A stretch of DNA of 64,000 nucleotides from contig CAYYSI010000002.1 in assembly GCA_964474435.1 (NCBI GenBank), positions 26,193 to 90,192 of the forward strand, written 5' to 3'. Position numbers and translations under genes: made by a program. This stretch comes from an uncultured Candidatus Saccharibacteria bacterium (GTDB lineage Bacteria; Patescibacteriota; Minisyncoccia; Phycocordibacterales; UBA9973). Of the stretch, positions 1-64,000 are shown in pieces. The stretch's first letter is position 1, and each line of letters starts with the position of its first letter. The notes below the pieces were generated by a model. The model did no database searches and was not told where the DNA came from. It worked only from the letters and a program-made list of their open reading frames with translations.

Positions 1-429
1 GTCATGTTTGGTAACCCTGAAACAACTCCAGGTGGTAAGGCGCTCAAATTCTACACCTCAGTGCGTCTCGATATCCGACGTATTGCCCAGATCAAAAAGG
101 GTGAAGAAGTTGTCGGTTCTCGCACTCGCGTAAAGGTTGTGAAAAACAAAGTCGCTTCCCCGTTCAAGCAAACCGAGTTCGATATTATTTATGGTGAAGG
201 CATTTCACTCGAAGGCGAACTCCTCGCACTTGGTGAAAAGCTTAATGTGATCACAAAAAGTGGCACGTCATACACCTACTCCCCAGAAGGCAAAGAAGAA
301 GTGAAACTCGGACGTGGCTATGATGCTTCACGAGTATTCATGAGAGAGAATCCAAAAGTCCGTGATGCGATCACCAAAGATGTCCGGAAGAGAATGAAAG
401 ATGTAGTAGCAGATAGTTCGGGAGAATAG
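1..429 (+). CDS. recA: RecA recombinase, C-terminal ~140 aa (gene begins upstream of the window)
   Basis: Translation [11 protein letters not shown]...[26 protein letters not shown] matches the conserved RecA C-terminal core; the frame is open to position 1. Confidence 0.85.
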
Positions 430-476
430 AAAAAATAAAAATCCTGATCTTTGGTCAGGATTTTTTGTACCATACT

Positions 477-776
477 TTATACGAGATGGTAAAAATGATT
501 TAAACTTACAATATCTTTTGAAAAATTAACAGATTCTCCTATCTCCACATGAACAAGTGCTTGTTTAATAACACGAACTAATTCCCCGTTCTGTTTCTTA
601 ACCTCAATCCATTTCATTCCCTCAACACAGAGCATCTTTAATTCTTTTGAGGAAAGTTCTTTTTTGGTAAGTTCCCTAACATACACCTCTTGAGATGAAT
701 TGTTTTTTTCTATGACACACACAATACATACGAGCATGACCACGAAAAGATAACTTAGTATTAAACCTTTTTTCAT
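477..776 (-). CDS. small hypothetical membrane protein
   Basis: 99-aa ORF with an N-terminal hydrophobic segment; no recognisable family. Confidence 0.3.
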   Translation of the reverse strand: MKKGLILSYLFVVMLVCIVCVIEKNNSSQEVYVRELTKKELSSKELKMLCVEGMKWIEVKKQNGELVRVIKQALVHVEIGESVNFSKDIVSLNHFYHLV

Positions 777-878
777 ATATAAAATTTTAATGATTCTTCT
801 GCTTTATACATTAATACCAAAAATGAGTCAATATATATCAGTAGACTTTCCTCCCCTTTTCGGCTACAATCTCGGTCT

Positions 879-1463
879 ATGAGTATGCTTGAATATAACG
901 AAATTAAGGAGAAAAAGATCATTGTCTGGGACGGCGCACCACACGAAGTTGTATCTTCTCACGTCTTCCGCAAACAACAGCGCAAGCCAGTGAACGCGAC
1001 CAAGCTCAAGAACCTCATCACCGGACGTGTCGCCGAGATCTCATTTGGCGGATCAGAAAAAGCCGAAGAAGCCGACATCTCGACCAAGACCGTCACCTAC
1101 CTCTACAAAGCCAAGGGTGAAGTCTGGTTCACTGACCCATCTGATAAGGCAAAGCGTTTCTCTCTCAAAGAAGATATCGTTGGCGACAAGATGAAATATG
1201 TGAAGGAAAACAACCCTGTCGACCTCACGATTTATACTGACGACGAAGACGAAGAGCTCGTGATCGGTGTGAAAATCCCCGTCAAAGTCGACCTCGAAGT
1301 CATCGATGCTCCCCCATCTATCAAAGGCTCAACCGTCACTGGTGGCAACAAAGTTGCGATTGTGGAAGGAGGTGCCGCAGTCAACGTGCCGCTGTTTATC
1401 GAAATCGGCGAAAAGATTCGTATTAATACGGATACGGGAGAATACGTCGAGCGGGCAAATTAA
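879..1463 (+). CDS. efp: translation elongation factor P
   Basis: 194 aa; C-terminal KVDLEVIDAPPSIKG...GEKIRINTDTGEYVERA is the canonical EF-P signature. Confidence 0.9.
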   Translation: MSMLEYNEIKEKKIIVWDGAPHEVVSSHVFRKQQRKPVNATKLKNLITGRVAEISFGGSEKAEEADISTKTVTYLYKAKGEVWFTDPSDKAKRFSLKEDIVGDKMKYVKENNPVDLTIYTDDEDEELVIGVKIPVKVDLEVIDAPPSIKGSTVTGGNKVAIVEGGAAVNVPLFIEIGEKIRINTDTGEYVERAN

Positions 1464-1495
1464 AAAAACTGGAGACATTAGTCTCCAGTTTTTAT
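1462..1495. terminator. bidirectional rho-independent terminator between the convergent efp and DUF1543 genes
   Basis: Perfect hairpin CTGGAGAC-atta-GTCTCCAG flanked by an A-run and a T-run. Confidence 0.7.
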
Positions 1496-1507
1496 TTTGT
1501 AGAGCTA

Positions 1508-2083
1508 CTAACTCAACTTGTCATACTTTTGATACCCAGTGAAGATTTGATCTTCAGTTATATCTTCCTCAAAAAGAATATCTTCGATGAGAAGTGAGAA
1601 GTTATCCTTTATATACTGTGGAAGAATATCCTCAACAATATATACATCATCGACATCGACACCATATTTATCATCGATATGTGGCCTGTTCGTTTTTGTT
1701 GTTGGAGGATGATGGAGAAAAAAGGCACTATTTGTTGCTTCTTTGTTAGCTGCAACGATATCATCTGCAACGATAAGCATCTTGTAATGAAACTCATCGA
1801 ACACATCTGGTTTGTACCCGCCAAGGTTAAGGAAAAATAATTTCTTTGTTTGTTCGGGCGGAACCTGATTTTTTGGAACAACAGTGACCTTATACCCAGC
1901 TACTTTTTTTACTTCCCTATATGCGTCAATATGAATTTTCTCCGCTTCTGGCCAAAATGCTTTCGCATCTTTTTCTGTGCCTGGAAAATCTTCTGCAATG
2001 GTAAATGTTACATCGTGCTGTTCAGTATTTCTTCCCTCAGGCTTACAGCCAAGCATGAGCATGAATAATTTTGGATTGTTCAT
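1508..2083 (-). CDS. DUF1543-like hypothetical protein
   Basis: 191 aa; N-terminal FMLMLGCKPEGRNTEQHDVTF and LGGYKPDVFDEFHYKMLIV resemble the DUF1543 family, recalled from memory. Confidence 0.45.
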   Translation of the reverse strand: MNNPKLFMLMLGCKPEGRNTEQHDVTFTIAEDFPGTEKDAKAFWPEAEKIHIDAYREVKKVAGYKVTVVPKNQVPPEQTKKLFFLNLGGYKPDVFDEFHYKMLIVADDIVAANKEATNSAFFLHHPPTTKTNRPHIDDKYGVDVDDVYIVEDILPQYIKDNFSLLIEDILFEEDITEDQIFTGYQKYDKLS

Positions 2084-2124
2084 ATATGTTAATTTTTCAT
2101 GATACTATCACGTTCCTCCAGAAA

Positions 2125-2168
2125 CACAAAAACCCCATGAGATAGTCCTTGCGGAGCATCTCACGGGG
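2125..2168 (-). terminator. rho-independent terminator downstream of rpsR
   Basis: 11-bp stem CCCCGTGAGAT/ATCTCATGGGG on the minus strand followed by TTTTTGTG. Confidence 0.55.
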
Positions 2169-2183
2169 TAATTGTTTGCTTCA

Positions 2184-2384
2184 TTAGTTGGCTACGAACG
2201 GCAAGAGTCCCATGAATCGTGAACGCTTCACTGCTTCTGCGAGCTGGCGCTGATTCTTGGCTGCGAGTCCTGTGCGCTTGCGCCCGAGGATGCGGCCGTT
2301 GGGGTTCAAGAACTTCTTGAGACTGTCGATGTCTTTGTAGTCAATGAAACGAATGTTGTTTGCGTTAAAGTAATCGTTTTTCAT
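2184..2384 (-). CDS. rpsR: 30S ribosomal protein S18
   Basis: 66 aa; [44 protein letters not shown] is the S18 signature; last gene of an rpsF-ssb-rpsR operon. Confidence 0.9.
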
Positions 2385-2402
2385 AATAAGTTAAAATGCT
2401 TT

Positions 2403-2882
2403 TTAAAACGGTATATCTTCGAGATTTATTTCTTCATCAGGATATTCGATCGTGTCGAGGTCTGCTGGTGCATCCTTTTGCGGTGCTTCTTGGTCACTAA
2501 TGCCAGATGCGCCATTGCTTGGATTGAAGTTGCCGTTGCCACCAGTCATACCGCCTGCCTTTGGACCAAACTGAAATGTTTCGAGGATGACTTCGGTGCG
2601 GTACTTCTTTTGACCATCAGCAGCGTCCCAGCTTCGTGTCTGGATACGTCCTTCAACGTAGAGGGATGAGCCCTTTTTGCAGTACTGCGCGATGACTTCG
2701 GCTTGGCGGGCAAATGCCACAACGTTGTGGTATTCGACTGCTTCCTTCTTGCCGCCTTGTGCATCCTTCCAGGTACGATTGGTTGCCATCGAAATGCTTG
2801 CAACCTTGGTACCTGTTGGGAGTGACTTGAGCTCGGGATCGCGGGTAAGGTTACCCATGATGATTACTTTGTTGAGATACAT
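2403..2882 (-). CDS. ssb: single-stranded DNA-binding protein
   Basis: OB-fold N-terminus (MGNLTRDPEL...), Gly-rich linker and an acidic C-terminal tip ...DIPF. Confidence 0.9.
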   Translation of the reverse strand: MYLNKVIIMGNLTRDPELKSLPTGTKVASISMATNRTWKDAQGGKKEAVEYHNVVAFARQAEVIAQYCKKGSSLYVEGRIQTRSWDAADGQKKYRTEVILETFQFGPKAGGMTGGNGNFNPSNGASGISDQEAPQKDAPADLDTIEYPDEEINLEDIPF

Positions 2883-2922
2883 ATGTTTTGTGAATAATTG
2901 GTCTCGTAATGGTACCAGTATA

Positions 2923-3453
2923 CTACGCTTCTGCTTCCTCGGTATCAGCTGAAACCACAGGTTCTGCGGCAGTGTCTACTTCGAGTGCAGGAAGCTTTTC
3001 GTGCTCTTCCTTGGTTTCTTCAATCGGTTCTTCGACTGCGGATTCAAGTTCGGCAAGCTCTTCGTCACTCATGAACACGTCGCGTTTTGCGTCTACCTTT
3101 GGCTTTTTAAAGATAACGGTGTTTTCTGCATTAGTCTTGACCAGGATGTACCGGATGAGTGCGAGATTGCCATCGAGTGCCTTTTTCAAAACTTCGAGAG
3201 CGGCCGGGTCTGCCTCAAACTTGATCCATCCAAAGTATCCTTGTGCATATTTTGACTTCTTGCTTCCTACGGTCTTTTCCATAGTGTATGCAAGGTCAAT
3301 GAATTCTGGAGCACCTTCGGTTGTGATAGTACCTTCTACTTTGCTGATTGCAGCCTTGAGTGTCTCTACTTCTGCCGGTACTTCCACTTCTGGAGTTGTT
3401 GGCACAACGAGATACCCAAGCTCATACAATCGTGTATTTGCTTCTTCTGTCAT
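2923..3453 (-). CDS. rpsF: 30S ribosomal protein S6 with a long acidic C-terminal tail
   Basis: YELGYLVVP...YAQGYFGWIKFEADPAALEVLKKALDGNLALIRYILVK matches S6. The ATG at 3453 is preferred over the ORF-caller start at 3495. Lies in the conserved rpsF-ssb-rpsR order. Confidence 0.8.
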   Translation of the reverse strand: MTEEANTRLYELGYLVVPTTPEVEVPAEVETLKAAISKVEGTITTEGAPEFIDLAYTMEKTVGSKKSKYAQGYFGWIKFEADPAALEVLKKALDGNLALIRYILVKTNAENTVIFKKPKVDAKRDVFMSDEELAELESAVEEPIEETKEEHEKLPALEVDTAAEPVVSADTEEAEA

Positions 3454-3628
3454 ACGTATTTTGTTTTTATAATAAATAAGGCCTATTTCGGACATATCCT
3501 ACAGCAAGAGGGTCTCTAGACTCCTCGGCCTGGGGCCACTGCAGGAAATAGGGCTACGGGCACATACTACCCTAAAAGGCGGGGTTTGTAAAATAAAAAA
3601 AGACCCCCGATTGAGAGGGCCAAAACGT
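3454..3628 (-). promoter_or_regulatory. structured 5' UTR of the rpsF operon; possible S6:S18-binding autoregulatory leader
   Basis: A 175-nt non-coding gap containing several hairpins in the minus-strand RNA, for example GAGGAGUCU-ag-AGACCCUC with a bulged A. rpsF leaders that bind S6:S18 are known in many bacteria. Confidence 0.25.
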
Positions 3629-4216
3629 TCAAAATGATTCTTTAGTAGAAAACTCCTGGACAATCTCCCATGTTTGATCGGTATTCTTTTTGTACAAAAA
3701 TACCCTCTTAACAATGAGACGATGATCAAATTTTGGATAATGAAGCTTAATATAGGAAACAGCTTTTTGATAAACAGCAGTGTCATCACATTCCTTAATA
3801 AGAGTTGCATGTAATGTTTCAAGAGTAGCATTTACATTTTTTGACAACACTATTTGCTGCCCTCTAAGTATCTCGTGTAGTATTTTAATTATTTTTTCAA
3901 CTACATCAGATGCTTCAAACTTCCATCCAAATGATTTTCCGTTATGATCTAATTCAATAAATTCATCCCAATATATCCTTCCTAATTTTCTTTGTTTCAG
4001 CGATCGAGCAATGAAATCCATTCTTGGCTCAAAAACCGTATCTTCAACCTCAAATGGAGGTATGAGTGTGACATGCAAATCTTTTTTTGGAATTAATACT
4101 GGGAGATCAAAGAAATTTTGCAAATTTGTTTGTATTTCTTTGTAAAGATTTTCTACAAACATTCCCTCGTGTGCAATACCTTCAAGAGATACTGCAAAGT
4201 AGTATTTATTTTTCAT
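3629..4216 (-). CDS. 2H phosphoesterase family protein (LigT-like 2'-5' RNA ligase / cyclic phosphodiesterase)
   Basis: Two H-x-T-x motifs (LHVTLIPPF and LHATLIKE) spaced as in the 2H superfamily. Confidence 0.6.
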   Translation of the reverse strand: MKNKYYFAVSLEGIAHEGMFVENLYKEIQTNLQNFFDLPVLIPKKDLHVTLIPPFEVEDTVFEPRMDFIARSLKQRKLGRIYWDEFIELDHNGKSFGWKFEASDVVEKIIKILHEILRGQQIVLSKNVNATLETLHATLIKECDDTAVYQKAVSYIKLHYPKFDHRLIVKRVFLYKKNTDQTWEIVQEFSTKESF

Positions 4217-4255
4217 GTTACGTTTTTCGTAACTTTATAGAAAAGATGAGATTTG

Positions 4256-5038
4256 TCAAATATTGAATAAATGTTTCGCATTCTTGAGTAATTGTGCCTC
4301 AGTTTCCTCTACAGAAAGGGCTTTGATTTCGGCAATCTTTTTGACGACTTCGACGACGTACGCTGGTTCGTTGCGTTTGCCTCGATATGGGTTGGGGGCT
4401 GCAAATGGTGCATCGGTTTCGGGGAGAATGCGATCGATCGGCACACTTGCAACGACATCTGCATACTCTGGGAATATTGTGATCACACCACTAAATGAAA
4501 TATGGAATCCGAGGTTGAGGAACTGCTGCGCGATCTCCTTCGTCCCCGCAAAGAAATGTGCGGTACCGCGCATAGATGGCCATGTGATACGCGCGTCTTG
4601 GAGCATGAGGAGTGCTTCTTCGTATGCGTCCATGTTCCCTGTCTCGGGTCTGATATGGAGCATGAGTGGCAGGTCGAGCTCTCGTGCAATATCGATCTGT
4701 GCCTGAAAGAGTGCTTTTTGCGGATGTTTTGATTTGCGATCGTGCTCACGATAATAGTCGAGGCCGCACTCCCCAATCCCCACCACATACTGCTGTGCCG
4801 CAAGTGCCTTGAGCAGATCGTGTTTGTATTCCACTTCCCAATGCGTCGGATGAATACCAACGATCGCATAGATATCTTTGTGGATCTCTGCGATCTGCAC
4901 TGCCCGCAAACTGCTCGGATAATCGATCCCGATACAAATCGTCCCGATCCCCGCTTCAACCATTCGTCCAATCGCTTCATCGCGATCGGCATCAAATTGC
5001 GAGAGATTGAAATGTGAGTGCGTGTCTATGACCTTCAT
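4256..5038 (-). CDS. tatD: TatD-family metal-dependent hydrolase / DNase
   Basis: MKVIDTHSHFN..., GECGLDY and LPLMLHIR motifs typical of the TatD TIM-barrel; start taken at the internal Met. Confidence 0.8.
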   Translation of the reverse strand: MKVIDTHSHFNLSQFDADRDEAIGRMVEAGIGTICIGIDYPSSLRAVQIAEIHKDIYAIVGIHPTHWEVEYKHDLLKALAAQQYVVGIGECGLDYYREHDRKSKHPQKALFQAQIDIARELDLPLMLHIRPETGNMDAYEEALLMLQDARITWPSMRGTAHFFAGTKEIAQQFLNLGFHISFSGVITIFPEYADVVASVPIDRILPETDAPFAAPNPYRGKRNEPAYVVEVVKKIAEIKALSVEETEAQLLKNAKHLFNI

Positions 5039-5045
5039 CTCCCGA

Positions 5046-5483
5046 CTATACCATATCGACAATCACAACTTTAGGGGTTTTACCCAGAGCTCGCGCAATC
5101 ATGAGGCGAGTATTCCCGCTCACCAAATGTAGTGTTCCGCCCTTTCGTAGAATAATTGGCGCATCTATTTCCCCTTCTGATTCCATCTTTAATTTCAATG
5201 ACTCCCAGTCTCGATTTCCCTGACTTGCATGCATCGCAACTGTATCCCAATCATCATATTCAATATCAAATGAATCTGTATTATCTAATATCTTCCAATC
5301 CTGTTCTGTAAGGTCTACTAATTGAGCATCTTCGTATACCTTTGTAAAATTCTCTATAAAAATTTCGTGATCTGATGGCGAAAATAATTCAGCTACTCGT
5401 CGTATTTCACCAGCTTCAGTATCAAGCAATGGTTTAACAAAGTTGACTTCCTTTTTGTCTAAATTTTCGAAGATATTTTTCAT
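5046..5483 (-). CDS. hypothetical protein with a C-terminal ParB/sulfiredoxin-like domain
   Basis: C-terminal ...IDAPIILRKGGTLHLVSGNTRLMIARALGKTPKVVIV resembles the ParB N-terminal domain motif (GxxRxxAaxxxG ... ipv.v). Confidence 0.45.
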   Translation of the reverse strand: MKNIFENLDKKEVNFVKPLLDTEAGEIRRVAELFSPSDHEIFIENFTKVYEDAQLVDLTEQDWKILDNTDSFDIEYDDWDTVAMHASQGNRDWESLKLKMESEGEIDAPIILRKGGTLHLVSGNTRLMIARALGKTPKVVIVDMV

Positions 5484-5484
5484 A

Positions 5485-6942
5485 TTACAACCTTGCAAAG
5501 AGTGATACTTCAGGTTTCTTATTCTGTTTAATCAATTCCAAGATCCTTGCAGATGTTGTCGGCATAAATGGTGCAAGTGCGGTCGCGATGAAATAGAGAT
5601 CGTTCACAAGTTTATAAATCATCTCCTTCCCTTTTGCTTCGTCTTCTTTGATCACAGAAAATGGCTTTTCGTTGGCAATATATACATCAAGCTCACCGAT
5701 ACCATTCCAGATCTCATTCATCGCTTTTTGCAAATCAAAGGCATTCATTGCGTAGTCGTATGGGAATTCCTCTTTTGCTTCTGGTGGTACAAACGGATCA
5801 ATATGCTTTTCCGCAAGGGTAAGGATGCGCGACACCAGATTACCGAGACCGTTGGCAAGGTGTGGTTGATAGGCGTCTTTGATGCTCTCAATAGTCATAT
5901 CGGAGTCCTCAAATGAGTTCATGTGTCGCAAGAGATAATAACGAAGCACATCAGTTGCAAGGTCCCCTGCAGCTGGTGCAAAGAGGTTGATGATTTCCGC
6001 AGGACTCAAAACATTACCAAGCGATTTACTCATTTTCTGCCCGCCGCTATTTATGAAACCATTGATGATGATGTGATCAGTCGTTGGTAGCCCTGCTGCA
6101 AGGAGCATGCCTTGCCACATCATTGATTGCTGACGCACATTGTCCTTGCCACAATACTGAATCTTTTCTCCTTCGTGCCAAAACTTCTGATAATTGCCAT
6201 CAGTATCCTCAGGCCATCCAAGTGTCGAGATATAGTTGGTGAGTGCATCAAACCACACATACATGACATGGTCTTCATCTCCTGGTACTGGCACACCCCA
6301 TGACATCTTTGATTTGAGTCGTGAGATAGAAAAGTCTTCAAGCCCACGTGATAGAAAGGCTTTCATTTCATTGAACCGAAAGTCTGGAATGACGAGATCA
6401 GGTTTCTCTGTATAAAGCTTCTCAAGCAGTGGTGCAACCTTTGAGAATGCAAAGAAATAATTTTCTTCATTAATGAGTTCAAGGTCTCGGTCAGGGTGTA
6501 TTGGGCAGCGGCCTTGGTCGTTGAGTTCGCTATCAGTTTTCTCAAGTTCGCACCCAACACAATACTTCGCCTCATAATTCTTTTTATAAATATAGCCATT
6601 GTCTGCAACGATCTGCCAGAGCTTTTGCGCAGCGGCTTCATGATGTGCGTCGGTTGTACGGATGAAGTGCACGTCATCTGAAATAGTGAGGAGTGGTTTA
6701 AGATTGCGAAATGATACAGCATAGCGATCAACATAGGCCTGTGTTGGCTCATTATTTTTTTGAGCAGCGTCAAAGAGCTTTTGGCCGTGTTCATCAGTAC
6801 CGGTATTAAAAAAGACTTCTCTTCCCTGCAATTTCTGATAGCGCGCAACAGCATCAGCACGAATAATTTCCATGGCAAAGCCAACGTGGGGTTCCGCATT
6901 CACATACGGAAGAGTGGTCGTAATATAAAAAGGTTTGGACAT
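5485..6942 (-). CDS. metG: methionyl-tRNA synthetase, short form lacking the C-terminal tRNA-binding domain
   Basis: TTTLPYVNAEPHVGFA... (HIGH-type motif), FFNTGTDEHGQK and KMSKSLGN; 485 aa. Confidence 0.9.
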   Translation of the reverse strand: MSKPFYITTTLPYVNAEPHVGFAMEIIRADAVARYQKLQGREVFFNTGTDEHGQKLFDAAQKNNEPTQAYVDRYAVSFRNLKPLLTISDDVHFIRTTDAHHEAAAQKLWQIVADNGYIYKKNYEAKYCVGCELEKTDSELNDQGRCPIHPDRDLELINEENYFFAFSKVAPLLEKLYTEKPDLVIPDFRFNEMKAFLSRGLEDFSISRLKSKMSWGVPVPGDEDHVMYVWFDALTNYISTLGWPEDTDGNYQKFWHEGEKIQYCGKDNVRQQSMMWQGMLLAAGLPTTDHIIINGFINSGGQKMSKSLGNVLSPAEIINLFAPAAGDLATDVLRYYLLRHMNSFEDSDMTIESIKDAYQPHLANGLGNLVSRILTLAEKHIDPFVPPEAKEEFPYDYAMNAFDLQKAMNEIWNGIGELDVYIANEKPFSVIKEDEAKGKEMIYKLVNDLYFIATALAPFMPTTSARILELIKQNKKPEVSLFARL

Positions 6943-6944
6943 AG

Positions 6945-8018
6945 TTAATTGAGTGGATCTTGGATTGGGTTGGTAGTAACAGGGACGAGCTTTTGTTTCT
7001 CAACATCACTCATGTATTCAAGTATAAACACAGCAACCGGCATCGCAACCAATGCTCCCCAAAAGCCTGCAAGCGTGATACCCATCAAGAATGCCAAGAG
7101 AACGACAAGTGGCGGGATACCGACGACACGTCGCGCAACGATCGGACTGAGCACGTAATTTTCGATCTGCTGAATAATAATATAAAAGATAAGCACCTTT
7201 ACACCAAGGAATGCGCCGCCATCAATCACTGCCAAAAGTATTGCCGGCACCGCCGCAAAGATCACCCCAAACGGAATGAGCTCGGCAATACCTGTGATGA
7301 GTCCGATCAGGAATGCGTACTTCACCCCAAGCAATGCGAGGACAATAAACGTAATCGCGCCGATCGAAAGTCCGAGCAAGAGCTGTCCTTTGAACCAGAG
7401 ACCAATCTTGCGCTGGGTGCGACTCCAGAGATCGAGGACGTAGTGCTCATTTTTTGCAGGAGTGAGCAGTCGCAAAAATGCATCAATACCCTTCTCCTGG
7501 ATCGAGAGATAAAATGACATCACGACGACAAGGATGAAGTCGAGGAGTCCGCCAAACGTTGACCCGATGAATGACGTTGCGCCCTGCGATAGTAATGAGC
7601 CCGCACTTTTGATATTGGTGAGCAAGTCGCTCGTTGAAGTGTTGGTCGCGATTGTGTTCACAAACTGTGTTGCACCTTCGATGGACTGCTTGTTGATAGT
7701 TGACCCCGTTGGCAAGTATTGGAACAAGAGCGCAATCATATCAGAGAGCTCGCGGACAATGATCGGCACAAAGGCATAAAAGATCGCAAAGACGATGAGG
7801 ATCGTTGCTGCAAAGATAAGTGGCACGGAGAGCATGCGATTCATCTTGTATTTGGCCAGGGCGTGCACCCCTGCCTCAACAAATGACGCGATCACGATCG
7901 AGACGAGGATCAGGAGCAAAATATCGCGAAGCTGGATGAGAGCATAGACCCCGAGAATGAGTAAAATCGCCCGAATCATGGTCGACGTACTGATACGGAT
8001 TGTTCGGGCTTCGTGCAT
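6945..8018 (-). CDS. AI-2E family transporter (PerM/UPF0118)
   Basis: 357 aa, about 8 TM segments, typical AI-2E topology and central conserved region. Confidence 0.7.
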   Translation of the reverse strand: MHEARTIRISTSTMIRAILLILGVYALIQLRDILLLILVSIVIASFVEAGVHALAKYKMNRMLSVPLIFAATILIVFAIFYAFVPIIVRELSDMIALLFQYLPTGSTINKQSIEGATQFVNTIATNTSTSDLLTNIKSAGSLLSQGATSFIGSTFGGLLDFILVVVMSFYLSIQEKGIDAFLRLLTPAKNEHYVLDLWSRTQRKIGLWFKGQLLLGLSIGAITFIVLALLGVKYAFLIGLITGIAELIPFGVIFAAVPAILLAVIDGGAFLGVKVLIFYIIIQQIENYVLSPIVARRVVGIPPLVVLLAFLMGITLAGFWGALVAMPVAVFILEYMSDVEKQKLVPVTTNPIQDPLN

Positions 8019-8047
8019 ACCCCCATGGTACCACTGGCACCCGTGGG

Positions 8048-9319
8048 TTACAAGGATAGAAACGGGCTTGTATCGATATCTTTGGAGGTGTAAGGACCAA
8101 TGACGGCAATGTTGGTATTGGCAGCCTTAAAGACGTTGCGGGCAACACGGCGAATGTCTTGTACGGTCACGGCGCGATAGCCGCGCTCAACCTCAAGCGG
8201 TGACCGGAGCTCCTGCCCCATCATGACTTGGGCGGCATAAAATCCTGCGATGTCATCACTGGATTCCAGTCCAATGCGCTGCATGCCAAATGTGTATTCC
8301 TTTGCCTTGGAGAGTTCATCATCTCCAACAAGTATCTGCGAAATATCTGCAAGCAACGCTGCAATCACCTTCATGATCTCATTGATACGTCGTTTATCAA
8401 TCCCTGCCGATATTTCAAACAACCCGACGTCACTCTGTGCGTCATTGCCCGCGTTGACATAGTACGCAACACCGAGCTCTTCACGAAGCGTTTGTGACAG
8501 ACGTGAACTCATCCCTCGTCCGAGGATCGTGCCAAGGAGTGAGAGTGCGTATCGATCGCGGTGTCCAAACGGCACTGAATGAAATCCAATTGTAATATGT
8601 GCCTGATCAATATTCTTTTGTACAACTGCAAGCTTGATGCCTGTTTTTTCAACAACTGTCTTTTTCTTTTTAGTTGTCTTTGCTGCATCGAGATTTTTGA
8701 AAAGATTCTCCACTGATCGGATAGTACTCTTTGCATCAACTGCCCCTGACACAACGACAAGCGTGTTGCTTGCGTGATAGTGAGTGTGTTTGTATCCTAT
8801 GACATCATCTCGGGTAAATCCGGAGACATTTTCTTTGCTCCCCGCGATCGTCCATCCTGCCGGCTGATCTCCGTACATCAGTCGCATGAGCGTCTCTCCC
8901 ACTTTTTGCTGCGGGAGGTCTTCGTACATATTGATCTCTTCGATGATGACCCCTTTTTCTTTGTGAACTTCTGTTTCAGGAAAGGTGGAATTCAAATAAA
9001 TATCTGCAAGCACCTCAAGAAATGTTGGAATATTTTTTGGGCCACCTTTTGCAAAGTAGCCTGTGTACTCAGCAGATGTAAATGCATTTGAAAATGCACC
9101 AATACGCTCGAAGCTTTCCGTTATAGCTTTTGCAGATGGAAGTTTCTCCGTGCCCTTGAAACACAAATGTTCGAGGAAGTGCGAGAGACCATTTTCTGCC
9201 TTTGATTCATACTTTGATCCTGTACCTACCAGAATCATTGCCGTTGCAGTCAGTGCCGTCGGCTGTGCAATGACGAGCACGCGCAGGCCGTTGGGGAGTG
9301 TTTTAAGTACTGGTTTCAT
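8048..9319 (-). CDS. M16 family zinc peptidase (pitrilysin/insulinase-like)
   Basis: Inverted zinc-binding motif HFLEH (HxxEH) near the N-terminus; 423 aa. The start codon overlaps the glyQS stop (TAATG). Confidence 0.8.
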   Translation of the reverse strand: MKPVLKTLPNGLRVLVIAQPTALTATAMILVGTGSKYESKAENGLSHFLEHLCFKGTEKLPSAKAITESFERIGAFSNAFTSAEYTGYFAKGGPKNIPTFLEVLADIYLNSTFPETEVHKEKGVIIEEINMYEDLPQQKVGETLMRLMYGDQPAGWTIAGSKENVSGFTRDDVIGYKHTHYHASNTLVVVSGAVDAKSTIRSVENLFKNLDAAKTTKKKKTVVEKTGIKLAVVQKNIDQAHITIGFHSVPFGHRDRYALSLLGTILGRGMSSRLSQTLREELGVAYYVNAGNDAQSDVGLFEISAGIDKRRINEIMKVIAALLADISQILVGDDELSKAKEYTFGMQRIGLESSDDIAGFYAAQVMMGQELRSPLEVERGYRAVTVQDIRRVARNVFKAANTNIAVIGPYTSKDIDTSPFLSL

Positions 9320-10653
9320 TATGCGAGCTTTGCAGCTATATATGACTCAAGTTCTGAAATAGCAATACGCTCCTGTTTTCCTGTGTCACGGTCACGAATA
9401 GTAACAGTGTCGAGGTTTTCTGGGTTTTCACCGAGAGTGTCGAAGTCGATGACGATGCACCATGGCGTACCAATCTCATCTTGGCGTCGGTATCGCTTGC
9501 CGATGTTGCCGTTGTCATCCCACATGACTGCGCCAAACTTTTTCTTGAGCATGGTGAACACTTCGCGCCCCTTTGCGACGAGTTCTGGTTTATTTTTCAA
9601 AAGTGGGGAAACACAGACTTTGACTGGTGCAACGAGTGGAGGAAGTGCGAGATATGTTCGAGCATTGTCGCCTTCGCCATCAGTTTTGTAACTCTCTGCA
9701 AGTACTGCGAGTACGAGACGATCAACACCAAATGTTGGTTCAATGCAGTGCGGCGTAAATCGCTCCTTTGTTTCCTCATCAAAGTACTGAAGATCTGCGC
9801 CACTTCCCTTGCGGTGTGCTTCGAGGTCGTAGTCGGTACGGTACGCAAGTCCAAGCAATTCTTTTTGTCCAAACGGGAAATCGTATTCAGTATCAACACT
9901 TCGCTTTGAATAATGTGCGCGATCATTCTCTGGTACTTCGATCTTATGAATCTTATTTTTATCCAAACCAATAGTGTGCAAAAATTTCATTTGTTCATCA
10001 AAAAGGGCATCAAATGTTTCATTCACTTTTGCAGCATCGCGAGGATCAACGAAGTATTCGATTTCCATTTGCTCAAATTCACGAACACGAAATATGAAGT
10101 CACGCGGTGCAATTTCATTACGAAATGCTTTACCAATCTGTGCCATACCAAAGGGAAGCTTGGGCGAAAACGTATCAAGAATATTTTTGAAATTCACAAA
10201 CATGCCTTGGGCGGTTTCTGGGCGAAGGTATGAAATATTTTCTTCACTTTCAACTGCGCCAACTGCGGTCTTGAACATCATGTTGAATTGTCGCGCTTCA
10301 CCAAATGTTCCCTGTTTCTCACAATTTGGACACACATCACTTTCGAGATGGTCAGCGCGAAATCGTGATTTGCAGTTACTACATTCAACCAATGGATCAG
10401 AAAATCCTCCCACATGCCCACTCGCCTGCCATACTTTTTGGTTCATCAAAATAGCTGCATCGATACCATACATATCTTCGCGATCGCTCACAAACTGTTT
10501 CCACCAAAGCTGCTTGATGTTGTCTTTGAGCGCGACCCCAAGTGGCCCATAGTCATATGTACCGGCGAGACCTCCATAGATCTCAGATCCTTGAAAAATA
10601 AAGCCCTTGCGCTTGCAGAGACTGACGAGGGTTTCCATTGAGACATTTTCCAT
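9319..10653 (-). CDS. glyQS: glycyl-tRNA synthetase (alpha2 type)
   Basis: KRKGFIFQGSEIYGGLAGTYDYGPLGVALKDNIKQLWW and class II motifs; start taken at MENVSMETL (ATG at 10653) rather than the extended ORF. Confidence 0.9.
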   Translation of the reverse strand: MENVSMETLVSLCKRKGFIFQGSEIYGGLAGTYDYGPLGVALKDNIKQLWWKQFVSDREDMYGIDAAILMNQKVWQASGHVGGFSDPLVECSNCKSRFRADHLESDVCPNCEKQGTFGEARQFNMMFKTAVGAVESEENISYLRPETAQGMFVNFKNILDTFSPKLPFGMAQIGKAFRNEIAPRDFIFRVREFEQMEIEYFVDPRDAAKVNETFDALFDEQMKFLHTIGLDKNKIHKIEVPENDRAHYSKRSVDTEYDFPFGQKELLGLAYRTDYDLEAHRKGSGADLQYFDEETKERFTPHCIEPTFGVDRLVLAVLAESYKTDGEGDNARTYLALPPLVAPVKVCVSPLLKNKPELVAKGREVFTMLKKKFGAVMWDDNGNIGKRYRRQDEIGTPWCIVIDFDTLGENPENLDTVTIRDRDTGKQERIAISELESYIAAKLA

Positions 10654-10660
10654 ATAGATC

Positions 10661-12556
10661 CTATGGTAGCACACGATCCTTTCCTTCGGTATAGGCAGGA
10701 TCTGAGTCAAATTTGGTCGTGATGGTGCTGCGAGTGGTCTGAATCTGGACGTTGGCGACCGTGTCAGTCGCAGTGATCGTTGTCTCCCCCATGAGGACAA
10801 GCGAGTTGCCAGCCTGAGATTTGGTTGGCTTTGCTTTGACTTGGAATGAGACGGTGCGATTTTTGGGCGTCGACGTCATCTTTGGCATTGCGCCGATCAT
10901 CCAGGTGATCGTGCGAGAGTCAGCATTGTACGTGACATTTTCTGATGAGGGCACGATGATGCCTGCCCAGTTCACACCCGGTGCCAGCGTTGCAGTAGCG
11001 GTGATGTTGGTCAGCGCATTGTCAGTAGGCAGTATCGTCCAGTTGATCGAGTACGTTGTCTCTGCATCTGCCTTGGGTGGGTATGGGCCAGTATTTTTGA
11101 TCGGGCCGATGGAGTACAGACCTTGTGCGGCAAACTGAAGGTTGGATGCAAACCTGATCGTCTTTTGATCAATCGTGTTGATCACCTGCTCGACATTACC
11201 CTGCTCAGGGAAATTGCCCTTGATTGAGAGACCAAGTGTGATGTCGCGTGATGCGCTTCCCGATCCAGGGGCGACATTGAATGCAAATGGAAGCACGCCT
11301 TTTTGTCCCGGAGCAATACTTGTGAGGCCTGGATTGGAATCCGTCGTCCAGATGATCGTGCGCTCAAGCGGATCGAAGTAGCTGTCAGCTGCAACTATTG
11401 ATGCAGTGTCGATCGTAGTTCCGCCCAGTGCGAGTGTGAATGTCGGATTCGTGATCGTCTGTCCCGAGTTATTGACCCAGTTGATCGATCCAGAAACATT
11501 TTCTCCTATACCTAGTGCAACAACATCATCAACCTTGCCACCTACTGATATCACTCCTGCAATGAATGGCTGCGCAATAGTAAGTGTCGAGAGTACTGAG
11601 TTGTATGAGACTGCGATGCGATTGCTCGTCTCGCTTTCGGGAGTACCGACATAAATACGAAATGCCTTTTCATCATTTTGCTCCCCGATCAGTTTGCCTT
11701 GGATTGCAATCGTGCGTTCATCCCCTTTTTCGAGATCACCCAAGTTCCACACATTGTTCCCAGAAATTGGTGCAGGCGTTGCAGATCCAAAGATAAAGCC
11801 GTTGGGATATTCGACACGCGTGATGACATTATTCAAAAGTTTGTCACCCGAGAATGTATTTTTAATATTGAGGGTAAATGGTTGGTTGGACACAACCGCA
11901 GTCGGCACATCGACTGTGAGGCCGACCGGACTTGAGCTCACCATCACCGAAAATGTGTTTTCTTTTTGGAATGAAGCACTGGAGCCTGCAAGCTGGTATG
12001 TCAGCACTGCCTTGATCTCGCGGCTGATGCCTTGCTCGCCATAAAGGATCGCAATGAATTCTTCGCTCTTGGTTTTGCCGCTACCAATCGTACCCATAGG
12101 TCGCTCAATACGCACGACATCAGTCCCCGTCTCATCAGTCGCGCCTTTTGGATAATTGATAACAAGTACAGCATTCTCCAAAGCTGCAGCATTTTTGTTG
12201 GTAATCTCAACTTGTATCGGCAACTCTTCTCCTCCCCCAATAAATGAATTGCCCAAAATTGCGAGGTCGACGTTTTTGCTCGAAAGTGTCACCGCACCTC
12301 TATAAAACGAAAACAGTGCAGCCCCAAGTGCGAATATAAAAAAGAGTACTGCAAAGAGAAAGAATCGTTTGTAGCCTGCCGCACTCACGTGGTGCACCGT
12401 TTCTTCTTTGGGAAGTTCTGATTGACCCCATGTCGACTGCGTGTTTTGTTTGACAGGTCGAAGGATACCGAACTTTCGTTTCGGAACGTTTTCGGGATCG
12501 CGGGTATAGAGACGCTGCTGCAACTCTGCAATGTGATCGATCTCTTCATTTGCCAT
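10661..12556 (-). CDS. large membrane-anchored surface protein
   Basis: 631 aa; about 60-aa cytoplasmic N-terminus, a single TM (FFLFAVLFFIFALGAALFSF), then a long Thr/Ser/Gly/Asn-rich extracellular region with beta-rich repeats. Confidence 0.55.
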   Translation of the reverse strand: MANEEIDHIAELQQRLYTRDPENVPKRKFGILRPVKQNTQSTWGQSELPKEETVHHVSAAGYKRFFLFAVLFFIFALGAALFSFYRGAVTLSSKNVDLAILGNSFIGGGEELPIQVEITNKNAAALENAVLVINYPKGATDETGTDVVRIERPMGTIGSGKTKSEEFIAILYGEQGISREIKAVLTYQLAGSSASFQKENTFSVMVSSSPVGLTVDVPTAVVSNQPFTLNIKNTFSGDKLLNNVITRVEYPNGFIFGSATPAPISGNNVWNLGDLEKGDERTIAIQGKLIGEQNDEKAFRIYVGTPESETSNRIAVSYNSVLSTLTIAQPFIAGVISVGGKVDDVVALGIGENVSGSINWVNNSGQTITNPTFTLALGGTTIDTASIVAADSYFDPLERTIIWTTDSNPGLTSIAPGQKGVLPFAFNVAPGSGSASRDITLGLSIKGNFPEQGNVEQVINTIDQKTIRFASNLQFAAQGLYSIGPIKNTGPYPPKADAETTYSINWTILPTDNALTNITATATLAPGVNWAGIIVPSSENVTYNADSRTITWMIGAMPKMTSTPKNRTVSFQVKAKPTKSQAGNSLVLMGETTITATDTVANVQIQTTRSTITTKFDSDPAYTEGKDRVLP

Positions 12557-12580
12557 GCGTCTAGTATACCAAATAATACT

Positions 12581-13156
12581 CTAGAGATGCGTTTGTTTGA
12601 TGGATTCGTTGACGAGAATGATAAATTTCTTGATCGTTGGTTCATCGACGCTTGCAAGTGTTTGTTGAAACGATGCAGTAAACAGCAATACTTCATCTTC
12701 TTCGACTGCAATGTACCCGAGATGCACGAGTGTGCGCCAAATCGCGAGTGTATCAAATATTTTTGCATCCACCCCTTCGGTATTGAGGCACAGTGCACAT
12801 TCCCTGATATGCGCAAAGAGTTCTTCGTGCACGCCCTCATCAATGAGAAATCGCTCAAGGGTTGCAAGGGTGCGCACATACGGGCGCGCAAGTGACTGCG
12901 TTGGGTCGTCAGCAAGCGGATTGAACTCGAGCGTTGCCGAAACCAGTCGCCAGACATCCTTGCCCTTCACAAGGTCGACATCGATGAATGCATAGTCGAC
13001 AAGTTGCCCCTTGAGCTTCGCCCCACTTTTGCGGATCCCTGTGGCAACTGCGACGACAAGCCCGATCTCCTGCGTAAACAGCCAAAACAATTTATTGGAT
13101 TCTCCCGACGGCTGACTCTTGATAATTACCGCCTTGGTGTGATGGATGGTGTGCAT
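12581..13156 (-). CDS. recO: probable DNA repair protein RecO (short form)
   Basis: N-terminus KAVIIKSQPSGESNKLFWLFTQEIGLVVAVATGIRKSGAKLKGQL matches the RecO N-terminal OB-fold consensus (vl..rp.gE.d.il.lfT.e.G...a.Gark). Confidence 0.5.
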   Translation of the reverse strand: MHTIHHTKAVIIKSQPSGESNKLFWLFTQEIGLVVAVATGIRKSGAKLKGQLVDYAFIDVDLVKGKDVWRLVSATLEFNPLADDPTQSLARPYVRTLATLERFLIDEGVHEELFAHIRECALCLNTEGVDAKIFDTLAIWRTLVHLGYIAVEEDEVLLFTASFQQTLASVDEPTIKKFIILVNESIKQTHL

Positions 13157-13162
13157 GAGTAC

Positions 13163-13723
13163 TTATACTATTTCCCCTAACAACTCCGGAAATTCTGAAA
13201 CACCGTCACCTGTTGTGAAATGCCCCTTGTCAGAAAATTCTTTGAATTCAATAACAGGAAGTTCAATTTTTATCTTCTCAACACTTTTTAATATTCCCTC
13301 TTCATCATCTGTGGAATAAAAAACTGTTATACCTTTTGTTTTTGATAGAAGATTTAGATCAATTGTAAAATCCGAAAACCCTGTAACTTTTTCAGGATTG
13401 GGCATGATTGATGGTGCAACAAGTACTACCTTTCCTACATGAATATTATGATCAGAGAGCCATCTCAGCAAGAATCCTCCCCCTCGACTATGCCCGACAA
13501 GTACTGTGTCACTATCTACTGGAAACTGTTCAAATATTTTTTTCCAATCTTCATACACAGGTTGGTACGGAACTGGCATTTCGGGGACATGAACAACAAA
13601 ACCTTTTGTCTCCAATTCTTTCTTTAACCACGGTAGCCAGTGCGCATCTACAGGTTTGGGTTGTGTCGAATCAAAATATTCTTCCTTTTCTGGTCGACCA
13701 TGAATTATGATTGCGGTTTTCAT
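13163..13723 (-). CDS. alpha/beta serine hydrolase (RBBP9/YdeN-like)
   Basis: 186 aa; nucleophile elbow GHSRGG and overall pattern of the YdeN/RBBP9 serine hydrolase family. Confidence 0.6.
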   Translation of the reverse strand: MKTAIIIHGRPEKEEYFDSTQPKPVDAHWLPWLKKELETKGFVVHVPEMPVPYQPVYEDWKKIFEQFPVDSDTVLVGHSRGGGFLLRWLSDHNIHVGKVVLVAPSIMPNPEKVTGFSDFTIDLNLLSKTKGITVFYSTDDEEGILKSVEKIKIELPVIEFKEFSDKGHFTTGDGVSEFPELLGEIV

Positions 13724-13724
13724 A

Positions 13725-16700
13725 TTACTGAATACTTATTTCTCCCCCACTAACCACAACCTCCTTCGCTCCTACAACTTTCTTCAAGTCGTCACCAAAC
13801 TTTTCAACGATTTCTTTTGCTGAAGCTGGAAGTGTGAGTGTGATCACATCAGCCGGTGCAAGGCCTTTGTCTTTGCGGAGGTCTTGGATCGTGCGGATGA
13901 GCTCGCGATAGTCGCCTTCGAGTTTGAGATCGAGAGTGATCTCAGTATTAAGTACGACATCAGCTTTTGGTGGAATGTCCCAGGTGACTTCCTTGACGTT
14001 GAGCTCGTCCTTGATGAGTTGAATCAATTGATCGTCAGTGAACTTAAATTTCACACCGATTGATTGGAGTGGTTGCCGCACTGGAATGTTTGCTTTCTTG
14101 CGCTCTGCATTTCCAAGTCTGCAGAACTCGCGCACCTTTTCCATATCGTGCAATATTGACCAAACAACTTTTTCCGCTTTCGGCCACACACTCAAGTGCA
14201 CACTTTCTTCGTCAGCATCTGTCTTTAGTTTCTGCCAGAGATCTTCTGCGGTAAATGGCGCAAATGGTGCAATGAGTTGTGCGGTCGTTTTGAGTACTGT
14301 GTAGAGTGTTTGCTTTGCAGCAACGTCTCCATCCTTGAGTCGGTCACGTGAACGGCGCAGGTACCACGTCGAGAGGTCGTCACAGAATTCTCGAATCGTG
14401 CGAGTGGGTGTAAAGAGGTCGTAGCTATCGAGACCTTTGGTCACTGCTTCAATAGTTTGGTTGAGTCGTGCGATGATCCATTGATCAAGTACGTTTGCAC
14501 TCTCCTTATATTCCCCTTCCAGTGTCTTGTCTCGATAGAGCTCATAAAACGAATGCACGTTGCCGAGCAAATTGAATACTTTGTTATTGATTTCGGCAAC
14601 GGACTTTTCGTCATAGTTTTTACTCTCGCCGGGTTGGTTGACTGAGTACATCCAAAACCGCACTGCATCGACACCAAACTTGCTGATCTGTTCATATGGT
14701 TCGACGATATTGCCGATGGACTTCGACATCTTCTTGCCGTCTTTGTCGAGCAAGTGTCCAAGACAAATCACATTTTGGTACGGCGTGCCGCGACCCATAA
14801 GTACTCCCACTGCGAGGAGTGTATAGAACCAACCGCGTGTCTGATCAATCGCTTCGGAAATGAAGTCTGCAGGATATGGCAAATCATCCTTGTGCTCAAA
14901 CGGATAATGATCCTGTGCAAATGGCATTGAACCAGAGTCGAACCACACGTCCATCACTTCCTTCACGCGATGGAATTCTTTGCCATCTTTTTGCAAAACA
15001 ACACCATCAATGTACGGTCGATGCAGATCGAGCTCAAATGCATCATTGTGTGGCAATGGAACGAAGTCGATGTGTCGAGTTTCTGCATTATTGAAACTTC
15101 GATACTCACGAGTCGATGCAAAGAGCGTGTTGTAGACGAAACCATGCGCAACGAACTCCATAGCTCGTGCCGCACCTCCATGAGTGACTACGAGAATATT
15201 CTTGTTTTGATATGTTGACTCAAGGTCATAGAGGAATGCTCCTGTTCGAGTGAATACATCTGCATAGGATTCTCCATCAACAGTCTTGAACTGATAGCGA
15301 TCAGCAGAGGTGTTACGCACCGCAAAGAATTCATCCATCTTTTTGCCACTATATTCACTTCCGACATTCCATTCACCAATGCGAGGGTCGGTCTCAACAT
15401 CACTGATCCCAAGTGTGTCCGCAATGATGCGAGCCGTTTCTTGTGCGCGTGTAAATGGCGAACTTATGATCATATCGATCTTGCCCTTCAAGGCTTCAGC
15501 ACTCTGGCGCACCTGCTCCTTGCCTGTGTCAGTCAAGGCATCGTTGTCGCCTGGTACGCAGCTCCATACCTCAGTGAGGTTGTGGATTGCTTCACCATGT
15601 CGTACTGCAGTATATGTGTTCCCTGATTTCTTGGAATAGTTCTTGAGTGTATCAATACTATCCACGACCAATCGCTCACCATCCTCGGCAATCCAAATCG
15701 GCAGTGGTGTCCCCCAGTATCGCTCGCGTGAGATCGCCCAGTCCTTGTCGCCCTTGAGCCATTCACCAAATCGTCCGTCGCGGATATGCTGTGGTTCCCA
15801 ATTAATTTTTTCATTCTCTGCAAGCAATGCAGGACGTACTTTCTCCATCGCAAAGTACCAACTGTCGCGCGCGTAATAAATAAGCGGCGTTTTACATCTC
15901 CAGCAATGTGGGTATGAGTGCTCGTACTTTTCTTTTTTAAATAGGAGTCCACGATGTGCAAGATCCTTGATGATATCAATTGCAACTTCTTCGTCCTTTA
16001 CAAATCGTCCCTCGAGGAATCCAGTGCCTGAGATAAACTTCCCTTCTGGATTTACTGTATGAAACTTGGGCAGCCCCACTTTTGTCCCGAGCTCAAAGTC
16101 GTCTGCTCCATACATGACTGCCGTATGCACGATGCCCGTACCATCAGTCGTTGTGACAAAATCAGCCGCATATACCTTGTACGCAGTATTCAAACTTTCT
16201 TTGTCAGTGATTTGCTCGGCAAGAAATGGGTAGAGTGGTTCGTATTGCATGCCTACCATCTCACTTCCCTTGTGTTCCGTAATGATCTCGTATGGATCAG
16301 TCAATACACTGAGCCGTTCTTTTGCGAGTACGAGTACCTGGTCTCCCACCTTTGCTTCGACATAGTCGATATCATTTCCAACTGCAAGCGCAACATTGCC
16401 CGGGAGTGTCCATGGCGTCGTCGTCCATGCGAGGAAATATCCATTATCAACACCGACGATCTTGAACTTTGCAGTTACTGATAAATCCTTATCATCTTGG
16501 TATCCTTGCGCGAGCTCGTGTGACGCAAGTGTCGTACCACATCGTGCGCACCATGGCACAACTTTGTAGTCTTTGTAGAGCAAGCCTTTCTTGTCGACTT
16601 CTGCGACGATATTCCATAGGCTCTCCATGTATGACGGATTGAATGTGTAGTACGCATGCTCCTTGTCTACCCAGTAGCCGATGCGATCGGTGAAGTCTTC

Positions 16701-17105
16701 CCAGTCCTTGATGTATGTAAATACCGAGTCCTTGCACTCTTTGTTGAATGCGGCAATGCCGTAGGTTTCAATTTCTTTTTTGGACTGAAGCCCGAGTTTC
16801 TTTTCTATCTGAAGTTCAACTGGCAGTCCGTGCGTGTCCCATCCCGCACGACGTGGCACATAAAATCCTTGCATGGTTTTGTATCGCGGGATCACGTCCT
16901 TGAATGCGCGAGCTTCGAGATGGTGAAGGGCCGGCTTTGCATTTGCCGTCGGCGGCCCTTCAAAAAACACAAACTCTTTCTGTCCTTTATTCTTTGCAAC
17001 AGTCTTGTGAAATATATCCCTCTCTTTCCAGAATGCCAAAACAGCTTCTTCGCGAAGCGCGCTGTTACTTTTTTCCGTTAATTTGTTTGTATTTGATTTT
17101 TCCAT
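13725..17105 (-). CDS. ileS: isoleucyl-tRNA synthetase (type 2, Thermus-like) with an inserted PGAM-type histidine-phosphatase domain
   Basis: PPTANAKPALHHLEARAFKDVIPRYKTMQGFYVPRRAGWDTHGLPVELQIEKKLGL, WAISRERYWGTPLPIW, LHRPYIDGV...DVWFDSGSMP and KMSKSIGN. An insertion carrying RHGE...SSPFTRAQETA...THGG lies between PLPIW and HRPY. Start taken at ATG 17105 (MEKSNTNK), immediately after the T-box terminator. Confidence 0.9.
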   Translation of the reverse strand: MEKSNTNKLTEKSNSALREEAVLAFWKERDIFHKTVAKNKGQKEFVFFEGPPTANAKPALHHLEARAFKDVIPRYKTMQGFYVPRRAGWDTHGLPVELQIEKKLGLQSKKEIETYGIAAFNKECKDSVFTYIKDWEDFTDRIGYWVDKEHAYYTFNPSYMESLWNIVAEVDKKGLLYKDYKVVPWCARCGTTLASHELAQGYQDDKDLSVTAKFKIVGVDNGYFLAWTTTPWTLPGNVALAVGNDIDYVEAKVGDQVLVLAKERLSVLTDPYEIITEHKGSEMVGMQYEPLYPFLAEQITDKESLNTAYKVYAADFVTTTDGTGIVHTAVMYGADDFELGTKVGLPKFHTVNPEGKFISGTGFLEGRFVKDEEVAIDIIKDLAHRGLLFKKEKYEHSYPHCWRCKTPLIYYARDSWYFAMEKVRPALLAENEKINWEPQHIRDGRFGEWLKGDKDWAISRERYWGTPLPIWIAEDGERLVVDSIDTLKNYSKKSGNTYTAVRHGEAIHNLTEVWSCVPGDNDALTDTGKEQVRQSAEALKGKIDMIISSPFTRAQETARIIADTLGISDVETDPRIGEWNVGSEYSGKKMDEFFAVRNTSADRYQFKTVDGESYADVFTRTGAFLYDLESTYQNKNILVVTHGGAARAMEFVAHGFVYNTLFASTREYRSFNNAETRHIDFVPLPHNDAFELDLHRPYIDGVVLQKDGKEFHRVKEVMDVWFDSGSMPFAQDHYPFEHKDDLPYPADFISEAIDQTRGWFYTLLAVGVLMGRGTPYQNVICLGHLLDKDGKKMSKSIGNIVEPYEQISKFGVDAVRFWMYSVNQPGESKNYDEKSVAEINNKVFNLLGNVHSFYELYRDKTLEGEYKESANVLDQWIIARLNQTIEAVTKGLDSYDLFTPTRTIREFCDDLSTWYLRRSRDRLKDGDVAAKQTLYTVLKTTAQLIAPFAPFTAEDLWQKLKTDADEESVHLSVWPKAEKVVWSILHDMEKVREFCRLGNAERKKANIPVRQPLQSIGVKFKFTDDQLIQLIKDELNVKEVTWDIPPKADVVLNTEITLDLKLEGDYRELIRTIQDLRKDKGLAPADVITLTLPASAKEIVEKFGDDLKKVVGAKEVVVSGGEISIQ

Positions 17106-17306
17106 ATATAAAAATAAAAAACCCGTCTTTAGAAAACAATCGAAATTGCTTTCCAAGGACGAGTTTCTCGTGGTACCACCTTGGTTACTTCTCATTGACT
17201 GCTATATCGGGCATACCCGTGGGTTCTAGATTCTTGCGAATTTCTTCCCAGAGCTTGGAATTGATAGTTCCTCAAACGCTACTTCCCCTATCCTATCACA
17301 CCTCGT
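17106..17306 (-). promoter_or_regulatory. T-box riboswitch leader of ileS
   Basis: Minus-strand RNA contains AACCAAGGUGGUACCACG, close to the T-box consensus AANNNGGGUGGUACCGCG. It is followed by a terminator hairpin and a U-run that ends directly before the ileS ATG; an AUC (Ile) triplet is available in the upstream stem region. Confidence 0.6.
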
Positions 17307-17951
17307 CTATATTGTCCTCCCTTCTGCGAGTGCCGCTTTGTCAGCTTCCACCATCTTGATCACCTTTTCGATCAGGCGCTTTGGGTCGTCATCAAAGATC
17401 ACACGGTCGCCCGGGCGATTACTCTTTTCAATCATATCTTTGATCTGATCTGCCATTGTCCATGGGCCCTGCAATACGCCAAGTGGCTTGCCATCCTCAA
17501 ATGCGATCGTGAATTCATGAATCGTCCCGATACGCCCGCAGCCAATAATAATCGCATCACAACTGCGTGTAAAAAGGAGATCTCGTCCAGGAAATCCAAA
17601 TCCCGTATAGATAATGAGGTCCATATAGTCGACGGGGAGATGCCAGACTTCGACATGATCTTTTTCGTTCATTGCAGGAGAGAGCCCGATCGAAATACCT
17701 CGTGCATCCTTTGCTCCCATTGCTGCCCATAATGGGAAACCTGTTGTTGCACCCGTGATGAGGATGCCGCCTTGTTTGATGACTTCACTTCCAAGTGCTT
17801 TTGCCTTATCCAAAGCGTTTAGTCCGCAGTGCCCTGTTTCTGCGGCGCCAGAGACGCCAATTTTTATTTTGATATGGCCGTGCTTTTCATCATTGTCCAT
17901 CGGACCGTTGTAGCAGACGTATTGATTTGTTGAAGGTGTTGGTTGGTCCAT
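17307..17951 (-). CDS. TIGR00725/LOG-like Rossmann-fold protein
   Basis: IKIGVSGAAETGH..., GGILITGATTGFP and GISIGLSP motifs typical of the TIGR00725 (LOG/DprA-like SLOG) family. Confidence 0.5.
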   Translation of the reverse strand: MDQPTPSTNQYVCYNGPMDNDEKHGHIKIKIGVSGAAETGHCGLNALDKAKALGSEVIKQGGILITGATTGFPLWAAMGAKDARGISIGLSPAMNEKDHVEVWHLPVDYMDLIIYTGFGFPGRDLLFTRSCDAIIIGCGRIGTIHEFTIAFEDGKPLGVLQGPWTMADQIKDMIEKSNRPGDRVIFDDDPKRLIEKVIKMVEADKAALAEGRTI

Positions 17952-17974
17952 TGAGAAAAACTTATTTCAAAATA

Positions 17975-19363
17975 TTATTTACAGTCCAATTCTACCACGT
18001 CTCCCTCTTCTGGTGCATACGCCTCTACTCCGAGATAGTCACGCAGTCGTTGCGTGAGAAATAATGCACTCTTGGGCTCGCCCATCACCACAAATACTTT
18101 CTTCACTGTGTCAGCTATAGACTCAACGAATGCAACCAAGTGATCCGAATCCTTGTGTCCTGAATATCCATCGATGAATACGACGTTGGCACGTACTGGC
18201 ACTGTCTGCCCATTGATGTGGACTTCCTTTGCACCGTCTTGGATCGCACGACCCATCGTGCCGAGAGATTGATAGCCAGTGAGCAGGAGTGTGTTGGCAG
18301 GGTTGGGCAAATAGTTGGCTTCGTGATGAAGCACTCGCCCACCGTTACTCATCCCAGAACCTGCGATCACAATTTTAGGATTCGTTGAATGCAGAATGTC
18401 TTTGGATTCTTCGGTGAGCAATGTGGATTTGAGTCCTGGGAAGTTAAAGATGTCGTTGCCGCCCTTGATGAGGTTGCGCGCAAAGTCGTTGTAGTATGCA
18501 GAATATTTGTGATAGATGGCGGTGAGCTTGATGCCAAGCGGGCTATCAAAAAAGATTGGCATCTGCGGCACACGGTCGTGTTCGACGAGCTGATCGATTT
18601 CAAAAAGGAGTTCTTGGGAACGCTCAAGTGAAAACGTTGGGATCACGAGTGTTCCCTTCTTTTTAAAATTGTCTTCAATCGTTGCCTCCAGTCTCTCTCG
18701 TCTGACACTGCGCTCAGTGTGATTGCGATCACCATACACACTTTCCATCAGGAGATAGTCCACATTTTTGAGTTCCTCGGTATCGCGCAATAGTGGGGAT
18801 GGGGAGTTGCCGAGGTCGCCTGTAAACACAATTTTCTTGTTGTTGTAGATCAGCTCAAGCATGCCAGAGCCGAGCACGTGCCCAGCGTCACGATAGCGAA
18901 ATATAAATGGACCGATAGGCAAATCCTGATGATAGTCGATCACCTTCCAGTTTTGGAATACTTGTTCCAAGATCTTTGGACTATAGATTTCTTTGAGGAT
19001 TGGGTTCTCACCATGCCCAAGGATGTTGGCAGTGTCTTCGAGCATGAGCTCAGTGATGTCCTTGGTAGGTATCGTCGAGTAGATCTGCCCCTTGAATCCA
19101 TCGTGCACGAGCTTTGGGATGCGTCCAATGTGGTCGATGTGTGCATGTGTGATGAATAGTATGTCGATCGTGCTTGGATCATAGATAAAAGGATCCCAGT
19201 TTTTGTCATCGGCCATCTTGGTGCCTTGATTGAGCCCACAGTCGATCAAGAATCGTTTGCCTTCACCTTCGAGCAAGAAGTTTGCACCAGTCACTGATCC
19301 TGTGCCACCTGCGAATGTAAGTTTCAATGTGTACGGTTTGGTTGGAGTATCGCTCATTGTCAT
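17975..19363 (-). CDS. MBL-fold metallo-hydrolase of the beta-CASP RNA-metabolising family
   Basis: HAHIDHIG motif, later D/H motifs and beta-CASP organisation (462 aa). Confidence 0.75.
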   Translation of the reverse strand: MTMSDTPTKPYTLKLTFAGGTGSVTGANFLLEGEGKRFLIDCGLNQGTKMADDKNWDPFIYDPSTIDILFITHAHIDHIGRIPKLVHDGFKGQIYSTIPTKDITELMLEDTANILGHGENPILKEIYSPKILEQVFQNWKVIDYHQDLPIGPFIFRYRDAGHVLGSGMLELIYNNKKIVFTGDLGNSPSPLLRDTEELKNVDYLLMESVYGDRNHTERSVRRERLEATIEDNFKKKGTLVIPTFSLERSQELLFEIDQLVEHDRVPQMPIFFDSPLGIKLTAIYHKYSAYYNDFARNLIKGGNDIFNFPGLKSTLLTEESKDILHSTNPKIVIAGSGMSNGGRVLHHEANYLPNPANTLLLTGYQSLGTMGRAIQDGAKEVHINGQTVPVRANVVFIDGYSGHKDSDHLVAFVESIADTVKKVFVVMGEPKSALFLTQRLRDYLGVEAYAPEEGDVVELDCK

Positions 19364-19806
19364 CTATTGTACCGTTTTTGTGCGCGTATCACAAAGAGTG
19401 CACCAACACTGCCGCCGATCATGTCGCAAATGAGATCTGAAATAGAGTCCGACACATCTGCCAAGTGCACACCTTTGATATAAAACTGCACGATGTACTC
19501 ATAGTATTCCCAGCCAAGTCCAATGATAAAAACAAAGAGTGCGACCGTAATAAATAATTCTCGCGGTGTGAGCTCGACAAGTTTGCGTGCAAGGAATGCT
19601 CCTCCAAGAAGAGCGACAAAGACGCCCCCCAGTGTGTGCATGAACATATCAAACCATTGGATAGAGACGTACCAATAAAATGCGTTGGCAACACTGTTCA
19701 AGAGAAGCACTCCGATCCCCACACTGGCTGCATATGCGATAAGCCGACGATACATAGGAATAGTATCGCATACAACAATAGAAAAATCCCCTACTTTAGG
19801 GGACAT
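19360..19806 (-). CDS. hypothetical integral membrane protein
   Basis: 148 aa with 4 predicted TM helices; overlaps the downstream gene by 4 nt. Confidence 0.4.
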   Translation of the reverse strand: MSPKVGDFSIVVCDTIPMYRRLIAYAASVGIGVLLLNSVANAFYWYVSIQWFDMFMHTLGGVFVALLGGAFLARKLVELTPRELFITVALFVFIIGLGWEYYEYIVQFYIKGVHLADVSDSISDLICDMIGGSVGALFVIRAQKRYNR

Positions 19807-19810
19807 TTCT

Positions 19811-19969
19811 TACGGCTATTTAGAAAATAGTACCTTAGCGTTAAGCCAGGTGGGACACGTGGGGCACAACAATTCCTCGTCAGACAATAAATCGAATGAC
19901 ATGGTTTTGAGGTACCCACAACGGTTTCCCAAAAAGATCTGTTCTAAGTACTATTTTTAAATAGCCGTA
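19811..19969. repeat. 159-bp element bounded by 23-bp near-perfect inverted repeats (possible MITE or structured RNA)
   Basis: TACGGCTATTTAGAAAATAGTAC at 19811-19833 versus the reverse complement of GTACTATTTTTAAATAGCCGTA at 19948-19969 (1 mismatch); the internal region has further GTGGG/CCCAC pairings. Confidence 0.6.
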
Positions 19970-20060
19970 CTTTTATTATATCGCTCTCACACTTCCCCAC
20001 AAGATAGACAGTGGATAAGTGTGTTGTTGAGTTGCCTTACAAGTAGACAACAGATAGTTT

Positions 20061-20537
20061 TTACATCAAGTCGTCAGAGAAAATGAATTTCGTATCAACT
20101 TTGTCATAGTCCACGATCTCATCATCTGCAAAGAATCGTTTGATCTCAGCTTTCCCATTCTCCACTGAGTCTGACGCATGCACGACGTTTGATTGCATCG
20201 AGAGTGCAAGGTCGCCACGGATCGTACCTGCCGCTGCTTCATAGCCTTTGGTTGGGCCAACGATGACGCGGATCGCATCGATCGCCTTGAGTCCTGCAAC
20301 TGCCATGACGATGACAGGACTCGACATCATGAAGCGCTCGATACGTGGATAAAATGGCTTGTCAGCAACGTGTGCGTAGTGCTCCTTGAGGAGTGTGTCC
20401 TTGAGGTGCATCATTTTCATGCCAATGATCTTGAGACCTTTGCGTTCAAAGCGGTTGATAATCTCTCCAACAAGTGAGCGCTGTACTGCGTCTGGCTTAA
20501 TAATAATGAGGGATCTCTCTTCTGTTTCGTGAATCAT
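20061..20537 (-). CDS. ndk: nucleoside diphosphate kinase
   Basis: ERSLIIIKPDAVQR..., NVVHASDSVENGKAEI with the catalytic His; 158 aa. Confidence 0.9.
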   Translation of the reverse strand: MIHETEERSLIIIKPDAVQRSLVGEIINRFERKGLKIIGMKMMHLKDTLLKEHYAHVADKPFYPRIERFMMSSPVIVMAVAGLKAIDAIRVIVGPTKGYEAAAGTIRGDLALSMQSNVVHASDSVENGKAEIKRFFADDEIVDYDKVDTKFIFSDDLM

Positions 20538-20606
20538 ACCGACCCATCATATAGGGAAATAAAAAAAGCCGCAAATCCTACTTATCCTTCGGATATAAGT
20601 GTTCCC

Positions 20607-22298
20607 TTACATCCTCTCTGGCACTTCAATTCCGAGTATATGAAGTCCATTCGTTAGTGTCTGTTTCGTAGCCTTCACAACTGCGAGTCTGTATGCAGTT
20701 GCAGCTGTGTCTTCATCAATGATCTTGCCTTGGCCGTACCAAGTATTGAATGCCTGTGCGACGTCGAGGAGGTAGCCGACGAGGTGGTGTGGTGCCCATT
20801 CTCGCTGTGCAAGTGTCATGACTTCTGGGAGTCGAGCAATCAGGCGTTCCAACATTTCAGTACCTAGGACTGGAGTTGTCGCATCGGGATTGATGCCTTG
20901 CTCACTTCCTTTTTTCAAAAGTGTCCCTGCACGCACTGCTGTGTATTGGAGATATGGACCTGAGTCGCCGACAAATGAAAGTGATGTCTCTGGATCAAAG
21001 TCGATGTTCTTGCCGGCCTGTGCACGCAGGATCGCAAACTTGATTGATGCAATACCGATTTGCTGTGCAGCTGTATCAGTGATATCAGCATTTTTTTCTT
21101 TGACTTCGCCGATCACCGTGTCGAGCACTTCAGACACAAGCGGTACTCCTCCGAGACGAGACGACATCTTTTGCCCTTTGAATGACATACGTCCGTGATA
21201 TCGATGCAAACTTTTGTCAGACCATTCTTTATGAATTTTCTTTGCAGCATCGAGGACCACATTGAAGTGTGAGACCTGCTGCACGTCAGTGATAAAGATT
21301 GAGAGATCGGGATTGTACTTTTTGAATTTCAAATCCAAGAGCCCAATGTCCTTGGCTTCGTATGTTGGATTGCCTTGGGAATTGATGAATACTGCAGTAT
21401 GAAGTCGATTTCCAGGCGCATAGATAATTGCTCCACCTTCTCCATACCCAAATATTTCTGATGATATATTCTCAAGCACAACCTTTTTCCCCACTACTCC
21501 CGCTTCGCTTTCATATATATATGCATCGAAGTGTGAGCCGAGCTTTGCAACGATACCTTCGAAGTAGTTGATGTTAAACGCCTTGCATGCCGCAAAGAGC
21601 TTGAGCTCATTTGACTCTCTACCCGCGTACAAATTATCAGCAATTTCCTTCACTCGATACTGCGTATTGCCACACGACTCACTCTCCGTATCATCATATC
21701 GTTTCGTTCCTTCGACATAGGCGTCCCCCAGTACTGCGACATCAGTCGGTACAAAGTCTGCGCCGTATTTCTCAAGAAGTATAAATATAGCCTTGGCAAC
21801 ACCGAGCGAAATGTCTGACGGGAATGACACCGTGTTCACCTGTGCACCACTATACTGCGCGAGTCGCGTGATCGATTCGCCTATCGTGTTATTCATGAGG
21901 TGCCCGATGTGGAATGGCTTAAACAGGTTTGGCGATGAATGCTCTACCAAAATTTTCTTGCCCGTGTACACATTGGTATGGCCATACGTCTCGACATTTG
22001 CCGCTTCGCGAATTGCATCGACGAAGTGCGTGTGGGCAAGGGTGAAGTTGATAAAGCCTGGACCTGCGATCGTTATTGATTGCACAAAACTTTCTTTGTG
22101 TTCATTCAAATATGCGACAAGTTGCTCTGCGATCTCTGTTGGATTTTTGCCAAGCTGTTTGGATGCGGCAAGTGCTGCGTTGGTTGCATAGTCCCCATGA
22201 CTCATGTCCTTCGGGTGCTCAATGACAAATGCCACATCCGACACACCAAAAAGCTCTGACAGAGCCTTGGCCACAACCTTTTGGAGATAGTCGTTCAT
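20607..22298 (-). CDS. argS: arginyl-tRNA synthetase
   Basis: SSPNLFKPFHIGHL (HIGH), KMSSR (KMSKS variant) and ArgRS N-terminal and anticodon-binding domains; 563 aa. Confidence 0.9.
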   Translation of the reverse strand: MNDYLQKVVAKALSELFGVSDVAFVIEHPKDMSHGDYATNAALAASKQLGKNPTEIAEQLVAYLNEHKESFVQSITIAGPGFINFTLAHTHFVDAIREAANVETYGHTNVYTGKKILVEHSSPNLFKPFHIGHLMNNTIGESITRLAQYSGAQVNTVSFPSDISLGVAKAIFILLEKYGADFVPTDVAVLGDAYVEGTKRYDDTESESCGNTQYRVKEIADNLYAGRESNELKLFAACKAFNINYFEGIVAKLGSHFDAYIYESEAGVVGKKVVLENISSEIFGYGEGGAIIYAPGNRLHTAVFINSQGNPTYEAKDIGLLDLKFKKYNPDLSIFITDVQQVSHFNVVLDAAKKIHKEWSDKSLHRYHGRMSFKGQKMSSRLGGVPLVSEVLDTVIGEVKEKNADITDTAAQQIGIASIKFAILRAQAGKNIDFDPETSLSFVGDSGPYLQYTAVRAGTLLKKGSEQGINPDATTPVLGTEMLERLIARLPEVMTLAQREWAPHHLVGYLLDVAQAFNTWYGQGKIIDEDTAATAYRLAVVKATKQTLTNGLHILGIEVPERM

Positions 22299-22347
22299 AT
22301 CGATGATTCTAGCAGAAAATCCTTTATTTCACAGCGCACCTTCTGCA

Positions 22348-22770
22348 CTACTTACCCGAGCTCCCAAACCCTGTCGTTCCCCGCTCAGTATCACTGAGTT
22401 CATCCACGACTTCAAATGTCGCCTGCTCGACTTTCTGTATCAGTACCTGTGCTACCTTGTCGCCCTTTTCAAATACGTATTCTGTGTCCGAGAGATTGAT
22501 CATACCGATCATATATTCGCCGCGGTACTCCGCATCGATCACCCCACCAAGTGTCTTGAGGCCATTCTTGATCGCGAGCCCACTCTTGTCCCACACGAGC
22601 GCTACATACCCTGTCGGCAGCTCAATACACACACCTGTCGGTATTGCCGACTGCACACCAGGACTCATCACCGTCCGTTCCCTCGCATATACATCAAACC
22701 CCGCATCACCAGATTTGGCATAGTGGAGGTCTGGAAGCATTGGGTCGAGTTTTTTGACACGAATTTGCAT
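22348..22770 (-). CDS. dut: dUTP diphosphatase (trimeric dUTPase)
   Basis: AKSGDAGFDVYA, IPTGVCIELPTGYVALVWDKSGLA, GVIDAEYRGE and C-terminal RG.TGFGSSG motifs. Confidence 0.85.
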   Translation of the reverse strand: MQIRVKKLDPMLPDLHYAKSGDAGFDVYARERTVMSPGVQSAIPTGVCIELPTGYVALVWDKSGLAIKNGLKTLGGVIDAEYRGEYMIGMINLSDTEYVFEKGDKVAQVLIQKVEQATFEVVDELSDTERGTTGFGSSGK

Positions 22771-22854
22771 GGCGAAATTGTACCACTGAAGTACCAAGTG
22801 ACAATATTTGACTTTCCTTTTCTAAAACATAGTATTAAAGGAAATTAATCGACT

Positions 22855-23085
22855 ATGATTGTACTTTCAAAGATTAACCCCGATACACCCCTCGGGAAAC
22901 TCCAATTAGCCGGTATTGCCACTAATGAAATATCTGATGAAAAATTTGAAGAATTATTTCATGATTTTGATGTTGAAGGCGAAGAAGGTATTGATGATCT
23001 CATGAAAATCTTAGATGTCATGAGGATAAATCGCCCAGCTCTTTATCAGAAGTATGAAAAACAGATATTGGCACTAAAAGACTGA
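22855..23085 (+). CDS. small acidic hypothetical protein
   Basis: 76-aa ORF followed by a hairpin terminator at 23090-23118. Confidence 0.35.
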   Translation: MIVLSKINPDTPLGKLQLAGIATNEISDEKFEELFHDFDVEGEEGIDDLMKILDVMRINRPALYQKYEKQILALKD

Positions 23086-23118
23086 TTTGATGGCCTGCAT
23101 ATTGCGGGCCATTTTTAT

Positions 23119-23146
23119 TTGACTTTGAGTTATTTAACTGTAGTAT
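23119..23146 (+). promoter_or_regulatory. candidate sigma70-type promoter for the DUF1599-like gene
   Basis: TTGACT -35 box, a 16-nt spacer, then TAGTAT; the same TTTTATTTGACTT motif recurs at 23761. Confidence 0.3.
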
Positions 23147-23165
23147 TTCAAACAAATTACCTTCT

Positions 23166-23726
23166 ATGACAAAAGTAGATATTGAGAAGACAATCTCTCA
23201 GTACCAACAAGTGACTACTACTGCAAAAGAAACTGTCTTATCAAAAAACGACGAGTATGGGCAAAGCTGGATAATATTTCGACCATTTTCGATGTTGGAT
23301 CAAATATTCATCAAATTGCAACGTATTCGTACTATCCAGGAAAAAGGTGTCCAGGAAATCAAAGAAGAACCGATAGAAGAAGATTTTTACCACATCATTA
23401 ACTACTGCACGTTTGGATTAATACTTATCAACATAAAGCCTCAAACCGACTTCTCAAAAGAAGAGCTGAGCACACAATACGACACAACAACTAATGCTGT
23501 ATTGGATTTATGTAAAAGTAAAAATCATGATTATGGTGAAGCGTGGCGACTGCTTAATGTTAGCAGTATGGTTGATTTATCCCTCGCCAAATGCCTTCGT
23601 GGAAAAATGATGCAGAACAACAAAGCCTTGACCGAACCCAAGCTTTCCGAAATCTTAAAAGACATCATGAACTATGCTATTTTTTGTAGAATTAGAATCA
23701 CTGAAGGAACTGACCCGATGATCTAA
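23166..23726 (+). CDS. internally duplicated helical protein, DUF1599-like
   Basis: Two tandem ~90-aa repeats each carrying QY..T...L..SKN.[DE]YG..W......SM.D (KNDEYGQSW and KNHDYGEAWR); own promoter and terminator. The DUF1599 assignment is from memory. Confidence 0.45.
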   Translation: MTKVDIEKTISQYQQVTTTAKETVLSKNDEYGQSWIIFRPFSMLDQIFIKLQRIRTIQEKGVQEIKEEPIEEDFYHIINYCTFGLILINIKPQTDFSKEELSTQYDTTTNAVLDLCKSKNHDYGEAWRLLNVSSMVDLSLAKCLRGKMMQNNKALTEPKLSEILKDIMNYAIFCRIRITEGTDPMI

Positions 23727-23763
23727 ATGAAAAGCCAACCCAATTTGGGTCGGCTTTTTTTAT

Positions 23764-23791
23764 TTGACTTTCCCCTCTTTTGCAGTAATGT
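23764..23791 (+). promoter_or_regulatory. candidate promoter for thyA
   Basis: TTGACT, a 16-nt spacer, TAATGT; preceded by a terminator hairpin at 23733-23761. Confidence 0.3.
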
Positions 23792-23833
23792 AAGGGCAAA
23801 CGAAACAACTATTTTTCATTTAAAAAAATAAAT

Positions 23834-24745
23834 ATGGAACAGCAGTATCTTGATTTACTCAAGCACATTAAAACCAAGGGCACTGATAAAACAGACCGAA
23901 CAGGCACTGGTACACGCAGCATTTTTGGATATCAAATGAGGCATGACCTTAGTAAGGGATTTCCATTACTAACAACTAAAAAGACTCATCTTAAAAGCGT
24001 TATTATTGAACTATTATGGTTTTTGGCCGGAGATACCAACATTAAATATCTCAAAGAAAATAATGTAAAAATCTGGGATGAATGGGCCGATGAAAACGGG
24101 GACCTTGGACCCGTTTACGGCAAACAATGGCGTAGCTGGGAAGGAGCTGATGGAGTTGAAATCGATCAGGTCACCGACCTTATCAAGCAACTGAAAACGA
24201 ACCCCGATAGTCGCAGGCTCATCATTAGTGCATGGAACGTCGCAGATCTTCCGAAAATGAAGCTTATGCCGTGTCATTGTTTGTTTCAATTCAATACACG
24301 CCCGTTGAGTTTCTCAGAACGAGAAGCTGCATTAGATCGCGGTATAAAAAATGAAACTATAGAATATAAGTACATGGATCTGGGCGAAGGAAATTGGGAC
24401 GAAGCTGGTGTACCGAAGTTTAAACTCGATTGCCAGCTCTACCAAAGAAGTGCTGACGTATTTCTAGGAGTACCATTCAATATTGCATCATATGCACTGT
24501 TTACCTTGATGGTTGCACAAGTTACAAATTGTGTGCCCGGAGATTTCGTTCACAGTTTTGGTGATGTACACATTTATAACAACCATTTCGACCAGGTTGA
24601 CTTGCAACTATCACGATCATTGTTTCCATTGCCAACAGTAAAGATAAATCCTAAGGTGAAAAGCATCTTCGATTTTAAATTTGAAGATTTTACTTTAGAA
24701 AATTATCAATGCCATCCTGCTATCAAAGCACCGGTTGCGGTGTAG
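23834..24745 (+). CDS. thyA: thymidylate synthase (ThyA) with a ~40-aa insertion after the catalytic Cys
   Basis: [60 protein letters not shown] and C-terminal [10 protein letters not shown]. Insert [46 protein letters not shown] replaces the short YVADGK hairpin of E. coli ThyA. Confidence 0.9.
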
Positions 24746-24764
24746 TAGAGAAAATCTAAAGCCC

Positions 24765-25238
24765 TTACTTAATAAGTAAGGGCTTTGTTGTTTGGAGAAA
24801 GACGCTGTGTATTGAAATAGCATTGAGTATGTAGCTCTGTAGCTCAATCATATTTTTTTCATACTCGAGTAAAAACAGTTTGTTTCTATCGATTCCAATA
24901 TTGAGCTTGTCAGGTGAAACCGCCTTACCATTTGCCTCACTACAAATAATGAGCAGCACGCGATGTTGAGCAAGATCACTAAAGAATGGTGTGTTTGGAT
25001 TGCGAACATCATATTGAACCAATCCTCGTTCAAAGATCAACACATCTGCATCTTCGAGGAAGTATGAAAACAGAAGAGACTCCTGTTGATCCACCGCATC
25101 CAGCAGCTCCCTCGTGTCTGGTAATGCTATATCTTTCCATTTATGACATTCCCATACACTGAAATGTTCTTTCAGTTCCCGGATCGATTTTTGTAAACCA
25201 CTTTCTCCATAAAAGGGTTTTGCTATATAAATGTTCAT
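24765..25238 (-). CDS. hypothetical protein, possibly nucleoside 2-deoxyribosyltransferase-like Rossmann fold
   Basis: N-terminal MNIYIAKPFYGE resembles the IYLAGPFF start of NDT-like proteins; otherwise unassigned. Sits antisense between thyA and folA. Confidence 0.3.
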   Translation of the reverse strand: MNIYIAKPFYGESGLQKSIRELKEHFSVWECHKWKDIALPDTRELLDAVDQQESLLFSYFLEDADVLIFERGLVQYDVRNPNTPFFSDLAQHRVLLIICSEANGKAVSPDKLNIGIDRNKLFLLEYEKNMIELQSYILNAISIHSVFLQTTKPLLIK

Positions 25239-25320
25239 ACTAATGAGTTTTGGCAACTCTAGCACAGTGTTTGACAAAAATCCAATCCTTGGTAAGGTGA
25301 AATAAATTAAAAACTACATT

Positions 25321-25863
25321 ATGAAAAAAATATTGCTTATTATCGCTCGCAGTATCAACGGTATGATTGGTCGCGACAATGATCTCCCGTGGGGATTACA
25401 CAAAGACGACATGAATTTCTTTATGTCTATCACCATGGGAGGGGTACTAATCATGGGAAGACTCACGGCAGAATCGCTTTTGAAAAAAACAAAAAAAGCG
25501 TTATCCGGCAGGATCAATATTGTGATATCAAGAAAGTCACAACAAGAATTGCAGCATCTCATTTCTGCTGGTTTCATTGTGTGTTCAAGTTATGAAGAAG
25601 CAATGAGAGAGGCTCATAAAACTGACAAAGAGAGGATATGGATTATTGGCGGGGCTCAGCTCTATGCCCTAGCAGCTGAACATTCAGAATTTATCATCGA
25701 TGAGATGTACATAACCGAGATCCAAGGTGAGTTTGAAGGAGACACGGAATGTCCCAATCTATATCTATCGGAATATGAGAGAGCCCCTTTTGCTCATTTT
25801 TACAAAAGCAAACGAAATCCTTCCGGATTCGATATTGATCACTATGTCCGCCTGCGTGCATAA
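25321..25863 (+). CDS. folA: dihydrofolate reductase
   Basis: IGRDNDLPW, MGRLTAESL and IIGGAQLY motifs; 180 aa. Confidence 0.85.
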   Translation: MKKILLIIARSINGMIGRDNDLPWGLHKDDMNFFMSITMGGVLIMGRLTAESLLKKTKKALSGRINIVISRKSQQELQHLISAGFIVCSSYEEAMREAHKTDKERIWIIGGAQLYALAAEHSEFIIDEMYITEIQGEFEGDTECPNLYLSEYERAPFAHFYKSKRNPSGFDIDHYVRLRA

Positions 25864-25936
25864 ACAACATGTTCATTGCAAAAAAGCCATCCCCTTTCAG
25901 GAACGGCTTTTTTTATTTCGAGTTTATGAAAATGAT

Positions 25937-26362
25937 TTATCCAATCACTTCGATCCCAGCACTTCGTGCGGATCCTTCGACGATCTTCATTGCGGCGTCG
26001 ATGTCGTTGGCATTGAGGTCCGGCATCTTGCGTTCTGCAATTGCGCGAACCTGGTCTCGGGTGAGCTTGCCAACCTTTGAGGTGCGAGCCTTTCCAGAAC
26101 CTTTTTCAATACCTGCGGCCTTGAAGATGAGAGAGGTCATTGTTGGCTCAGTCACACGGAAGTCATAGGTGCGATCGTCATAGACGTCGATCTTGACCCC
26201 GAGAGTCTCGCCACGCTTGTCAGCAGTTGCTGCATTGAACTTCTGAACGAAGTCACCGATGTTCACCCCTGCCTGACCGAGTGCGGGTCCAAGTGGTGGA
26301 GCTGGAGTCGCCATGCCACCCACAGCTCGGATTTTGATCTTTTTTGTAATGTTTTTTGCCAT
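25937..26362 (-). CDS. rplK: 50S ribosomal protein L11
   Basis: MAKNITKKIKI...GGMATPAPPLGPALGQAGVNI..F. Start taken at MAKN rather than the 5'-extended ORF; not followed by rplA. Confidence 0.9.
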   Translation of the reverse strand: MAKNITKKIKIRAVGGMATPAPPLGPALGQAGVNIGDFVQKFNAATADKRGETLGVKIDVYDDRTYDFRVTEPTMTSLIFKAAGIEKGSGKARTSKVGKLTRDQVRAIAERKMPDLNANDIDAAMKIVEGSARSAGIEVIG

Positions 26363-26493
26363 AAATATGTGTCCCCGAAGGGATGTATTGCTAATGTAGA
26401 AGCAGTAGCGTAACCCAGCCACTATAGCAGAAACGGCGATTTTGTAAACAAAAAGGCCCCTTTCGGAAAAAGGGCCATTAAAAGCATTAATTT

Positions 26494-26760
26494 TTACGCA
26501 ACAGCAAGCTGGGGCTCGATACATACCTCAGATGGTGAAATACAGTACTCGTGATACATATCATATTTCTTGAAATCATCAGCACTTACCTGTAGAGTCA
26601 TTTTTCGTGTGTGACCAAGAAGTAGAGATGGTTTACGATTTTTCTTTCTGAACGGAACATAACACTCACATTGAAAGAAAAATTTTCCATTACTTTCATA
26701 TTTATCGATAATCGTTCCGTAGGGGAAAATATCAAACAGATAACATAGCATTTTTTTCAT
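26494..26760 (-). CDS. hypothetical small Cys-containing protein between nusG and rplK
   Basis: 88-aa ORF with ATG and a weak RBS; no homology recognised. Confidence 0.3.
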   Translation of the reverse strand: MKKMLCYLFDIFPYGTIIDKYESNGKFFFQCECYVPFRKKNRKPSLLLGHTRKMTLQVSADDFKKYDMYHEYCISPSEVCIEPQLAVA

Positions 26761-26827
26761 ATAAATAATTTTTCCTCACATTACAACAAACCCTTGCTTT
26801 TGGCAAGGGTTTGGGGAGATATCGTTT

Positions 26828-27376
26828 TTAGAGCTTTTTGACCTGGAGGAAGTCGAGTTCAACCGGGGTTTCGCGACCAAAGAGTGACACAAAGACTTTG
26901 ACCTTGCCACGCTCTGAGTCGACTTCTGACACGCGACCTTCGAGTTCCTTGAACGGCCCATCATTGATGATGATCGTCTCTCCTACTTCGAGGTCGATCG
27001 TGTGCTTGGTAACAGTATCGTCATCCATTTGTCCCAAAAGGAAATCAATTTCTTTTTGAGAAAGTGGTACTGGTACCACACCTGCGCCCACAAATCCCGT
27101 AACACGAGGAGTGTTGCGCACGACGAACCATGATTCCTCACTCACGATCATATCTACGAGCACGTATCCTGGGTACACCTTTTCCTCTACTTCCACACGC
27201 TTCCCTGCCTTGATCTTGATTTTCTTTTCGGTTGGCACGACAACACCAAAGATCTTGTCTTGCATACCGAGAGACTCAATACGCTGACGGAGGTTACGCA
27301 ACACCGCATTCTCATAGCCTGAGTATGTGTGGATCGCGTACCAGTGTCGTTCACCTGAATGTTCTTGTTTTGACAT
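26828..27376 (-). CDS. nusG: transcription termination/antitermination factor NusG
   Basis: WYAIHTYSGYE NGN domain and C-terminal KOW (GETIIINDGPFKELEGRV). Confidence 0.9.
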   Translation of the reverse strand: MSKQEHSGERHWYAIHTYSGYENAVLRNLRQRIESLGMQDKIFGVVVPTEKKIKIKAGKRVEVEEKVYPGYVLVDMIVSEESWFVVRNTPRVTGFVGAGVVPVPLSQKEIDFLLGQMDDDTVTKHTIDLEVGETIIINDGPFKELEGRVSEVDSERGKVKVFVSLFGRETPVELDFLQVKKL

Positions 27377-27377
27377 A

Positions 27378-27560
27378 TTATCTAACTACAACAGACTTAA
27401 GGAGTTCGCGGAACAGCGCATCAAATCCCCCGAGCATATACCCGAGTGCGAGCGAAAACAAAATGATAATGATCGCGTACAACAGTGCGCGGCGTCGAGT
27501 TGGCCATACGACATGGCGAAGTTCGGTTCGTGTTTCTTTGAGGAATTGGATTGGTTTCAT
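27378..27560 (-). CDS. secE: preprotein translocase subunit SecE
   Basis: About 60 aa; FLKETRTELRHVVWPTRRR followed by a single TM helix; immediately upstream of nusG. Confidence 0.7.
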   Translation of the reverse strand: MKPIQFLKETRTELRHVVWPTRRRALLYAIIIILFSLALGYMLGGFDALFRELLKSVVVR

Positions 27561-27740
27561 GGATATTTTTCGGTTACTAAAAAACGCCCCGGGAGGCATT
27601 ACCGTTTGATAATACCCTGGGGACGTAAATTAGTCAAATAGACGTTCCTTGCTCCAATATGATATCTGGCTGCAGAACTCGGCTACGCCTCAGACAGGCT
27701 TCGCCAGACATCATAGTGAGCTTCGTCACTCCGAGCTATT

Positions 27741-28532
27741 TTATTGGATCTCGTACACAAGCGTCACGTTGGCCTGCACATTCTGTTCTCCAACAGGAAG
27801 GCTTGGGGCTGTGGCGCGTTCGAGCTTGGCACCAGACATAGCATCCTGTGCATACATTGGCACTGGGTATCCTCCCCCATTTTCACTAAATGACACGATG
27901 CGCACAAGTCTGACACCAAGACTCTTGGCGAGTTTTTTTGCTTCTTCTTTGGCATCGTCGATCGCGAGGTCGCGGGCTTCGCGAGCGATAGTGGTGTCAT
28001 CATCAAATCCAAAGTTTGGACCAGAGAGATCGGTCACGCCATTTTGTCCGAGGATTTCGAGGACTGTTGGGACAGTGTCGAGATTTTTCACACTAACGGT
28101 GATGTTATGTGAGACTTGATATCCACGAAGCACAGGTGTGCTGTTTGATGGACACGGAGTTGTGATGCAGCGGATCGTGTTGACGTAGTCATACTGCGGA
28201 TATGAATTGTATGAAACAGTTTTGATGTACTTTTCATCGATACCAGCAGCCTTGAGTGCTGCAGTGATCATATCGACTTTCGTCGTGACATTGTCTTGTG
28301 CAGATTTGAGAGACTTTTGTTCGTTTTGCACGGTAAATGAAATCTTTGCAGTGTCGGGCGCGCGATCAACTTTGCCAGTTCCTGAGACAGTGATGGTGTT
28401 AGTTGCACTCACACCAGTGCCAATATATTTGAGCTCTTTGAGTTTCCCAAGAGAAGCCGCAACGAGGAAAATCGCAACAAAAATAACAATGAGTCTGATA
28501 ATACCTTTATTTTGTTCAATAAATGTTTGCAT
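27741..28532 (-). CDS. SIMPL-domain (DUF541) membrane-anchored protein
   Basis: N-terminal TM then a SIMPL-like periplasmic domain (..VSGTGKV...P D.A......). Confidence 0.6.
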   Translation of the reverse strand: MQTFIEQNKGIIRLIVIFVAIFLVAASLGKLKELKYIGTGVSATNTITVSGTGKVDRAPDTAKISFTVQNEQKSLKSAQDNVTTKVDMITAALKAAGIDEKYIKTVSYNSYPQYDYVNTIRCITTPCPSNSTPVLRGYQVSHNITVSVKNLDTVPTVLEILGQNGVTDLSGPNFGFDDDTTIAREARDLAIDDAKEEAKKLAKSLGVRLVRIVSFSENGGGYPVPMYAQDAMSGAKLERATAPSLPVGEQNVQANVTLVYEIQ

Positions 28533-28559
28533 GACTCTAGTATACCAAATCTGGTACAA

Positions 28560-29234
28560 CTAGTTCATTTCATCGGCTATCAGCTTCCCATCCCCAAGCG
28601 TAATGATACGGTGTGTGAGTGCTGCGTATTCTGGTTCATGAGTCACCATGATGATGGTCTGGCCTTCCTTGTTGAGCTCGAGGAATGCATCAAGCACATT
28701 GCGGGAGGTTTCTGAGTCGAGGTTTGCCGTTGGTTCATCTGCAAAGACAATTTTCGGATTGTGCCCAATCGCACGTGCGATCGACACGCGCTGTTGTTGA
28801 CCTCCCGAGAGCTGTCCCGGCAAGTTGTGCATACGATCCCCGAGTCCGATACGCGTGAGTGCTGCGGCAGCTTTTTTCACAGCTTCTTTTTCGGACACGC
28901 CTTGCATAAGGAGTGGCACCATCACATTTTCGAGTGCGGTGAGTGTCGGCAGGATCGCATAGTCCTGGAAGATATATCCAAGCGCATGGAGTCGCAGGAG
29001 TGTTTGTTCGTTGTCAGAGAGTTTAGTTATATCGATACCATCGATGAGCACAGTGCCGTCCGTTGGCCGATCGAGGAGTCCGAGTTGGTACAACAACGTC
29101 GACTTCCCACTTCCCGATCGTCCCGTGATCGCGACAAACTGTCCTTCGGGTATGGCAAATGACACATCATCGACGGCGCGAATCTCGTCTTCTCCACTTT
29201 TGAATATTTTGAATAAGTTTTTGACGGTAATCAT
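28560..29234 (-). CDS. ABC transporter ATP-binding protein (MacB/LolD-type)
   Basis: Walker A GRSGSGKST, signature LSGGQQQRV, Walker B IVFADEPT. Confidence 0.85.
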   Translation of the reverse strand: MITVKNLFKIFKSGEDEIRAVDDVSFAIPEGQFVAITGRSGSGKSTLLYQLGLLDRPTDGTVLIDGIDITKLSDNEQTLLRLHALGYIFQDYAILPTLTALENVMVPLLMQGVSEKEAVKKAAAALTRIGLGDRMHNLPGQLSGGQQQRVSIARAIGHNPKIVFADEPTANLDSETSRNVLDAFLELNKEGQTIIMVTHEPEYAALTHRIITLGDGKLIADEMN

Positions 29235-29269
29235 AGGATTTTATTTATCGGAAAAAGAAATGTTCATGA

Positions 29270-30547
29270 TTATCTTCCCAATATTGCTGATAATGTATTT
29301 TGCTTGATGACAATACGTGCGGGAATGTAGCCTGCCACGATCGTTGCAACGAGCAAGATCACCATACGGATAAATGTGCCGCCGACTGTGGCAACGAGAA
29401 TACCATCAGAGAATGGGAAATCAATCGGATGTGCGACGAATAGTGGTTTGAGCAATGCAAACACTACGAATCCTCCGATGATCGAACCAGCAAGTGCATA
29501 AAAAATAGATTGGATCATGTATGAGATCGCGATGGCACGGGGTGCGATGCCGATCCCTTTGAGGATCCCAATGTATCGGCGTCGTGTGATGGCGTTCACA
29601 AAGATGACGATGAAGATCGTGATCGCCGCAACGACCAATCCGATCGAGGAGATCGCATTTCCAAGTATGCCAAATGTTGCCTGGATATCCTTGAGGAACT
29701 TTGGCAGTGCTTCATCATGTGTTTGGACGCGACCATAGTCACCCACTCCACTTTGGATAAGCATTGCCTTGGCTTGCACGGGATCAGTACCAGGCGTGAG
29801 CTGGATGGCGATTTGGTTTGCATTGTAATCAGAGCGCCCAATGAGTTTGCGTGCCTCAGAGTCGAGCATGACCACTGAGCTATCAAAGGTGTCGACCTTG
29901 CTCGAGATGATGCCTTTTACATAATATTCCTTTTGCACATCACCGATCGTAATCTTGATACGAGACCCGATCGAGACATCCTTAAGAGTTTGAAATCCTG
30001 GCGCTTCGATTGGCGTGTATTTGTAAAGCAGGTTTTTGCCCAGGACGACTGAGTCACTATCCCCTGGTTCGATAAATGATCCTTCGACAATAAATTTATC
30101 AACACCAGAAAACGCGTGCTCATTCGTTGGATCAATACCCAACAGCGACCCTCCAGCTCCATCACGAAGTTCGTCCGGACGAATCGTTGTTCGATAATTT
30201 GATTCAACACGTGCACTTCCCGTATAGCGCACTGCGAGTGCCTTGTACCCCGGCAATGTCTTTGCGATGGCAACGGCTTCGGGAGTGTGTTCGATGTATG
30301 CCTTGTTCAAAAATGGCGAGACCAAGATATCGCCTGATGAATATTGTTTGTCTGCACTGACTGACCCTTCGATCAATCCGACAAGGATACCCGAGACAAC
30401 GACGAGGTTAAGGAATGTGAGCAACATCACAAAGACGATGAGTGCTGTCGTCCATGGATTGGCGCGTTTGAGATCACGCTTGGCAAGAAAAAGCCCGACA
30501 ACACCGTCGATATGGAGTCGTTTCCAGTAGCTTTTCTTTGCAGGCAT
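29270..30547 (-). CDS. ABC transporter permease, FtsX/MacB-type with a large periplasmic domain
   Basis: N-terminal TM, about 250-aa periplasmic domain, then a C-terminal 3-TM FtsX domain; start at MPAKK (ATG 30547), 1 nt after the upstream stop. Confidence 0.75.
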   Translation of the reverse strand: MPAKKSYWKRLHIDGVVGLFLAKRDLKRANPWTTALIVFVMLLTFLNLVVVSGILVGLIEGSVSADKQYSSGDILVSPFLNKAYIEHTPEAVAIAKTLPGYKALAVRYTGSARVESNYRTTIRPDELRDGAGGSLLGIDPTNEHAFSGVDKFIVEGSFIEPGDSDSVVLGKNLLYKYTPIEAPGFQTLKDVSIGSRIKITIGDVQKEYYVKGIISSKVDTFDSSVVMLDSEARKLIGRSDYNANQIAIQLTPGTDPVQAKAMLIQSGVGDYGRVQTHDEALPKFLKDIQATFGILGNAISSIGLVVAAITIFIVIFVNAITRRRYIGILKGIGIAPRAIAISYMIQSIFYALAGSIIGGFVVFALLKPLFVAHPIDFPFSDGILVATVGGTFIRMVILLVATIVAGYIPARIVIKQNTLSAILGR

Positions 30548-30548
30548 A

Positions 30549-32009
30549 TTATTTGGCAGCGGGTGCAGTCCAGAGCACCTTGTCACCTTCGACGAGTCCA
30601 CTTTGTATTTCGACCAAATCTCCGTCACCCTTGAGTCCTGTAGTGACCACACGCTCAAATGTCTTTTGGTGTCGTTCGTCAGTGACAAATGCAACCGTAG
30701 TCACACCATCTTTGGTGGTGAGCACGCGACCTGGGACCACAAGGATGTTATCGATCGACGCAGTGCGCACGGTCATGTTTGCAGTCATCCCTGGTCTGAT
30801 ACCATCAGTCTCTGTGAGAAGTGCCTTGATTTTGTAATTGACGACATTGTTTTCAATCGTTGCGGCAGGATCGATCGAGGAGACTGTTGCCTGATACGTG
30901 TCTCCACTAAATGCATCAAAGGTAACCGTGACTGACTGACCAAGTGCAACACTTTTGATATTGCTTTCGTTGACGTTTGCTTCGAGGTAGAGGTTGGATA
31001 CATCTTGGAGTGCGATCGCCTGTTTACCAATCTGTGGTATTTCACCAACCTTTACATCCACTGCAGTGATCGTGCCATCTGCCGGTGCGCGAAGGATCGT
31101 CTTTTCAAGTGCTGCATTTGCACTGTCGACTCCTGCTTGTGCAGTCACAAGGTCTGCAAGTGCTGCGTCCACATCGGGTTGTCGTGCCGTTGCGCGAGTG
31201 ATATCAAGGGCGGCCTGCTTTTCATCCACTGCTGCCTTGTTTGCAATGTATGACGCGCTCTCAACATTGGGGATTGTGACGGTCCACTTTTCATTACTAA
31301 ATTGTGATTGCGATCCTGACGGAAATTGGATGTAGAGCCCTTTGGTACCGAGTGGTACTGGTGTCAGATCGCTAGCACGAAGTTTGCCACGCTCAAGTCC
31401 ACTATAGATAAGCGTGTTTTGCGCAGTCGTATCAAGCTCGAGCATGTACACACCTTCGGTCCCTGTGTATGTACCAGAAATAACGGGTGTGATGGCAGTA
31501 TTTGCATTAGAAGGATCTTCGGACTTTGCAAAGAGGTCGTCACTCATGAGTGCGCGGCGAGCGTTTTCGAGTTGTACCTGCGCAAGCTTCACTTCCTGAC
31601 TTGAAGAACCTTCGAGGACCTTGTTGTAGCGAGCACGTGCCGCAAGGAGGGCACCTTTTGCAGAACTCACCGCTGCACGCTCAGTACCATTTGAAAGGTT
31701 TGCGAGGATGTCCCCTTTTTTGACCTTTGTCCCGACCACTACCTTGATACTTGAGACCATCTTGCTCTGCTCAAATCCGAGAGAGAGATCAGTCGAGCTC
31801 ACCACTGACCCACTTGCCGCAATCGTGCGCACGAGGTTTTGGCGCTTCACGGTTTCAATAGCGGTGTCTCCTGTATCGCCTCCACGTTTAAATATAATGA
31901 GAAGGACGATGGCAAGAAGCACGCCATACAAGATCTTGCGGCGAGTTGATTGGCGTTTCCACCAGCCCAAGATGCGCTTGGGTATTGATTGTTTGATCGG
32001 TGTATTCAT
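30549..32009 (-). CDS. efflux periplasmic adaptor (HlyD/MacA-family membrane fusion protein)
   Basis: N-terminal TM, coiled-coil and lipoyl/beta-barrel regions; first gene of a three-gene operon with the FtsX-like permease and the ABC ATPase. Confidence 0.75.
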   Translation of the reverse strand: MNTPIKQSIPKRILGWWKRQSTRRKILYGVLLAIVLLIIFKRGGDTGDTAIETVKRQNLVRTIAASGSVVSSTDLSLGFEQSKMVSSIKVVVGTKVKKGDILANLSNGTERAAVSSAKGALLAARARYNKVLEGSSSQEVKLAQVQLENARRALMSDDLFAKSEDPSNANTAITPVISGTYTGTEGVYMLELDTTAQNTLIYSGLERGKLRASDLTPVPLGTKGLYIQFPSGSQSQFSNEKWTVTIPNVESASYIANKAAVDEKQAALDITRATARQPDVDAALADLVTAQAGVDSANAALEKTILRAPADGTITAVDVKVGEIPQIGKQAIALQDVSNLYLEANVNESNIKSVALGQSVTVTFDAFSGDTYQATVSSIDPAATIENNVVNYKIKALLTETDGIRPGMTANMTVRTASIDNILVVPGRVLTTKDGVTTVAFVTDERHQKTFERVVTTGLKGDGDLVEIQSGLVEGDKVLWTAPAAK

Positions 32010-32029
32010 AGGGGTGATACTAGCACAAG

Positions 32030-32560
32030 CTATTTAATAGCCAAAAGAGTTACATCAAAGATAAGGGTTGCATTTGGTGGGATCGCTCCAGGCACCCCAC
32101 TTGCACCGTAGGCGAGATCTGCAGGGATTGTCAGCGTCCGACTCTCTCCAACCTTCATACCAAGCACTCCATCATCCCACCCTTTGATCACGCGACCTGC
32201 ACCAAGCGGAAATGAGAATCCTTCTGCGCTATGCTTTGCACTTGCATCAAAGACCGTACCATCTTCAAGTTTGCCGACATAACTGACGACTGCAGTCTGT
32301 CCGTTTACGATTTTTTCTCCCGTTCCTTCTTTTGTTGTTTCGATTTTCATATTATTTTTATACGTGATTTTATTTTTTGATAATGGCGGCTTTGCATCGT
32401 ACGTTGGTGCTGGAAGTGGCTCCTGTGGACCAGCAAGTGTTGCATCTGGTGGTGGCAACTGTGCTCGAGAGGCATCGAAACGCTTCGCTGCCCGTACTCC
32501 AATAATGCCGATCACGGCGACGATCAAAACGATACCGATCCATACTTTTGCATGCTTCAT
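32030..32560 (-). CDS. FKBP-type peptidyl-prolyl cis-trans isomerase, membrane-anchored
   Basis: N-terminal TM, Pro-rich linker, FKBP domain (VSYVGKLEDGTVFD...FPLGAGRVIKGWDDGV..M.VGE). Confidence 0.8.
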   Translation of the reverse strand: MKHAKVWIGIVLIVAVIGIIGVRAAKRFDASRAQLPPPDATLAGPQEPLPAPTYDAKPPLSKNKITYKNNMKIETTKEGTGEKIVNGQTAVVSYVGKLEDGTVFDASAKHSAEGFSFPLGAGRVIKGWDDGVLGMKVGESRTLTIPADLAYGASGVPGAIPPNATLIFDVTLLAIK

Positions 32561-32598
32561 AGAAGTCTAGTATAGCATGTCGCCTTGGAGGGGGCTGA

Positions 32599-34464
32599 TT
32601 AGCGCACCTCAAATGCCTGATCTGCCTTGATGCTTGCAACGAGCGGCGCAAACATTTCTTCTACTTCTGTATCGGTCAGCGTTTTGTCGGTAGCTTGAAA
32701 TACAAGTCGATATGCAACACTCGTACGACCGTCTTTGGTAAATCGATCAAACTGCACCGCATCGCGCGCACAGTGCTGTTGTGCAAATGCGTGCACAAGG
32801 TCGGCAAGCTTCTTTTCATCTTGCTCATTCCCTACCCACACGGCAATATCGCGCGTGATGAATGGATATGGAGACCATGCCTTGAATGGTTGTGAAAGGG
32901 AGGCGAGTTCGAGTGAAACATTGTCTGTAACGATCGCATGCTCCTTTATATATTCTTCCAATGTCGTCTCTTTAACATTCCCCTTTTCAATAGTTGCCAC
33001 GTGGATTTCTTCACGATCTGCAAAAAACACAGTCCCGATTTCAAACAATTTCACTTCTTCGATACCCAGGAGTGCGGCGTTTAAACGATTGAGATCATAA
33101 CTTTCTTTGAGTCCATCAGAGAGATTGGTACGAAGTGCGGATTTATCTTTGGGGCCACGTGCGATATATACATCCCCCTTTTTGCGAAATGCATACGTCA
33201 TGACTTCGCGGTATCCATCATGGACAAGCCATGCTCGAGCTGCACGCATGCTCTGGTACGTCGGACTATCATCGACAGGAAGTGTAAATGGAAGTGCTGC
33301 AGACTTGATCGTGTCATACCCCATCACGCGACCTATTTCTTCGGCAATGTCGTGTGCCCCAGTAAGGTCGATACGTTTGTACGGCGCGTGCAATGTAAAA
33401 GTGTCGCCATCATTTGTGTACTCATAATGGTATCGCTTGAACACGGTGTGAATCGTCTCTGCGGTGACACTTGGTCCCAGGAGTCGCGCAATGTCTAGAA
33501 CGGTGAAGGTGATAATGGTTTGCTCAACTGGCTTTGGGTAGTATTCAAATATGCTTGTTGCTTCTCCACCTGCGATGTCTTTGATCAGTGCAATGACCTG
33601 ACTCGCAGCAGATGATGCGATCTGACACGTGAGGTCATTTTCAAATCGTTTGGATGCATCGGTGATCAGTCCGAGCGCGCGAGACGTTTTGCGGATAGAT
33701 GTTGGTTCAAAATTTCCGACTTCAATAATAATAGTTTTAGTGGGTGCGGAGGAAAGTGCCCCATCCGAGTGGTCTGGTACTGACCCGAAGGCCTCTGTTA
33801 ATCCTTCTGAATCGGCACTTTCCGGAGCACCAGATACAATCTCGGCACTCTTGCCACCTTTCACACCTGCAATCGCAAGTGGAGCGAGGTAGTCAGCGAT
33901 GACGAGCATGCTTGGATTGAGTTCTTTTTCTTCACCAGAGAGTGTCGTGATGTGTTCATGCTCATGTGCCATGCGGACGACAATCCCTCCATCGATCGCA
34001 CTTGCATCAAAGGCATGGATTGGTTGTCCACGATCAAAGAGCACGTAGTTGGTCGCATCCACAATGTTGTTGATACTTTTCTGTCCGATATTCGTCAGTG
34101 CCTTTGCAAGCCACGCCGGTGACGGTCCGACATTTACGCTCTCCATCTTGATTGCGATGTACCGACGACAAAGTTCGCTTTGCACTTCAACCTTGAGATC
34201 AAGTGGCTTTTCAGGCAGCACTGTTGGTGCAAGGGGTTTGAGTGTGAGTCCGAGGAGTCCTGCAACTTCACGTGCCATACCATAATGTCCCAGAGCATCA
34301 TGTGCACGATCGGGCAAAACCTTGATATCCATGATCGTGTCGTCATCAACCATTTCCATATCCTCTACTTCAAACGCACCAAATATAATCGTCTGCTTGA
34401 GCGATTCTGGATCAGGCAGCTTTTCCTCAATATGTTTTTGTAGCCAGTTATATGAGTATTTCAT
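32599..34464 (-). CDS. pheT: phenylalanyl-tRNA synthetase beta subunit
   Basis: MKYSYNWLQKHI... canonical PheT start, B3/B4 and B5 domains; 621 aa (shortened). Confidence 0.9.
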   Translation of the reverse strand: MKYSYNWLQKHIEEKLPDPESLKQTIIFGAFEVEDMEMVDDDTIMDIKVLPDRAHDALGHYGMAREVAGLLGLTLKPLAPTVLPEKPLDLKVEVQSELCRRYIAIKMESVNVGPSPAWLAKALTNIGQKSINNIVDATNYVLFDRGQPIHAFDASAIDGGIVVRMAHEHEHITTLSGEEKELNPSMLVIADYLAPLAIAGVKGGKSAEIVSGAPESADSEGLTEAFGSVPDHSDGALSSAPTKTIIIEVGNFEPTSIRKTSRALGLITDASKRFENDLTCQIASSAASQVIALIKDIAGGEATSIFEYYPKPVEQTIITFTVLDIARLLGPSVTAETIHTVFKRYHYEYTNDGDTFTLHAPYKRIDLTGAHDIAEEIGRVMGYDTIKSAALPFTLPVDDSPTYQSMRAARAWLVHDGYREVMTYAFRKKGDVYIARGPKDKSALRTNLSDGLKESYDLNRLNAALLGIEEVKLFEIGTVFFADREEIHVATIEKGNVKETTLEEYIKEHAIVTDNVSLELASLSQPFKAWSPYPFITRDIAVWVGNEQDEKKLADLVHAFAQQHCARDAVQFDRFTKDGRTSVAYRLVFQATDKTLTDTEVEEMFAPLVASIKADQAFEVR

Positions 34465-34466
34465 AG

Positions 34467-34697
34467 TTATGAGAAATCTATATTATTTTCAGCAAGGATA
34501 GTTTTTAATTCTCGTAAGTCTTTAGGGGTAAAGCCAGGCATGTTCTCATGTACAAAATACGCCTCACCCTTTGCAACAATATCGGAAAGGTTTATTAAAT
34601 TTTGAGAGCGAAGCAATTGATCAAGGCGAAGACTAATCTGAACATCGTCAATGCTTTTTCCCTGCTCAAATTGTTTGTTGAAGTTTATTTCACTCAT
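34467..34697 (-). CDS. small protein with an RNA polymerase alpha C-terminal-domain-like helix-hairpin-helix
   Basis: ISLRLDQLLRSQNLINLSDIV...ENMPGFTPKDLRELKTILAENNI parallels the alpha-CTD consensus L.LSVRS.NCL.....i.dL......L...N.G.KSL.EI...L...GL. Encoded between pheS and pheT. Confidence 0.4.
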   Translation of the reverse strand: MSEINFNKQFEQGKSIDDVQISLRLDQLLRSQNLINLSDIVAKGEAYFVHENMPGFTPKDLRELKTILAENNIDFS

Positions 34698-34701
34698 ACT
34701 A

Positions 34702-35391
34702 TTAAAATTGATTGAACCGCAGATCGCCCTGATACGCGAGACGCACGTCAGAGATACCAAACTTCACATTCGCGAGTCGATCGATACCCATACCAAATGC
34801 AAATCCCGTATATGCCTTTGGGTCGTATCCTGCATTGGTGAGCACATTTGGATGCACCATGCCGGCACCACAGACTTCAAGCCACTTCTCACCAACCTTC
34901 ACGTCGACTTCAAATCCCGGTTCGACGAATGGAAAGAAGCTTGGGCGCAATCTGATATCTGCACTTTCTCCAAAAAGCTCTTTGAAAAATGAAAGGAGTG
35001 TGCCCTTGAGGTGCTCGACCGTGATACCCTCGCCCACAACCAATCCTTCGAGTTGATAAAACTGCATTTCATGTGTCGCATCAGTTGCTTCGTTGCGAAA
35101 TACTTTGCCCGGCACGACGATCGCAAATGGTGGTGTGTGGTTTTGCATGTAGCGGATCTGGACCGGACTCGTATGTGTACGCATCACAAATCCTGGTTTG
35201 TCCTTGATCCAAAAGGTGTCTTGCATGTCACGAGCTGGGTGATCCTTCGGGACATTGAGCGCATCAAAGTTGTGCCATTCATCCTCAAGCTCTGGCCCCA
35301 GCGCAACCGAGAAGCCTTGTTTAGCAAGGATAGAGACTGCTTCTTCGGTGACCAATGTCAGTGGGTGCAATGCACCTTTGGGGATTTCCAT
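34702..35391 (-). CDS. pheS: phenylalanyl-tRNA synthetase alpha subunit (catalytic core only; N-terminal coiled-coil domain absent)
   Basis: GFSVALGPELEDEWHNFDALNVPKDHPARDMQDTFW and class II motifs 2 and 3; 229 aa. Confidence 0.85.
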   Translation of the reverse strand: MEIPKGALHPLTLVTEEAVSILAKQGFSVALGPELEDEWHNFDALNVPKDHPARDMQDTFWIKDKPGFVMRTHTSPVQIRYMQNHTPPFAIVVPGKVFRNEATDATHEMQFYQLEGLVVGEGITVEHLKGTLLSFFKELFGESADIRLRPSFFPFVEPGFEVDVKVGEKWLEVCGAGMVHPNVLTNAGYDPKAYTGFAFGMGIDRLANVKFGISDVRLAYQGDLRFNQF

Positions 35392-35494
35392 GTATGGAAA
35401 CTATACAGAAAATGGAGGTTTTTTACAATTTTGGGAAATAAAAAAGCATCCCAATATAATCTGAGATGCTAATTAAAACTTTTGAATCAAATGA

Positions 35495-35695
35495 TCATTC
35501 TTCTAACGTGATCTCGGGTAACAATTTTTTAGCCTCTTCAGTGTTACCGCTTTCTACAGCCTTTAGAAACTTCTGATTTGTTTCTTTCTGCTTTTCTTGT
35601 TCAGCAGGCTTATCGAATTCATTCCATTGATCTGTTAGACATGACCATTTTTCATCACTTGTACAAGTACAAAACTCTCGACGACATTCTGCCAT
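35495..35695 (-). CDS. small hypothetical protein
   Basis: 66-aa ORF followed by a hairpin and T-run; no homology. Confidence 0.25.
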   Translation of the reverse strand: MAECRREFCTCTSDEKWSCLTDQWNEFDKPAEQEKQKETNQKFLKAVESGNTEEAKKLLPEITLEE

Positions 35696-35743
35696 GGCTT
35701 TAATATTTGCCTAGATATTACTCCTGGTCATGGATATGTCAAT

Positions 35744-36679
35744 TTATTTGAAGATCTTTTTCACCTTATCAAAAATTTTCCCAAACGGACTCTTCACCTT
35801 CCCCGCACACCCCTTTGGACAATACGTCATTCCCTTTTTATCCATCTGGGCTTTCTCGCATGATTCACAAATAATGAACTGGCCGTTGCATGCACCACTT
35901 CGGCAGTCAACGATGTTCTCTGATTTGGTGCCACAGTTTTCGCAGGTGCCGATAATGACATGCTTTGGGTCGTCCGTATAAAATCCCATCGCCACACGTC
36001 CATCAAAGACATAGAGCTTGCCTTCGAAGTCTTCGTTTGGATATTTCTCCATATAGCTCACGATCCCACCATCGAGCTGATACACATCCGTGAATCCTTG
36101 GCTGAGCAAATACCCTGACGCCTTTTCACAACGCACGCCGCCAGTACAAACAGTAAGCACGGTTTTATTTTTAAGATGCGCGAGACTCTTCACTACCTTT
36201 TGCAGATCACGGAAATTATTCATCGGAGGACAGATAGAGTCCTTGAACTTCCCAATCGCATGCTCGTACGCGTTGCGCATGTCTACTATATAGAACTCTT
36301 TACCTTCGGCAATCCATTGGTGCAGTTCTTCGGGCTTGAGATGGATACCAGTCATAACGTTCGGATCAATATCACAGACGCCGAGATGTAGTGACACGAT
36401 TTCTGGGCGGACTTTTACTGAGAGTCTTGGGAAGGCATTTCCTGTCCCAACACTTCGCTTCATGTGGATGTTCAAAAAGCGCTCATCTTTTTCCATTTCC
36501 TTGATGAAGGTTTCGGTGTTTTCTATTGCGCCCTCAAGTGTGATGTTCAACCCTTCGGTTGCAACGATCAGTCGCCCTTTGAGCCCAAGCTTTTCACACA
36601 ACGCAAAAAGCCACTCACGAGTTTGCTCGGGGTTTTCGATACGGACGTATTTATAGAATAAGAGAATCTGATATTCCAT
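35744..36679 (-). CDS. trhO: rhodanese-domain tRNA U34 hydroxylase TrhO/YceA-like, with a Cys-rich C-terminal extension
   Basis: MEYQILLFYKY... UPF0176 N-terminus, rhodanese active-site loop CTGGVRCEKAS, C-terminal C-x2-C clusters. Confidence 0.7.
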   Translation of the reverse strand: MEYQILLFYKYVRIENPEQTREWLFALCEKLGLKGRLIVATEGLNITLEGAIENTETFIKEMEKDERFLNIHMKRSVGTGNAFPRLSVKVRPEIVSLHLGVCDIDPNVMTGIHLKPEELHQWIAEGKEFYIVDMRNAYEHAIGKFKDSICPPMNNFRDLQKVVKSLAHLKNKTVLTVCTGGVRCEKASGYLLSQGFTDVYQLDGGIVSYMEKYPNEDFEGKLYVFDGRVAMGFYTDDPKHVIIGTCENCGTKSENIVDCRSGACNGQFIICESCEKAQMDKKGMTYCPKGCAGKVKSPFGKIFDKVKKIFK

Positions 36680-36708
36680 AGTCGCTAGCTTAGCAGAATT
36701 TTGTAGAC

Positions 36709-37137
36709 TTACCAATTATGCTCTCGTTCTTCGTCAACTGTCGTATCTTTCTTTTGGAGATCGAGACATACGCCATTCATACAATACCTGTTACCAGTTG
36801 CGGTTGGGCCATCATTAAAGACGTGCCCGAGGTGGCTCTTGCATCGCGCACATACGACTTCGGTGCGTCGCATACCATGACTGTCATCAACCACTTCCTC
36901 TACAGCTCCAGGGATCGCCTGATCAAATGACGGCCAGCCAGTGCCACTATCAAACTTCGCATCGCTTGCAAAGAGTGGGTTGCCACACGCCGCACACATA
37001 TATGTACCGCTCGCCTTTTCATGTACGAGTTCACTACTCATCCGTGCCTCAGTCCCCTTGCCCCGCAATACTTCGTATTGCTCGGGTGTGAGCTCTGCCT
37101 TCCATTCTTCTTCTGTTTTGATGATTTTATCAGTCAT
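36709..37137 (-). CDS. msrB: peptide-methionine (R)-S-oxide reductase MsrB
   Basis: CAACGNPLF...GWPSF and RCKSHLGHVFNDGP motifs (zinc Cys pairs and catalytic Cys). Confidence 0.9.
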   Translation of the reverse strand: MTDKIIKTEEEWKAELTPEQYEVLRGKGTEARMSSELVHEKASGTYMCAACGNPLFASDAKFDSGTGWPSFDQAIPGAVEEVVDDSHGMRRTEVVCARCKSHLGHVFNDGPTATGNRYCMNGVCLDLQKKDTTVDEEREHNW

Positions 37138-37142
37138 AGATT

Positions 37143-37697
37143 TTATTTCTTATAGATGTCTTGTAATAGATTAGCGTACTTCGCCTGCACCTTTTCAAGC
37201 TTTGGATTGATCACGGCTATGCAATAGCCAGCATTTTCGTGATTGGAATAATAATCCTTGTGATAGTCCTCCGCCTCATAGAATGTATCGAGTGGTTCAA
37301 CTGTTGTGACAATCGGTACACCCATTTCATTTGAAGCATTTGCATCCTTGATATATCTTTCTGCAATGTCTTTTTGTTCAGGTGTTGTATAAAACACGAC
37401 TGATCGATATTGTGTGCCAATATCATTTCCTTGTCTGTTAAGTGTCGTCGGATCATGACTGCCCATAAAGACTGTGAAGAGGTCTTCGTATTTCACAAGC
37501 GATGGATCGTATTCGATCTTCACCACTTCTGCATGACCTGTAGTGCCATCACAGACCTGCTCGTATGTTGGGTTCGCAACAGTCCCACCCGCGTATCCAG
37601 GAAGAACCGAACTCACACCCTTCATCATCTTGAACACTGCCTCCGTACACCAAAAGCACCCTCCACCAAATACTGCTGTTTGTGTATTCTTATCCAT
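37143..37697 (-). CDS. msrA: peptide-methionine (S)-S-oxide reductase MsrA
   Basis: AVFGGGCFWCTEAVF, GYAGG and NRQGNDIGTQYRS motifs. Confidence 0.9.
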   Translation of the reverse strand: MDKNTQTAVFGGGCFWCTEAVFKMMKGVSSVLPGYAGGTVANPTYEQVCDGTTGHAEVVKIEYDPSLVKYEDLFTVFMGSHDPTTLNRQGNDIGTQYRSVVFYTTPEQKDIAERYIKDANASNEMGVPIVTTVEPLDTFYEAEDYHKDYYSNHENAGYCIAVINPKLEKVQAKYANLLQDIYKK

Positions 37698-37757
37698 ATA
37701 TAAACTGTAGCATAGTCGTCAAGTAAAAAATCCGCCTTTCGACGGATTTATAAATTT

Positions 37758-38522
37758 TTAGAATTCAATCAATAAAGGAGAGTGGTCAGAAACTTCTTCT
37801 GGTAAAACCTTGAAATTTTTCACTACTATTCCTTTTGAAACAAGAATGTAGTCAGCAAATTTATCAGGCTTCTCATAAAAAGAGGTTCGAGTGGAAGTAA
37901 TAGCGCACTCTTTGATAAGATTTCGCAGGCCACATTTTTCAAGTATTGCCATACTTAAGGTATCAGGAAGCAAGTTAAAATCTCCACAGAATACTATTTC
38001 CCCTTTCAACGATCTAAGAAAGGATGCGATTTTTTGCGATTGCTCAATTCTCTCTGTACAATCTTTTTTTCCTTTTCCATTCCATAGCCCATGAAAGTTT
38101 ATAATGGTTATTTTCTTTCCATCAATTCCAAGAGTTAGGTACTGAATATTTCTCGCATGATTTCCGACATCACCAGTAGGGATATATCCTTTGTGTTTAT
38201 ACACAAAAACTTCTCCTTCATCGAAAAATTTGATGTCTTTGCGGGCAAACACAAGTAATCCGTAGTGATCAAAATAATGAGGCCTGAAATACGCATAATG
38301 ATGTGAGAGCACTGATGCTATTTCCTGTTTACCTTGCGTCATAATATTTTCCTGATCCAATTCTCTTTGTGCAATTTTTTGGCCTTTAAGATCAGGATAT
38401 GGCGCCGCCCATATTTCTTGTAAACAAAACACATCGATAGTGTTTCGATACTGCTCAAAGAATGCCAAAAGTTTTTCTTTACCAGCCAATCCACCCCAAG
38501 TATTAAGTGTGATTATTTTCAT
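37758..38522 (-). CDS. endonuclease/exonuclease/phosphatase (EEP) family protein
   Basis: LNTWGG..., FCLQE, GDFN and C-terminal SDHSPL catalytic motifs. Confidence 0.7.
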   Translation of the reverse strand: MKIITLNTWGGLAGKEKLLAFFEQYRNTIDVFCLQEIWAAPYPDLKGQKIAQRELDQENIMTQGKQEIASVLSHHYAYFRPHYFDHYGLLVFARKDIKFFDEGEVFVYKHKGYIPTGDVGNHARNIQYLTLGIDGKKITIINFHGLWNGKGKKDCTERIEQSQKIASFLRSLKGEIVFCGDFNLLPDTLSMAILEKCGLRNLIKECAITSTRTSFYEKPDKFADYILVSKGIVVKNFKVLPEEVSDHSPLLIEF

Positions 38523-38575
38523 TTTAAATAAGTTTAGTTTGAATTACTCTACTTATTTTTCTAAATAAGTCAAAC

Positions 38576-40315
38576 CTACCGCTCCCCAACCTGCTGGCGC
38601 CACATCGCTTGATAGAGTCCATGCTTCTCGAGGAGTTGGTCGTGGGTACCACTTTCGCTAATACTTCCCTTTTCCAACACATAGATACGATCTGCATGCA
38701 TAATGGTCGAGAGTCGGTGTGCGATGAGGATCGTGATGCGTTCGTTCATGGCAGAGACATCTTTGATCGTCTTACTGATTTCTTCTTCGGTGAGCGAGTC
38801 GAGTGCAGATGTTGCTTCATCAAATACGAGAATGTTTGGATCACGCAAGAGTGCTCGCGCAATCGAGAGACGTTGCTTTTCTCCGCCTGATACCTTCACA
38901 CCACCTTCACCGATCACGGTGTCGAGTCCCTTGCCACCACGTTCAAGCAGGTTGTGACACTGTGCCTTTTCAAGTGCCTGAAGCATTGATTCGTCAGTTG
39001 CGTTTGGATTAACGAACAACAGGTTTTCACGAATAGTACCCGAGAAGAGCTGTGTGTCCTGTGTCACAAAGCCGATCTGCGTGCGAAGCTCATCTTTGTC
39101 GATCGCATCATACGCAATGCCGTTGTATTTGATCGTGCCGTCAGTTGGTTCATAGAGTCCAACGAGGAGCTTCACAAGCGAAGTCTTGCCACTTCCTGAT
39201 GGACCAACGAAGGCGATCGTCTCGCCGCGATTGACTGCATAGTTGATAGAGGTAAGTGCCTGGTTGCTTGCGGACTTGTATCCAAATGATACGTTGTCGA
39301 ACTCGAGTGTGGTAACGTCTCCAACACTTTTTGGATCAGCCGCACGAGGTTCGGGCTCGGTGTTCATGAGTATCTCGTAGTTTGCAAGCGACGCTTCTGC
39401 TTGGCGATATGTCGCAATGTATCCAGCAATCTGTGTCAGTGGGAAGAAGAGATAGAATGAATAAATGTTGAGTGAGAAATATTCACCGAGCGTGATCTTG
39501 CGGGTAAAGATGAGGTAGAAAAGGAACAGATAGATAACTGCGCGAATGAGGTTGGTCACTGTTCCTTGGATGAAGTCGAGCGTGCGGACGTATTTGAGTT
39601 TCTTGAGTTCGAGTTTCAAAATTTTTTCAGTCGTGAGATTGAGTCGATCGACTTCTTGACCGGTAAGTCCCAAACTTTTTACGAGCTCGATATTGCGCAG
39701 CGACTCAGTTGTAGAACCAGCGAGTGCCGTCGTCTCTGCCACAATAAGTGTCTGAACTGTTTTGATCTTTTTGGAAAAGACGAGCGTGATTGCACCAATG
39801 ATGAGCACCATCGCACCGTAGAGGACTGGGATAATCCAATACACGGTTGCAGTATATGCAAGGACAAAGATCAAAATGATGCCTGAGAGAAAGAGCACGT
39901 TGATCGTATCTTGCAACAACTTCTCAGTATCAGTACGAGCCTTTTGGAGTTTGCCCAATGTTTCCCCACTTCGTTCGTCTTCGAATACGGCGTATGGGAG
40001 CCCGAGCGAGTGCTCAACCCCTGAGCTATACATATCTGCACCACTTCGCTGACTGACGCGATTGAGGTAATAGTCTTGAAAATTCTTGGCTACACGAGAG
40101 ATGAATGCAGTGCCGATGAATACAAGGAGGAGGCTAATAGTTCCCCTCAGGAATTCTGCTTTTGTAAGCGTCTCAAACTTGAGAGCATAGTTGTCGATGA
40201 TGCGCTGATAGATGATCGGTTCGATCAATGAAAAGACTTGGTTGATGATGGCAAGGCCGACGACGAGCAGGCACATTTTCCAGTATTTGCGGAGGTATTG
40301 TTTGAGGATTTTCAT
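38576..40315 (-). CDS. ABC exporter, fused permease and ATPase (MsbA-like)
   Basis: 6-TM domain followed by Walker A GPSGSGKTS, LSGGEKQR and ILVFDEATSALD. Confidence 0.8.
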   Translation of the reverse strand: MKILKQYLRKYWKMCLLVVGLAIINQVFSLIEPIIYQRIIDNYALKFETLTKAEFLRGTISLLLVFIGTAFISRVAKNFQDYYLNRVSQRSGADMYSSGVEHSLGLPYAVFEDERSGETLGKLQKARTDTEKLLQDTINVLFLSGIILIFVLAYTATVYWIIPVLYGAMVLIIGAITLVFSKKIKTVQTLIVAETTALAGSTTESLRNIELVKSLGLTGQEVDRLNLTTEKILKLELKKLKYVRTLDFIQGTVTNLIRAVIYLFLFYLIFTRKITLGEYFSLNIYSFYLFFPLTQIAGYIATYRQAEASLANYEILMNTEPEPRAADPKSVGDVTTLEFDNVSFGYKSASNQALTSINYAVNRGETIAFVGPSGSGKTSLVKLLVGLYEPTDGTIKYNGIAYDAIDKDELRTQIGFVTQDTQLFSGTIRENLLFVNPNATDESMLQALEKAQCHNLLERGGKGLDTVIGEGGVKVSGGEKQRLSIARALLRDPNILVFDEATSALDSLTEEEISKTIKDVSAMNERITILIAHRLSTIMHADRIYVLEKGSISESGTHDQLLEKHGLYQAMWRQQVGER

Positions 40316-40367
40316 AGGTGGACAGTATAGCAAAAACTCCCTTATCAGGAAGTTTTTATCTTTTTAT

Positions 40368-40865
40368 TTATTTCACTGGCATGTCCATGCCGCCCCAGAG
40401 GTTGGAGGTACCGATTGCGCTGTTGCCAGAAGATTTGATGTAGAGGAAGAGCTGCATCTTGTATGCACCTGCCCATTTGAGGAGATTTTCTACAAGGTAG
40501 CGGCCTTTTGTCATCTCGCCCATCCCATAGATATTGATCACGGTTTGCATTTGGGCATCATCAAACTTCTCGAGCATTCCCTTCCAGAGTGCAAGTTGTG
40601 CGTCCATTTTTTCAGGAAAATTTTGCCCTGTTGTTTCTTCTGCCTTCAATGGAGCAGTTTTGTATGCGTCAGTATTTCCTTCATAGATCACATGTGTTGC
40701 ATTCGCAAAAATACTCGAGAGGTATTGGAGGAGCTCGAGTGTCGTGCGCTGGCCTTCGGTTGGCTTATACCCCCATGTACCATCAGGAATTTTTTCCCAT
40801 AGATGTTTGATAATGCGGAATTCGTTTTCAATAGACGCGACAAGGTTTTCTTTGGTGTAAATCAT
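40368..40865 (-). CDS. hypothetical helical-bundle protein (possibly DinB/YfiT-like)
   Basis: 165 aa; weak resemblance to the DinB_2 four-helix bundle; no catalytic His triad recognised. Confidence 0.3.
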   Translation of the reverse strand: MIYTKENLVASIENEFRIIKHLWEKIPDGTWGYKPTEGQRTTLELLQYLSSIFANATHVIYEGNTDAYKTAPLKAEETTGQNFPEKMDAQLALWKGMLEKFDDAQMQTVINIYGMGEMTKGRYLVENLLKWAGAYKMQLFLYIKSSGNSAIGTSNLWGGMDMPVK

Positions 40866-40884
40866 AGGAGCCCAGTATAGCAGA

Positions 40885-41148
40885 TTATGATTTCCAGCGT
40901 TTGAGCTTGGGGATGTTGCGGGTGAAGTGTGTGCGAAGGATACTTGGGATCTTGTATTCCTTGAGCTTCTCCTTTACCTGCTCGCGCATAGCTTCGGCAG
41001 TGATACCAGGCTGTGTAAATGTACCATTCTGGTAGCAATAACTACAGTACTCAGACGAGAGACTTCCGTCGGCATTTGTTCCTCCTCCCTGCGGGTCTTG
41101 CGACATCGGCATCCCACAACTTTGGCATACTGCTTTTTTCTTGAACAT
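40885..41148 (-). CDS. zinc-ribbon domain protein
   Basis: MFKKKAVCQSCGMPMS...EYCSYCYQNGTFT is a widespread zinc-ribbon family; start at the internal ATG 41148. Confidence 0.5.
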   Translation of the reverse strand: MFKKKAVCQSCGMPMSQDPQGGGTNADGSLSSEYCSYCYQNGTFTQPGITAEAMREQVKEKLKEYKIPSILRTHFTRNIPKLKRWKS

Positions 41149-41209
41149 ATAGGGAGTATAGCAGGGATTAAAGACGAGTGGGGATTTAAAAATGGTACTA
41201 TGCACATAC

Positions 41210-41782
41210 ATGAAAACAGTGATTGCACTTATTGCAGCCCTGCTGGCCATCGTCGGCAACGTCCCCTATCTGCGCGATATTATTAAAAAGAACGTACAGC
41301 CACATCCCTATACCTGGCTCGTCTGGTCCATCGTGTCCTGTATCATCTTTTTTGGACAAGTAGCAAAGGGTGCAGGTATCGGCGCGTTACCGACGGCTGC
41401 ATCCGAGATCTTTACTATCATCATCTTTTTCTTCTCTTTGAAATATGGCTTCAAAAATATTCACAAGATCGACACTCTATTTTTAGTCATTGCCTTGCTT
41501 GGCATCATTCCATGGATCATGACCAAAGACCCTACGATCTCTGTTATTATTGCAGTCGGTATTGATCTCACCGCCTTTGTTCCAACGATTCGAAAGACAT
41601 TCCGTAGCCCAAAAACAGAAACACCCACACTCTATATCACCAATGTCTTGCGCCACATACTCATGCTCTTTTCTCTCCAAGCATATAACATTGCGACAAC
41701 ACTCCACTCGATCGCCATGATCATCACCAATACGATCATGACCGTATTGATTGCGCGTAACCCAAAGCTCGTTCGTCGGTAA
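41210..41782 (+). CDS. hypothetical integral membrane protein (about 6 TM)
   Basis: Hydrophobicity pattern only. Confidence 0.4.
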   Translation: MKTVIALIAALLAIVGNVPYLRDIIKKNVQPHPYTWLVWSIVSCIIFFGQVAKGAGIGALPTAASEIFTIIIFFFSLKYGFKNIHKIDTLFLVIALLGIIPWIMTKDPTISVIIAVGIDLTAFVPTIRKTFRSPKTETPTLYITNVLRHILMLFSLQAYNIATTLHSIAMIITNTIMTVLIARNPKLVRR

Positions 41783-41807
41783 TACTACTGACTATGTGGT
41801 GCCCAGA

Positions 41808-42209
41808 TTACTTAGTACTCCAGTTTTTCTGCCACGATTTCATTTTTACTATCTCGCCTGTTTGAGCAGCAATGATAGCCTTTGCAAGGTCTTTGAGTTC
41901 CTGGTGGTTTGCATTGGTGAGCGCAAGTGTTGCCATATCAATCGCTCCTTGATGGTGTACAATCATTTCAGAAAGGAATGCTTGGTCAAATGCGTCCCCA
42001 GTCTTTCCTCGAAGTGCTGCATTCATATCCATCATCGCTGACGACATGTCAGACCCATCATTGTTCATCATCGTACCGTCTGGCATTGTATGACTTCCTT
42101 TGCTCATGAGTGGTGCACCGTGCGGAGTGCTCCCCCATATGAGATACCCGGCAAACAAGCCAACGACAAGTGCTCCTATTATACTCACTATTACATTAGT
42201 TTTTTGCAT
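41808..42209 (-). CDS. DUF305 domain protein, membrane-anchored
   Basis: FDQAFLSEMIVHHQGAIDMA is the hallmark of the DUF305 helical domain. Confidence 0.6.
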   Translation of the reverse strand: MQKTNVIVSIIGALVVGLFAGYLIWGSTPHGAPLMSKGSHTMPDGTMMNNDGSDMSSAMMDMNAALRGKTGDAFDQAFLSEMIVHHQGAIDMATLALTNANHQELKDLAKAIIAAQTGEIVKMKSWQKNWSTK

Positions 42210-42263
42210 ATATGTTTTAAGACTATATCTATTAAAGAAATTACTATTATAAAGCTCTGCTGA

Positions 42264-42779
42264 TTACAGTGTAATCCCTAACATCTGTACCACAATACCT
42301 GCGATAGGGTCAGCACTTAGTCCATATACCATCACTCCCCCTAAAAGCCCAGTGATCACAATAGCAATAAGTCCAAGTACTGCAAGTATCGTCGAGAGGA
42401 CAGGGTGTGTCAAAAGATTTTTGAGAAATTGTACTGTCGTTATAACTCTCGGTGATTTCACTTTTGAAACGATCCACAGCATCGCCACCGAAAGGATCTC
42501 GCCAATCAAAAGGAGTCCGTACATCCACGTCGAAGCAGTAGCAAACAATGCGTGCATTTCAACGAGATCACGGTTGGGGCGCACTATGTGTTCTGCAATT
42601 TCCCCTGTTGAAAGTGAGACAAGGGCGCCAAGTACTCCGAGAAAAAGGAGTGTGCGCTCAATGTGTTTCCAAGTAACAGTCGGAAACCATTTCTGAAGCG
42701 GTAGTATTTTTATGATCGAATACACGAAAAGTAAGGCGATGGGGAAATGAACAAGGATGGGATGGGTGTTATATGTCAT
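42264..42779 (-). CDS. DUF2231 membrane protein
   Basis: HPILVHFPIALL N-terminal motif and a 4-TM pattern. Confidence 0.55.
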   Translation of the reverse strand: MTYNTHPILVHFPIALLFVYSIIKILPLQKWFPTVTWKHIERTLLFLGVLGALVSLSTGEIAEHIVRPNRDLVEMHALFATASTWMYGLLLIGEILSVAMLWIVSKVKSPRVITTVQFLKNLLTHPVLSTILAVLGLIAIVITGLLGGVMVYGLSADPIAGIVVQMLGITL

Positions 42780-42804
42780 AGTACGAGTATATCAGGAAAA
42801 AATG

Positions 42805-42877
42805 GGGGCCTATCGGGAATCGAACCCGAATCGAAGGTTCCACAAACCTCAGTGTTAACCGTTACACCATAAGCCCC
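42805..42877 (-). tRNA. tRNA-His (GTG) with genomically encoded G-1
   Basis: Cloverleaf folded manually: G-1 opposite C73, acceptor GGGCUUA/UAGGCCC, anticodon loop UUGUGGA, T-loop TTCGATT. Confidence 0.85.
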
Positions 42878-42925
42878 ATGAGTGGTTGCTGATAACAGCG
42901 CTTTTCGTTATACCAGATTTATCCC

Positions 42926-43924
42926 TTAAAGACTAGGTTCTGGTGGTATTACTACCCTCTTTTTGCGTTCAAGGATTGCTTCAAATATCTGGGAACCAAT
43001 AACGGCACAGATGACGAGTCCCACGTAGACACCCAGCCCTCCATAAAATGAGAGGTGGATCTTGCGCAATGACCCTAGGAAAAATGCCGTGTACCAACTC
43101 GTGAGCGACACTGCCCCGAGCGCAAATGCGAGACACCGGAAGTGTCGCGCAGGCACAGTGTCCGTGAATGAAAAGCTTCGCATGCGTGGTGCGACTTTCA
43201 TATTGAGCAGTAGTCCATTGATGATGATAACTCCTACCACAATCACCTTGAGCATAAACTTTGGCGACTCGTTCAGTCGTGCTTGTTCGGGCAAGTACAA
43301 CATGAGGCCTGAGACGACAAGTACTGCAAGTCCAACCCAGATCACGTTGGTGAGTGTGTCCATCGTCCCCTTTTCTTCTTCGGAGATTTTGTCATCCTTG
43401 AGGAATCTAAAGAAAAAGACATCGGTGATCGTCGCACCCCCCAGTCCCAATATAAATCCGATGTTATGAATGATGACCCACCACAACCTTTGCGACGCAA
43501 GAAGTGCAAAGAAATCAGTATGCACATGCCCAAAGAGCGCAACCACAAGGAGAAGTGTTGCAAATGCAGATCCGAGACACCATGCACACCACGCTCTGAT
43601 GACGAGTGCCTGAAGCGCGATGAGATAGATCGAAAATAGCGCACCGCCTATTGTCATGATCGACAGTACCCATAGCAACGTTCCAGTCAAAAGTATTGGA
43701 AACACAAGGACGAGCGCATAGAGCACTCCGACGATGGTGTAGTACGCGATGCCGAGCAATGTATTGTCGATACCAGCCGTCGTTGCAAACGTACTATGCA
43801 CCACCATTTCGCAATTGCTCTCGCGCGGACAAACCAGTCGCGTCTTCTTTTTCTTTTGTCTATATATGTAGAGCGATACGCAAAGTCCGATGAGTGCGCC
43901 AATGATGCCGAGATACAAATGCAT
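42926..43924 (-). CDS. vitamin K epoxide reductase (VKOR) family membrane protein with an additional C-terminal TM domain
   Basis: Loop cysteines C..C near the N-terminus and a CAWC redox motif in a TM helix; 332 aa. Confidence 0.55.
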   Translation of the reverse strand: MHLYLGIIGALIGLCVSLYIYRQKKKKTRLVCPRESNCEMVVHSTFATTAGIDNTLLGIAYYTIVGVLYALVLVFPILLTGTLLWVLSIMTIGGALFSIYLIALQALVIRAWCAWCLGSAFATLLLVVALFGHVHTDFFALLASQRLWWVIIHNIGFILGLGGATITDVFFFRFLKDDKISEEEKGTMDTLTNVIWVGLAVLVVSGLMLYLPEQARLNESPKFMLKVIVVGVIIINGLLLNMKVAPRMRSFSFTDTVPARHFRCLAFALGAVSLTSWYTAFFLGSLRKIHLSFYGGLGVYVGLVICAVIGSQIFEAILERKKRVVIPPEPSL

Positions 43925-43948
43925 TTTTAAATTATACCATCACTCTTC

Positions 43949-44956
43949 TTATTCCTTTATTTCAGTCTTGTACACTGACGCGAGTGCATACATAAATGAG
44001 ATCGCAAGTGGACCGACGAGGATGCCGATCGGGCCAATGAGTGCGATACCGCCGAGCACTGAGAAAAGCACGAGGAGTGGATGAATGTCTATTTTCTTGC
44101 CGACGAGGTATGGGTTCAAAAGGTTATCAATAGAGCCAACCAATACCGCTGCCCAGATACCAAACCCGATTGCAGCTCCGGTGTTGCCACTGACAACAAG
44201 GAAAAGGATTGCAGGGATTGCAACAAGAGCTGTCCCGATCGTTGGCACAAGCGATGCGATACCAGCAAGTACCCCAAAGAGTGCGGCATTTGGTATGCCA
44301 AATATCCAAAGCCCGATACCCATGAGTATCCCTTGTGCAAGCGCGATCAAGAGATAGCCCTTCATGATGCCGTTGACTGCTGCATTGAGCTTCGTCAGGA
44401 TCTTGTGACTGCTGTCATCAGAGAGTGGGCTAAACTTCACAAGCGTTTCCTTCCAATCAGTACCGTCCTTGAGGAAATAGAACATCGCGAGTATGACGAG
44501 GAGGAATGAAAAGAGTGTTGCAAGGGTTGCCGTAAATGCATTCCCAATACCATTACTCAGGCTTGCAGTGAGAGCCGTCACGCTTGATTTGAGGTTGATC
44601 GCGCCGCCTGGAAACAAGTTGGTTATAGAGCGATTGAACACACGTGTGATGTTATCAAGTCCCCCATGATCTGATACCCATCCAGCGAGATTTTGTGATT
44701 GCTTAAAGACGAGCGTGCCGACCGTAAAGAGTGGGATACAGAGAACGATAATAAATATGAGCACGGTCAAAAGGGACGCAACCCATGAAACCTTGAGGTG
44801 TTTCTTGAGCAGTTTGTAGAGTGGAAAGAGTACTGCCGAAAGCGCTATAGAAAGAATGATCACCTTGGCAAAGGGCCAGAGTATTGCGGCAACCAATCCG
44901 GCCCCGACAATAAACAGTGCTGCATAAAAGTATTTGCGCGTGGATTGTTCGTACAT
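43949..44956 (-). CDS. AI-2E family transporter (second copy)
   Basis: 335 aa, same topology and conserved core as the gene at 6945-8018. Confidence 0.7.
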   Translation of the reverse strand: MYEQSTRKYFYAALFIVGAGLVAAILWPFAKVIILSIALSAVLFPLYKLLKKHLKVSWVASLLTVLIFIIVLCIPLFTVGTLVFKQSQNLAGWVSDHGGLDNITRVFNRSITNLFPGGAINLKSSVTALTASLSNGIGNAFTATLATLFSFLLVILAMFYFLKDGTDWKETLVKFSPLSDDSSHKILTKLNAAVNGIMKGYLLIALAQGILMGIGLWIFGIPNAALFGVLAGIASLVPTIGTALVAIPAILFLVVSGNTGAAIGFGIWAAVLVGSIDNLLNPYLVGKKIDIHPLLVLFSVLGGIALIGPIGILVGPLAISFMYALASVYKTEIKE

Positions 44957-45006
44957 AGAGTTAGTTTAGCATGATACGCAAAAATCCCCTTTCGGGAATT
45001 TCCTTG

Positions 45007-45088
45007 TGCGCGCGAGAGGACTTGAACCTCCACGGATTGCTCCATACGAACCTCAATCGTACGCGTATACCAGTTCCGCCACGCGCGC
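45007..45088 (-). tRNA. tRNA-Leu (GAG)
   Basis: Acceptor GCGCGCG/CGCGCGC, anticodon stem UACGA/UCGUA with loop UUGAGGU (G37), long variable arm, T-loop TTCAAGT. Close to E. coli tRNA-Leu in the D-arm. Confidence 0.85.
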
Positions 45089-45089
45089 A

Positions 45090-45767
45090 TCAGTATGTTA
45101 ATTGTTGCTTTCTTTCAACTTCCAAAGCTGTTTCCACCTTTGTACGCTTGCGAGACAAACAAACAACAGTGGGACTATAGTACATTTTTGAAATTATTTC
45201 CAGTGCTTCCCTTTTGGCATACTTGAGCTGCAAAACTGATGTCTTTTGAGTACCAGTTATATGACCTTTGATTCCTATCAATCGCTGTATTGTGCTTTGG
45301 AGCCAATCGACGTGTTTCCTACTTGCAGAAATGAATTCAATATAAAACATGTGGCTCGATTTCCATCGAGGATCCCAATATGAATAAAAAGATCCGTCGC
45401 CATCGAAACATCCACGTAGATAATCAAAGAAGTATTCTTCCGGCACGAGAACGGCCCCAATAGTTTTTGATTTTGCAGGAGTAAGCCCAATACCAAGGAG
45501 AAATTCATAAAATGTTACATCCCCAAACTGCACATGGAAATATTTTTTCTCTGTTGATCTCCCATTTGATTTCACCCCAATCTTTACCGTGAGACCAAGG
45601 CATTTTTTGAAATTTTCAGCTTGTTCCAAATCTTTGGAAGTAAAGCTCATATGGCGCATGTCGTTGTACAAACAACCATCCGTAACGAGTAGCCCTATTG
45701 CATATGCAAAGTTTGCTGACCATTCTATCGGTATGTTCCGTTTTGGTTTTGGTCCCCGCCTCCCCAT
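45090..45767 (-). mobile_element. LAGLIDADG-family homing endonuclease gene (two-motif, single-chain type), free-standing
   Basis: Motifs AIGLLVTDGCL and LRGCFDGDGSF (P1 and P2 LAGLIDADG helices). ATG at 45767; the ORF can extend to a TTG at 45806. The stop codon is 1 nt from the tRNA-Leu 5' end. Confidence 0.75.
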
Positions 45768-45816
45768 ACTATTACTAGTATACCTCAAGGTAATAGCGTC
45801 TACCAATTACTTTTCA

Positions 45817-45846
45817 AAGAAAAAATCCCTGGATGGGATTTTTTGT
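45817..45846. terminator. terminator after rplS
   Basis: AAAAAATCCC-tggat-GGGATTTTTT hairpin with flanking A- and T-runs. Confidence 0.6.
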
Positions 45847-46287
45847 TTATTCCTGATTTGTTGTTTCGATCTCTGGAGTCGTATCTGCAGCTGATTCCAT
45901 CTCTTCCATTTCTTCGGCAACAACCGCGATCTTGCCCCCGAGGATCTGTTTCATCTTGCGGCGGATTTCCTTGGCTGCCTTGTCTCGGATGTAGTAGAGC
46001 TTGCTTCGGCGAGTCTTGGTATGCTTGGTGACTTCGATACGATCGATCATTGGAGAATAGAGTGGGAAAATACGCTCAACGCCCACTGAGTTTGATACCT
46101 TGCGGACGGTAAATGTCGCTGTTGGAGAAGTGCCGTGCTTGCGCGCAAGGACGATGCCTTCGAATGCCTGCAAACGGTACTTGCCCTTATCTTCGATTTT
46201 TGACCAGACGCGCACAGTGTCTCCTGAGGTGAACTCAAGTTTCTGGCGAGCTGCGACGTCGACTGGGGTGAATGTAGTTGATTCCAT
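45847..46287 (-). CDS. rplS: 50S ribosomal protein L19 with an acidic C-terminal extension
   Basis: FTSGDTVRVWSKIEDKGKYRLQAFEGIVLARKH...FTVRKVSNSVGVERIFPLYSP.IDRIEV; start at ATG 46287. Confidence 0.85.
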   Translation of the reverse strand: MESTTFTPVDVAARQKLEFTSGDTVRVWSKIEDKGKYRLQAFEGIVLARKHGTSPTATFTVRKVSNSVGVERIFPLYSPMIDRIEVTKHTKTRRSKLYYIRDKAAKEIRRKMKQILGGKIAVVAEEMEEMESAADTTPEIETTNQE

Positions 46288-46312
46288 ATAGGTCGAAACT
46301 GTATCACAAAAG

Positions 46313-47047
46313 CTATGCTTCTGCAATACTCCCTGTAGCAACCTGGAGAGCCCGTTCAAAATCCTCCGGATAGGGCGCTGTTATCTCGATATTCTCCCCT
46401 GTCGGAGCCATGAAGCTGATAGTCCGAGCATGGAGTGCCACTCGATCAAATCCGAGCGCCTCCTTGCCGCCATAGAGACTGTCCGACACAATCGGCCGCT
46501 GGAGATATTTCATATGGACGCGGAGCTGGTGCGTGCGACCAGTCTGGGGCCACAGATGCATAAATGAAAAACGCTCAGCACCAGATTCAAACTGCTGCAC
46601 TGCTTCCCATTTCGTCACCGCCTCGCGCACTTCGCCTCGCACACCGCGCCCTGCCTGCCACCGACGGAAGTCTCCGACACTTCGACCAATCGGCTCATCA
46701 ACAATCCCTTTTGATTCTTTGAAATGTCCCCACACAAATGCGTGATATTCCTTGTGCACTGTGCGATCTTTGAACTGCTGCTTCAAGTATTCAAATGCTT
46801 CTTGAGTTTTCGCAATGACCAAACACCCACTCGTTTCTTCATCGAGCCGATGCACAATCCCTGGACGCTCGATCACCTTGCCATCGACTTCCATATTCTC
46901 CCCAACCCCCACAATACCCGGCCGCTCCTTCAAAACCCAGTCCACAACTGTCGGCACCTCACTCTTGCCATCGCCATGGGTCCGCAGACCTGATGGTTTG
47001 TTGATGATGAGAAGGTCTGGGGTTTCGAATAGGATTTCTATGGGCAT
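46313..47047 (-). CDS. RluA-family pseudouridine synthase
   Basis: LLIINKPSGL and catalytic HRLD motif; no S4 domain. Confidence 0.8.
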   Translation of the reverse strand: MPIEILFETPDLLIINKPSGLRTHGDGKSEVPTVVDWVLKERPGIVGVGENMEVDGKVIERPGIVHRLDEETSGCLVIAKTQEAFEYLKQQFKDRTVHKEYHAFVWGHFKESKGIVDEPIGRSVGDFRRWQAGRGVRGEVREAVTKWEAVQQFESGAERFSFMHLWPQTGRTHQLRVHMKYLQRPIVSDSLYGGKEALGFDRVALHARTISFMAPTGENIEITAPYPEDFERALQVATGSIAEA

Positions 47048-47048
47048 A

Positions 47049-47990
47049 TTACGCAGCTTGCTTTAGGTCGTTACAGTACCCTATTATCGTCTGATATGCT
47101 TCATCTTTTTCAATAAGGTCACAGTACTTATCTACAACATCTTGGTTGTCTGCAATGATGTTTTGTACCACAATATATGCTCGCCCATATACTTCAGCGA
47201 TCCCACTTTTACCTTTGTGTTCTGCGTACGTTCTATATGCATCGAATTGAGCACTTTTTTCGAGCCATGCTTTCACACGAGTGGGATGCTTAGCAAGCAA
47301 CGCATCATCACCATCAGCCCAAAACTTTAATGCCTGCACTGCGTGATCATAATCAAGTGCAATCACCGCAAGAGGTATTGCTGTACTTTCATCAGTATCA
47401 GCCCGTTCATAATACTTTGCCTCGCTTAACTTGTCGTGATCTATAAGATTTTTGACCCGATTAAGCTTCTTAATAATAACTTCTGGACGACGCGAAAGCG
47501 TAACATCTATTGCCACACCAAACTGTTCTTGGTCGAGCTCAACGATGAAATCAATACCATTTTTAAAATCATCATATTCTGCTGTCTTATAGACCATTGC
47601 TCCTGGCAACCAACCATCCTTACCCCCAAGTTTTTCATAAAAAAGAGCTTCAACGTATCGCGATGTTTCCATAATCTCTTGCTGCCATTCGTAGTTATCT
47701 GCTTCAAGTTCCTTGGACTTATTTTTTATATCAAAATTTCTCTTTATAGAGAGTATCTCTTCTTTATCTTTTTCTACCTCTTCTGCAGAATATAACCCGG
47801 CATGCTTTACACCCTGCTTATCTATAAAGGTGCCGAAGTCTTCTTCTAAAAGGGCGCCATCATGCATCTCCTGCAACTTAGTATTCAAAAATTCCTTTTC
47901 GTGTCGTGAAAATACTTCTGGTTTTTGTGGCAGTGCCGAAGCAAATGTTTCGTGTGACATATCGTTATAACAACTCTGGTATCTCTGACA
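47049..47990 (-). CDS. hypothetical protein
   Basis: About 310-aa ORF with no recognised domain. The start is uncertain (ATG 47990 or 47897); the ORF-caller version overlaps the upstream HAD gene. Confidence 0.4.
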   Translation of the reverse strand, partial: CQRYQSCYNDMSHETFASALPQKPEVFSRHEKEFLNTKLQEMHDGALLEEDFGTFIDKQGVKHAGLYSAEEVEKDKEEILSIKRNFDIKNKSKELEADNYEWQQEIMETSRYVEALFYEKLGGKDGWLPGAMVYKTAEYDDFKNGIDFIVELDQEQFGVAIDVTLSRRPEVIIKKLNRVKNLIDHDKLSEAKYYERADTDESTAIPLAVIALDYDHAVQALKFWADGDDALLAKHPTRVKAWLEKSAQFDAYRTYAEHKGKSGIAEVYGRAYIVVQNIIADNQDVVDKYCDLIEKDEAYQTIIGYCNDLKQAA

Positions 47991-48597
47991 AACTCTCAAC
48001 CTGTTTCCATGCATACGGCGCGAGCTCTTTATTATCACCAAGCAAAATACCTTTTGCGTGCTTGAAAAGCTCGAGGCCATTACCCCCATCTTCGACACAA
48101 ATAATTTCCTTTATATCAACTCCATGTTTTTCGCAAAAATCCCCTACCAGTTTAAGTTTGCCATCTCGCTCATCTCCTACCATCGTTTCTATATTAATGA
48201 ATTCATTATTCTCATTGAATACGACTGTGCTTTTTGAAAACCAAATATCTATTCCGAGTTTTTGCGCTATTGTTGCAACAATACTATCGATTGAGCCAGA
48301 AATTATTGCAACAGTATATCCCTTCGCTTTCGCATCATTGACAACTCCTTGCGCATCGGGACGCAATACAACATCTTGAGCTAATGCAACAAGCTCGTCT
48401 TTGGTGATGAGAGAGTTCCTTTTATAAAGCAGCATAAGAGCGTCTATCCAGTCTCGGTATGCCAATTTTTCTTTGAGGTATTTTTCAAAGAGATCCTTAT
48501 CTTCTTCGATAGATATACCGAGCTTCATATTAAGTGCAAGCCAAGTTGGTTGTGGCGTCAGTGTTCCGTCGAGATCAAAGAAAATAACTTTTTGCAT
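47965..48597 (-). CDS. HAD-superfamily hydrolase (subfamily IB-like)
   Basis: N-terminal FFDLDGTLT motif I, later S/T and K...DGGND-like motifs. Confidence 0.7.
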   Translation of the reverse strand: MQKVIFFDLDGTLTPQPTWLALNMKLGISIEEDKDLFEKYLKEKLAYRDWIDALMLLYKRNSLITKDELVALAQDVVLRPDAQGVVNDAKAKGYTVAIISGSIDSIVATIAQKLGIDIWFSKSTVVFNENNEFINIETMVGDERDGKLKLVGDFCEKHGVDIKEIICVEDGGNGLELFKHAKGILLGDNKELAPYAWKQVESLSEIPELL

Positions 48598-48601
48598 ATT
48601 G

Positions 48602-48674
48602 TGCGCCCTGAGGGATTCGAACCCCCGACCTTCGCTGTGTAAAAGCGCTGCTCTACCAACTGAGCTAAGAGCGC
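48602..48674 (-). tRNA. tRNA-Val (TAC)
   Basis: Acceptor GCGCUCU/AGGGCGC, D-arm GCUCAGUUGGUAGAGC, anticodon loop UUUACAC, T-loop TTCGAAT. Confidence 0.85.
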
Positions 48675-48723
48675 GTGGTTATTATATTGATGTATTTATG
48701 CGTCTCCTTCCATATTGTTTTAT

Positions 48724-48795
48724 TGTTCTGCTGTGCCCCCGGTAGGAATCGAACCTACAATAACGGCTTAGAAGTCCGCAGTTATATCCATTTAA
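48724..48795 (-). tRNA. tRNA-Arg (TCT)
   Basis: Acceptor GCCCCUG/CGGGGGC, anticodon loop CUUCUAA, T-stem GUAGG/CCUAC with TTCGATT; one A-G mismatch at 31-39. Confidence 0.7.
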
Positions 48796-48823
48796 CTACA
48801 GGGGCTTTCTCGAGGGCGCAAAG

Positions 48824-50050
48824 CTACTGTACCACTGAGGCAGTATTTTGTGAAGCGTAGTGACTTGTGAAAAATTGATATCCCAATACACACACTGCTC
48901 CCAGCACCACCGCAAGCACAACACTCAACGCAATCATTCCTGCTTTCAAAAAGCTGTGGCGGATGTGTTCTCGGTGGACTATGGCATGCTCTGCTGCAGG
49001 CGGGAGCAGTGATATGGTTGATGGTTTTGCGGCAAGGGCAAGTCCGATCGCTGCAGCGTAGGGTGCTGCTGCTTCACGAGTGATGACAGGGATCACATCA
49101 TCAAATGAAAAGCAGTTTTCCCAGACATTTGCTTCGACGATGTTGTGTCCGATCGTCGCACTGAGGTAGTCCGCAAGTCCTGGTACCACACTGAGCTCTC
49201 CCGAGAGCAAGAACTTGCCCAAGTTTGCATCATCGGGATGCCACGTCTTTTGTTCATGCCAGTAGATCGATGCGCGCTTGACCATGTCTTCGACGGCAAC
49301 GAGGGACTCTCCGAGTTCTTGAAATGCAGCTGCGCCTTCGCCTTTTGGAGTGATACCGTGCATGTCGCGGAGTGTGCGTGCTCGATCATGATCCACACCA
49401 TGGATGCGTGCAATGATGTCGGTAAGGTCTGCGCCTCCAAATGCCATAACGCCTGTCATGAGCGGCATGCCGTCTGCAAGCACACTCACCGCAGTATCAG
49501 TATCGTGCACGTCGACGAGTACGAGATATGGCTCGTCTTTGTTTGTGACTGCTCGCGCGAGCGCTGCGTGCCTCGGCTCAATACCAATCACGGCAATACC
49601 TGCGGTCGCACATGCGCCCAGGTATGCATCGAGCACATTTCGCTCTACAAAAAATACTTGCACTGCGATCCCTGCTGGAGCTCGCCCAATCACTCGATAA
49701 TCAAACATCGTCGTCGCATGATTGCGACCTACTGCATCGAGATGTGCACCGACTGCATGTCTGATATTGCTATGCGTCTTTGAAGGCAGGATGATGAGCT
49801 CAGTCGTCACCACACTTTCAGGCAGAGACGCGTATGCACGACGGATGCCTGTAGATTTCTTTACGTGTTTCAGGTATGCAGCTGCGCGAGCGCGATCAAT
49901 GATCCTACCCCCTTCTACAACACCTTCGGGCCATTTGAATGATCCGTATGCAACAGGCACCATGCCCACACGACTTGGACGCAATCGCATCACACGAATA
50001 TGCGTCGAAGAAAAATCGATCCCGACATGATCGGAAAAGAGACGCTCCAT
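48824..50050 (-). CDS. actin-fold ATPase of the PilM/FtsA family with a C-terminal TM segment; GC-rich
   Basis: N-terminal VGIDFSSTHIRVMRL (phosphate-1 motif of PilM/FtsA), two ASKHA subdomains, C-terminal hydrophobic helix; start at ATG 50050 (MERLFSDH). Confidence 0.5.
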   Translation of the reverse strand: MERLFSDHVGIDFSSTHIRVMRLRPSRVGMVPVAYGSFKWPEGVVEGGRIIDRARAAAYLKHVKKSTGIRRAYASLPESVVTTELIILPSKTHSNIRHAVGAHLDAVGRNHATTMFDYRVIGRAPAGIAVQVFFVERNVLDAYLGACATAGIAVIGIEPRHAALARAVTNKDEPYLVLVDVHDTDTAVSVLADGMPLMTGVMAFGGADLTDIIARIHGVDHDRARTLRDMHGITPKGEGAAAFQELGESLVAVEDMVKRASIYWHEQKTWHPDDANLGKFLLSGELSVVPGLADYLSATIGHNIVEANVWENCFSFDDVIPVITREAAAPYAAAIGLALAAKPSTISLLPPAAEHAIVHREHIRHSFLKAGMIALSVVLAVVLGAVCVLGYQFFTSHYASQNTASVVQ

Positions 50051-50102
50051 AAATTTCACACGTACGGACGACATTACTACATAGTATATGCTATGTTGCG
50101 CG

Positions 50103-50435
50103 CTATCGCACTGGTGCACCAGGTGCAACGTCGGTTTCTGGCACCAAAAATACCGGCGAACCATCTATTCCATCAACTGCCATGAGCATGCCATTACTTT
50201 CAAGCCCCATCATTGATCGCGGTGCTAGGTTAATAACAAAAAGAAGTTGTTTCCCAACCAATGACTCTGGTGTGTACCATTGTCGTATCCCCGAAAGAAT
50301 CTGTCGCGGAGATTCCTCTCCGAAATCAAGCGAGAGTTTGATCAGCTTTTCTGATCCTTCAACTGCTTCTGCCGCCAGCACCTTCCCAATCCGCGCTTCT
50401 ACTTTTTTAAATTCATCTATAGATATAGTTTCCAT
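50103..50435 (-). CDS. CsaA/Trbp111-like tRNA-binding protein (EMAP/MetRS C-terminal-domain homologue)
   Basis: 110 aa; IGKVLAAEAVEGSEKLIKLSLDFGEE...LLFVINLAPRSMMGLESNGMLMAV matches the OB-fold tRNA-binding domain. Confidence 0.75.
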   Translation of the reverse strand: METISIDEFKKVEARIGKVLAAEAVEGSEKLIKLSLDFGEESPRQILSGIRQWYTPESLVGKQLLFVINLAPRSMMGLESNGMLMAVDGIDGSPVFLVPETDVAPGAPVR

Positions 50436-50450
50436 GGAGTGTATTGTATG

Positions 50451-50831
50451 TTACTTTTTCTGCTTATCAAGAAACCTCTGCAAAATAATCGCCGCTGCAC
50501 TATCGTCTCTTTTCCCTGCGTCTACCTGATACCGATGTGCTTCAACAGTCGAAAATCCTTCTCGTTCAAAAAAAATTGGGAGTGATGTTGCGAGTGAAAG
50601 CTTTGCTTTGAATGCGTTGACGACTTGTGTAAGTTCATTTGGTTCGCCGTTAGTTGCCACTGATTCCCCGATGATGATCGCGCCTATGTTTTCCTCTGCA
50701 CAGAGAGTAGTAATCTCTTCGACAGACTTCCCTGTTTCAAAGATTGCCTTGGGGAATGCAAATGATCCATCGTCGTCAGATATCGCGACTCCGACGCGTT
50801 TGGTCCCATAATCAATCCCAAGATATTTCAT
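50451..50831 (-). CDS. ruvX: Holliday-junction resolvase-like YqgF/RuvX
   Basis: MKYLGIDYGTKRVGVAISD and an RNase H-like fold. Confidence 0.8.
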   Translation of the reverse strand: MKYLGIDYGTKRVGVAISDDDGSFAFPKAIFETGKSVEEITTLCAEENIGAIIIGESVATNGEPNELTQVVNAFKAKLSLATSLPIFFEREGFSTVEAHRYQVDAGKRDDSAAAIILQRFLDKQKK

Positions 50832-50910
50832 ACGCAAAGCCTAACACAATGGCGTTGAAAATCCATATCTCCTATGGTACAGTGGCACTGCGTCGACACG
50901 CACACCCTAG

Positions 50911-50997
50911 GAAGCGTGGCAGAGTGGTCGAATGCACCTGTCTTGAAAACAGGAGTCCTCGTAAGGGGACCGTGAGTTCGAATCTCACCGCTTCCGC
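50911..50997 (+). tRNA. tRNA-Ser (TGA)
   Basis: Acceptor GGAAGCG/CGCUUCC, 3-bp D-stem, anticodon loop CUUGAAA, long variable arm, T-loop TTCGAAT, discriminator G. Confidence 0.9.
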
Positions 50998-51021
50998 AAA
51001 TTTGTAGTACACTTTCTATAT

Positions 51022-51342
51022 ATGGATATCATCAAAGGAAAAGTTTCAGGGTTTATGGACTTCATACGAGAACAAGGTGTTGTGGGGCTTGCGATCGGTT
51101 TCGTGCTTGGAGGTGCAGTATCAAAAACAGTCTCATCATTGGTCGACAACATCATCAATCCCCTCGTCGGACTCGCCATGGGCAAAGTTGACCTCGTCGA
51201 CAAGGCGATCGTTGTGGGCAATGCAACGATCAAATGGGGTGCCTTTGTCTCTACTATCATCGACTTTGTCATCATTGCAGCAGTGGTGTACTTTGGCTTC
51301 AAAGCCCTCGGTCTCGACAAACTCGATAAAAAGAAAGAGTAG
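51022..51342 (+). CDS. mscL: large-conductance mechanosensitive channel
   Basis: FIREQGVVGLAIGFVLGGA.....SLV..II.P and a second TM; 106 aa. Confidence 0.85.
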   Translation: MDIIKGKVSGFMDFIREQGVVGLAIGFVLGGAVSKTVSSLVDNIINPLVGLAMGKVDLVDKAIVVGNATIKWGAFVSTIIDFVIIAAVVYFGFKALGLDKLDKKKE

Positions 51343-51367
51343 TCATAGCGCGTGATATACTTTCTCC

Positions 51368-51823
51368 ATGGAAATGCTTTCATGGACTGCGCTCGAATTT
51401 GAAGAAAAAGATCGCCACCCTGACTGGCTCTGGTATGCAGCCCTCATATTTGGTATCGCAGCAACGCTTTCATTCTTTTATGGCAACATTTTCTTTGGGA
51501 TATTCCTCGTGATCGCAGGTGCAAGTGTCATCATGTTTGCCATGCGCAAGCCCAACATGATGACCGTGGCATTCCATGAAAAGGAGCTCCAGATCGACAA
51601 TGACCATATCGCCTACGAGCGCATCAAGCAGTTCTGGATTGACGAATCTGGGAAACCAGATAAGCTGTTACTGCTCGTCAAAGGTTCGTTCGTGCCCATG
51701 CTCTCCGTCCCCCTTGCTGGGGTGACGGCAGAGGCAGTACGGACCGAAATGACCAAGCATGCGCCCCAAGTAGAAATGCGGGAGTCGCTCGGCACCAAAG
51801 TCGCCGATCGCCTCAATTTCTAA
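51368..51823 (+). CDS. hypothetical membrane protein
   Basis: Two N-terminal TM helices, then a soluble about 90-aa domain. Confidence 0.4.
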   Translation: MEMLSWTALEFEEKDRHPDWLWYAALIFGIAATLSFFYGNIFFGIFLVIAGASVIMFAMRKPNMMTVAFHEKELQIDNDHIAYERIKQFWIDESGKPDKLLLLVKGSFVPMLSVPLAGVTAEAVRTEMTKHAPQVEMRESLGTKVADRLNF

Positions 51824-51831
51824 CACAATAC

Positions 51832-51903
51832 GCTCTCGTCGTTCAATGGATAGGACGTAACTTTGCGGAAGTTATGATATAGGTTCGATTCCTATCGAGA
51901 GCA
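51832..51903 (+). tRNA. tRNA-Arg (GCG), an unusual anticodon
   Basis: Acceptor GCUCUCG/CGAGAGC, anticodon stem UAACU/AGUUA with loop UUGCGGA (G37), T-stem AUAGG/CCUAU with TTCGATT. Confidence 0.7.
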
Positions 51904-51959
51904 CAAGCCCAGTTGCAATTTAAATTTGAATCAGTAGTATAGGATTCAAATCAATTGTC

Positions 51960-52250
51960 ATGATAACTAAAGAAGATTTTGCTAAAGCGGCAACAGGTTC
52001 AAAAATACTCGATTCTGAAAATCAAACATGGATTTTTTCAGATGATCCTTATGATGATATTAACCTTAATGTTGAGGAACCAATCCGGGCACTTATTCCA
52101 CCAGAAGGAGTTTTTGATTTAGAAGAAGGACAAACGAATATCCTGGTCATACTTACTGAACACTGGGGAGAACATCGCCGTTTTCTGGATAGTAAAGATA
52201 ACGGGTACTTAGAAAATCTGTGTGGTAAAGAAACAAAACTTGTTGCGTGA
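51960..52250 (+). CDS. hypothetical protein in an AT-rich islet
   Basis: 96-aa ORF with noticeably lower GC than its flanks, directly after a tRNA and before a strong terminator. Confidence 0.35.
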   Translation: MITKEDFAKAATGSKILDSENQTWIFSDDPYDDINLNVEEPIRALIPPEGVFDLEEGQTNILVILTEHWGEHRRFLDSKDNGYLENLCGKETKLVA

Positions 52251-52277
52251 AAAAAGAGCTCGTTTGAGCTCTTTTTT
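52250..52277. terminator. rho-independent terminator
   Basis: AAAAAGAGCTC-gttt-GAGCTCTTTTTT perfect hairpin. A second hairpin AGCCTGC-gtga-GCAGGCT at 52297-52314 serves the convergent minus-strand gene. Confidence 0.75.
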
Positions 52278-52509
52278 ATTTTATATAACCAACAAAAAAG
52301 CCTGCGTGAGCAGGCTGTGGGAAATCAAAGCTGTTAAAAGAAAACTCTTGCCAGAATTATTAGGGCAATGATAATTATTGCTTTTACTATTCCTGGCAAA
52401 ATATTCCTTTTCTTCTTTGATTGATTCTGTTGACTCTCTTTTAACTTTTCTAACGGACTCATCTAAATAGGGTTTTCCCTACTCTATACCCAAGCTGCTA
52501 AAAGTCAAT

Positions 52510-52773
52510 CTATTTCACTTCTGCCCACGTCTTTAATTCCTCATATTCCACTTCCCCGCACAACCACTTCTTGGTCTCGCTATTGAAATAAAATGGAACC
52601 CCGCCACACGCATCACCCTTGTCGCATTCCTTGATGAACTCCATATTGCGTTTGTCATGCCAGACTTCTTTGCGAATGACTTTGACATCTGGATACTCTT
52701 TCATGAGCTTGGTCGTGAGCTCGCGCATGCGCATGCAGTGTGGACACTCTTCACCATAGAATTCATATAACAT
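52510..52773 (-). CDS. glutaredoxin/thioredoxin-like small redox protein
   Basis: 87 aa with a CPHC active-site motif near the N-terminus. Confidence 0.6.
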   Translation of the reverse strand: MLYEFYGEECPHCMRMRELTTKLMKEYPDVKVIRKEVWHDKRNMEFIKECDKGDACGGVPFYFNSETKKWLCGEVEYEELKTWAEVK

Positions 52774-52932
52774 TCCGACAGTATAGCATCCGCCGAGCGA
52801 GGCACTGCGTACATATTTGTTTGTCCGCAGAAATATAGCTTGGTATCCGTTTGCGGATTATATTTCGAGGATTAGAAAACCCTCCGCAGGAGAGGGTTTT
52901 CGCAAATAAATATGTACGCGGTGCTGAGCGCC

Positions 52933-53193
52933 TTACTTCTCTTTTGCCATCTTTGAAAGTCGGGCTTTCTTTCGAGATGCGGTGTTTTTCTTGATGACAC
53001 CGTTCTTTGCAGCCTTGTCAATTGCACTGTAGGCTTCAGAAAGTGCCGCCTTTGCATCCTTCCATTTCTTTGCAGTTGCGAGCTTTTCGATACCCTTTAC
53101 CCCTTCTTTGAGGGATTTCTTGGTGCGAGTATTGATCGCGTTTTTCTTGAGGGACACGCGAAGTGCTTTTTTGGCGTTTCTGGTGATAGGCAT
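52933..53193 (-). CDS. rpsT: 30S ribosomal protein S20
   Basis: Lys/Ala-rich 86-aa helical protein: NAKKALRVSLKKNAINTRTKKSLK...KNGVIKKNTASRKKARL. Confidence 0.85.
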   Translation of the reverse strand: MPITRNAKKALRVSLKKNAINTRTKKSLKEGVKGIEKLATAKKWKDAKAALSEAYSAIDKAAKNGVIKKNTASRKKARLSKMAKEK

Positions 53194-53281
53194 AGTGGCA
53201 AAACTATAGCAGGATTGTGCTATTTACGCAATGGTTGCGCAATAGCCCCAAATGGGACGCCAAATTTGCTATGATAGTGGC

Positions 53282-53827
53282 ATGATTGCCCGCATCCATG
53301 GCGACGTCGTCGATATATATGACAAAGGTGTCGTCATTGATACTGGCGCACTTGCCTATGCGGTCTATACACCAGCAGCACTTGGGCTCGGCAGCACGGT
53401 CACCCTCCATACCCACCTCGTCATCAGAGATGATGCACATGAGCTCTACGGATTTGAGACAAGTGAAGAAAAGTCTCTCTTTACAACACTCATCAGTGTC
53501 AGCGGTGTTGGTCCCAAAAGTGCGCTCCAGATACTGATGATGTATCCGATCAGTGAACTCGTGCGATGCATCCGTAGTGGGGATGCCAAAGCGATCTCGC
53601 TCGTCCCAGGCATTGGCAAGAAAACTGCCGAGAAAGTCATCATCGACCTCAAAGACAAACTTGCCGGATACGCCGCAACCGAACACGCCGGATCAAACGA
53701 TCTCGTCGAGGCCCTCCTATCGCTGGGCTTCAAAGAACACGATATCCGAAACGCACTCCCAACCGTCGATACCACTCTCCCACTCGAACGCCAGATCACT
53801 GCCGCACTGCAGATATTGAAAAAATAG
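53282..53827 (+). CDS. ruvA: Holliday junction branch-migration protein RuvA
   Basis: MIARIHGDVVDI..., helix-hairpin-helix LISVSGVGPKSAL and LVPGIGKKTAEKV, C-terminal RuvB-interaction domain. Confidence 0.85.
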   Translation: MIARIHGDVVDIYDKGVVIDTGALAYAVYTPAALGLGSTVTLHTHLVIRDDAHELYGFETSEEKSLFTTLISVSGVGPKSALQILMMYPISELVRCIRSGDAKAISLVPGIGKKTAEKVIIDLKDKLAGYAATEHAGSNDLVEALLSLGFKEHDIRNALPTVDTTLPLERQITAALQILKK

Positions 53828-54015
53828 CGCTATACTCTATATATGCATTCTGAATTAAAATGGTTCCTCCTCCTCTTTGTCGGTCTCTGGCTTGCATGGC
53901 TCGTGACGGGTGGCCCAGGACGAACTAATATAAATCGCACTCATCCATTCCTCGAACAACCAAGTGAAGGCGGTGAGATCTATACTCTCGACGAACTCAA
54001 AGATCGTTCTCGTCC

Positions 54016-54501
54016 TTAGATTCCAAGCATTCTAAATAGTGCAACCCCTGCGGCAACAGACACATTGAGTGACTCCTTCTTTCCTTCCATTGGGATCTGA
54101 GCGACAATGTCACATTGTTTCAATACTGATGGGGGCACTCCTTCAACTTCGTTGCCAAGAATAAATGCGACAGGTGGTTTTATGGTTACTATTTTATAAT
54201 CCACCGCTTTTGATGACTGTTCGATCGCAATGATTTGTACTCCTTGAATGTGAAGTGTGTGGATCAAATTGTTGATATCGTCGTACATTTCCCAGGCAAT
54301 TGTCTTTTCTGCACCAAGGGCTGTTTTGGCAACGTCACTGCGTGGGCGACCAAACCGATCAAGAGGTGTTGGGGTGATAGATGAAAGATATATACGATCT
54401 ATTCCTACAGCATCAGCTGTACGGAAGAGTGCGCCGACATTTTGTGCGCTCCTGATGTCATTCAGGATCAAAATTTTGGAATCGGCCGTCATTGATTTCA
54501 T
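54016..54501 (-). CDS. SpoU/TrmH-family RNA 2'-O-methyltransferase
   Basis: LILNDIRSAQNVGALFRTADAVG, LGNEVEGV, and the SPOUT knot region ...LNVSVAAGVAL. The ORF-caller extension runs across tRNA-Lys and is rejected. Confidence 0.75.
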   Translation of the reverse strand: MKSMTADSKILILNDIRSAQNVGALFRTADAVGIDRIYLSSITPTPLDRFGRPRSDVAKTALGAEKTIAWEMYDDINNLIHTLHIQGVQIIAIEQSSKAVDYKIVTIKPPVAFILGNEVEGVPPSVLKQCDIVAQIPMEGKKESLNVSVAAGVALFRMLGI

Positions 54502-54546
54502 ACGAAAGCAATGGTATAGTTTCTGACGCAATTTGCAAATAAACAT

Positions 54547-54619
54547 GCCCCTATAGCTCAGTTGGTAGAGCAGCTCCCTTTTAAGGAGACGGTCGTAGGT
54601 TCGAATCCTACTGGGGGCA
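54547..54619 (+). tRNA. tRNA-Lys (TTT)
   Basis: Acceptor GCCCCUA/UGGGGGC, D-arm GCUCAGUUGGUAGAGC, anticodon loop CUUUUAA, T-loop TTCGAAT. Confidence 0.9.
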
Positions 54620-54623
54620 CAAC

Positions 54624-55352
54624 TTACACCCCTGCAATCACTATCGCCCCATACAACACCACTGCCCCTGCAATCGTCGCAATCGTCGTCCAAAGCGTCG
54701 GATGACTGTGATGACTTTCGGGAAGCAGATCACTTGCACCGATGTAGAGGAAGAATCCTGCAAAGAGTGCGAGGATCATACCGAGGACATTTTCTGGTAC
54801 TGAAAAAAAGAGTGTCGCAACGATACCGAGCACTGGCGCAATCGCATCCACCGCAAGCCATTTGCGAGCAGTCTGGATGGTTCCACCATTTTTGAGGATC
54901 ATATTGACCGTATTGATCCCATCAGAAAAATCATGCACGAGCACTGCGGCAGTCACCGTTGCACCAACTGCAGCCGAGACTTGGAATGCGAGTCCAATCG
55001 CAATACCATCGAGGAAACTATGGAGTGAGAGTGAGCTTGCGCCAAGCTTGCCGCGTGATTGTTTTTGTTCATGCACATGATCGTGTCCATCATCATGGTG
55101 ATGGCTGTGCAAAATAATAAACCGATCCAAAATCATAAAGACAAAAAATCCGATTGCAGTGATGAGGAATACTGCGCCAGGTTCGCGTCCGCCGAGTTCG
55201 AATGCTTCGGGCAAGAGATCAAAGAATGCGACAGCAATCACCGCTCCAGCACTAAAGCCGAGAATGAGGTGAAGCTTGTCTTTAAACTTGAGCGCAAACA
55301 TCCCACCGAGGTAGGTGGCGAGGAATGCACACATGGCGATTATGATAGTCAT
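54624..55352 (-). CDS. ZIP-family divalent metal transporter (ZupT-like)
   Basis: About 8 TM, His-rich loop HSHHHDDGHDHVH, conserved HSFLDGIAIG and HDFSDGI motifs. Confidence 0.8.
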   Translation of the reverse strand: MTIIIAMCAFLATYLGGMFALKFKDKLHLILGFSAGAVIAVAFFDLLPEAFELGGREPGAVFLITAIGFFVFMILDRFIILHSHHHDDGHDHVHEQKQSRGKLGASSLSLHSFLDGIAIGLAFQVSAAVGATVTAAVLVHDFSDGINTVNMILKNGGTIQTARKWLAVDAIAPVLGIVATLFFSVPENVLGMILALFAGFFLYIGASDLLPESHHSHPTLWTTIATIAGAVVLYGAIVIAGV

Positions 55353-55425
55353 CCGTGTATCATGCCACCGATTTCACAAATATGGAAGTTGCAAAAAATG
55401 CCTGCGCGCGATACGGTACTAGTAT

Positions 55426-55797
55426 ATGAAAAAATCAAATTGGATCTGGATTGTGATTGTTGTAGTGATCGTTGGTGGACTTGTGTCACTCCTCGTCGTG
55501 CAAGCAAAGAAGCCAGGCAAGTATGATGGCCTCGCACAATGTATCACTGACAGTGGTGCGACATTCTACGGTGCGTTTTGGTGTCCACACTGCCAAGCAA
55601 CCAAGGCAATGTTCGGCAAGTCTGCAAAACTCCTCCCGTATGTTGAATGTTCACAACCAAGCGGCAAAGGCCAACTCCCAATCTGTGACGAAGCTGGCAT
55701 CAAGGGATACCCAACGTGGAGATTTACTGACGGCACTGAGCTCAATGGTGAACGCACACTCCAAGAACTTGCAGACAAAACAAACTGCACCATCTAA
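55426..55797 (+). CDS. membrane-anchored thioredoxin-fold protein (DsbA-like partner of the DsbB below)
   Basis: N-terminal TM; FWCPHCQA active site; stop lies 4 nt before the dsbB ATG. Confidence 0.6.
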   Translation: MKKSNWIWIVIVVVIVGGLVSLLVVQAKKPGKYDGLAQCITDSGATFYGAFWCPHCQATKAMFGKSAKLLPYVECSQPSGKGQLPICDEAGIKGYPTWRFTDGTELNGERTLQELADKTNCTI

Positions 55798-55801
55798 CTA
55801 T

Positions 55802-56329
55802 ATGTTTAACACTATTGCAGCACTCGGCATCATCGCACTCCAGATTGGCATTATTGTCACCGTCATTGGCTGGGCGGCAAATGCTCGCTTTATTTCCATC
55901 ATTGCTCGTTATGCGGGTATCAGTATTGCAGTAATCTTTACATCGGCAGCACTCATGAGCTTCATCTACCAATACGGCTTTGGGTATGAGCCATGCCTCC
56001 TCTGCTGGTATCAGCGCATTGCTATATTCCCGATCGCCATCCTTGCCTGGACTGCGAATCTCCGCAAGAGTTTACTTCTCCAGACCCAGCTCCTAATTCT
56101 CTCTATTGCAGGAGCAGCGATCGCCCTCTTTCATGTCTATATCGACGTATTCCCTACAGGACTCGATGTCTGTGGCGCAACAGGACCTTCATGTCTCGTA
56201 CGCTACGTCTATGAATTTGGCTACATCACGATCCCGATGATGTCACTCACCGTCCTGTGTGCAGGTGTCCTCCTCACACTCCTTGCCAAGTACTATCCAC
56301 AGAACCAGGTTGTTGCATCTGAGAAATAA
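55802..56329 (+). CDS. dsbB: disulfide bond formation protein B (DsbB/BdbC-like)
   Basis: 4 TM; first periplasmic loop CLLCWYQR (CxxC) and second loop CGATGPSC. True start at ATG 55802, inside the longer ORF-caller frame. Confidence 0.7.
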   Translation: MFNTIAALGIIALQIGIIVTVIGWAANARFISIIARYAGISIAVIFTSAALMSFIYQYGFGYEPCLLCWYQRIAIFPIAILAWTANLRKSLLLQTQLLILSIAGAAIALFHVYIDVFPTGLDVCGATGPSCLVRYVYEFGYITIPMMSLTVLCAGVLLTLLAKYYPQNQVVASEK

Positions 56330-56498
56330 GCCTATACTTATTGATAAGTGTACATCCGTTACCTTATTCAAAGCGTCAGTGCTGGTTGAGAGTAACATCC
56401 AATTTTCCTGTTCCCCCAAGCAGCACTTTTAAAAATCCATATTATTGCTTCGGCAATTTCAAATAATAAAGGCTTCATATTTACGAAGCCTTTTCTTT

Positions 56499-57107
56499 TT
56501 AACTCAAAATCACTTTTTCAATCATCAACTCAAGTGGTGCACCGCTCTCCCACGCACGTGCGTGTGCATTCAATAATTTTTTATACAACCCAAGGTGCTG
56601 ACTTTTTTCTTTTGGATTCTTGGTCGCCATATCACGAATCTTCCAATAGAGTATGCCAATGATCGCCTCTATTGGATGCTCATCGAGTGCTGCACGATAC
56701 GCCATCCAGCGCGCCTTTTTGTCTTTGGCGGTGAGTGCAAGCGTTGCTCCAAAGATATCTGCTCCACGCGTTTCCTTTTTTATCTTTTCTTCGGTATGAA
56801 CTACTGCGCCAGCTTTTTTGAATGCGGTAATGATTGGAGACGGCAGCACCATTTCTTCAAACAAAAATATCGTTGGGCTCGCAAGGAGTTTTTTCAAAAA
56901 CACTGTATCGAGCAGTTCGGTGAGCATAAATTTCACTTGCACGATCGGTGGCGCAATTGAAAAGAGTGATGGATAGAGATACTGCTCCAGATCCATGAGT
57001 GTCCCGTATGTTTCATCAAAGACAAGTACTTCACTCTCTGGAGTAACAATGGTTGCAATATGCTGTTGTCGCTTTTGTTGCACATCGGCAACGACGAGGA
57101 AAATCAT
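56499..57107 (-). CDS. possible DNA polymerase III delta subunit (HolA-like), short form
   Basis: The N-terminal region with ...YLYPSLF... resembles the delta N-terminal domain; weak. Confidence 0.35.
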   Translation of the reverse strand: MIFLVVADVQQKRQQHIATIVTPESEVLVFDETYGTLMDLEQYLYPSLFSIAPPIVQVKFMLTELLDTVFLKKLLASPTIFLFEEMVLPSPIITAFKKAGAVVHTEEKIKKETRGADIFGATLALTAKDKKARWMAYRAALDEHPIEAIIGILYWKIRDMATKNPKEKSQHLGLYKKLLNAHARAWESGAPLELMIEKVILS

Positions 57108-57566
57108 TTATAAAATCTTGGGCACCGATGCCTGATACTTTTTATATTCTTCGCCATAGGTTCGATCAAGTATGGCTTCATATTTCTGAAACAGCATATT
57201 GGAAATAATATACCCCACCACTGTCACACCGAAAAACACGATCGATCCTGAAACCAGTGTATACCCTGTCACTAGTATCACCATCCCGAGATGTGTTGGG
57301 TTGCGCATATACCGATATGGTCCGCGGAAGAAATAAGGGTCTGATAGTTGCCCGGTCTGTGTATGATGACGCGATGTGTACTGTGCCCAAAGTATCAGGA
57401 GTGCTCCCACCCCAAAACACACGAGTGTGATCGGATTTGCAAATGGCAGGTTAATATCAAATCCAATGAGTGTGTCCACAAAGAGCCCGACAATACTGAA
57501 AATAAAGTACATAAGGTATGACTGTGCGAGAGTTCTGTGGACTGACTGTTGTTCGGGAGTATCCAT
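57108..57566 (-). CDS. isoprenylcysteine carboxyl methyltransferase (ICMT)/phospholipid methyltransferase family membrane protein
   Basis: 4 TM; FRGPYRYMRNPTHLG C-terminal signature. Confidence 0.6.
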   Translation of the reverse strand: MDTPEQQSVHRTLAQSYLMYFIFSIVGLFVDTLIGFDINLPFANPITLVCFGVGALLILWAQYTSRHHTQTGQLSDPYFFRGPYRYMRNPTHLGMVILVTGYTLVSGSIVFFGVTVVGYIISNMLFQKYEAILDRTYGEEYKKYQASVPKIL

Positions 57567-57583
57567 GCGAGTATTGTATATGG

Positions 57584-59947
57584 TTATTTGAGCTCATCAA
57601 GTCGGTGTCCCGTACCGAGTGACACTGCGAGCGGGACTGGTTCTACTGCAGACGGAATTGGGCTGCGTGCAAATACGTCGAGCATTGCCCGAGTGATGAT
57701 CTCACTTGCCTCTTGTTGTACGGACTCATGAGCTTCATAAATAAGCTCGTCGTGAATTTGGAGCGTGAGGTGAACCTTGTCTATAAGTCCTGCGCTACGG
57801 AGATCTGCATCAATGAGCAAGATCGCGATCTTTACCAAGTCCGCACTCGTGCCCTGGATCGGCGCATTGACTGCCATGCGTTCTGCGAATGCTCGGAGAA
57901 ACGGTGCACCACTTTTGATTGCCGGAAAATATCTGCGTCGTCCAAATATTGTTTCTGTATAGCCATACTCTCGAGCAAATTCCTTGGTTGACTCGAGGTA
58001 TGCGGCAATGGTTGGGAATGTTTTGAAATAGTCTTCGTAGTACTGCGCTGCTTCGACACGAGTTGATCCCAAGTTTTTCTGCAGTGCGCTCACACCCATC
58101 CCGTAGAGTATGCCGAAGTTAATAACCTTGGCCTTGCGGCGCATATCGTTCGTCACCTCATGTGGTTCTACTTTGAACATCGCTGCAGCAACACGCGTAT
58201 GGATATCTTCGGCTCGCTCAAAGGTGTCGATGAGTTGTTTGTCACGAGAGAGCATGGCGAGGACTCGAAGTTCAATTTGAGAATAATCACTCCCCACAAA
58301 GACATGTCCTTTGCGTGCCATCATCCCGTGACGGATCTCCTTGCCGCCCTCGCCTTTTGCGGGAATATTTTGCAGGTTTGGATTGGTCGAAGAAAATCGC
58401 CCCGTCGTCGTCCCGTGTTGCAAAAATGTCCCATGCACACAGCCGTCGTCTTTTACATGTTCAAGGAGCGCTTCGACATACGTACTGAGGAGTTTTTGCA
58501 CTTCACGATGCTCAAGAATTTTTGCGACTACGGGATGCTCGTCGACAAGTGTTTCCAGTGTTTCTGCATTAGTCGTGTATGCGCCACTCGCCTTTTGCTT
58601 ACCCTTTGGTTTGAGCCCAAGGGTCACAAACAAGAGTTCAGAAAGTTGTTTGGGAGAGTTGAGATTCACCGTTGTACCAGTGAGGCTACTCACTTCTTTT
58701 TCAATACCAGCAAGTTGTCCCTGCATGCGATCACGCAGTCCTTTGAAATAGTCTTGATCAATACAAATCCCCCACGCCTGCATGTCTGCAATGATCGGGA
58801 TCAGCGGCTCTTCGAGTTTCTCATAGAGGTCAAGGAGATTTTTCTTTTTTAATTCTCCAAGAATTGCGTCGTATGCTTCTTGCAGTGTTTTCTTGCGAGT
58901 GCGATCGAGAATTGCGTCGTATCCAGGATTCGTATTTTCGGAATACAGTACCCAGAGCGCGATCGATGCGCGGCGCAAAAGTTCCGGATCCACTTCTTCG
59001 GTTGGACCAGTCTCCTCGAATGCAAAAAGTTTCTTGATGCGCGGAAGCAAACTTCGGAATTCATATTCAGTCACCGTCGCAAGCACTTTTTCTTGATTGA
59101 TTGATTCACGATAGCTGTGTTCGGGCAATGTGTATGTCACTGGCGCATCACGACGGATTGTGGCAAGTGTCTTTGAAAAGAATGCATCGTCCTTGTGCTC
59201 GAGCAATATAGCGAGCATGCGATCAGAGAGTGCTGCTTTTTTTGCATTTGCAGGATCTTTTTCAATTGCCTCATAGAGTCCTTCGATTGAGCCAAATGTT
59301 TGGATGATAGTCGTTGCGGTTTTTTCTCCAATACCTTTTACTCCAATGATGTTGTCGGACGGATCTCCGCGAAGGCCTTTGTAGTCGACGAGCTGGAGTG
59401 GCTTGAATCCGTAGCGCGCAACAACTGCGTCTTCGTCATAGATAACAGTATCCGTGATTCCTTTTTTGAGTGTAAATACTCGGATCTTGGTTCCTTCGAC
59501 AAGCTGGAGGGTGTCCATATCCCCCGACGCAATAATGATCGAAAGGTTTGGATCATTTCGGTATTGCTCGACAAGTGTCCCGATCACATCATCTGCCTCA
59601 AATCCTTCTGCATCCAAACACGGCACCCCAAATGCCTCAAAGAGTCCGCGCGAGCTCTGCAACTGCGCAACGAGATCATCTTCTGCTTTTACTCTTCCTT
59701 TTTTGTAGTCATCATATGCGAGGTGTCGAAAGGTGGGTTTCGGCAAGTCATATGCTGCGACGATATAGTCCGGTTTCAATTCTTCAACAATCCGGATGAG
59801 CATGGCAGTGATGCCATAGAGTGCACCAGTTGGTATACCTGCGGCGTTCGCAAAGTTTGGGAGTGCATGATACGCGCGATGAATGATCGCGTGTGCGTCG
59901 AGGATGACGAGTGTTTTGCTGTCAGATTTTTTCGCTGTTTTATTCAT
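57584..59947 (-). CDS. polA: DNA polymerase I (5'-3' nuclease plus polymerase domains; no obvious 3'-5' exonuclease domain)
   Basis: N-terminal FEN-like domain (LVILDAHAIIHRAYHAL), polymerase motifs A (DYSQIELR), B (RRKAKVINFGILYG) and C (QIHDEL); 787 aa. Confidence 0.9.
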   Translation of the reverse strand: MNKTAKKSDSKTLVILDAHAIIHRAYHALPNFANAAGIPTGALYGITAMLIRIVEELKPDYIVAAYDLPKPTFRHLAYDDYKKGRVKAEDDLVAQLQSSRGLFEAFGVPCLDAEGFEADDVIGTLVEQYRNDPNLSIIIASGDMDTLQLVEGTKIRVFTLKKGITDTVIYDEDAVVARYGFKPLQLVDYKGLRGDPSDNIIGVKGIGEKTATTIIQTFGSIEGLYEAIEKDPANAKKAALSDRMLAILLEHKDDAFFSKTLATIRRDAPVTYTLPEHSYRESINQEKVLATVTEYEFRSLLPRIKKLFAFEETGPTEEVDPELLRRASIALWVLYSENTNPGYDAILDRTRKKTLQEAYDAILGELKKKNLLDLYEKLEEPLIPIIADMQAWGICIDQDYFKGLRDRMQGQLAGIEKEVSSLTGTTVNLNSPKQLSELLFVTLGLKPKGKQKASGAYTTNAETLETLVDEHPVVAKILEHREVQKLLSTYVEALLEHVKDDGCVHGTFLQHGTTTGRFSSTNPNLQNIPAKGEGGKEIRHGMMARKGHVFVGSDYSQIELRVLAMLSRDKQLIDTFERAEDIHTRVAAAMFKVEPHEVTNDMRRKAKVINFGILYGMGVSALQKNLGSTRVEAAQYYEDYFKTFPTIAAYLESTKEFAREYGYTETIFGRRRYFPAIKSGAPFLRAFAERMAVNAPIQGTSADLVKIAILLIDADLRSAGLIDKVHLTLQIHDELIYEAHESVQQEASEIITRAMLDVFARSPIPSAVEPVPLAVSLGTGHRLDELK

Positions 59948-60372
59948 AAGGTTTTAATATGGCGCCCAGTTTCAGTATGCGAAATACTATATCGCTGTAC
60001 ACTTTCTGGAAGTGCATCGACAATTCGCTCTGGCCACTCAACGATCACAAGTGTGTTGGGTGTACTAATAAGTGTTTCCCAGCCAAGCGGTACAAGCTCT
60101 CCAACATCTTCTATTCTGTACGCATCAATATGTACTAACTGACTCCATGCTGGATCAGCAGTTTCGTAGTATTTTGCAATCACAAAGGTAGGACTCACGA
60201 CTGTTTCGTGCACCCCTAGCTCTCGTGCGATCGCTTGGACCAGTGTCGTCTTGCCGGCTCCTAGGTCGCCAGTAAGTCCTACTACTGTCGCAGCGCCTTC
60301 TGTGGGCTGTATATGCTCGAGTACTGCCTTGGCGGTCTGTACGACTTCGGCTTCTGTATAGTGGAAATCCAT
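59944..60372 (-). CDS. tsaE: tRNA t6A37 threonylcarbamoyladenosine biosynthesis ATPase TsaE
   Basis: Walker A LTGDLGAGKTTLV and YjeE-family length and pattern; overlaps the polA start by 4 nt. Confidence 0.75.
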   Translation of the reverse strand: MDFHYTEAEVVQTAKAVLEHIQPTEGAATVVGLTGDLGAGKTTLVQAIARELGVHETVVSPTFVIAKYYETADPAWSQLVHIDAYRIEDVGELVPLGWETLISTPNTLVIVEWPERIVDALPESVQRYSISHTETGRHIKTL

Positions 60373-60385
60373 ATCCGGATTCTAA

Positions 60386-60420
60386 CACAAAACACCCCCT
60401 TCAATTGAAGGGGGTGTTTT
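60386..60420. terminator. bidirectional terminator
   Basis: ACACCCCTTC-aatt-GAAGGGGGTGT hairpin flanked by A- and T-runs. Confidence 0.7.
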
Positions 60421-60434
60421 TGAGAGACCAAATA

Positions 60435-62405
60435 TTACGCAGAGGTATTTTTTCGGTAGAGGTGTCGTCCGAGGACGATAAGTGCAAGAATGATGAGTAT
60501 GAGAAGCAACCATCCGAGAAGTGTTGTTGGGAGGAATGCTCCGAACCCAAACACACTCGCTCCGAGGAGGTTAGGACAATCGTCAGACACCGTGATCAAT
60601 GAGTATGCAATTGCATCTTCTTGAGCATGGGTATGAGTGTTCGTGTACACCACAGTTGCAGTTGCAACAGTGAGATTACCACGGATTGCAGTATCGTTTA
60701 CTCGAGCGTGGATCGTGATCGTTCCCTGCTCTCCTGCACGTACGTTGCCCATATCAATCGTCAATGTTCGATCAACAACATCATATTCACCGCGTGAAGC
60801 TGAGAGGTATGAGATCTCCTTTGGATGATTGAATCGGAGTACGGTGTTTTCAAGTGTTTGACTTGAGATGTTGCGGTACGTGATGGTGTAATCCATCGCG
60901 CCGTTTACACACATGTGGTCATATGCACTTTCGACACGAAGCTCAAGGAGTGATGGAGCACTTTGTGCTACCACAACACTTGTCGTTGTCGGTCGTACAA
61001 TCACTGGAGTTACAACTGTCGTTCGTGTTGTCTGAAATCGAACAGTATCGCCGTAGGCAGTACCATTTTCATTTCGAACAACTGCACGATAGTAGTACAC
61101 ACCACCTGGGACAAGTCCTGAAACAACGTCACTGTAGTACTGTGAGGCATCGCCACTTTGTACTGACTGCGCATTTGTTCGGTTGCCAAATGATCCGCTT
61201 GTGCCCCATTCAAACCATGCAGTAGTACTGCGAGTTGTATGAGGAACTGCGATACCATTCAATCGAGCCTGTGTGCCACCAAGGATGGCTGCAACAGTTG
61301 TGATCGCCTGTGGCTGTGAAGAAACTTCAACATTGTTTACGCGAACTGTCACAGTATCTGTTTCAGTATCGCCATTGTTACAATACACGCGAAGTGTGTA
61401 ACTTGTTGTTGAATACGGACTCACACTCACTGATCCATCTTCGTTGCGCTCTCCTGAGAGAGAACTGATCGTTACGTAGTCGACATCCCCTGATGTATTC
61501 CATCGGAGTGTAGAACTATTTCCACGATCAATAGATGATGGTGATGCAGTGAATGAGTCAACCTCACACTGAGTGTTGTTTCGGTCATCAACGTTGATAG
61601 TAACGGTGTCTGTATCTCCAAGGTTGCCATTATCATCATACGCACGAAGTGTGTATGTGGTAGTACTTGTTGGATGTACAGTACGGTTGCCGTCAGCATT
61701 GAGTTCACCTGATACAGTACTGAGTGTGACATGATCACAGTCAGTTGTATTCCATGTGAGGTATGCTGAGTCACCTTCGTCGATTGAGTAATCATCGGCA
61801 TCAAAGGTATTGATTTCACAATCGTTGTTTGTCTGGGTATTGTTGTTACTTACCTTAAACTGCGCAGTGATTGTTCCCTGAGTATCCCATCCTGGAGAAA
61901 CGTTTCCGATTGGAAGACCGTCTCCAAAGAGAGCTGATTCATTTGACACAGTGTATCCACCTGACTGACCATGAATATATGCACGGACAGTTCCAGGGAT
62001 AAAGCTGATCGTCTGACTAGAACCAAGAGTTACTGTTGCAGAACCTGTTGCCGGAGCAATCGTAGTTGATGCAACCGCACCCTTAAAGGTAATAGTTGTT
62101 CCAGCACTACTGTTTCTTGGAGACATACCAACTTGGGTATCTTCTGCAAGGGTCGCAGTTGAGTTATGGAAATATACCTGAACCCCAATCGTGTCGCCTG
62201 GGTTAGCAGTCACCGAAGTGTGCCAACATCCAGCGCCTGGTCCTGATTCACAACCACCATTTTGGGTGATGTTGGTAACCATGACCGTCGGCAAGTCGCC
62301 TGGGTCGGTATTAAATTTGTCTACTGCATACGCAACCTGGCTCGTCATAACGAAACCAAGAAGGATGAGCATTGTTGTAATAATCTTTTTCATATTTTTT
62401 ATCAT
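60435..62405 (-). CDS. large secreted surface protein with tandem repeats and a C-terminal membrane anchor
   Basis: Signal peptide; two about 85-aa tandem repeats (CEINTFDADDYSIDEGDSAYLTWNTTDCDHVTLS... and CEVDSFTASPSSIDRGNSSTLRWNTSGDVDYVTIS...); FN3-like YYYRAVVRNENG; C-terminal FLPTTLLG plus TM plus basic tail. Confidence 0.6.
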   Translation of the reverse strand: MIKNMKKIITTMLILLGFVMTSQVAYAVDKFNTDPGDLPTVMVTNITQNGGCESGPGAGCWHTSVTANPGDTIGVQVYFHNSTATLAEDTQVGMSPRNSSAGTTITFKGAVASTTIAPATGSATVTLGSSQTISFIPGTVRAYIHGQSGGYTVSNESALFGDGLPIGNVSPGWDTQGTITAQFKVSNNNTQTNNDCEINTFDADDYSIDEGDSAYLTWNTTDCDHVTLSTVSGELNADGNRTVHPTSTTTYTLRAYDDNGNLGDTDTVTINVDDRNNTQCEVDSFTASPSSIDRGNSSTLRWNTSGDVDYVTISSLSGERNEDGSVSVSPYSTTSYTLRVYCNNGDTETDTVTVRVNNVEVSSQPQAITTVAAILGGTQARLNGIAVPHTTRSTTAWFEWGTSGSFGNRTNAQSVQSGDASQYYSDVVSGLVPGGVYYYRAVVRNENGTAYGDTVRFQTTRTTVVTPVIVRPTTTSVVVAQSAPSLLELRVESAYDHMCVNGAMDYTITYRNISSQTLENTVLRFNHPKEISYLSASRGEYDVVDRTLTIDMGNVRAGEQGTITIHARVNDTAIRGNLTVATATVVYTNTHTHAQEDAIAYSLITVSDDCPNLLGASVFGFGAFLPTTLLGWLLLILIILALIVLGRHLYRKNTSA

Positions 62406-62464
62406 TCTCGTCTTTTAATTCGACTAAATACATCATATCATATTATAGAAATAAGTCAAGTATA

Positions 62465-62492
62465 GAAAAAGGCGACTCTGTAAAGAGTCGCC
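62465..62492 (-). terminator. terminator downstream of the 62519-63712 gene
   Basis: GGCGACTC-tgtaaa-GAGTCGCC hairpin followed by a T-run on the minus strand. Confidence 0.65.
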
Positions 62493-62518
62493 TTATAGAT
62501 TTTCATGCAGAAACCACC

Positions 62519-63712
62519 TCAATATCCCCCACGTCCAACCAGACCGACGCTTTGAACAGACCTGCTGTTGTCATAAAGGCCATATGCCCCATTGTTTGTT
62601 GAGTTTACCCCACTGTACCCATTACCGTTTAGTAAAACACCAGTGTTATTGGGATAAATATGGGGGGCAAGTTGGCCACCACCATTGTCATACATACCTG
62701 GCTGGAATTGTCCGGCAATGTTGTTGAGGTTAGTACCTCCACTCCATGGAGTGTTCAGGTCATAGCCGTTACCACCTCCGTTATTACCAAGGATATTATT
62801 CCTGATATTGTACGTTGGTGCCATACCAAAGATTTGCATCTTTATTGTTGCTGGATTATACGCAGTTTTCAGACTCGATAAACCTATTGCGCCTTTGTAG
62901 AAAAGATCACCCACAGTATTTACCCAGTCAATCGCTCTTGTCTTTTGAACGTATTCGATTCTCTGAACTCCGTCTCCAGAATAATTTTGCCGACGATCGT
63001 CACGATCATCCCGGATGTTGAGTGTCGAAACTCCGCCCCCACCACCTGGAGATAACGTATTATTGTTATTCCCACTGACAGTGATGTAAATGTCTCCACC
63101 TGGATTTGAAGCGAACTTGGCATATGGATTTTTCTTAACCGCTACATATTCTTCAGGGTTTTCCGCTGGACCAGGATCTGGTTGCGGTACTTTCCCTACA
63201 ATAGTAGTAGGTGACATCAGATTCGCACACTTAAGTGACATAAAACATTTGCCACGAAACCATAAGAATACTTCACCGGGTTCAGGATCTCTCCCTCCCC
63301 ATTTGATTGTTTGAAGATCAGGGCTCCATCGTGACATTTCATAAGTTGAATTTTCACTTTTCATAAACCCTGTTGGGGCCGGACCAATCACCATTTCGTC
63401 ATAAATTTGACGAGCGGTAATAGTAGAATCCTGGTGATTGTAACGATTTATATCCACTATTTTTTGTGGCATATCGTTTATCATAAAGATCCTGCTTTCC
63501 TCTCCCTTACCAAACCGGATAAATTCATCGTAAAGATCTCTCTTAAAATCTTCGAATGTTGCCTTAGTTGTCCCGTAAAAATCACGGTAATTTGTTCTGA
63601 ATCCTCCGTGTTCACGGGGCGGATCCAGTAATGGATTTATTGTTGTTTCTGCATGTAGGATTTGTGATGCAAATAATATCAGCATCAGGATCCATTTTGA
63701 AAGAGCGTTCAT
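62519..63712 (-). CDS. secreted hypothetical protein with a Gly/Asn-rich C-terminal half
   Basis: Signal peptide (MNALSKWILMLILFASQILHA); C-terminal half is low-complexity N/G-rich (GNNGGGNGYDLN...); no homology recognised. Confidence 0.5.
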   Translation of the reverse strand: MNALSKWILMLILFASQILHAETTINPLLDPPREHGGFRTNYRDFYGTTKATFEDFKRDLYDEFIRFGKGEESRIFMINDMPQKIVDINRYNHQDSTITARQIYDEMVIGPAPTGFMKSENSTYEMSRWSPDLQTIKWGGRDPEPGEVFLWFRGKCFMSLKCANLMSPTTIVGKVPQPDPGPAENPEEYVAVKKNPYAKFASNPGGDIYITVSGNNNNTLSPGGGGGVSTLNIRDDRDDRRQNYSGDGVQRIEYVQKTRAIDWVNTVGDLFYKGAIGLSSLKTAYNPATIKMQIFGMAPTYNIRNNILGNNGGGNGYDLNTPWSGGTNLNNIAGQFQPGMYDNGGGQLAPHIYPNNTGVLLNGNGYSGVNSTNNGAYGLYDNSRSVQSVGLVGRGGY

Positions 63713-63869
63713 AAAGAAAAATTTAATTGTTTACAATGTTGTGATTTCTTTTTATTTCTAACGTATCATAGCATATATAATAGATATTGTCAATCACCTT
63801 ACCTGGACCATTTTCTGGGGTCAAATTAGCCCTTATGTTGGGTCATTTTAGAGGGACATGCGGTATACT

Positions 63870-64000
63870 ATGAGCACAATGGTTCACTTTGATGAAGAAG
63901 AACAACAAAAGCGCTTTTCTACCCTTCGTACTGAGGAAGAAGAGGACTTGGTAGCAATGCTTGCACAGACACGATACGGCATTTCGTCAGTTGACCTCTC
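63870..64000 (+). CDS. start of a GspE/PilB-type secretion ATPase (N-terminal T2SSE_N-like domain); gene continues beyond the window
   Basis: MSTMVHFDEEEQQKRFSTLRTEEEEDLVAMLAQTRYGISSVDL resembles the N-terminal domain of type IV pilus / type II secretion assembly ATPases; only about 43 codons visible. Confidence 0.35.
   Translation, partial: MSTMVHFDEEEQQKRFSTLRTEEEEDLVAMLAQTRYGISSVDL

What the first reader, a model, noticed from the sequence alone, without database searches (positions are those of the whole stretch)
15060..15617. Isoleucyl-tRNA synthetase carrying an inserted, apparently catalytically intact histidine-phosphatase (PGAM-like) domain
In Thermus-type IleRS about 35 residues separate WGTPLPIW from PHRPYVD...DVWYDSG. 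Here those anchors (WGTPLPIWIAEDGERLVVDSIDTLKNYSKKSGN and PLPHNDAFELDLHRPYIDG...DVWFDSGSMP) are about 235 residues apart. The extra ~190 residues (about 527-712) have the full hallmark set of branch-1 histidine phosphatases:
- TAVRHGEA (RHG catalytic His);
- LTDTGKEQ...SSPFTRAQETA (second Arg);
- RIGEWNVG (acid Glu);
- ILVVTHGG (second His).

It aligns closely with E. coli GpmB/SixA-type proteins.

Because the insert is in-frame within a single ORF and the flanking IleRS motifs, including KMSKS, are preserved, an assembly chimera seems unlikely. A phosphatase embedded in the aminoacylation core suggests a new activity coupled to tRNA-Ile charging, for example on a 2',3'-cyclic or 3'-phosphate tRNA end, a phosphorylated regulator, or a nucleotide. 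I know of no such architecture being described.

The HIGH motif is also degenerate (PALHHL where Thermus has PHVGHA).
Basis: partly seen in the sequence, partly recalled or inferred. Interest (0 to 1): 0.85.

Follow-up and report, generated by a model that had tools for sequence, protein, structure and literature searches.

The report
Phosphatase domain inserted inside isoleucyl-tRNA synthetase
The isoleucine-charging enzyme of this tiny uncultured (Patescibacteria) bacterium really does carry an intact phosphatase domain inside it; relatives encode the same phosphatase as a separate gene overlapping the start of the synthetase gene, so the two proteins appear to work together, though on what substrate is unknown.

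Summary
The ORF at 13725-17105 (-) is a full type-2 isoleucyl-tRNA synthetase (TIGR00392, 878 bits). A ~200-residue branch-1 histidine phosphatase (HP; PF00300, E=2e-30) is inserted in frame at 15036-15635.

It is not a chimera. The identical protein occurs on contigs from three sequencing runs. All of the 120 best homologues (63-100% identity) have the same architecture.

The insert lies in CP3, a peripheral, structurally variable subdomain, not in the catalytic core. R502, H503, R553, E578 and H642 are essentially invariant in 97 embedded domains.

The "degenerate HIGH" motif (ALHH) is the published, fully active G/AXHH variant of IleRS2, so it is not a defect.

New evidence comes from 80 species-level Patescibacteria loci:
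- In 42, the same HP is a separate ~194-aa gene upstream of an HP-less ileS. In 35 of these the median stop-to-start distance is -4 nt.
- In 25, it is embedded at CP3.
- Crude trees imply at least three switches between the two states.

Some IleRS carry two HP domains, and ValRS carries one to four at other loops.

HP is therefore a conserved partner of IleRS in this lineage. The substrate is unknown. Fold neighbours are metabolite phosphatases. I found no publication describing this.

The parts
13725..17105 (-). ileS-HP coding sequence (1126 aa plus stop): type-2 isoleucyl-tRNA synthetase with an inserted histidine phosphatase. An upstream in-frame ATG at 17195 would add 30 aa, but database copies start at 17105.
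   Evidence: (P0001 is 100% identical, 1126 aa)
16917..16934 (-). Class I signature motif region P58-A-L-H-H-L63. ALHH is the non-canonical G/AXHH variant of HIGH.
   Evidence: translation; invariant in A1; PMC10485003
15906..16505 (-). CP1 editing domain (about residues 201-400)
   Evidence: matches to isolated T. thermophilus IleRS editing-domain structures 1wk8, 1wny and 1ue0 at query 201-400
15636..15713 (-). N-terminal half of CP3 (GTPLPIWIAEDGERLVVDSIDTLKNY). Relatives have a CxxC zinc-knuckle half here; the cysteines are lost in this protein.
   Evidence: CP3 definition from PMC7191050 and PMC7955072
15036..15635 (-). Inserted branch-1 histidine phosphatase domain (residues 491-690)
   Evidence: (pLDDT about 90)
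15597..15602 (-). R502-H503 of the RHG motif (phosphate-binding Arg and nucleophilic His)
   Evidence: conserved in 93 of 93 ungapped embedded domains
15447..15449 (-). R553, second phosphate-pocket arginine (SPFTRAQETA)
   Evidence: 97 of 97
15372..15374 (-). E578, general acid (RIGEWNVG)
   Evidence: 93 Glu and 4 Asp of 97
15180..15182 (-). H642, second catalytic histidine (VVTHGG)
   Evidence: 96 of 97
14952..15035 (-). C-terminal half of CP3 (ELDLHRPYIDGVVLQKDGKEFHRVKEVM). Relatives have the CxC/CxxC zinc-knuckle half here; it leads into DVWFDSG.
14718..14732 (-). KMSKS motif (residues 792-796)
14064..14486 (-). Anticodon-binding helical domain (PF08264)
13752..13961 (-). Type-2 C-terminal domain (PF19302, DUF5915), typical of IleRS2
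   Evidence: 10.64898/2026.02.03.703510 for type-2 C-terminal organisation

Best explanation
Shown:
- This is the syntenic (argS ... ileS ... recO) type-2 IleRS of a Paceibacteria-class Patescibacteria bacterium. It has an intact editing domain, a KMSKS motif and the active ALHH form of the HIGH motif.
- A complete PhoE/PspA/CobC-like histidine phosphatase (HP) is inserted inside the peripheral CP3 subdomain, between the two halves of what in most relatives is a four-cysteine zinc knuckle.
- In sister lineages the same HP is a separate ~194-aa gene whose stop codon overlaps the ileS start codon.
- HP has been captured into IleRS, and into ValRS, at several loops and in one to four copies.

Inferred:
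- HP is an accessory enzyme or subunit of IleRS in this lineage and probably docks at CP3.
- It is catalytically active. His503 would attack a phosphomonoester held by R502, R553 and H642, Glu578 would protonate the leaving group, and the phospho-histidine would then be hydrolysed.
- Position and copy number vary, and the nearest folds are metabolite phosphatases. I therefore favour a diffusible small phosphomonoester linked to the charging or editing cycle, either a nucleotide such as AMP or a phosphorylated metabolite that reports nutrient state. Being tethered to IleRS would supply high local concentration or regulation rather than a precise channel.
- The substrate is not identified.
For: - Identity of both modules.
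- Not an artefact: the same protein is on contigs from three SRA runs, and 120 of 120 top homologues have the same architecture.
- Catalytic residues: invariant in 36 close homologues and in 93-97 of 97 embedded domains from 50%-identity cluster representatives.
- Partnership: the stand-alone HP lies directly upstream of an HP-less ileS in L004-L006. Of 80 species-representative loci, 35 are immediately upstream, 7 are upstream with a gap and 25 are embedded. That is 67 of 76 evaluable loci. The median HP-stop to ileS-start distance is -4 nt.
- Shared argS/recO synteny with the window.
- At least three state changes on the IleRS NJ tree.
- Other sites and copy numbers.
- CP3 is variable and serves as a protein-docking surface in human IARS1 (PMC7191050, PMC13439101).
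- ALHH is an active motif (PMC10485003).
- Fold neighbours are metabolite phosphatases.
Against: - No biochemical data exist and no substrate can be deduced. The domain reaches no NCBIfam equivalog cutoff.
The distance between the HP and IleRS active sites is therefore unknown.
- I could not check whole genomes for a second, HP-less ileS.
- About 12% of evaluable HP loci are not next to ileS, including a distinct unlinked paralogue.
- The trees are neighbour-joining without support values.
- Gene adjacency could reflect co-expression only.
- The link to IleRS and ValRS specifically is not explained by a generic nucleotide or metabolite substrate.
Confidence: 0.6

Rival explanations
1. tRNA-end healing. 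The HP removes a 2'- or 3'-phosphate (after opening of a 2',3'-cyclic phosphate) from damaged tRNA acceptor ends, so that IleRS or ValRS can charge them.
For: - HP is tethered to two tRNA-binding class Ia enzymes.
- CP3 starts right after the CP2-3 linker, which lines the tRNA CCA pocket in yeast IleRS (PMC7955072).
- A flexible 3' end could reach domains at different loops.
- The tRNA genes in the window do not encode CCA, so 3'-end processing is obligatory.
Against: - A general repair activity has no obvious reason to be tied to IleRS and ValRS only.
- The nearest folds are small-metabolite phosphatases, not RNA-end phosphatases.
- No histidine-phosphatase-family tRNA 3'-phosphatase is known to me.
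- A stand-alone ~194-aa HP has no RNA-binding module.
- There was no PADLOC hit suggesting a conflict system.
Confidence: 0.15
2. Protein phosphatase. The HP keeps IleRS or ValRS, or a partner, free of inhibitory Ser/Thr/His phosphorylation, for example by Hip-type kinases that target class I synthetase active-site loops.
For: - Some histidine phosphatases are protein phosphatases (PGAM5, Sts-1, SixA; from my own knowledge).
- The specific link to particular synthetases and the variable copy number would fit an arms race.
- Translational coupling suggests a stoichiometric complex.
Against: - Similarity to SixA is weak (34 bits against a cutoff of 74.5).
- Fold neighbours are metabolite phosphatases.
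- No kinase was seen in the conserved neighbourhood.
- No phosphorylation of IleRS is known in these organisms.
Confidence: 0.1
3. Functionally unrelated passenger. The HP is a housekeeping metabolic phosphatase, for example phosphoserine- or phosphoglycerate-type. Its gene happened to sit upstream of ileS, and it was repeatedly absorbed into tolerant surface loops in small, streamlined genomes, with no mechanistic link to aminoacylation.
For: - CP3 is highly variable and tolerant among IleRSs (PMC7191050).
- One relative (P0208) has also absorbed RAYT-like and GNAT domains, so these synthetases accrete domains.
- Fold neighbours are metabolic enzymes.
- Some HP paralogues are unlinked to ileS.
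Against: - Adjacency persists across three deeply divergent IleRS lineages with ATGA-type overlaps.
- Insertion into the middle of an essential enzyme, recurring at several different loops and also in ValRS, needs positive selection for tethering.
- The other synthetases in the window (MetRS, ArgRS, a class II synthetase of the Gly/His/Pro/Ser/Thr family, and the PheRS beta subunit) carry no HP.
Confidence: 0.14
4. Assembly chimera, frameshifted join or pseudogene.
For: None found.
Against: - The identical 1126-aa protein is on independent contigs from SRR13208889, SRR13208899 and SRR26856460 and in NCBI.
- Hundreds of homologues have the same junctions.
- There is no composition break.
- It is a single uninterrupted ORF.
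Confidence: 0.01

Closest known systems
Bacterial type-2 IleRS (IleRS2) with the non-canonical G/AXHH signature, e.g. Deinococcus radiodurans IleRS2 (ALHH); P. megaterium IleRS2 structures 8c8u-8c9d (Brkic et al. 2023, PMC10485003)
   Same: - These are the best sequence and fold matches.
- The motif is the same ALHH, and KMSKS is present.
- The CP1 editing domain and the type-2 C-terminal domain (DUF5915) are shared.
   Different: - About 200 residues of histidine phosphatase are inserted in CP3, where PmIleRS2 has a ~10-residue zinc-knuckle turn.
- The four zinc-knuckle cysteines are lost in the window protein, although most other fused relatives keep them.
Short branch-1 histidine phosphatases acting on metabolites: PspA phosphoserine phosphatase (4ij5), PhoE (1h2e), CobC alpha-ribazole phosphatase (6e4b), mycobacterial GpgP Rv2419c (4pz9)
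   Same: - The fold is shared: Foldseek TM 0.6-0.7, E down to 1e-11.
- The full R-H-R-E-H catalytic set is present.
- The length is similar (~190-210 aa).
   Different: - Identity is only 19-26%, and every NCBIfam equivalog cutoff is missed.
- The domain is embedded in, or translationally coupled to, an aminoacyl-tRNA synthetase.
- The substrate is unknown.
NCBIfam NF040702 'isoleucine--tRNA ligase, N-acetyltransferase domain-containing'
   Same: It is a curated precedent for an IleRS that carries an extra enzyme domain. One relative of the window protein (P0208) has a GNAT as well as an HP.
   Different: - The extra domain is a GNAT, not a phosphatase.
- The window protein scores 352 bits against a cutoff of 1999.
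- In P0208 the GNAT sits after the DxWFxSG motif rather than in CP3.
Bifunctional RNase H / acid phosphatase of actinobacteria (NF005567; Rv2228c type)
   Same: A CobC-like histidine phosphatase is fused to a nucleic-acid enzyme, and the role of the phosphatase half is likewise unclear. It scores 68-71 bits to the insert.
   Different: It is an end-to-end fusion, not an insertion, and the partner is RNase H. The score is below the cutoff of 326.
Human IARS1 CP3 as docking site for the LARS1 UNE-L domain (PMC13439101)
   Same: The CP3 surface of an IleRS is used to attach another protein module.
   Different: The interaction is non-covalent, the partner is not an enzyme domain, and it is vertebrate-specific.

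Membership tests
Isoleucyl-tRNA synthetase, type 2 (IleRS2) | Whole-protein match to the ileS equivalog model above its curated cutoff | tested here: met
   TIGR00392 scores 878.4 bits against a cutoff of 621.4
Isoleucyl-tRNA synthetase, type 2 (IleRS2) | Class I signature motifs HIGH (HXGH or G/AXHH) and KMSKS | tested here: met
   ALHH at 16917-16934 and KMSKS at 14718-14732. G/AXHH is accepted as an active variant (PMC10485003)
Isoleucyl-tRNA synthetase, type 2 (IleRS2) | CP1 editing domain | tested here: met
   Residues 201-400 match isolated IleRS editing-domain structures 1wk8 and 1wny, E 1e-30 to 1e-33
Isoleucyl-tRNA synthetase, type 2 (IleRS2) | Type-2 C-terminal organisation (no C-terminal zinc-binding domain; DUF5915/ARD3) | tested here: met
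   PF19302 at the C-terminus. The best PDB and fold hits are IleRS2, Thermus and eukaryotic IleRS rather than IleRS1
Isoleucyl-tRNA synthetase, type 2 (IleRS2) | Charges tRNA-Ile and is the cell's only IleRS | not testable with these tools
   Only the shared argS-ileS-recO synteny with HP-less ileS of relatives supports orthology. Whole genomes could not be scanned
Histidine phosphatase superfamily, branch 1 (PF00300) | Pfam match above the gathering score | tested here: met
   106.4 bits against 21.7, E=1.9e-30
Histidine phosphatase superfamily, branch 1 (PF00300) | Catalytic core: RHG His nucleophile, two Arg, a second His and an acidic proton donor | tested here: met
   R502, H503, R553, E578 and H642 are present and conserved across 97 embedded domains
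Histidine phosphatase superfamily, branch 1 (PF00300) | Alpha/beta phosphoglycerate-mutase-like fold | tested here: met
   The AF2 model of the insert has pLDDT 81.8 and pTM 0.82. Its top 50 Foldseek PDB hits are all histidine phosphatases
Histidine phosphatase superfamily, branch 1 (PF00300) | Phosphatase or mutase activity | not testable with these tools
   Needs an enzyme assay
Specific HP families: CobC, archaeal dPGM, GpmB, SixA, PspA | Score above the NCBIfam equivalog cutoff | tested here: not met
   Insert alone: CobC 78.5 against 162.9; dPGM_arch 71.7 against 225; GpmB 41.4 against 261; SixA 33.8 against 74.5; PspA 53.1 against 350
Plasmid-type mupirocin-resistance IleRS (MupA/MupB) | Score above the NCBIfam exception cutoff | tested here: not met
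   759-777 bits against a cutoff of 1900
ileS_w_GNAT (NF040702) | Score above the cutoff, and presence of a GNAT domain | tested here: not met
   352 bits against 1999, and no GNAT in the Pfam scan

The most novel reading that the evidence does not exclude
In a whole class of Patescibacteria, IleRS (and sometimes ValRS) works as an obligate two-enzyme machine with a histidine phosphatase. The phosphatase performs a previously unknown step of the charging or editing cycle. Candidates are removing a phosphate from the tRNA acceptor end, or destroying a nucleotide product or inhibitor, so that aminoacylation in these organisms depends on phosphatase chemistry. The phosphatase docks at CP3 when it is a separate protein, and it has been repeatedly welded in at that site.
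Probability: 0.3. Interest if true: 0.85.

Novelty: new variant of a known kind. Interest (0 to 1): 0.66.

Why it matters
Aminoacyl-tRNA synthetases are among the best-studied enzymes, and their accessory domains usually point to real biology such as editing, tRNA binding or signalling.

Here an intact phosphatase is tied to IleRS in two independent ways. One is a gene pair with overlapping stop and start codons. The other is repeated insertion into the enzyme. Both are seen across a large, uncultured bacterial class with minimal genomes, where useless domains are unlikely to persist.

This is a textbook 'Rosetta-stone' signal for an unrecognised functional link between phosphate-ester hydrolysis and Ile/Val-tRNA synthesis. 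It is directly testable with recombinant protein.

It also offers:
- a natural example of recurrent domain insertion at one loop (CP3);
- a correction to annotation (NCBI calls these proteins 'class I tRNA ligase family protein', and JGI sometimes calls the free phosphatase 'isoleucyl-tRNA synthetase');
- a further set of IleRS2 enzymes with the mupirocin-hyper-resistance signature.

Tried and rejected
- Chimera or frameshift: rejected.
- 'Degenerate HIGH means an inactive synthetase': rejected, because ALHH is the characterised active variant.
- HP presence tracks HIGH-motif type: rejected. HP-linked IleRSs have HYGH, G/AXHH and MGVHH motifs.
- Assignment to a specific phosphatase family (CobC, dPGM, GpmB, SixA, PspA): no cutoff was reached, and PDB sequence and fold hits are roughly equidistant.
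- Defence-system link: no PADLOC hit. The only PHROG hit is a family of unknown function.
- Geometry of HP relative to the synthetic and editing sites: the full-length AF2 model was only moderately confident (pTM 0.60, shallow alignment), and no coordinates are exposed, so no distances could be measured.
- Genome scan with a mixed fused-plus-free HP alignment failed because there was no conserved stretch. I redid it with the free-HP alignment.
- Search for a second HP gene in the window: none.
- Single-origin hypothesis for the insertion: not supported by the NJ trees, but these trees are too crude to count events reliably.
- Literature searches for IleRS or aaRS with histidine phosphatase or phosphoglycerate mutase, and for CPR or Parcubacteria fusions, found nothing relevant.
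Full report
**What is there.**
The minus-strand ORF 13725-17195 encodes a protein whose database-identical copy (P0001, 1126 aa) starts at 17105.
- Pfam finds a class I synthetase catalytic domain split in two, an anticodon-binding domain and the IleRS2-type C-terminal DUF5915.
- Between the two catalytic halves it finds His_Phos_1 (PF00300), E=1.9e-30, 106 bits against a gathering score of 21.7.
- NCBIfam's ileS equivalog is passed: 878 bits against a cutoff of 621.
- Against P. megaterium IleRS2 (8c8w), residues 12-487 and 691-1083 align to chain residues 7-474 and 485-893. About 200 residues therefore replace a ~10-residue turn.
- Direct translation confirms RHG (15594-15602), PALHHL (16917-16934), KMSKS (14718-14732) and the insert (15036-15635).

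**Not an artefact.**
- The identical protein is encoded on contigs assembled from three different sequencing runs.
- All 120 best homologues (63-100% identity, 1056-1187 aa) carry the same domain set. They come from NCBI, JGI, ENA and Logan assemblies and are named Nomurabacteria, Paceibacterota, Minisyncoccia or Patescibacteria.
- A full HMMER scan of 1.84 billion cluster representatives with the insert alone gave 517 hits below 1e-10.
- Most of the top 150 are IleRS proteins or fragments with the phosphatase at the same junction. Their IleRS flanks are 40-70% identical and their inserts 30-57% identical.
- There is no compositional break.

**Where the insert sits.**
The segment between '...SRxRYWG' and 'DxWFDSG' is the CP3 subdomain of IleRS: Candida residues 473-534 and yeast residues 459-526. 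CP3 varies in topology between IleRSs, carries a zinc motif in Thermus, and is a protein-docking surface in human IARS1.

Most fused relatives keep a CxxC...CxC/CxxC knuckle flanking the insert, for example L046 and L085. The window protein and its close kin have lost all four cysteines: IAEDGE and LQKDGKEF. The phosphatase is therefore inserted at the tip of a peripheral module, not in the catalytic core.

**Is the phosphatase intact?**
R502, H503, R553, E578 and H642 are invariant in 36 close homologues. Across 97 embedded domains from 50%-identity representatives they are present in 93-97.

The insert models confidently:
- It has pLDDT of about 90 inside the full-length model.
- Modelled alone, it has pLDDT 81.8 and pTM 0.82.

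Its nearest solved folds are all short metabolite phosphatases: PspA, GpgP Rv2419c, Entamoeba phosphoserine phosphatase, Rv3214, TIGAR, the riboflavin-pathway HFP and CobC. TM-scores are 0.6-0.7 and identity 19-26%. It reaches no family-specific NCBIfam cutoff.

**The HIGH motif.**
ALHH is not degenerate. Brkic et al. 2023 showed that many IleRS2 enzymes carry G/AXHH in place of HXGH. D. radiodurans IleRS2 has exactly ALHH with normal catalytic efficiency, and the motif confers mupirocin hyper-resistance. P58 and H61-H62-L63 are invariant, and A59 and L60 nearly so, in the close family. HP-linked IleRSs elsewhere carry HYGH, G/AXHH or MGVHH, so the motif type and the phosphatase are independent.

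**The key new evidence: a conserved partnership.**
Stand-alone ~194-aa relatives of the insert (30-36% identity, Patescibacteria) lie directly upstream of an HP-less 951-954-aa ileS. The block is argS-HP-ileS-recO. The window has the same argS ... ileS ... recO synteny.

A scan of one genome per GTDB species gave 195 confirmed hits. I classified the best 80 loci as follows:
- 35 have the HP gene immediately upstream of ileS.
- 7 have it upstream with a 0.5-2 kb gap. Two of these have tandem HP genes.
- 25 have HP embedded at CP3.
- 13 have no ileS in the flank. Four of these are cut by contig ends. Six are a distinct paralogue and two are argS-HP-recO without ileS.

That is 67 of 76 evaluable loci linked to ileS.

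In the 35 adjacent cases the median distance from the HP stop to the ileS start is -4 nt, and 34 of 35 are at most 30 nt. This is the classic signature of translational coupling of complex subunits.

A neighbour-joining tree of the IleRS parts shows three deep lineages. Embedded and separate states are interleaved, with at least three changes. The embedded HP domains are not monophyletic either. These trees have no support values.

**Wider pattern.**
- Some IleRSs carry two HP domains (P0133, P0142, P0150, P0240) and P0165 gives three HP matches in the Pfam scan. P0240 has its second HP in a loop of the anticodon-binding domain.
- ValRS proteins carry one HP (P0195, after DTWFSSG...GWP) or four (P0124, after QWF).
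- One IleRS (P0208) carries RAYT-like, HP and GNAT domains.
- In the window, MetRS, ArgRS, a class II synthetase of the Gly/His/Pro/Ser/Thr family and the PheRS beta subunit have no HP, and there is no second HP gene.

**Interpretation.**
Shown: this is a real, conserved and apparently catalytically competent phosphatase, physically or translationally tied to IleRS across a bacterial class.

Inferred:
- HP is an accessory enzyme of IleRS, and probably docks at CP3 when it is a separate protein.
- Copy number and insertion site vary, and the nearest folds are metabolite phosphatases. I therefore favour a diffusible phosphomonoester (a nucleotide or metabolite connected with charging, editing or regulation) over a geometry-dependent action on the adenylate site.

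tRNA-end healing, protein dephosphorylation and an unrelated passenger function remain open. None can be excluded computationally here.

**Novelty.**
Seven full-text searches found no description of an aaRS-histidine phosphatase architecture or operon (searches checked individual papers). The sequences are in public databases under generic names. NCBIfam curates an IleRS-with-GNAT family, which shows that embedded enzyme domains in IleRS are recognised in principle.

I rate this as a new variant of a known kind (IleRS2 with an accessory domain), with an unexplained and experimentally tractable functional link.

Noticed in passing
P0208 (1066-aa relative; no window coordinates): An IleRS relative carries three foreign domains: a REP-associated tyrosine transposase-like domain inside the editing region (326-472), a histidine phosphatase in CP3 (680-854), and a GNAT acetyltransferase after the DxWFxSG motif (921-1065).
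   Followed up: partly
P0124 and P0195 (relatives): Valyl-tRNA synthetases also carry histidine phosphatase domains. P0195 has one after DTWFSSG..STLGWP. P0124 has four in tandem after the QWF motif. These sites differ from the IleRS CP3 site.
   Followed up: partly
P0240, P0133, P0142, P0150 (relatives); L077, L086: Some IleRSs have two phosphatase domains; in P0240 the second is in a loop of the anticodon-binding domain. Some unfused loci have two tandem HP genes upstream of ileS.
   Followed up: partly
window 15636-15713 and 14952-15035: The window IleRS and its close relatives have lost all four cysteines of the CP3 zinc knuckle. Most other HP-containing and HP-adjacent IleRSs retain them.
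   Followed up: yes
L029, L030, L057, L060, L027, L068: A distinct stand-alone HP paralogue (N-terminus MRLxLKNKYFLLRHGKTIHQAEK) is not linked to ileS. In L071 and L083 HP lies between argS and recO, with ileS absent from the block.
   Followed up: partly
window 17975-19363 (-): A 462-aa metallo-beta-lactamase/beta-CASP protein just upstream of ileS also hits Pfam's Anti-Pycsar Apyc1 family in the precomputed annotations. It is probably an RNase J-like nuclease.
   Followed up: no
window 42804-54620: None of the seven tRNA genes (His, Leu, Val, Arg x2, Ser, Lys) encodes the 3' CCA.
   Followed up: partly
window 17106-17195: The mechanical ORF starts at an ATG 30 codons upstream of the start used in all database copies (MEKSNTNK at 17105). 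The upstream extension is probably not translated.
   Followed up: partly
database annotations: NCBI names the fused proteins only 'class I tRNA ligase family protein', although they pass the ileS equivalog. JGI sometimes names the free ~194-aa phosphatase 'isoleucyl-tRNA synthetase', probably by annotation transfer from fused proteins.
   Followed up: no
window 5485-6942, 9319-10800, 20607-22298, 32599-34464: The window is rich in synthetase genes: MetRS, a class II synthetase of the Gly/His/Pro/Ser/Thr family, ArgRS and the PheRS beta subunit. None has a phosphatase insert.
   Followed up: yes

Follow-up and report, generated by a model that had tools for sequence, protein, structure and literature searches.

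The open reading frame (ORF) between rplS and tRNA-Leu(GAG) in the analysed stretch of Patescibacteria DNA (64,000 nt in all, hereafter the window) is probably a free-standing homing endonuclease gene (HEG) of the single-chain LAGLIDADG type, which would home into the tRNA-Leu(GAG) gene itself and travel together with a resistant allele of that tRNA. The arrangement, a HEG lodged within a former tRNA-Leu(GAG) gene and accompanied by its own replacement tRNA, has no earlier description in bacteria and occurs, apparently as a mobile element, in hundreds of species of the Patescibacteria (CPR).

Organization of the locus

The features of the locus are as follows.

45847..46287 (-): rplS, encoding ribosomal protein L19 and lying upstream of the ORF; Pfam PF01245, E=3e-34
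45820..45844 (-): rplS intrinsic terminator hairpin; terminator scan, RNA fold -10.5 kcal/mol, z=-2.5
45782..45808 (-): displaced tRNA-Leu(GAG) gene fragment, 27 nt, aattggtagacgctattaccttgaggt; alignment to tRNA-Leu
45777..45806 (-): promoter-like site, TTGGTA, 18 nt, TATACT; promoter scan, with TTGGTA lying in the tRNA fragment
45090..45767 (-): predicted homing endonuclease gene of the LAGLIDADG family; single-chain product of 225 aa with two domains, TGA stop at 45090-45092 included
45669..45701 (-): LAGLIDADG motif 1, AIGLLVTDGCL, residues 23-33, with catalytic D30
45387..45419 (-): LAGLIDADG motif 2, LRGCFDGDGSF, residues 117-127, with catalytic D124
45007..45088 (-): intact tRNA-Leu(GAG), non-canonical allele; ARAGORN, Rfam 52.7 bits
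44980..45001 (-): terminator-like hairpin 3′ of the tRNA; RNA fold -10.8 kcal/mol, z=-2.9, missed by a simple terminator scan

The ORF with two LAGLIDADG motifs that the initial annotation had described, lying after the rplS terminator and before tRNA-Leu(GAG), is confirmed by the motifs found and by the Pfam match given below. Its start had to be revised. The longest ORF at the locus (45090..45806 on the minus strand, 238 aa in the ORF listing) opens with a TTG at 45806, which had been taken as the start; this codon is unsupported and falls within the tRNA-like remnant. Homologues all begin at residues MGKRGPKPK, which makes the ATG at 45767-45765 the start codon and gives a protein of 225 aa. 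The ATG lies 52 nt past the rplS terminator hairpin, rather than the approximately 40 nt first proposed for the ORF. At the other end, the reported spacing holds: one nucleotide (45089) separates the TGA stop from the 5′ end of the tRNA at 45088. The tRNA-Leu(GAG) at 45007-45088, to which the endonuclease gene is linked, is the copy that functions, and its allele is marked by the D-loop GGTATAC and the anticodon stem TACGA/TCGTA. The hairpin at 44980-45001 is probably the end of an endonuclease–tRNA transcription unit. No rRNA gene was found in the window, in line with the earlier remark that none lies nearby, and other LAGLIDADG paralogues were absent from the window and from related loci. 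Both in related loci that carry the HEG (occupied) and in those that do not (empty), rplS is conserved upstream of tRNA-Leu(GAG), and a hairpin of the rplS-terminator type precedes the tRNA in empty sites too.

A LAGLIDADG protein with conserved catalytic residues

In a Pfam search the ORF matched PF14528 (LAGLIDADG_3) at E=3e-7, its 30.9 bits exceeding the cut-off of 22.5. No NCBIfam model matched the protein, and a PDB sequence search returned only marginal matches, to the motif regions of I-CreI and I-MsoI (E 0.02-1), so that a fold search was needed. The AF2 model (pLDDT 90.3, pTM 0.88) is a predicted structure with two alpha-beta-beta-alpha-beta-beta-alpha domains, whose secondary-structure elements follow the order expected for such enzymes, and only a single helix at the C-terminus. 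Its top Foldseek matches were I-Tsp061I, intein endonuclease domains, I-AniI and I-DmoI, with a probability of 1.0 for I-Tsp061I, I-AniI, I-DmoI and I-SceI; the best PDB match was I-Tsp061I (2dch, TM 0.66/0.72). I-Tsp061I and I-DmoI, LAGLIDADG enzymes of archaeal rRNA introns, and the intein-associated domains resemble the present protein in being single-chain and two-domain and in belonging to a common Pfam family, but identity to them is only 12-19%, the present protein has in addition a C-terminal helix and, at its N-terminus, a basic tail (MGRRGPKPK), and the genomic setting is a different one.

The catalytic acidic residues D30 and D124 are retained in the window and are invariant both in a 31-sequence set and in 91 of 91 full-length copies; Q80, K99 and K185 are likewise invariant in the latter. 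All 91 full-length copies examined are intact ORFs, which, together with 3469 database homologues at E<=0.001 and the presence of a relative in 390 species genomes, shows that the ORF is not a chance occurrence. Ratios of dN/dS in the closest pairs of endonuclease copies are 0.04-0.11, indicating that the gene is under purifying selection. Judged from its sequence and model, the ORF protein is probably a single-chain, PF14528-type LAGLIDADG homing endonuclease with predicted site-specific cleavage activity.

Two related identifications were rejected. An intein-associated endonuclease would be at odds with an ORF that has its own ATG behind a promoter-like site and with the absence of any Hint or intein domain from the Pfam search. 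The WhiA N-terminal domain is also among the Foldseek matches, and LAGLIDADG_WhiA (PF14527) gave a sub-threshold Pfam match (22.1 against a cut-off of 23.2); a WhiA-type regulator is nevertheless discarded, since the catalytic Asp residues are kept, HTH_WhiA has no Pfam match in the 225-aa protein and the C-terminal addition is a single helix only.

The same observations bear on the alternative that the ORF encodes a domesticated or otherwise host-beneficial LAGLIDADG protein, that is, a sequence-specific DNA- or RNA-binding factor for the adjacent tRNA-Leu (such as a transcription factor acting on the promoter region of the tRNA, a pre-tRNA chaperone or a maturase) kept by host-level selection and not by homing. 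The low dN/dS and the intactness of all 91 copies would suit such a protein, as would its being as conserved as L19 (mean p-distance 0.39 versus 0.38), its strict co-location and probable co-transcription with one tRNA, and its likeness to WhiA. Invariance of both catalytic Asp residues, unlike in WhiA, and the lack of an HTH domain speak against it, as do the existence of one decayed copy and the distribution of the gene among relatives considered below. We therefore regard a host-beneficial role as unlikely; an accessory gene of benefit to its host would likewise agree with the very strong purifying selection and with there being a single decayed copy.

A displaced tRNA fragment upstream of the ORF

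The initial annotation regarded tRNA-Leu as intact and uninterrupted. This is true of the downstream copy, but a displaced 5′ fragment of a tRNA-Leu gene lies upstream of the ORF. The fragment at 45782-45808 spans the D-loop, the 3′ strand of the D-stem, the 5′ strand of the anticodon stem and the anticodon loop with GAG. A tRNA-like fragment is found upstream of approximately 70 of 83 homologues, where it aligns to tRNA positions 14-39/43, and one locus (L079) retains positions 1-37, the whole 5′ half, upstream of the ORF. Behind the same rplS terminator, empty sites have an intact tRNA with which the fragment aligns in register. It is closer to the generic canonical tRNA of empty sites than to the linked tRNA of its own locus, and this better fit rules out that the remnant is a copy of the linked tRNA. 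The alignments thus place the endonuclease gene inside an old tRNA-Leu gene, which it interrupts at about position 39/40 and behind which an intact tRNA follows. The fragment at 45782-45808 would then be the left half of the homing site. In the hosts closest to that of the window (L005, L007, L036 and L038) the gene is present and the remnant absent, which counts against the proposed reading. A displaced tRNA 3′ half was found downstream in none of 76 loci, and no remnant footprints were found in empty sites.

Bacterial tRNA introns sit in the anticodon loop or stem. The break in homology at the anticodon loop/stem (positions 36-40), the fragment resembling a 5′ exon upstream of the ORF, and the archaeal intron-encoded and intein-associated enzymes among the nearest structures could accordingly be read as signs that the ORF is the leftover of a group I (or other) intron in the tRNA-Leu anticodon loop, now immobile and either inherited or lost. 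A search of 43500-47500 at E<=10 yielded no intron family, however, and searches at gathering score gave none for the window or for 18 related loci; another structured RNA around the ORF was not found either. A ribozyme would not fit into the roughly 15 nt that separate remnant and ATG or the 1 nt between stop and tRNA. The tRNA downstream is complete, no remnant of a 3′ exon was found, and the patchy distribution and replacement tracts described below contradict immobility. We consider an intron origin decidedly unlikely. Of the initial suggestion that the gene is the remnant of a tRNA intron, only the position in the anticodon loop of the old tRNA gene survives, whereas the statement that the gene lies outside any intron agrees with the intron searches.

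Expression signals

In the window, the −10 hexamer begins where the tRNA homology stops. Among 73 relatives, 54 have a TATAAT-like hexamer ending exactly 6 nt before the start codon and 44 an extended TG, while an SD-like motif occurs in only 2. The spacing of the hexamer and the scarcity of SD-like motifs suggest that the mRNA of the endonuclease gene is leaderless or nearly so. A half-site retained inside the gene's own promoter could be an operator, which would favour a host-beneficial protein; the per-position information content of the promoter and remnant reveals only moderate conservation, and an operator is for this reason not claimed. The stop codon falls within the tRNA in 15 of 80 relatives, so that the geometry seen in the window is not strictly required. 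Cleavage by RNase P at the 5′ end of the tRNA would plausibly set the 3′ end of the mRNA.

Presence, absence and apparent mobility among relatives

In a first survey, limited to loci chosen by similarity to the ORF, the order rplS–ORF–tRNA-Leu was found in 79 of 80 loci; the gap between ORF homologues and tRNA-Leu(GAG) ranged from -44 to +21 nt, and 79 of the 80 adjoin the tRNA. The idea of a conserved core gene, for which this survey had hinted at domestication, was dropped when rplS-based sampling showed mostly empty sites: about 49 of 61 metagenome loci consist of rplS followed by tRNA-Leu(GAG) with no ORF, 11 have the ORF, and one (L124) has a 210-nt endonuclease fragment, the sole decayed copy. 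Presence of the gene is thus polymorphic in related genomes. The distance from rplS to the tRNA is bimodal, with 3-265 nt in 47 of the 49 empty loci (outliers of 481 and 1889 nt) and 734-822 nt in 80 of the 83 occupied loci (three outliers of 917-1486 nt). The insertion is a constant unit of approximately 700 nt at a constant tRNA. Occupied loci were gathered mostly by similarity to the HEG and empty loci by similarity to L19, a sampling bias that pairing of nearest hosts removes in part.

Occupied and empty loci form pairs in hosts with an L19 p-distance of only 0.018-0.07, and at least 30 changes between the two states are found on a 132-tip host tree built from L19 alone, a 115-aa protein. 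HEG distances correlate with those of host markers less well (Mantel r 0.44-0.51) than two host genes do with each other (0.68). In the pair L054/L071, the flanks are 93-100% identical, whereas identity from the middle of the HEG through the 3′ end of the tRNA is only 50-70%, a clear mosaic that we read as a replacement tract. Between L029 (occupied) and L111 (empty), both flanks are about 85% identical and the tRNAs only about 60%, as though the tRNA had been replaced. The two pairs may reflect co-conversion of flanking markers. Close strains of the window's lineage yielded identical cassettes only, none that differed.

These observations weigh against a host-beneficial protein: approximately 80% of related rplS–tRNA-Leu loci lack the gene, including those of hosts with near-identical L19, its phylogeny does not follow that of the genes beside it, and replacement in mosaic tracts is seen. 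The domesticated endonuclease or maturase envisaged in the initial annotation is thus unsupported, only about 18% of related sites being occupied. Of the options considered there, a free-standing HEG is the one favoured, on account of its polymorphic presence at a fixed site, patchy occupancy on the L19 tree, the mosaic tract, intact catalytic residues and purifying selection. Its target had been placed at the rplS–tRNA-Leu junction. Homologues of about 35-45% identity lie at the 5′ end of tRNA-Leu in loci devoid of rplS (GAG confirmed in two of four, the contigs of the other two ending within a tRNA-Leu-like 5′ end), which points to the tRNA-Leu(GAG) gene, not the junction, as partner and likely target.

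Alleles of tRNA-Leu(GAG)

The canonical core GGYAGACGYACTACCTTGAGGTGGTAGC is present in 23 of 49 empty-site tRNAs and in none of the 83 HEG-linked tRNAs (Fisher p=2e-12). When occupied and empty loci were paired by nearest host, the empty-site tRNA was nearer to canonical in 16 pairs and the reverse held in 2 (sign test p=0.0013). The canonical anticodon stem is still found in 18 of the 83 HEG-linked tRNAs; any resistance in these must rest on differences in the D-arm or at position 26/44. Other tRNAs used as controls gave mixed results, since the upstream tRNA-Val and tRNA-Arg follow host distance and the downstream tRNA-His is decoupled from it as much as tRNA-Leu is.

The behaviour of tRNA-His, and the fact that tRNA genes are frequent integration sites, might indicate that ordinary recombination, or integrase-type events at a tRNA gene, left behind both the tRNA-like fragment and the differences between alleles, the endonuclease playing no part in movement of the cassette. 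Yet the cassette comes without an integrase or recombinase gene, its only ORF being the endonuclease, the unit is constant and sits at one tRNA, and the canonical tRNA allele is missing from all occupied sites. Such an origin is, in our opinion, very improbable.

Proposed mechanism

For the homing endonuclease that we favour, the make-up of the locus shows how the element is built, whereas its expression and spread are proposed. An ancestral copy of the HEG entered near position 39/40 of a tRNA-Leu(GAG) gene, on the 3′ side of its anticodon loop. At its 3′ end the element has an intact tRNA-Leu(GAG), which leaves the host with a working tRNA and explains why the stop of the ORF abuts the 5′ end of the tRNA. 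The 5′ half of the old tRNA gene was pushed upstream and, in most lineages, cut back to the part between D-loop and anticodon loop, which now serves as the upstream half of the HEG promoter. Transcription from this junction would give the near-leaderless or leaderless mRNA together with the tRNA, ending at the hairpin 3′ of the latter, and RNase P would part the two.

From the breakpoint of the remnant and the allele statistics, we infer that the enzyme would cut the canonical tRNA-Leu(GAG) gene of relatives lacking the HEG, in the pseudo-palindromic anticodon stem-loop CTACC TTGAGGT GGTAG. Repair from the HEG-bearing copy would move the HEG along with its linked tRNA allele, in which compensatory changes in the D-arm and anticodon stem would confer resistance. 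Later loss or decay of copies would yield the patchy distribution.

Relation to known systems and significance

To our knowledge, bacterial homing endonucleases are known almost wholly from introns, inteins and phage genomes, and our literature search found no description of an element composed of an intron-less endonuclease and a replacement tRNA. The closest parallel is offered by the mobile endonuclease ORFs (mORFs) of fungal mitochondria (Allomyces macrogynus atp6; Glomus atp6, atp9, cox2 and nad3), which carry a replacement gene terminus, displace the native gene part as an unexpressed duplicate resembling the allele of close relatives, and are patchily distributed (PMC3630166). As in mORFs (PMC3630166), a LAGLIDADG ORF (in mORFs, alternatively GIY-YIG) resides in an essential gene with no intron and with a foreign, divergent replacement part that keeps the gene functional; a partial tRNA duplicate flanks the ORF, the displaced copy being native-like and the functional one divergent. 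In contrast to mORFs, the host gene encodes a tRNA rather than a protein and lies on a bacterial chromosome (Patescibacteria) rather than in an organelle, the geometry is mirrored, with the native 5′ part displaced upstream and the functional copy downstream, and the displaced fragment appears to have been recruited into the endonuclease promoter.

SegB of phage T4 is a free-standing GIY-YIG homing endonuclease in a tRNA gene cluster; its site includes a conserved tRNA stem-loop motif, and it drives preferential inheritance of itself and of neighbouring tRNA genes, a co-conversion of flanking markers (PMC2330249). The present gene is likewise free-standing and adjoins tRNA genes, but it belongs to the LAGLIDADG class, its target would be the anticodon arm instead of the T-psi-C motif, and it resides on a cellular chromosome, whereas SegB acts in phage co-infection and without a split or duplicated tRNA. 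Within the CPR, rRNA insertion sequences and group I introns carry LAGLIDADG endonucleases such as I-ShaI (PMC11270868). The radiation, the LAGLIDADG superfamily, the conserved RNA gene targets and the sporadic distribution are shared with that type (PMC11270868). However, those enzymes are of the LAGLIDADG_1 kind and lie inside rRNA insertions or introns that are removed from RNA, so that host function is preserved by splicing; here the enzyme is PF14528-type and intron-less, and host function would be preserved by gene duplication.

If the preferred reading is correct, an intron-less LAGLIDADG gene on a chromosome, invading a tRNA gene and rendered harmless by a spare tRNA, would be new, and the spare-gene-part strategy of fungal mitochondria would extend to RNA genes as well as to bacteria. 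The reading would account for an ORF that recurs, unannotated, in at least 390 species of Patescibacteria, and would provide a compact (225 aa) meganuclease family with a predictable target of approximately 22 bp and many natural specificity variants. A broader scenario, which we advance tentatively as possible rather than probable, is that endonuclease and tRNA-Leu(GAG) are engaged in a target–nuclease arms race across the Patescibacteria, in which variants would spread by cutting sensitive alleles and installing resistant, remodelled ones. The selfish element would thereby make an essential tRNA gene evolve unusually fast and with horizontal shuffling, and would itself be expressed from a leaderless-mRNA promoter, possibly with an autoregulatory operator, built out of the displaced tRNA half. 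On the preferred reading, tRNA-Leu(GAG), and possibly the neighbouring tRNA-His too, would be poor phylogenetic markers in Patescibacteria, and the locus would represent a natural case of a selfish nuclease shaping the sequence of an essential tRNA.

Structure of the locus and of its protein

In the window, the LAGLIDADG homing endonuclease gene lies within the following arrangement:

45847-46287, minus strand: rplS (Pfam L19, E=3e-34)
45820-45844, minus strand: terminator hairpin between rplS and the tRNA-like fragment
45782-45808, minus strand: tRNA-like fragment of 27 nt
45777-45806, minus strand: promoter-like site (TTGGTA, 18 nt, TATACT)
45767 (ATG) to 45090-45092 (TGA), minus strand: endonuclease ORF, 225 aa
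45089, minus strand: one-nucleotide spacer between the stop codon and the tRNA
45007-45088, minus strand: tRNA-Leu(GAG)
44980-45001, minus strand: second terminator-like hairpin, after tRNA-Leu(GAG)
next on the minus strand after the second hairpin: AI-2E-family transporter gene

The ORF proposed in the initial annotation is real, but its TTG start at 45806, which falls within the tRNA-like fragment, has to be abandoned, since the homologues all begin MGKRGPKPK at the ATG; the remaining description of the ORF and its surroundings was accurate. Downstream of the cassette lie genes for a VKOR-domain membrane protein and the AI-2E-family transporter (42926-43924 and 43949-44956), a pair that also stands 3′ of it in L081-L084, contigs of identical strains.

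The LAGLIDADG assignment was borne out by a Pfam LAGLIDADG_3 match over threshold; NCBIfam holds no model for the protein. An AlphaFold model built with 31 homologues (pLDDT 90.3, pTM 0.88) predicts two alpha-beta-beta-alpha-beta-beta-alpha domains and a C-terminal helix. Its top Foldseek match in the PDB is I-Tsp061I (TM 0.66/0.72), further matches being intein endonuclease domains, I-AniI, the WhiA N-terminal domain and I-DmoI; identity as WhiA or as an intein was ruled out with Pfam. None of the 91 full-length copies in related loci has an internal stop, and the catalytic residues D30 and D124, whose retention had been in question, are invariant, as are Q80, K99 and K185. Given the Pfam match, the predicted fold, the structural matches, the invariant residues and the lack of internal stops, the protein has all the sequence and predicted-fold hallmarks of an active single-chain LAGLIDADG enzyme, the activity itself being predicted. 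The gene is under purifying selection (dN/dS 0.04-0.11 in the closest pairs of full-length copies).

The best 120 of 3469 database homologues are all about 225 aa long and 60-74% identical, and when each species was represented by one genome, relatives turned up in at least 390 of them, every one belonging to the Paceibacteria-type Patescibacteria. With a profile search, 249 clusters (50% identity) were recovered at E<=1e-30, a number that rose to 4018 at E<=1e-10; N-terminal extensions of 50-140 aa occur in some. The protein also matches PHROG 4645 'endonuclease' (E=7e-28), a profile that extends about 100 residues further at the N-terminus, and by tblastn 105 phage records contain ~27%-identical proteins, Staphylococcus phages accounting for 83 of these records. 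PHROG 4645 and the ~27%-identical Staphylococcus, Bacillus and Listeria phage endonucleases are distant relatives.

Insertion in a putative former tRNA gene

Almost every copy of the gene is preceded by AATT(G/A)GTAGACGCTA(Y)TACCTTGAGGTGATATAAT, the first 27 nt of which align to tRNA-Leu(GAG) positions 14-39 and span the D-loop, the 3′ strand of the D-stem, the 5′ strand of the anticodon stem and the anticodon loop with GAG. This remnant is present in about 70 of 83 loci, and one locus, L079, keeps positions 1-37 plus an apparent old tRNA leader and promoter. Where loci share the same rplS terminator, the intact tRNA at empty sites (without the endonuclease gene) and the remnant at occupied sites (with it) line up in register. 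The tRNA homology ends at about position 39/40, where the -10 hexamer starts, and no displaced 3′ half of the tRNA was found downstream in 76 loci. The simplest reading is that the gene lies within a former tRNA-Leu(GAG) gene, whose native 5′ part would have been displaced upstream while a complete tRNA follows the ORF; this would also account for the ORF ending right where the tRNA begins. The earlier view of the tRNA as uninterrupted holds for the complete copy after the ORF but needs correcting for the displaced 5′ part. The window's nearest hosts by L19 (L005, L007, L036 and L038) carry the gene and lack the remnant, and L007, L012 and L053 have 570-820 nt extra between rplS and the gene.

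In 54 of 73 loci, exactly 6 nt separate the end of a TATAAT-like hexamer from the start codon; an extended TG is present in 44 and an SD-like motif in only 2. The spacing between the window's own hexamer, TATACT, and the ATG is 9 nt. The hexamer spacing and the rarity of SD-like motifs point to a leaderless or nearly leaderless mRNA, with a putative promoter spanning the remnant/element junction. Hairpins on either side bracket an ORF–tRNA transcription unit; the two would be co-transcribed and then separated by RNase P. Stop-to-tRNA distances among the best 80 loci span -44 to +21 nt, and in 15 of the 80 homologues the stop lies within the tRNA gene (L001, L004, L006, L008, L012, L020, L026, L028, L037, L040, L047, L056, L066, L068 and L077). 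The C-termini of the latter (...YARVL, ...ADVAKLVHA) come from translation of the tRNA acceptor and D-arm, and their mRNAs would end up without a stop codon after RNase P cleavage.

Patchy distribution of the gene

In the best 80 loci, tRNA-Leu(GAG) stands directly 3′ on the same strand in 79 and rplS directly 5′ in about 75, and the endonuclease is as conserved as L19 (mean p-distance 0.39 versus 0.38). Alone, this first survey suggested a domesticated core gene; its loci were picked for containing the ORF, however, and it was thus biased to occupied sites. The suggestion was overturned by a second sampling of metagenome contigs, chosen by rplS instead of the ORF, which were mostly empty: rplS is followed by tRNA-Leu(GAG) without the ORF in about 49 informative loci, and the ORF is present in 11. 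One further kind of site is seen in the rplS-sampled locus L124, where the rplS terminator is separated from a non-canonical tRNA-Leu(GAG) by just a 210-nt decayed C-terminal fragment (1644-1853; 31% identical to residues 157-222). Gap lengths from rplS to the tRNA are distributed bimodally: 47 of 49 empty loci measure 3-265 nt (the two outliers 481 and 1889 nt), whereas 80 of 83 occupied ones measure 734-822 nt (three outliers, 917-1486 nt). Hosts differing by merely 1.8-7% in L19 include both states, and an L19 neighbour-joining tree, a host tree built on a single protein from occupied and empty sets biased by their different sampling, requires at least 30 state changes over 132 tips versus about 40 with shuffled labels. 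Because of the empty sites, the bimodal gap and the mixed states in close hosts, the background synteny is rplS–tRNA-Leu(GAG), and the ORF is a patchily distributed insertion of ~700 nt. On the question of a core gene, which the initial annotation had left to comparison with related genomes, the rplS-sampled loci favour mobility.

More distant family members, at roughly 35-45% identity as judged by eye, were represented by four contigs, L166-L169. tRNA-Leu(GAG) directly follows the gene in two, and the other two stop inside a tRNA-Leu-like 5′ end; L166 and L169 retain a recognisable remnant. The upstream genes encode type IV secretion pilins in L166 and peptidases in L167, neither context being rplS, and L168 and L169 are too short to include the upstream gene. 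The partner of the endonuclease is thus tRNA-Leu(GAG), not rplS. The proposal of a free-standing endonuclease targeting the rplS–tRNA-Leu junction is supported in substance, but, given L166 and L167, its putative target is better described as tRNA-Leu(GAG).

tRNA alleles and exchange tracts

Empty-site tRNAs are mainly of one canonical type, ...TGGTAGACG(C/T)ACTACCTTGAGGTGGTAGCG..., which the remnant matches. The tRNAs linked to the endonuclease gene vary in both the D-arm and the anticodon stem, where compensatory changes occur, and that of the window is a non-canonical allele (D-loop GGTATAC, anticodon stem TACGA/TCGTA). A 28-nt canonical core occurs in 23 of 49 empty-site versus 0 of 83 linked tRNAs (p=2e-12), and among 19 non-overlapping nearest-host occupied/empty pairs the empty-site tRNA is nearer canonical in 16 and farther in 2 (p=0.0013). 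The empty-site tRNA of locus L116 (3986-4071) is canonical but for one G-to-A in the 3′ strand of the anticodon stem (GGTAA), because of which ARAGORN miscalled it as an odd tRNA.

Between close hosts, at an L19 distance <0.15, the difference among linked tRNA-Leu alleles is 0.26, compared with ~0.10 for the upstream tRNA-Val(TAC) and tRNA-Arg(TCT), which track the host at r 0.3-0.4. The tRNA control is mixed, since the downstream tRNA-His(GTG) differs by 0.23 (r 0.05-0.13 versus L19) and so is nearly as decoupled from the host as tRNA-Leu is; co-conversion spreading from the endonuclease site, or else some independent cause, could lie behind this. This tRNA-His gene (window 42804-42876) often lies just 3′ of tRNA-Leu(GAG) in loci L001-L165.

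The correlation of ORF distances with those of L19 and RluA is r 0.44-0.51, as against 0.68 between L19 and RluA, and the closest host pairs carry very unlike ORFs. In L054 and L071, host proteins differ by 1.8% and the ORF by 27%; both DNA flanks are 93-100% identical, and identity is ~80% from ORF nucleotide 190, 50-70% from nucleotide 420 to the tRNA end and again 97-100% directly after the tRNA 3′ end. The occupied L029 and the empty L111 have flanks ~85% identical on both sides and tRNAs merely ~60% identical. The gene is exchanged in mosaic tracts, and these identity profiles suggest that the tRNA and the 3′ part of the ORF are exchanged together as a unit.

Discussion

An intact, patchily distributed LAGLIDADG gene occupies a fixed position in what was once a tRNA-Leu(GAG) gene, and a variant tRNA follows it. 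As first annotated, it lies outside any intron: searches for intron families were negative at E<=10 over 43500-47500 and at gathering score over the window and 18 related loci, and it is not an intron ORF. LAGLIDADG genes described to date in this bacterial radiation lie within rRNA insertions (PMC11270868). Its architecture mirrors that of mobile endonuclease ORFs of fungal mitochondria, whose foreign gene terminus takes over from a displaced native one (PMC3630166), and its link to a tRNA is reminiscent of SegB from phage T4, an enzyme with a tRNA stem-loop motif in its site (PMC2330249). We found no description in the literature of a bacterial chromosomal LAGLIDADG gene that splits and replaces a tRNA gene. 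The enzyme would cut canonical tRNA-Leu(GAG) genes in their pseudo-palindromic anticodon stem-loop, repair would copy the endonuclease gene together with its resistant tRNA allele, and the copies would afterwards be lost or decay.
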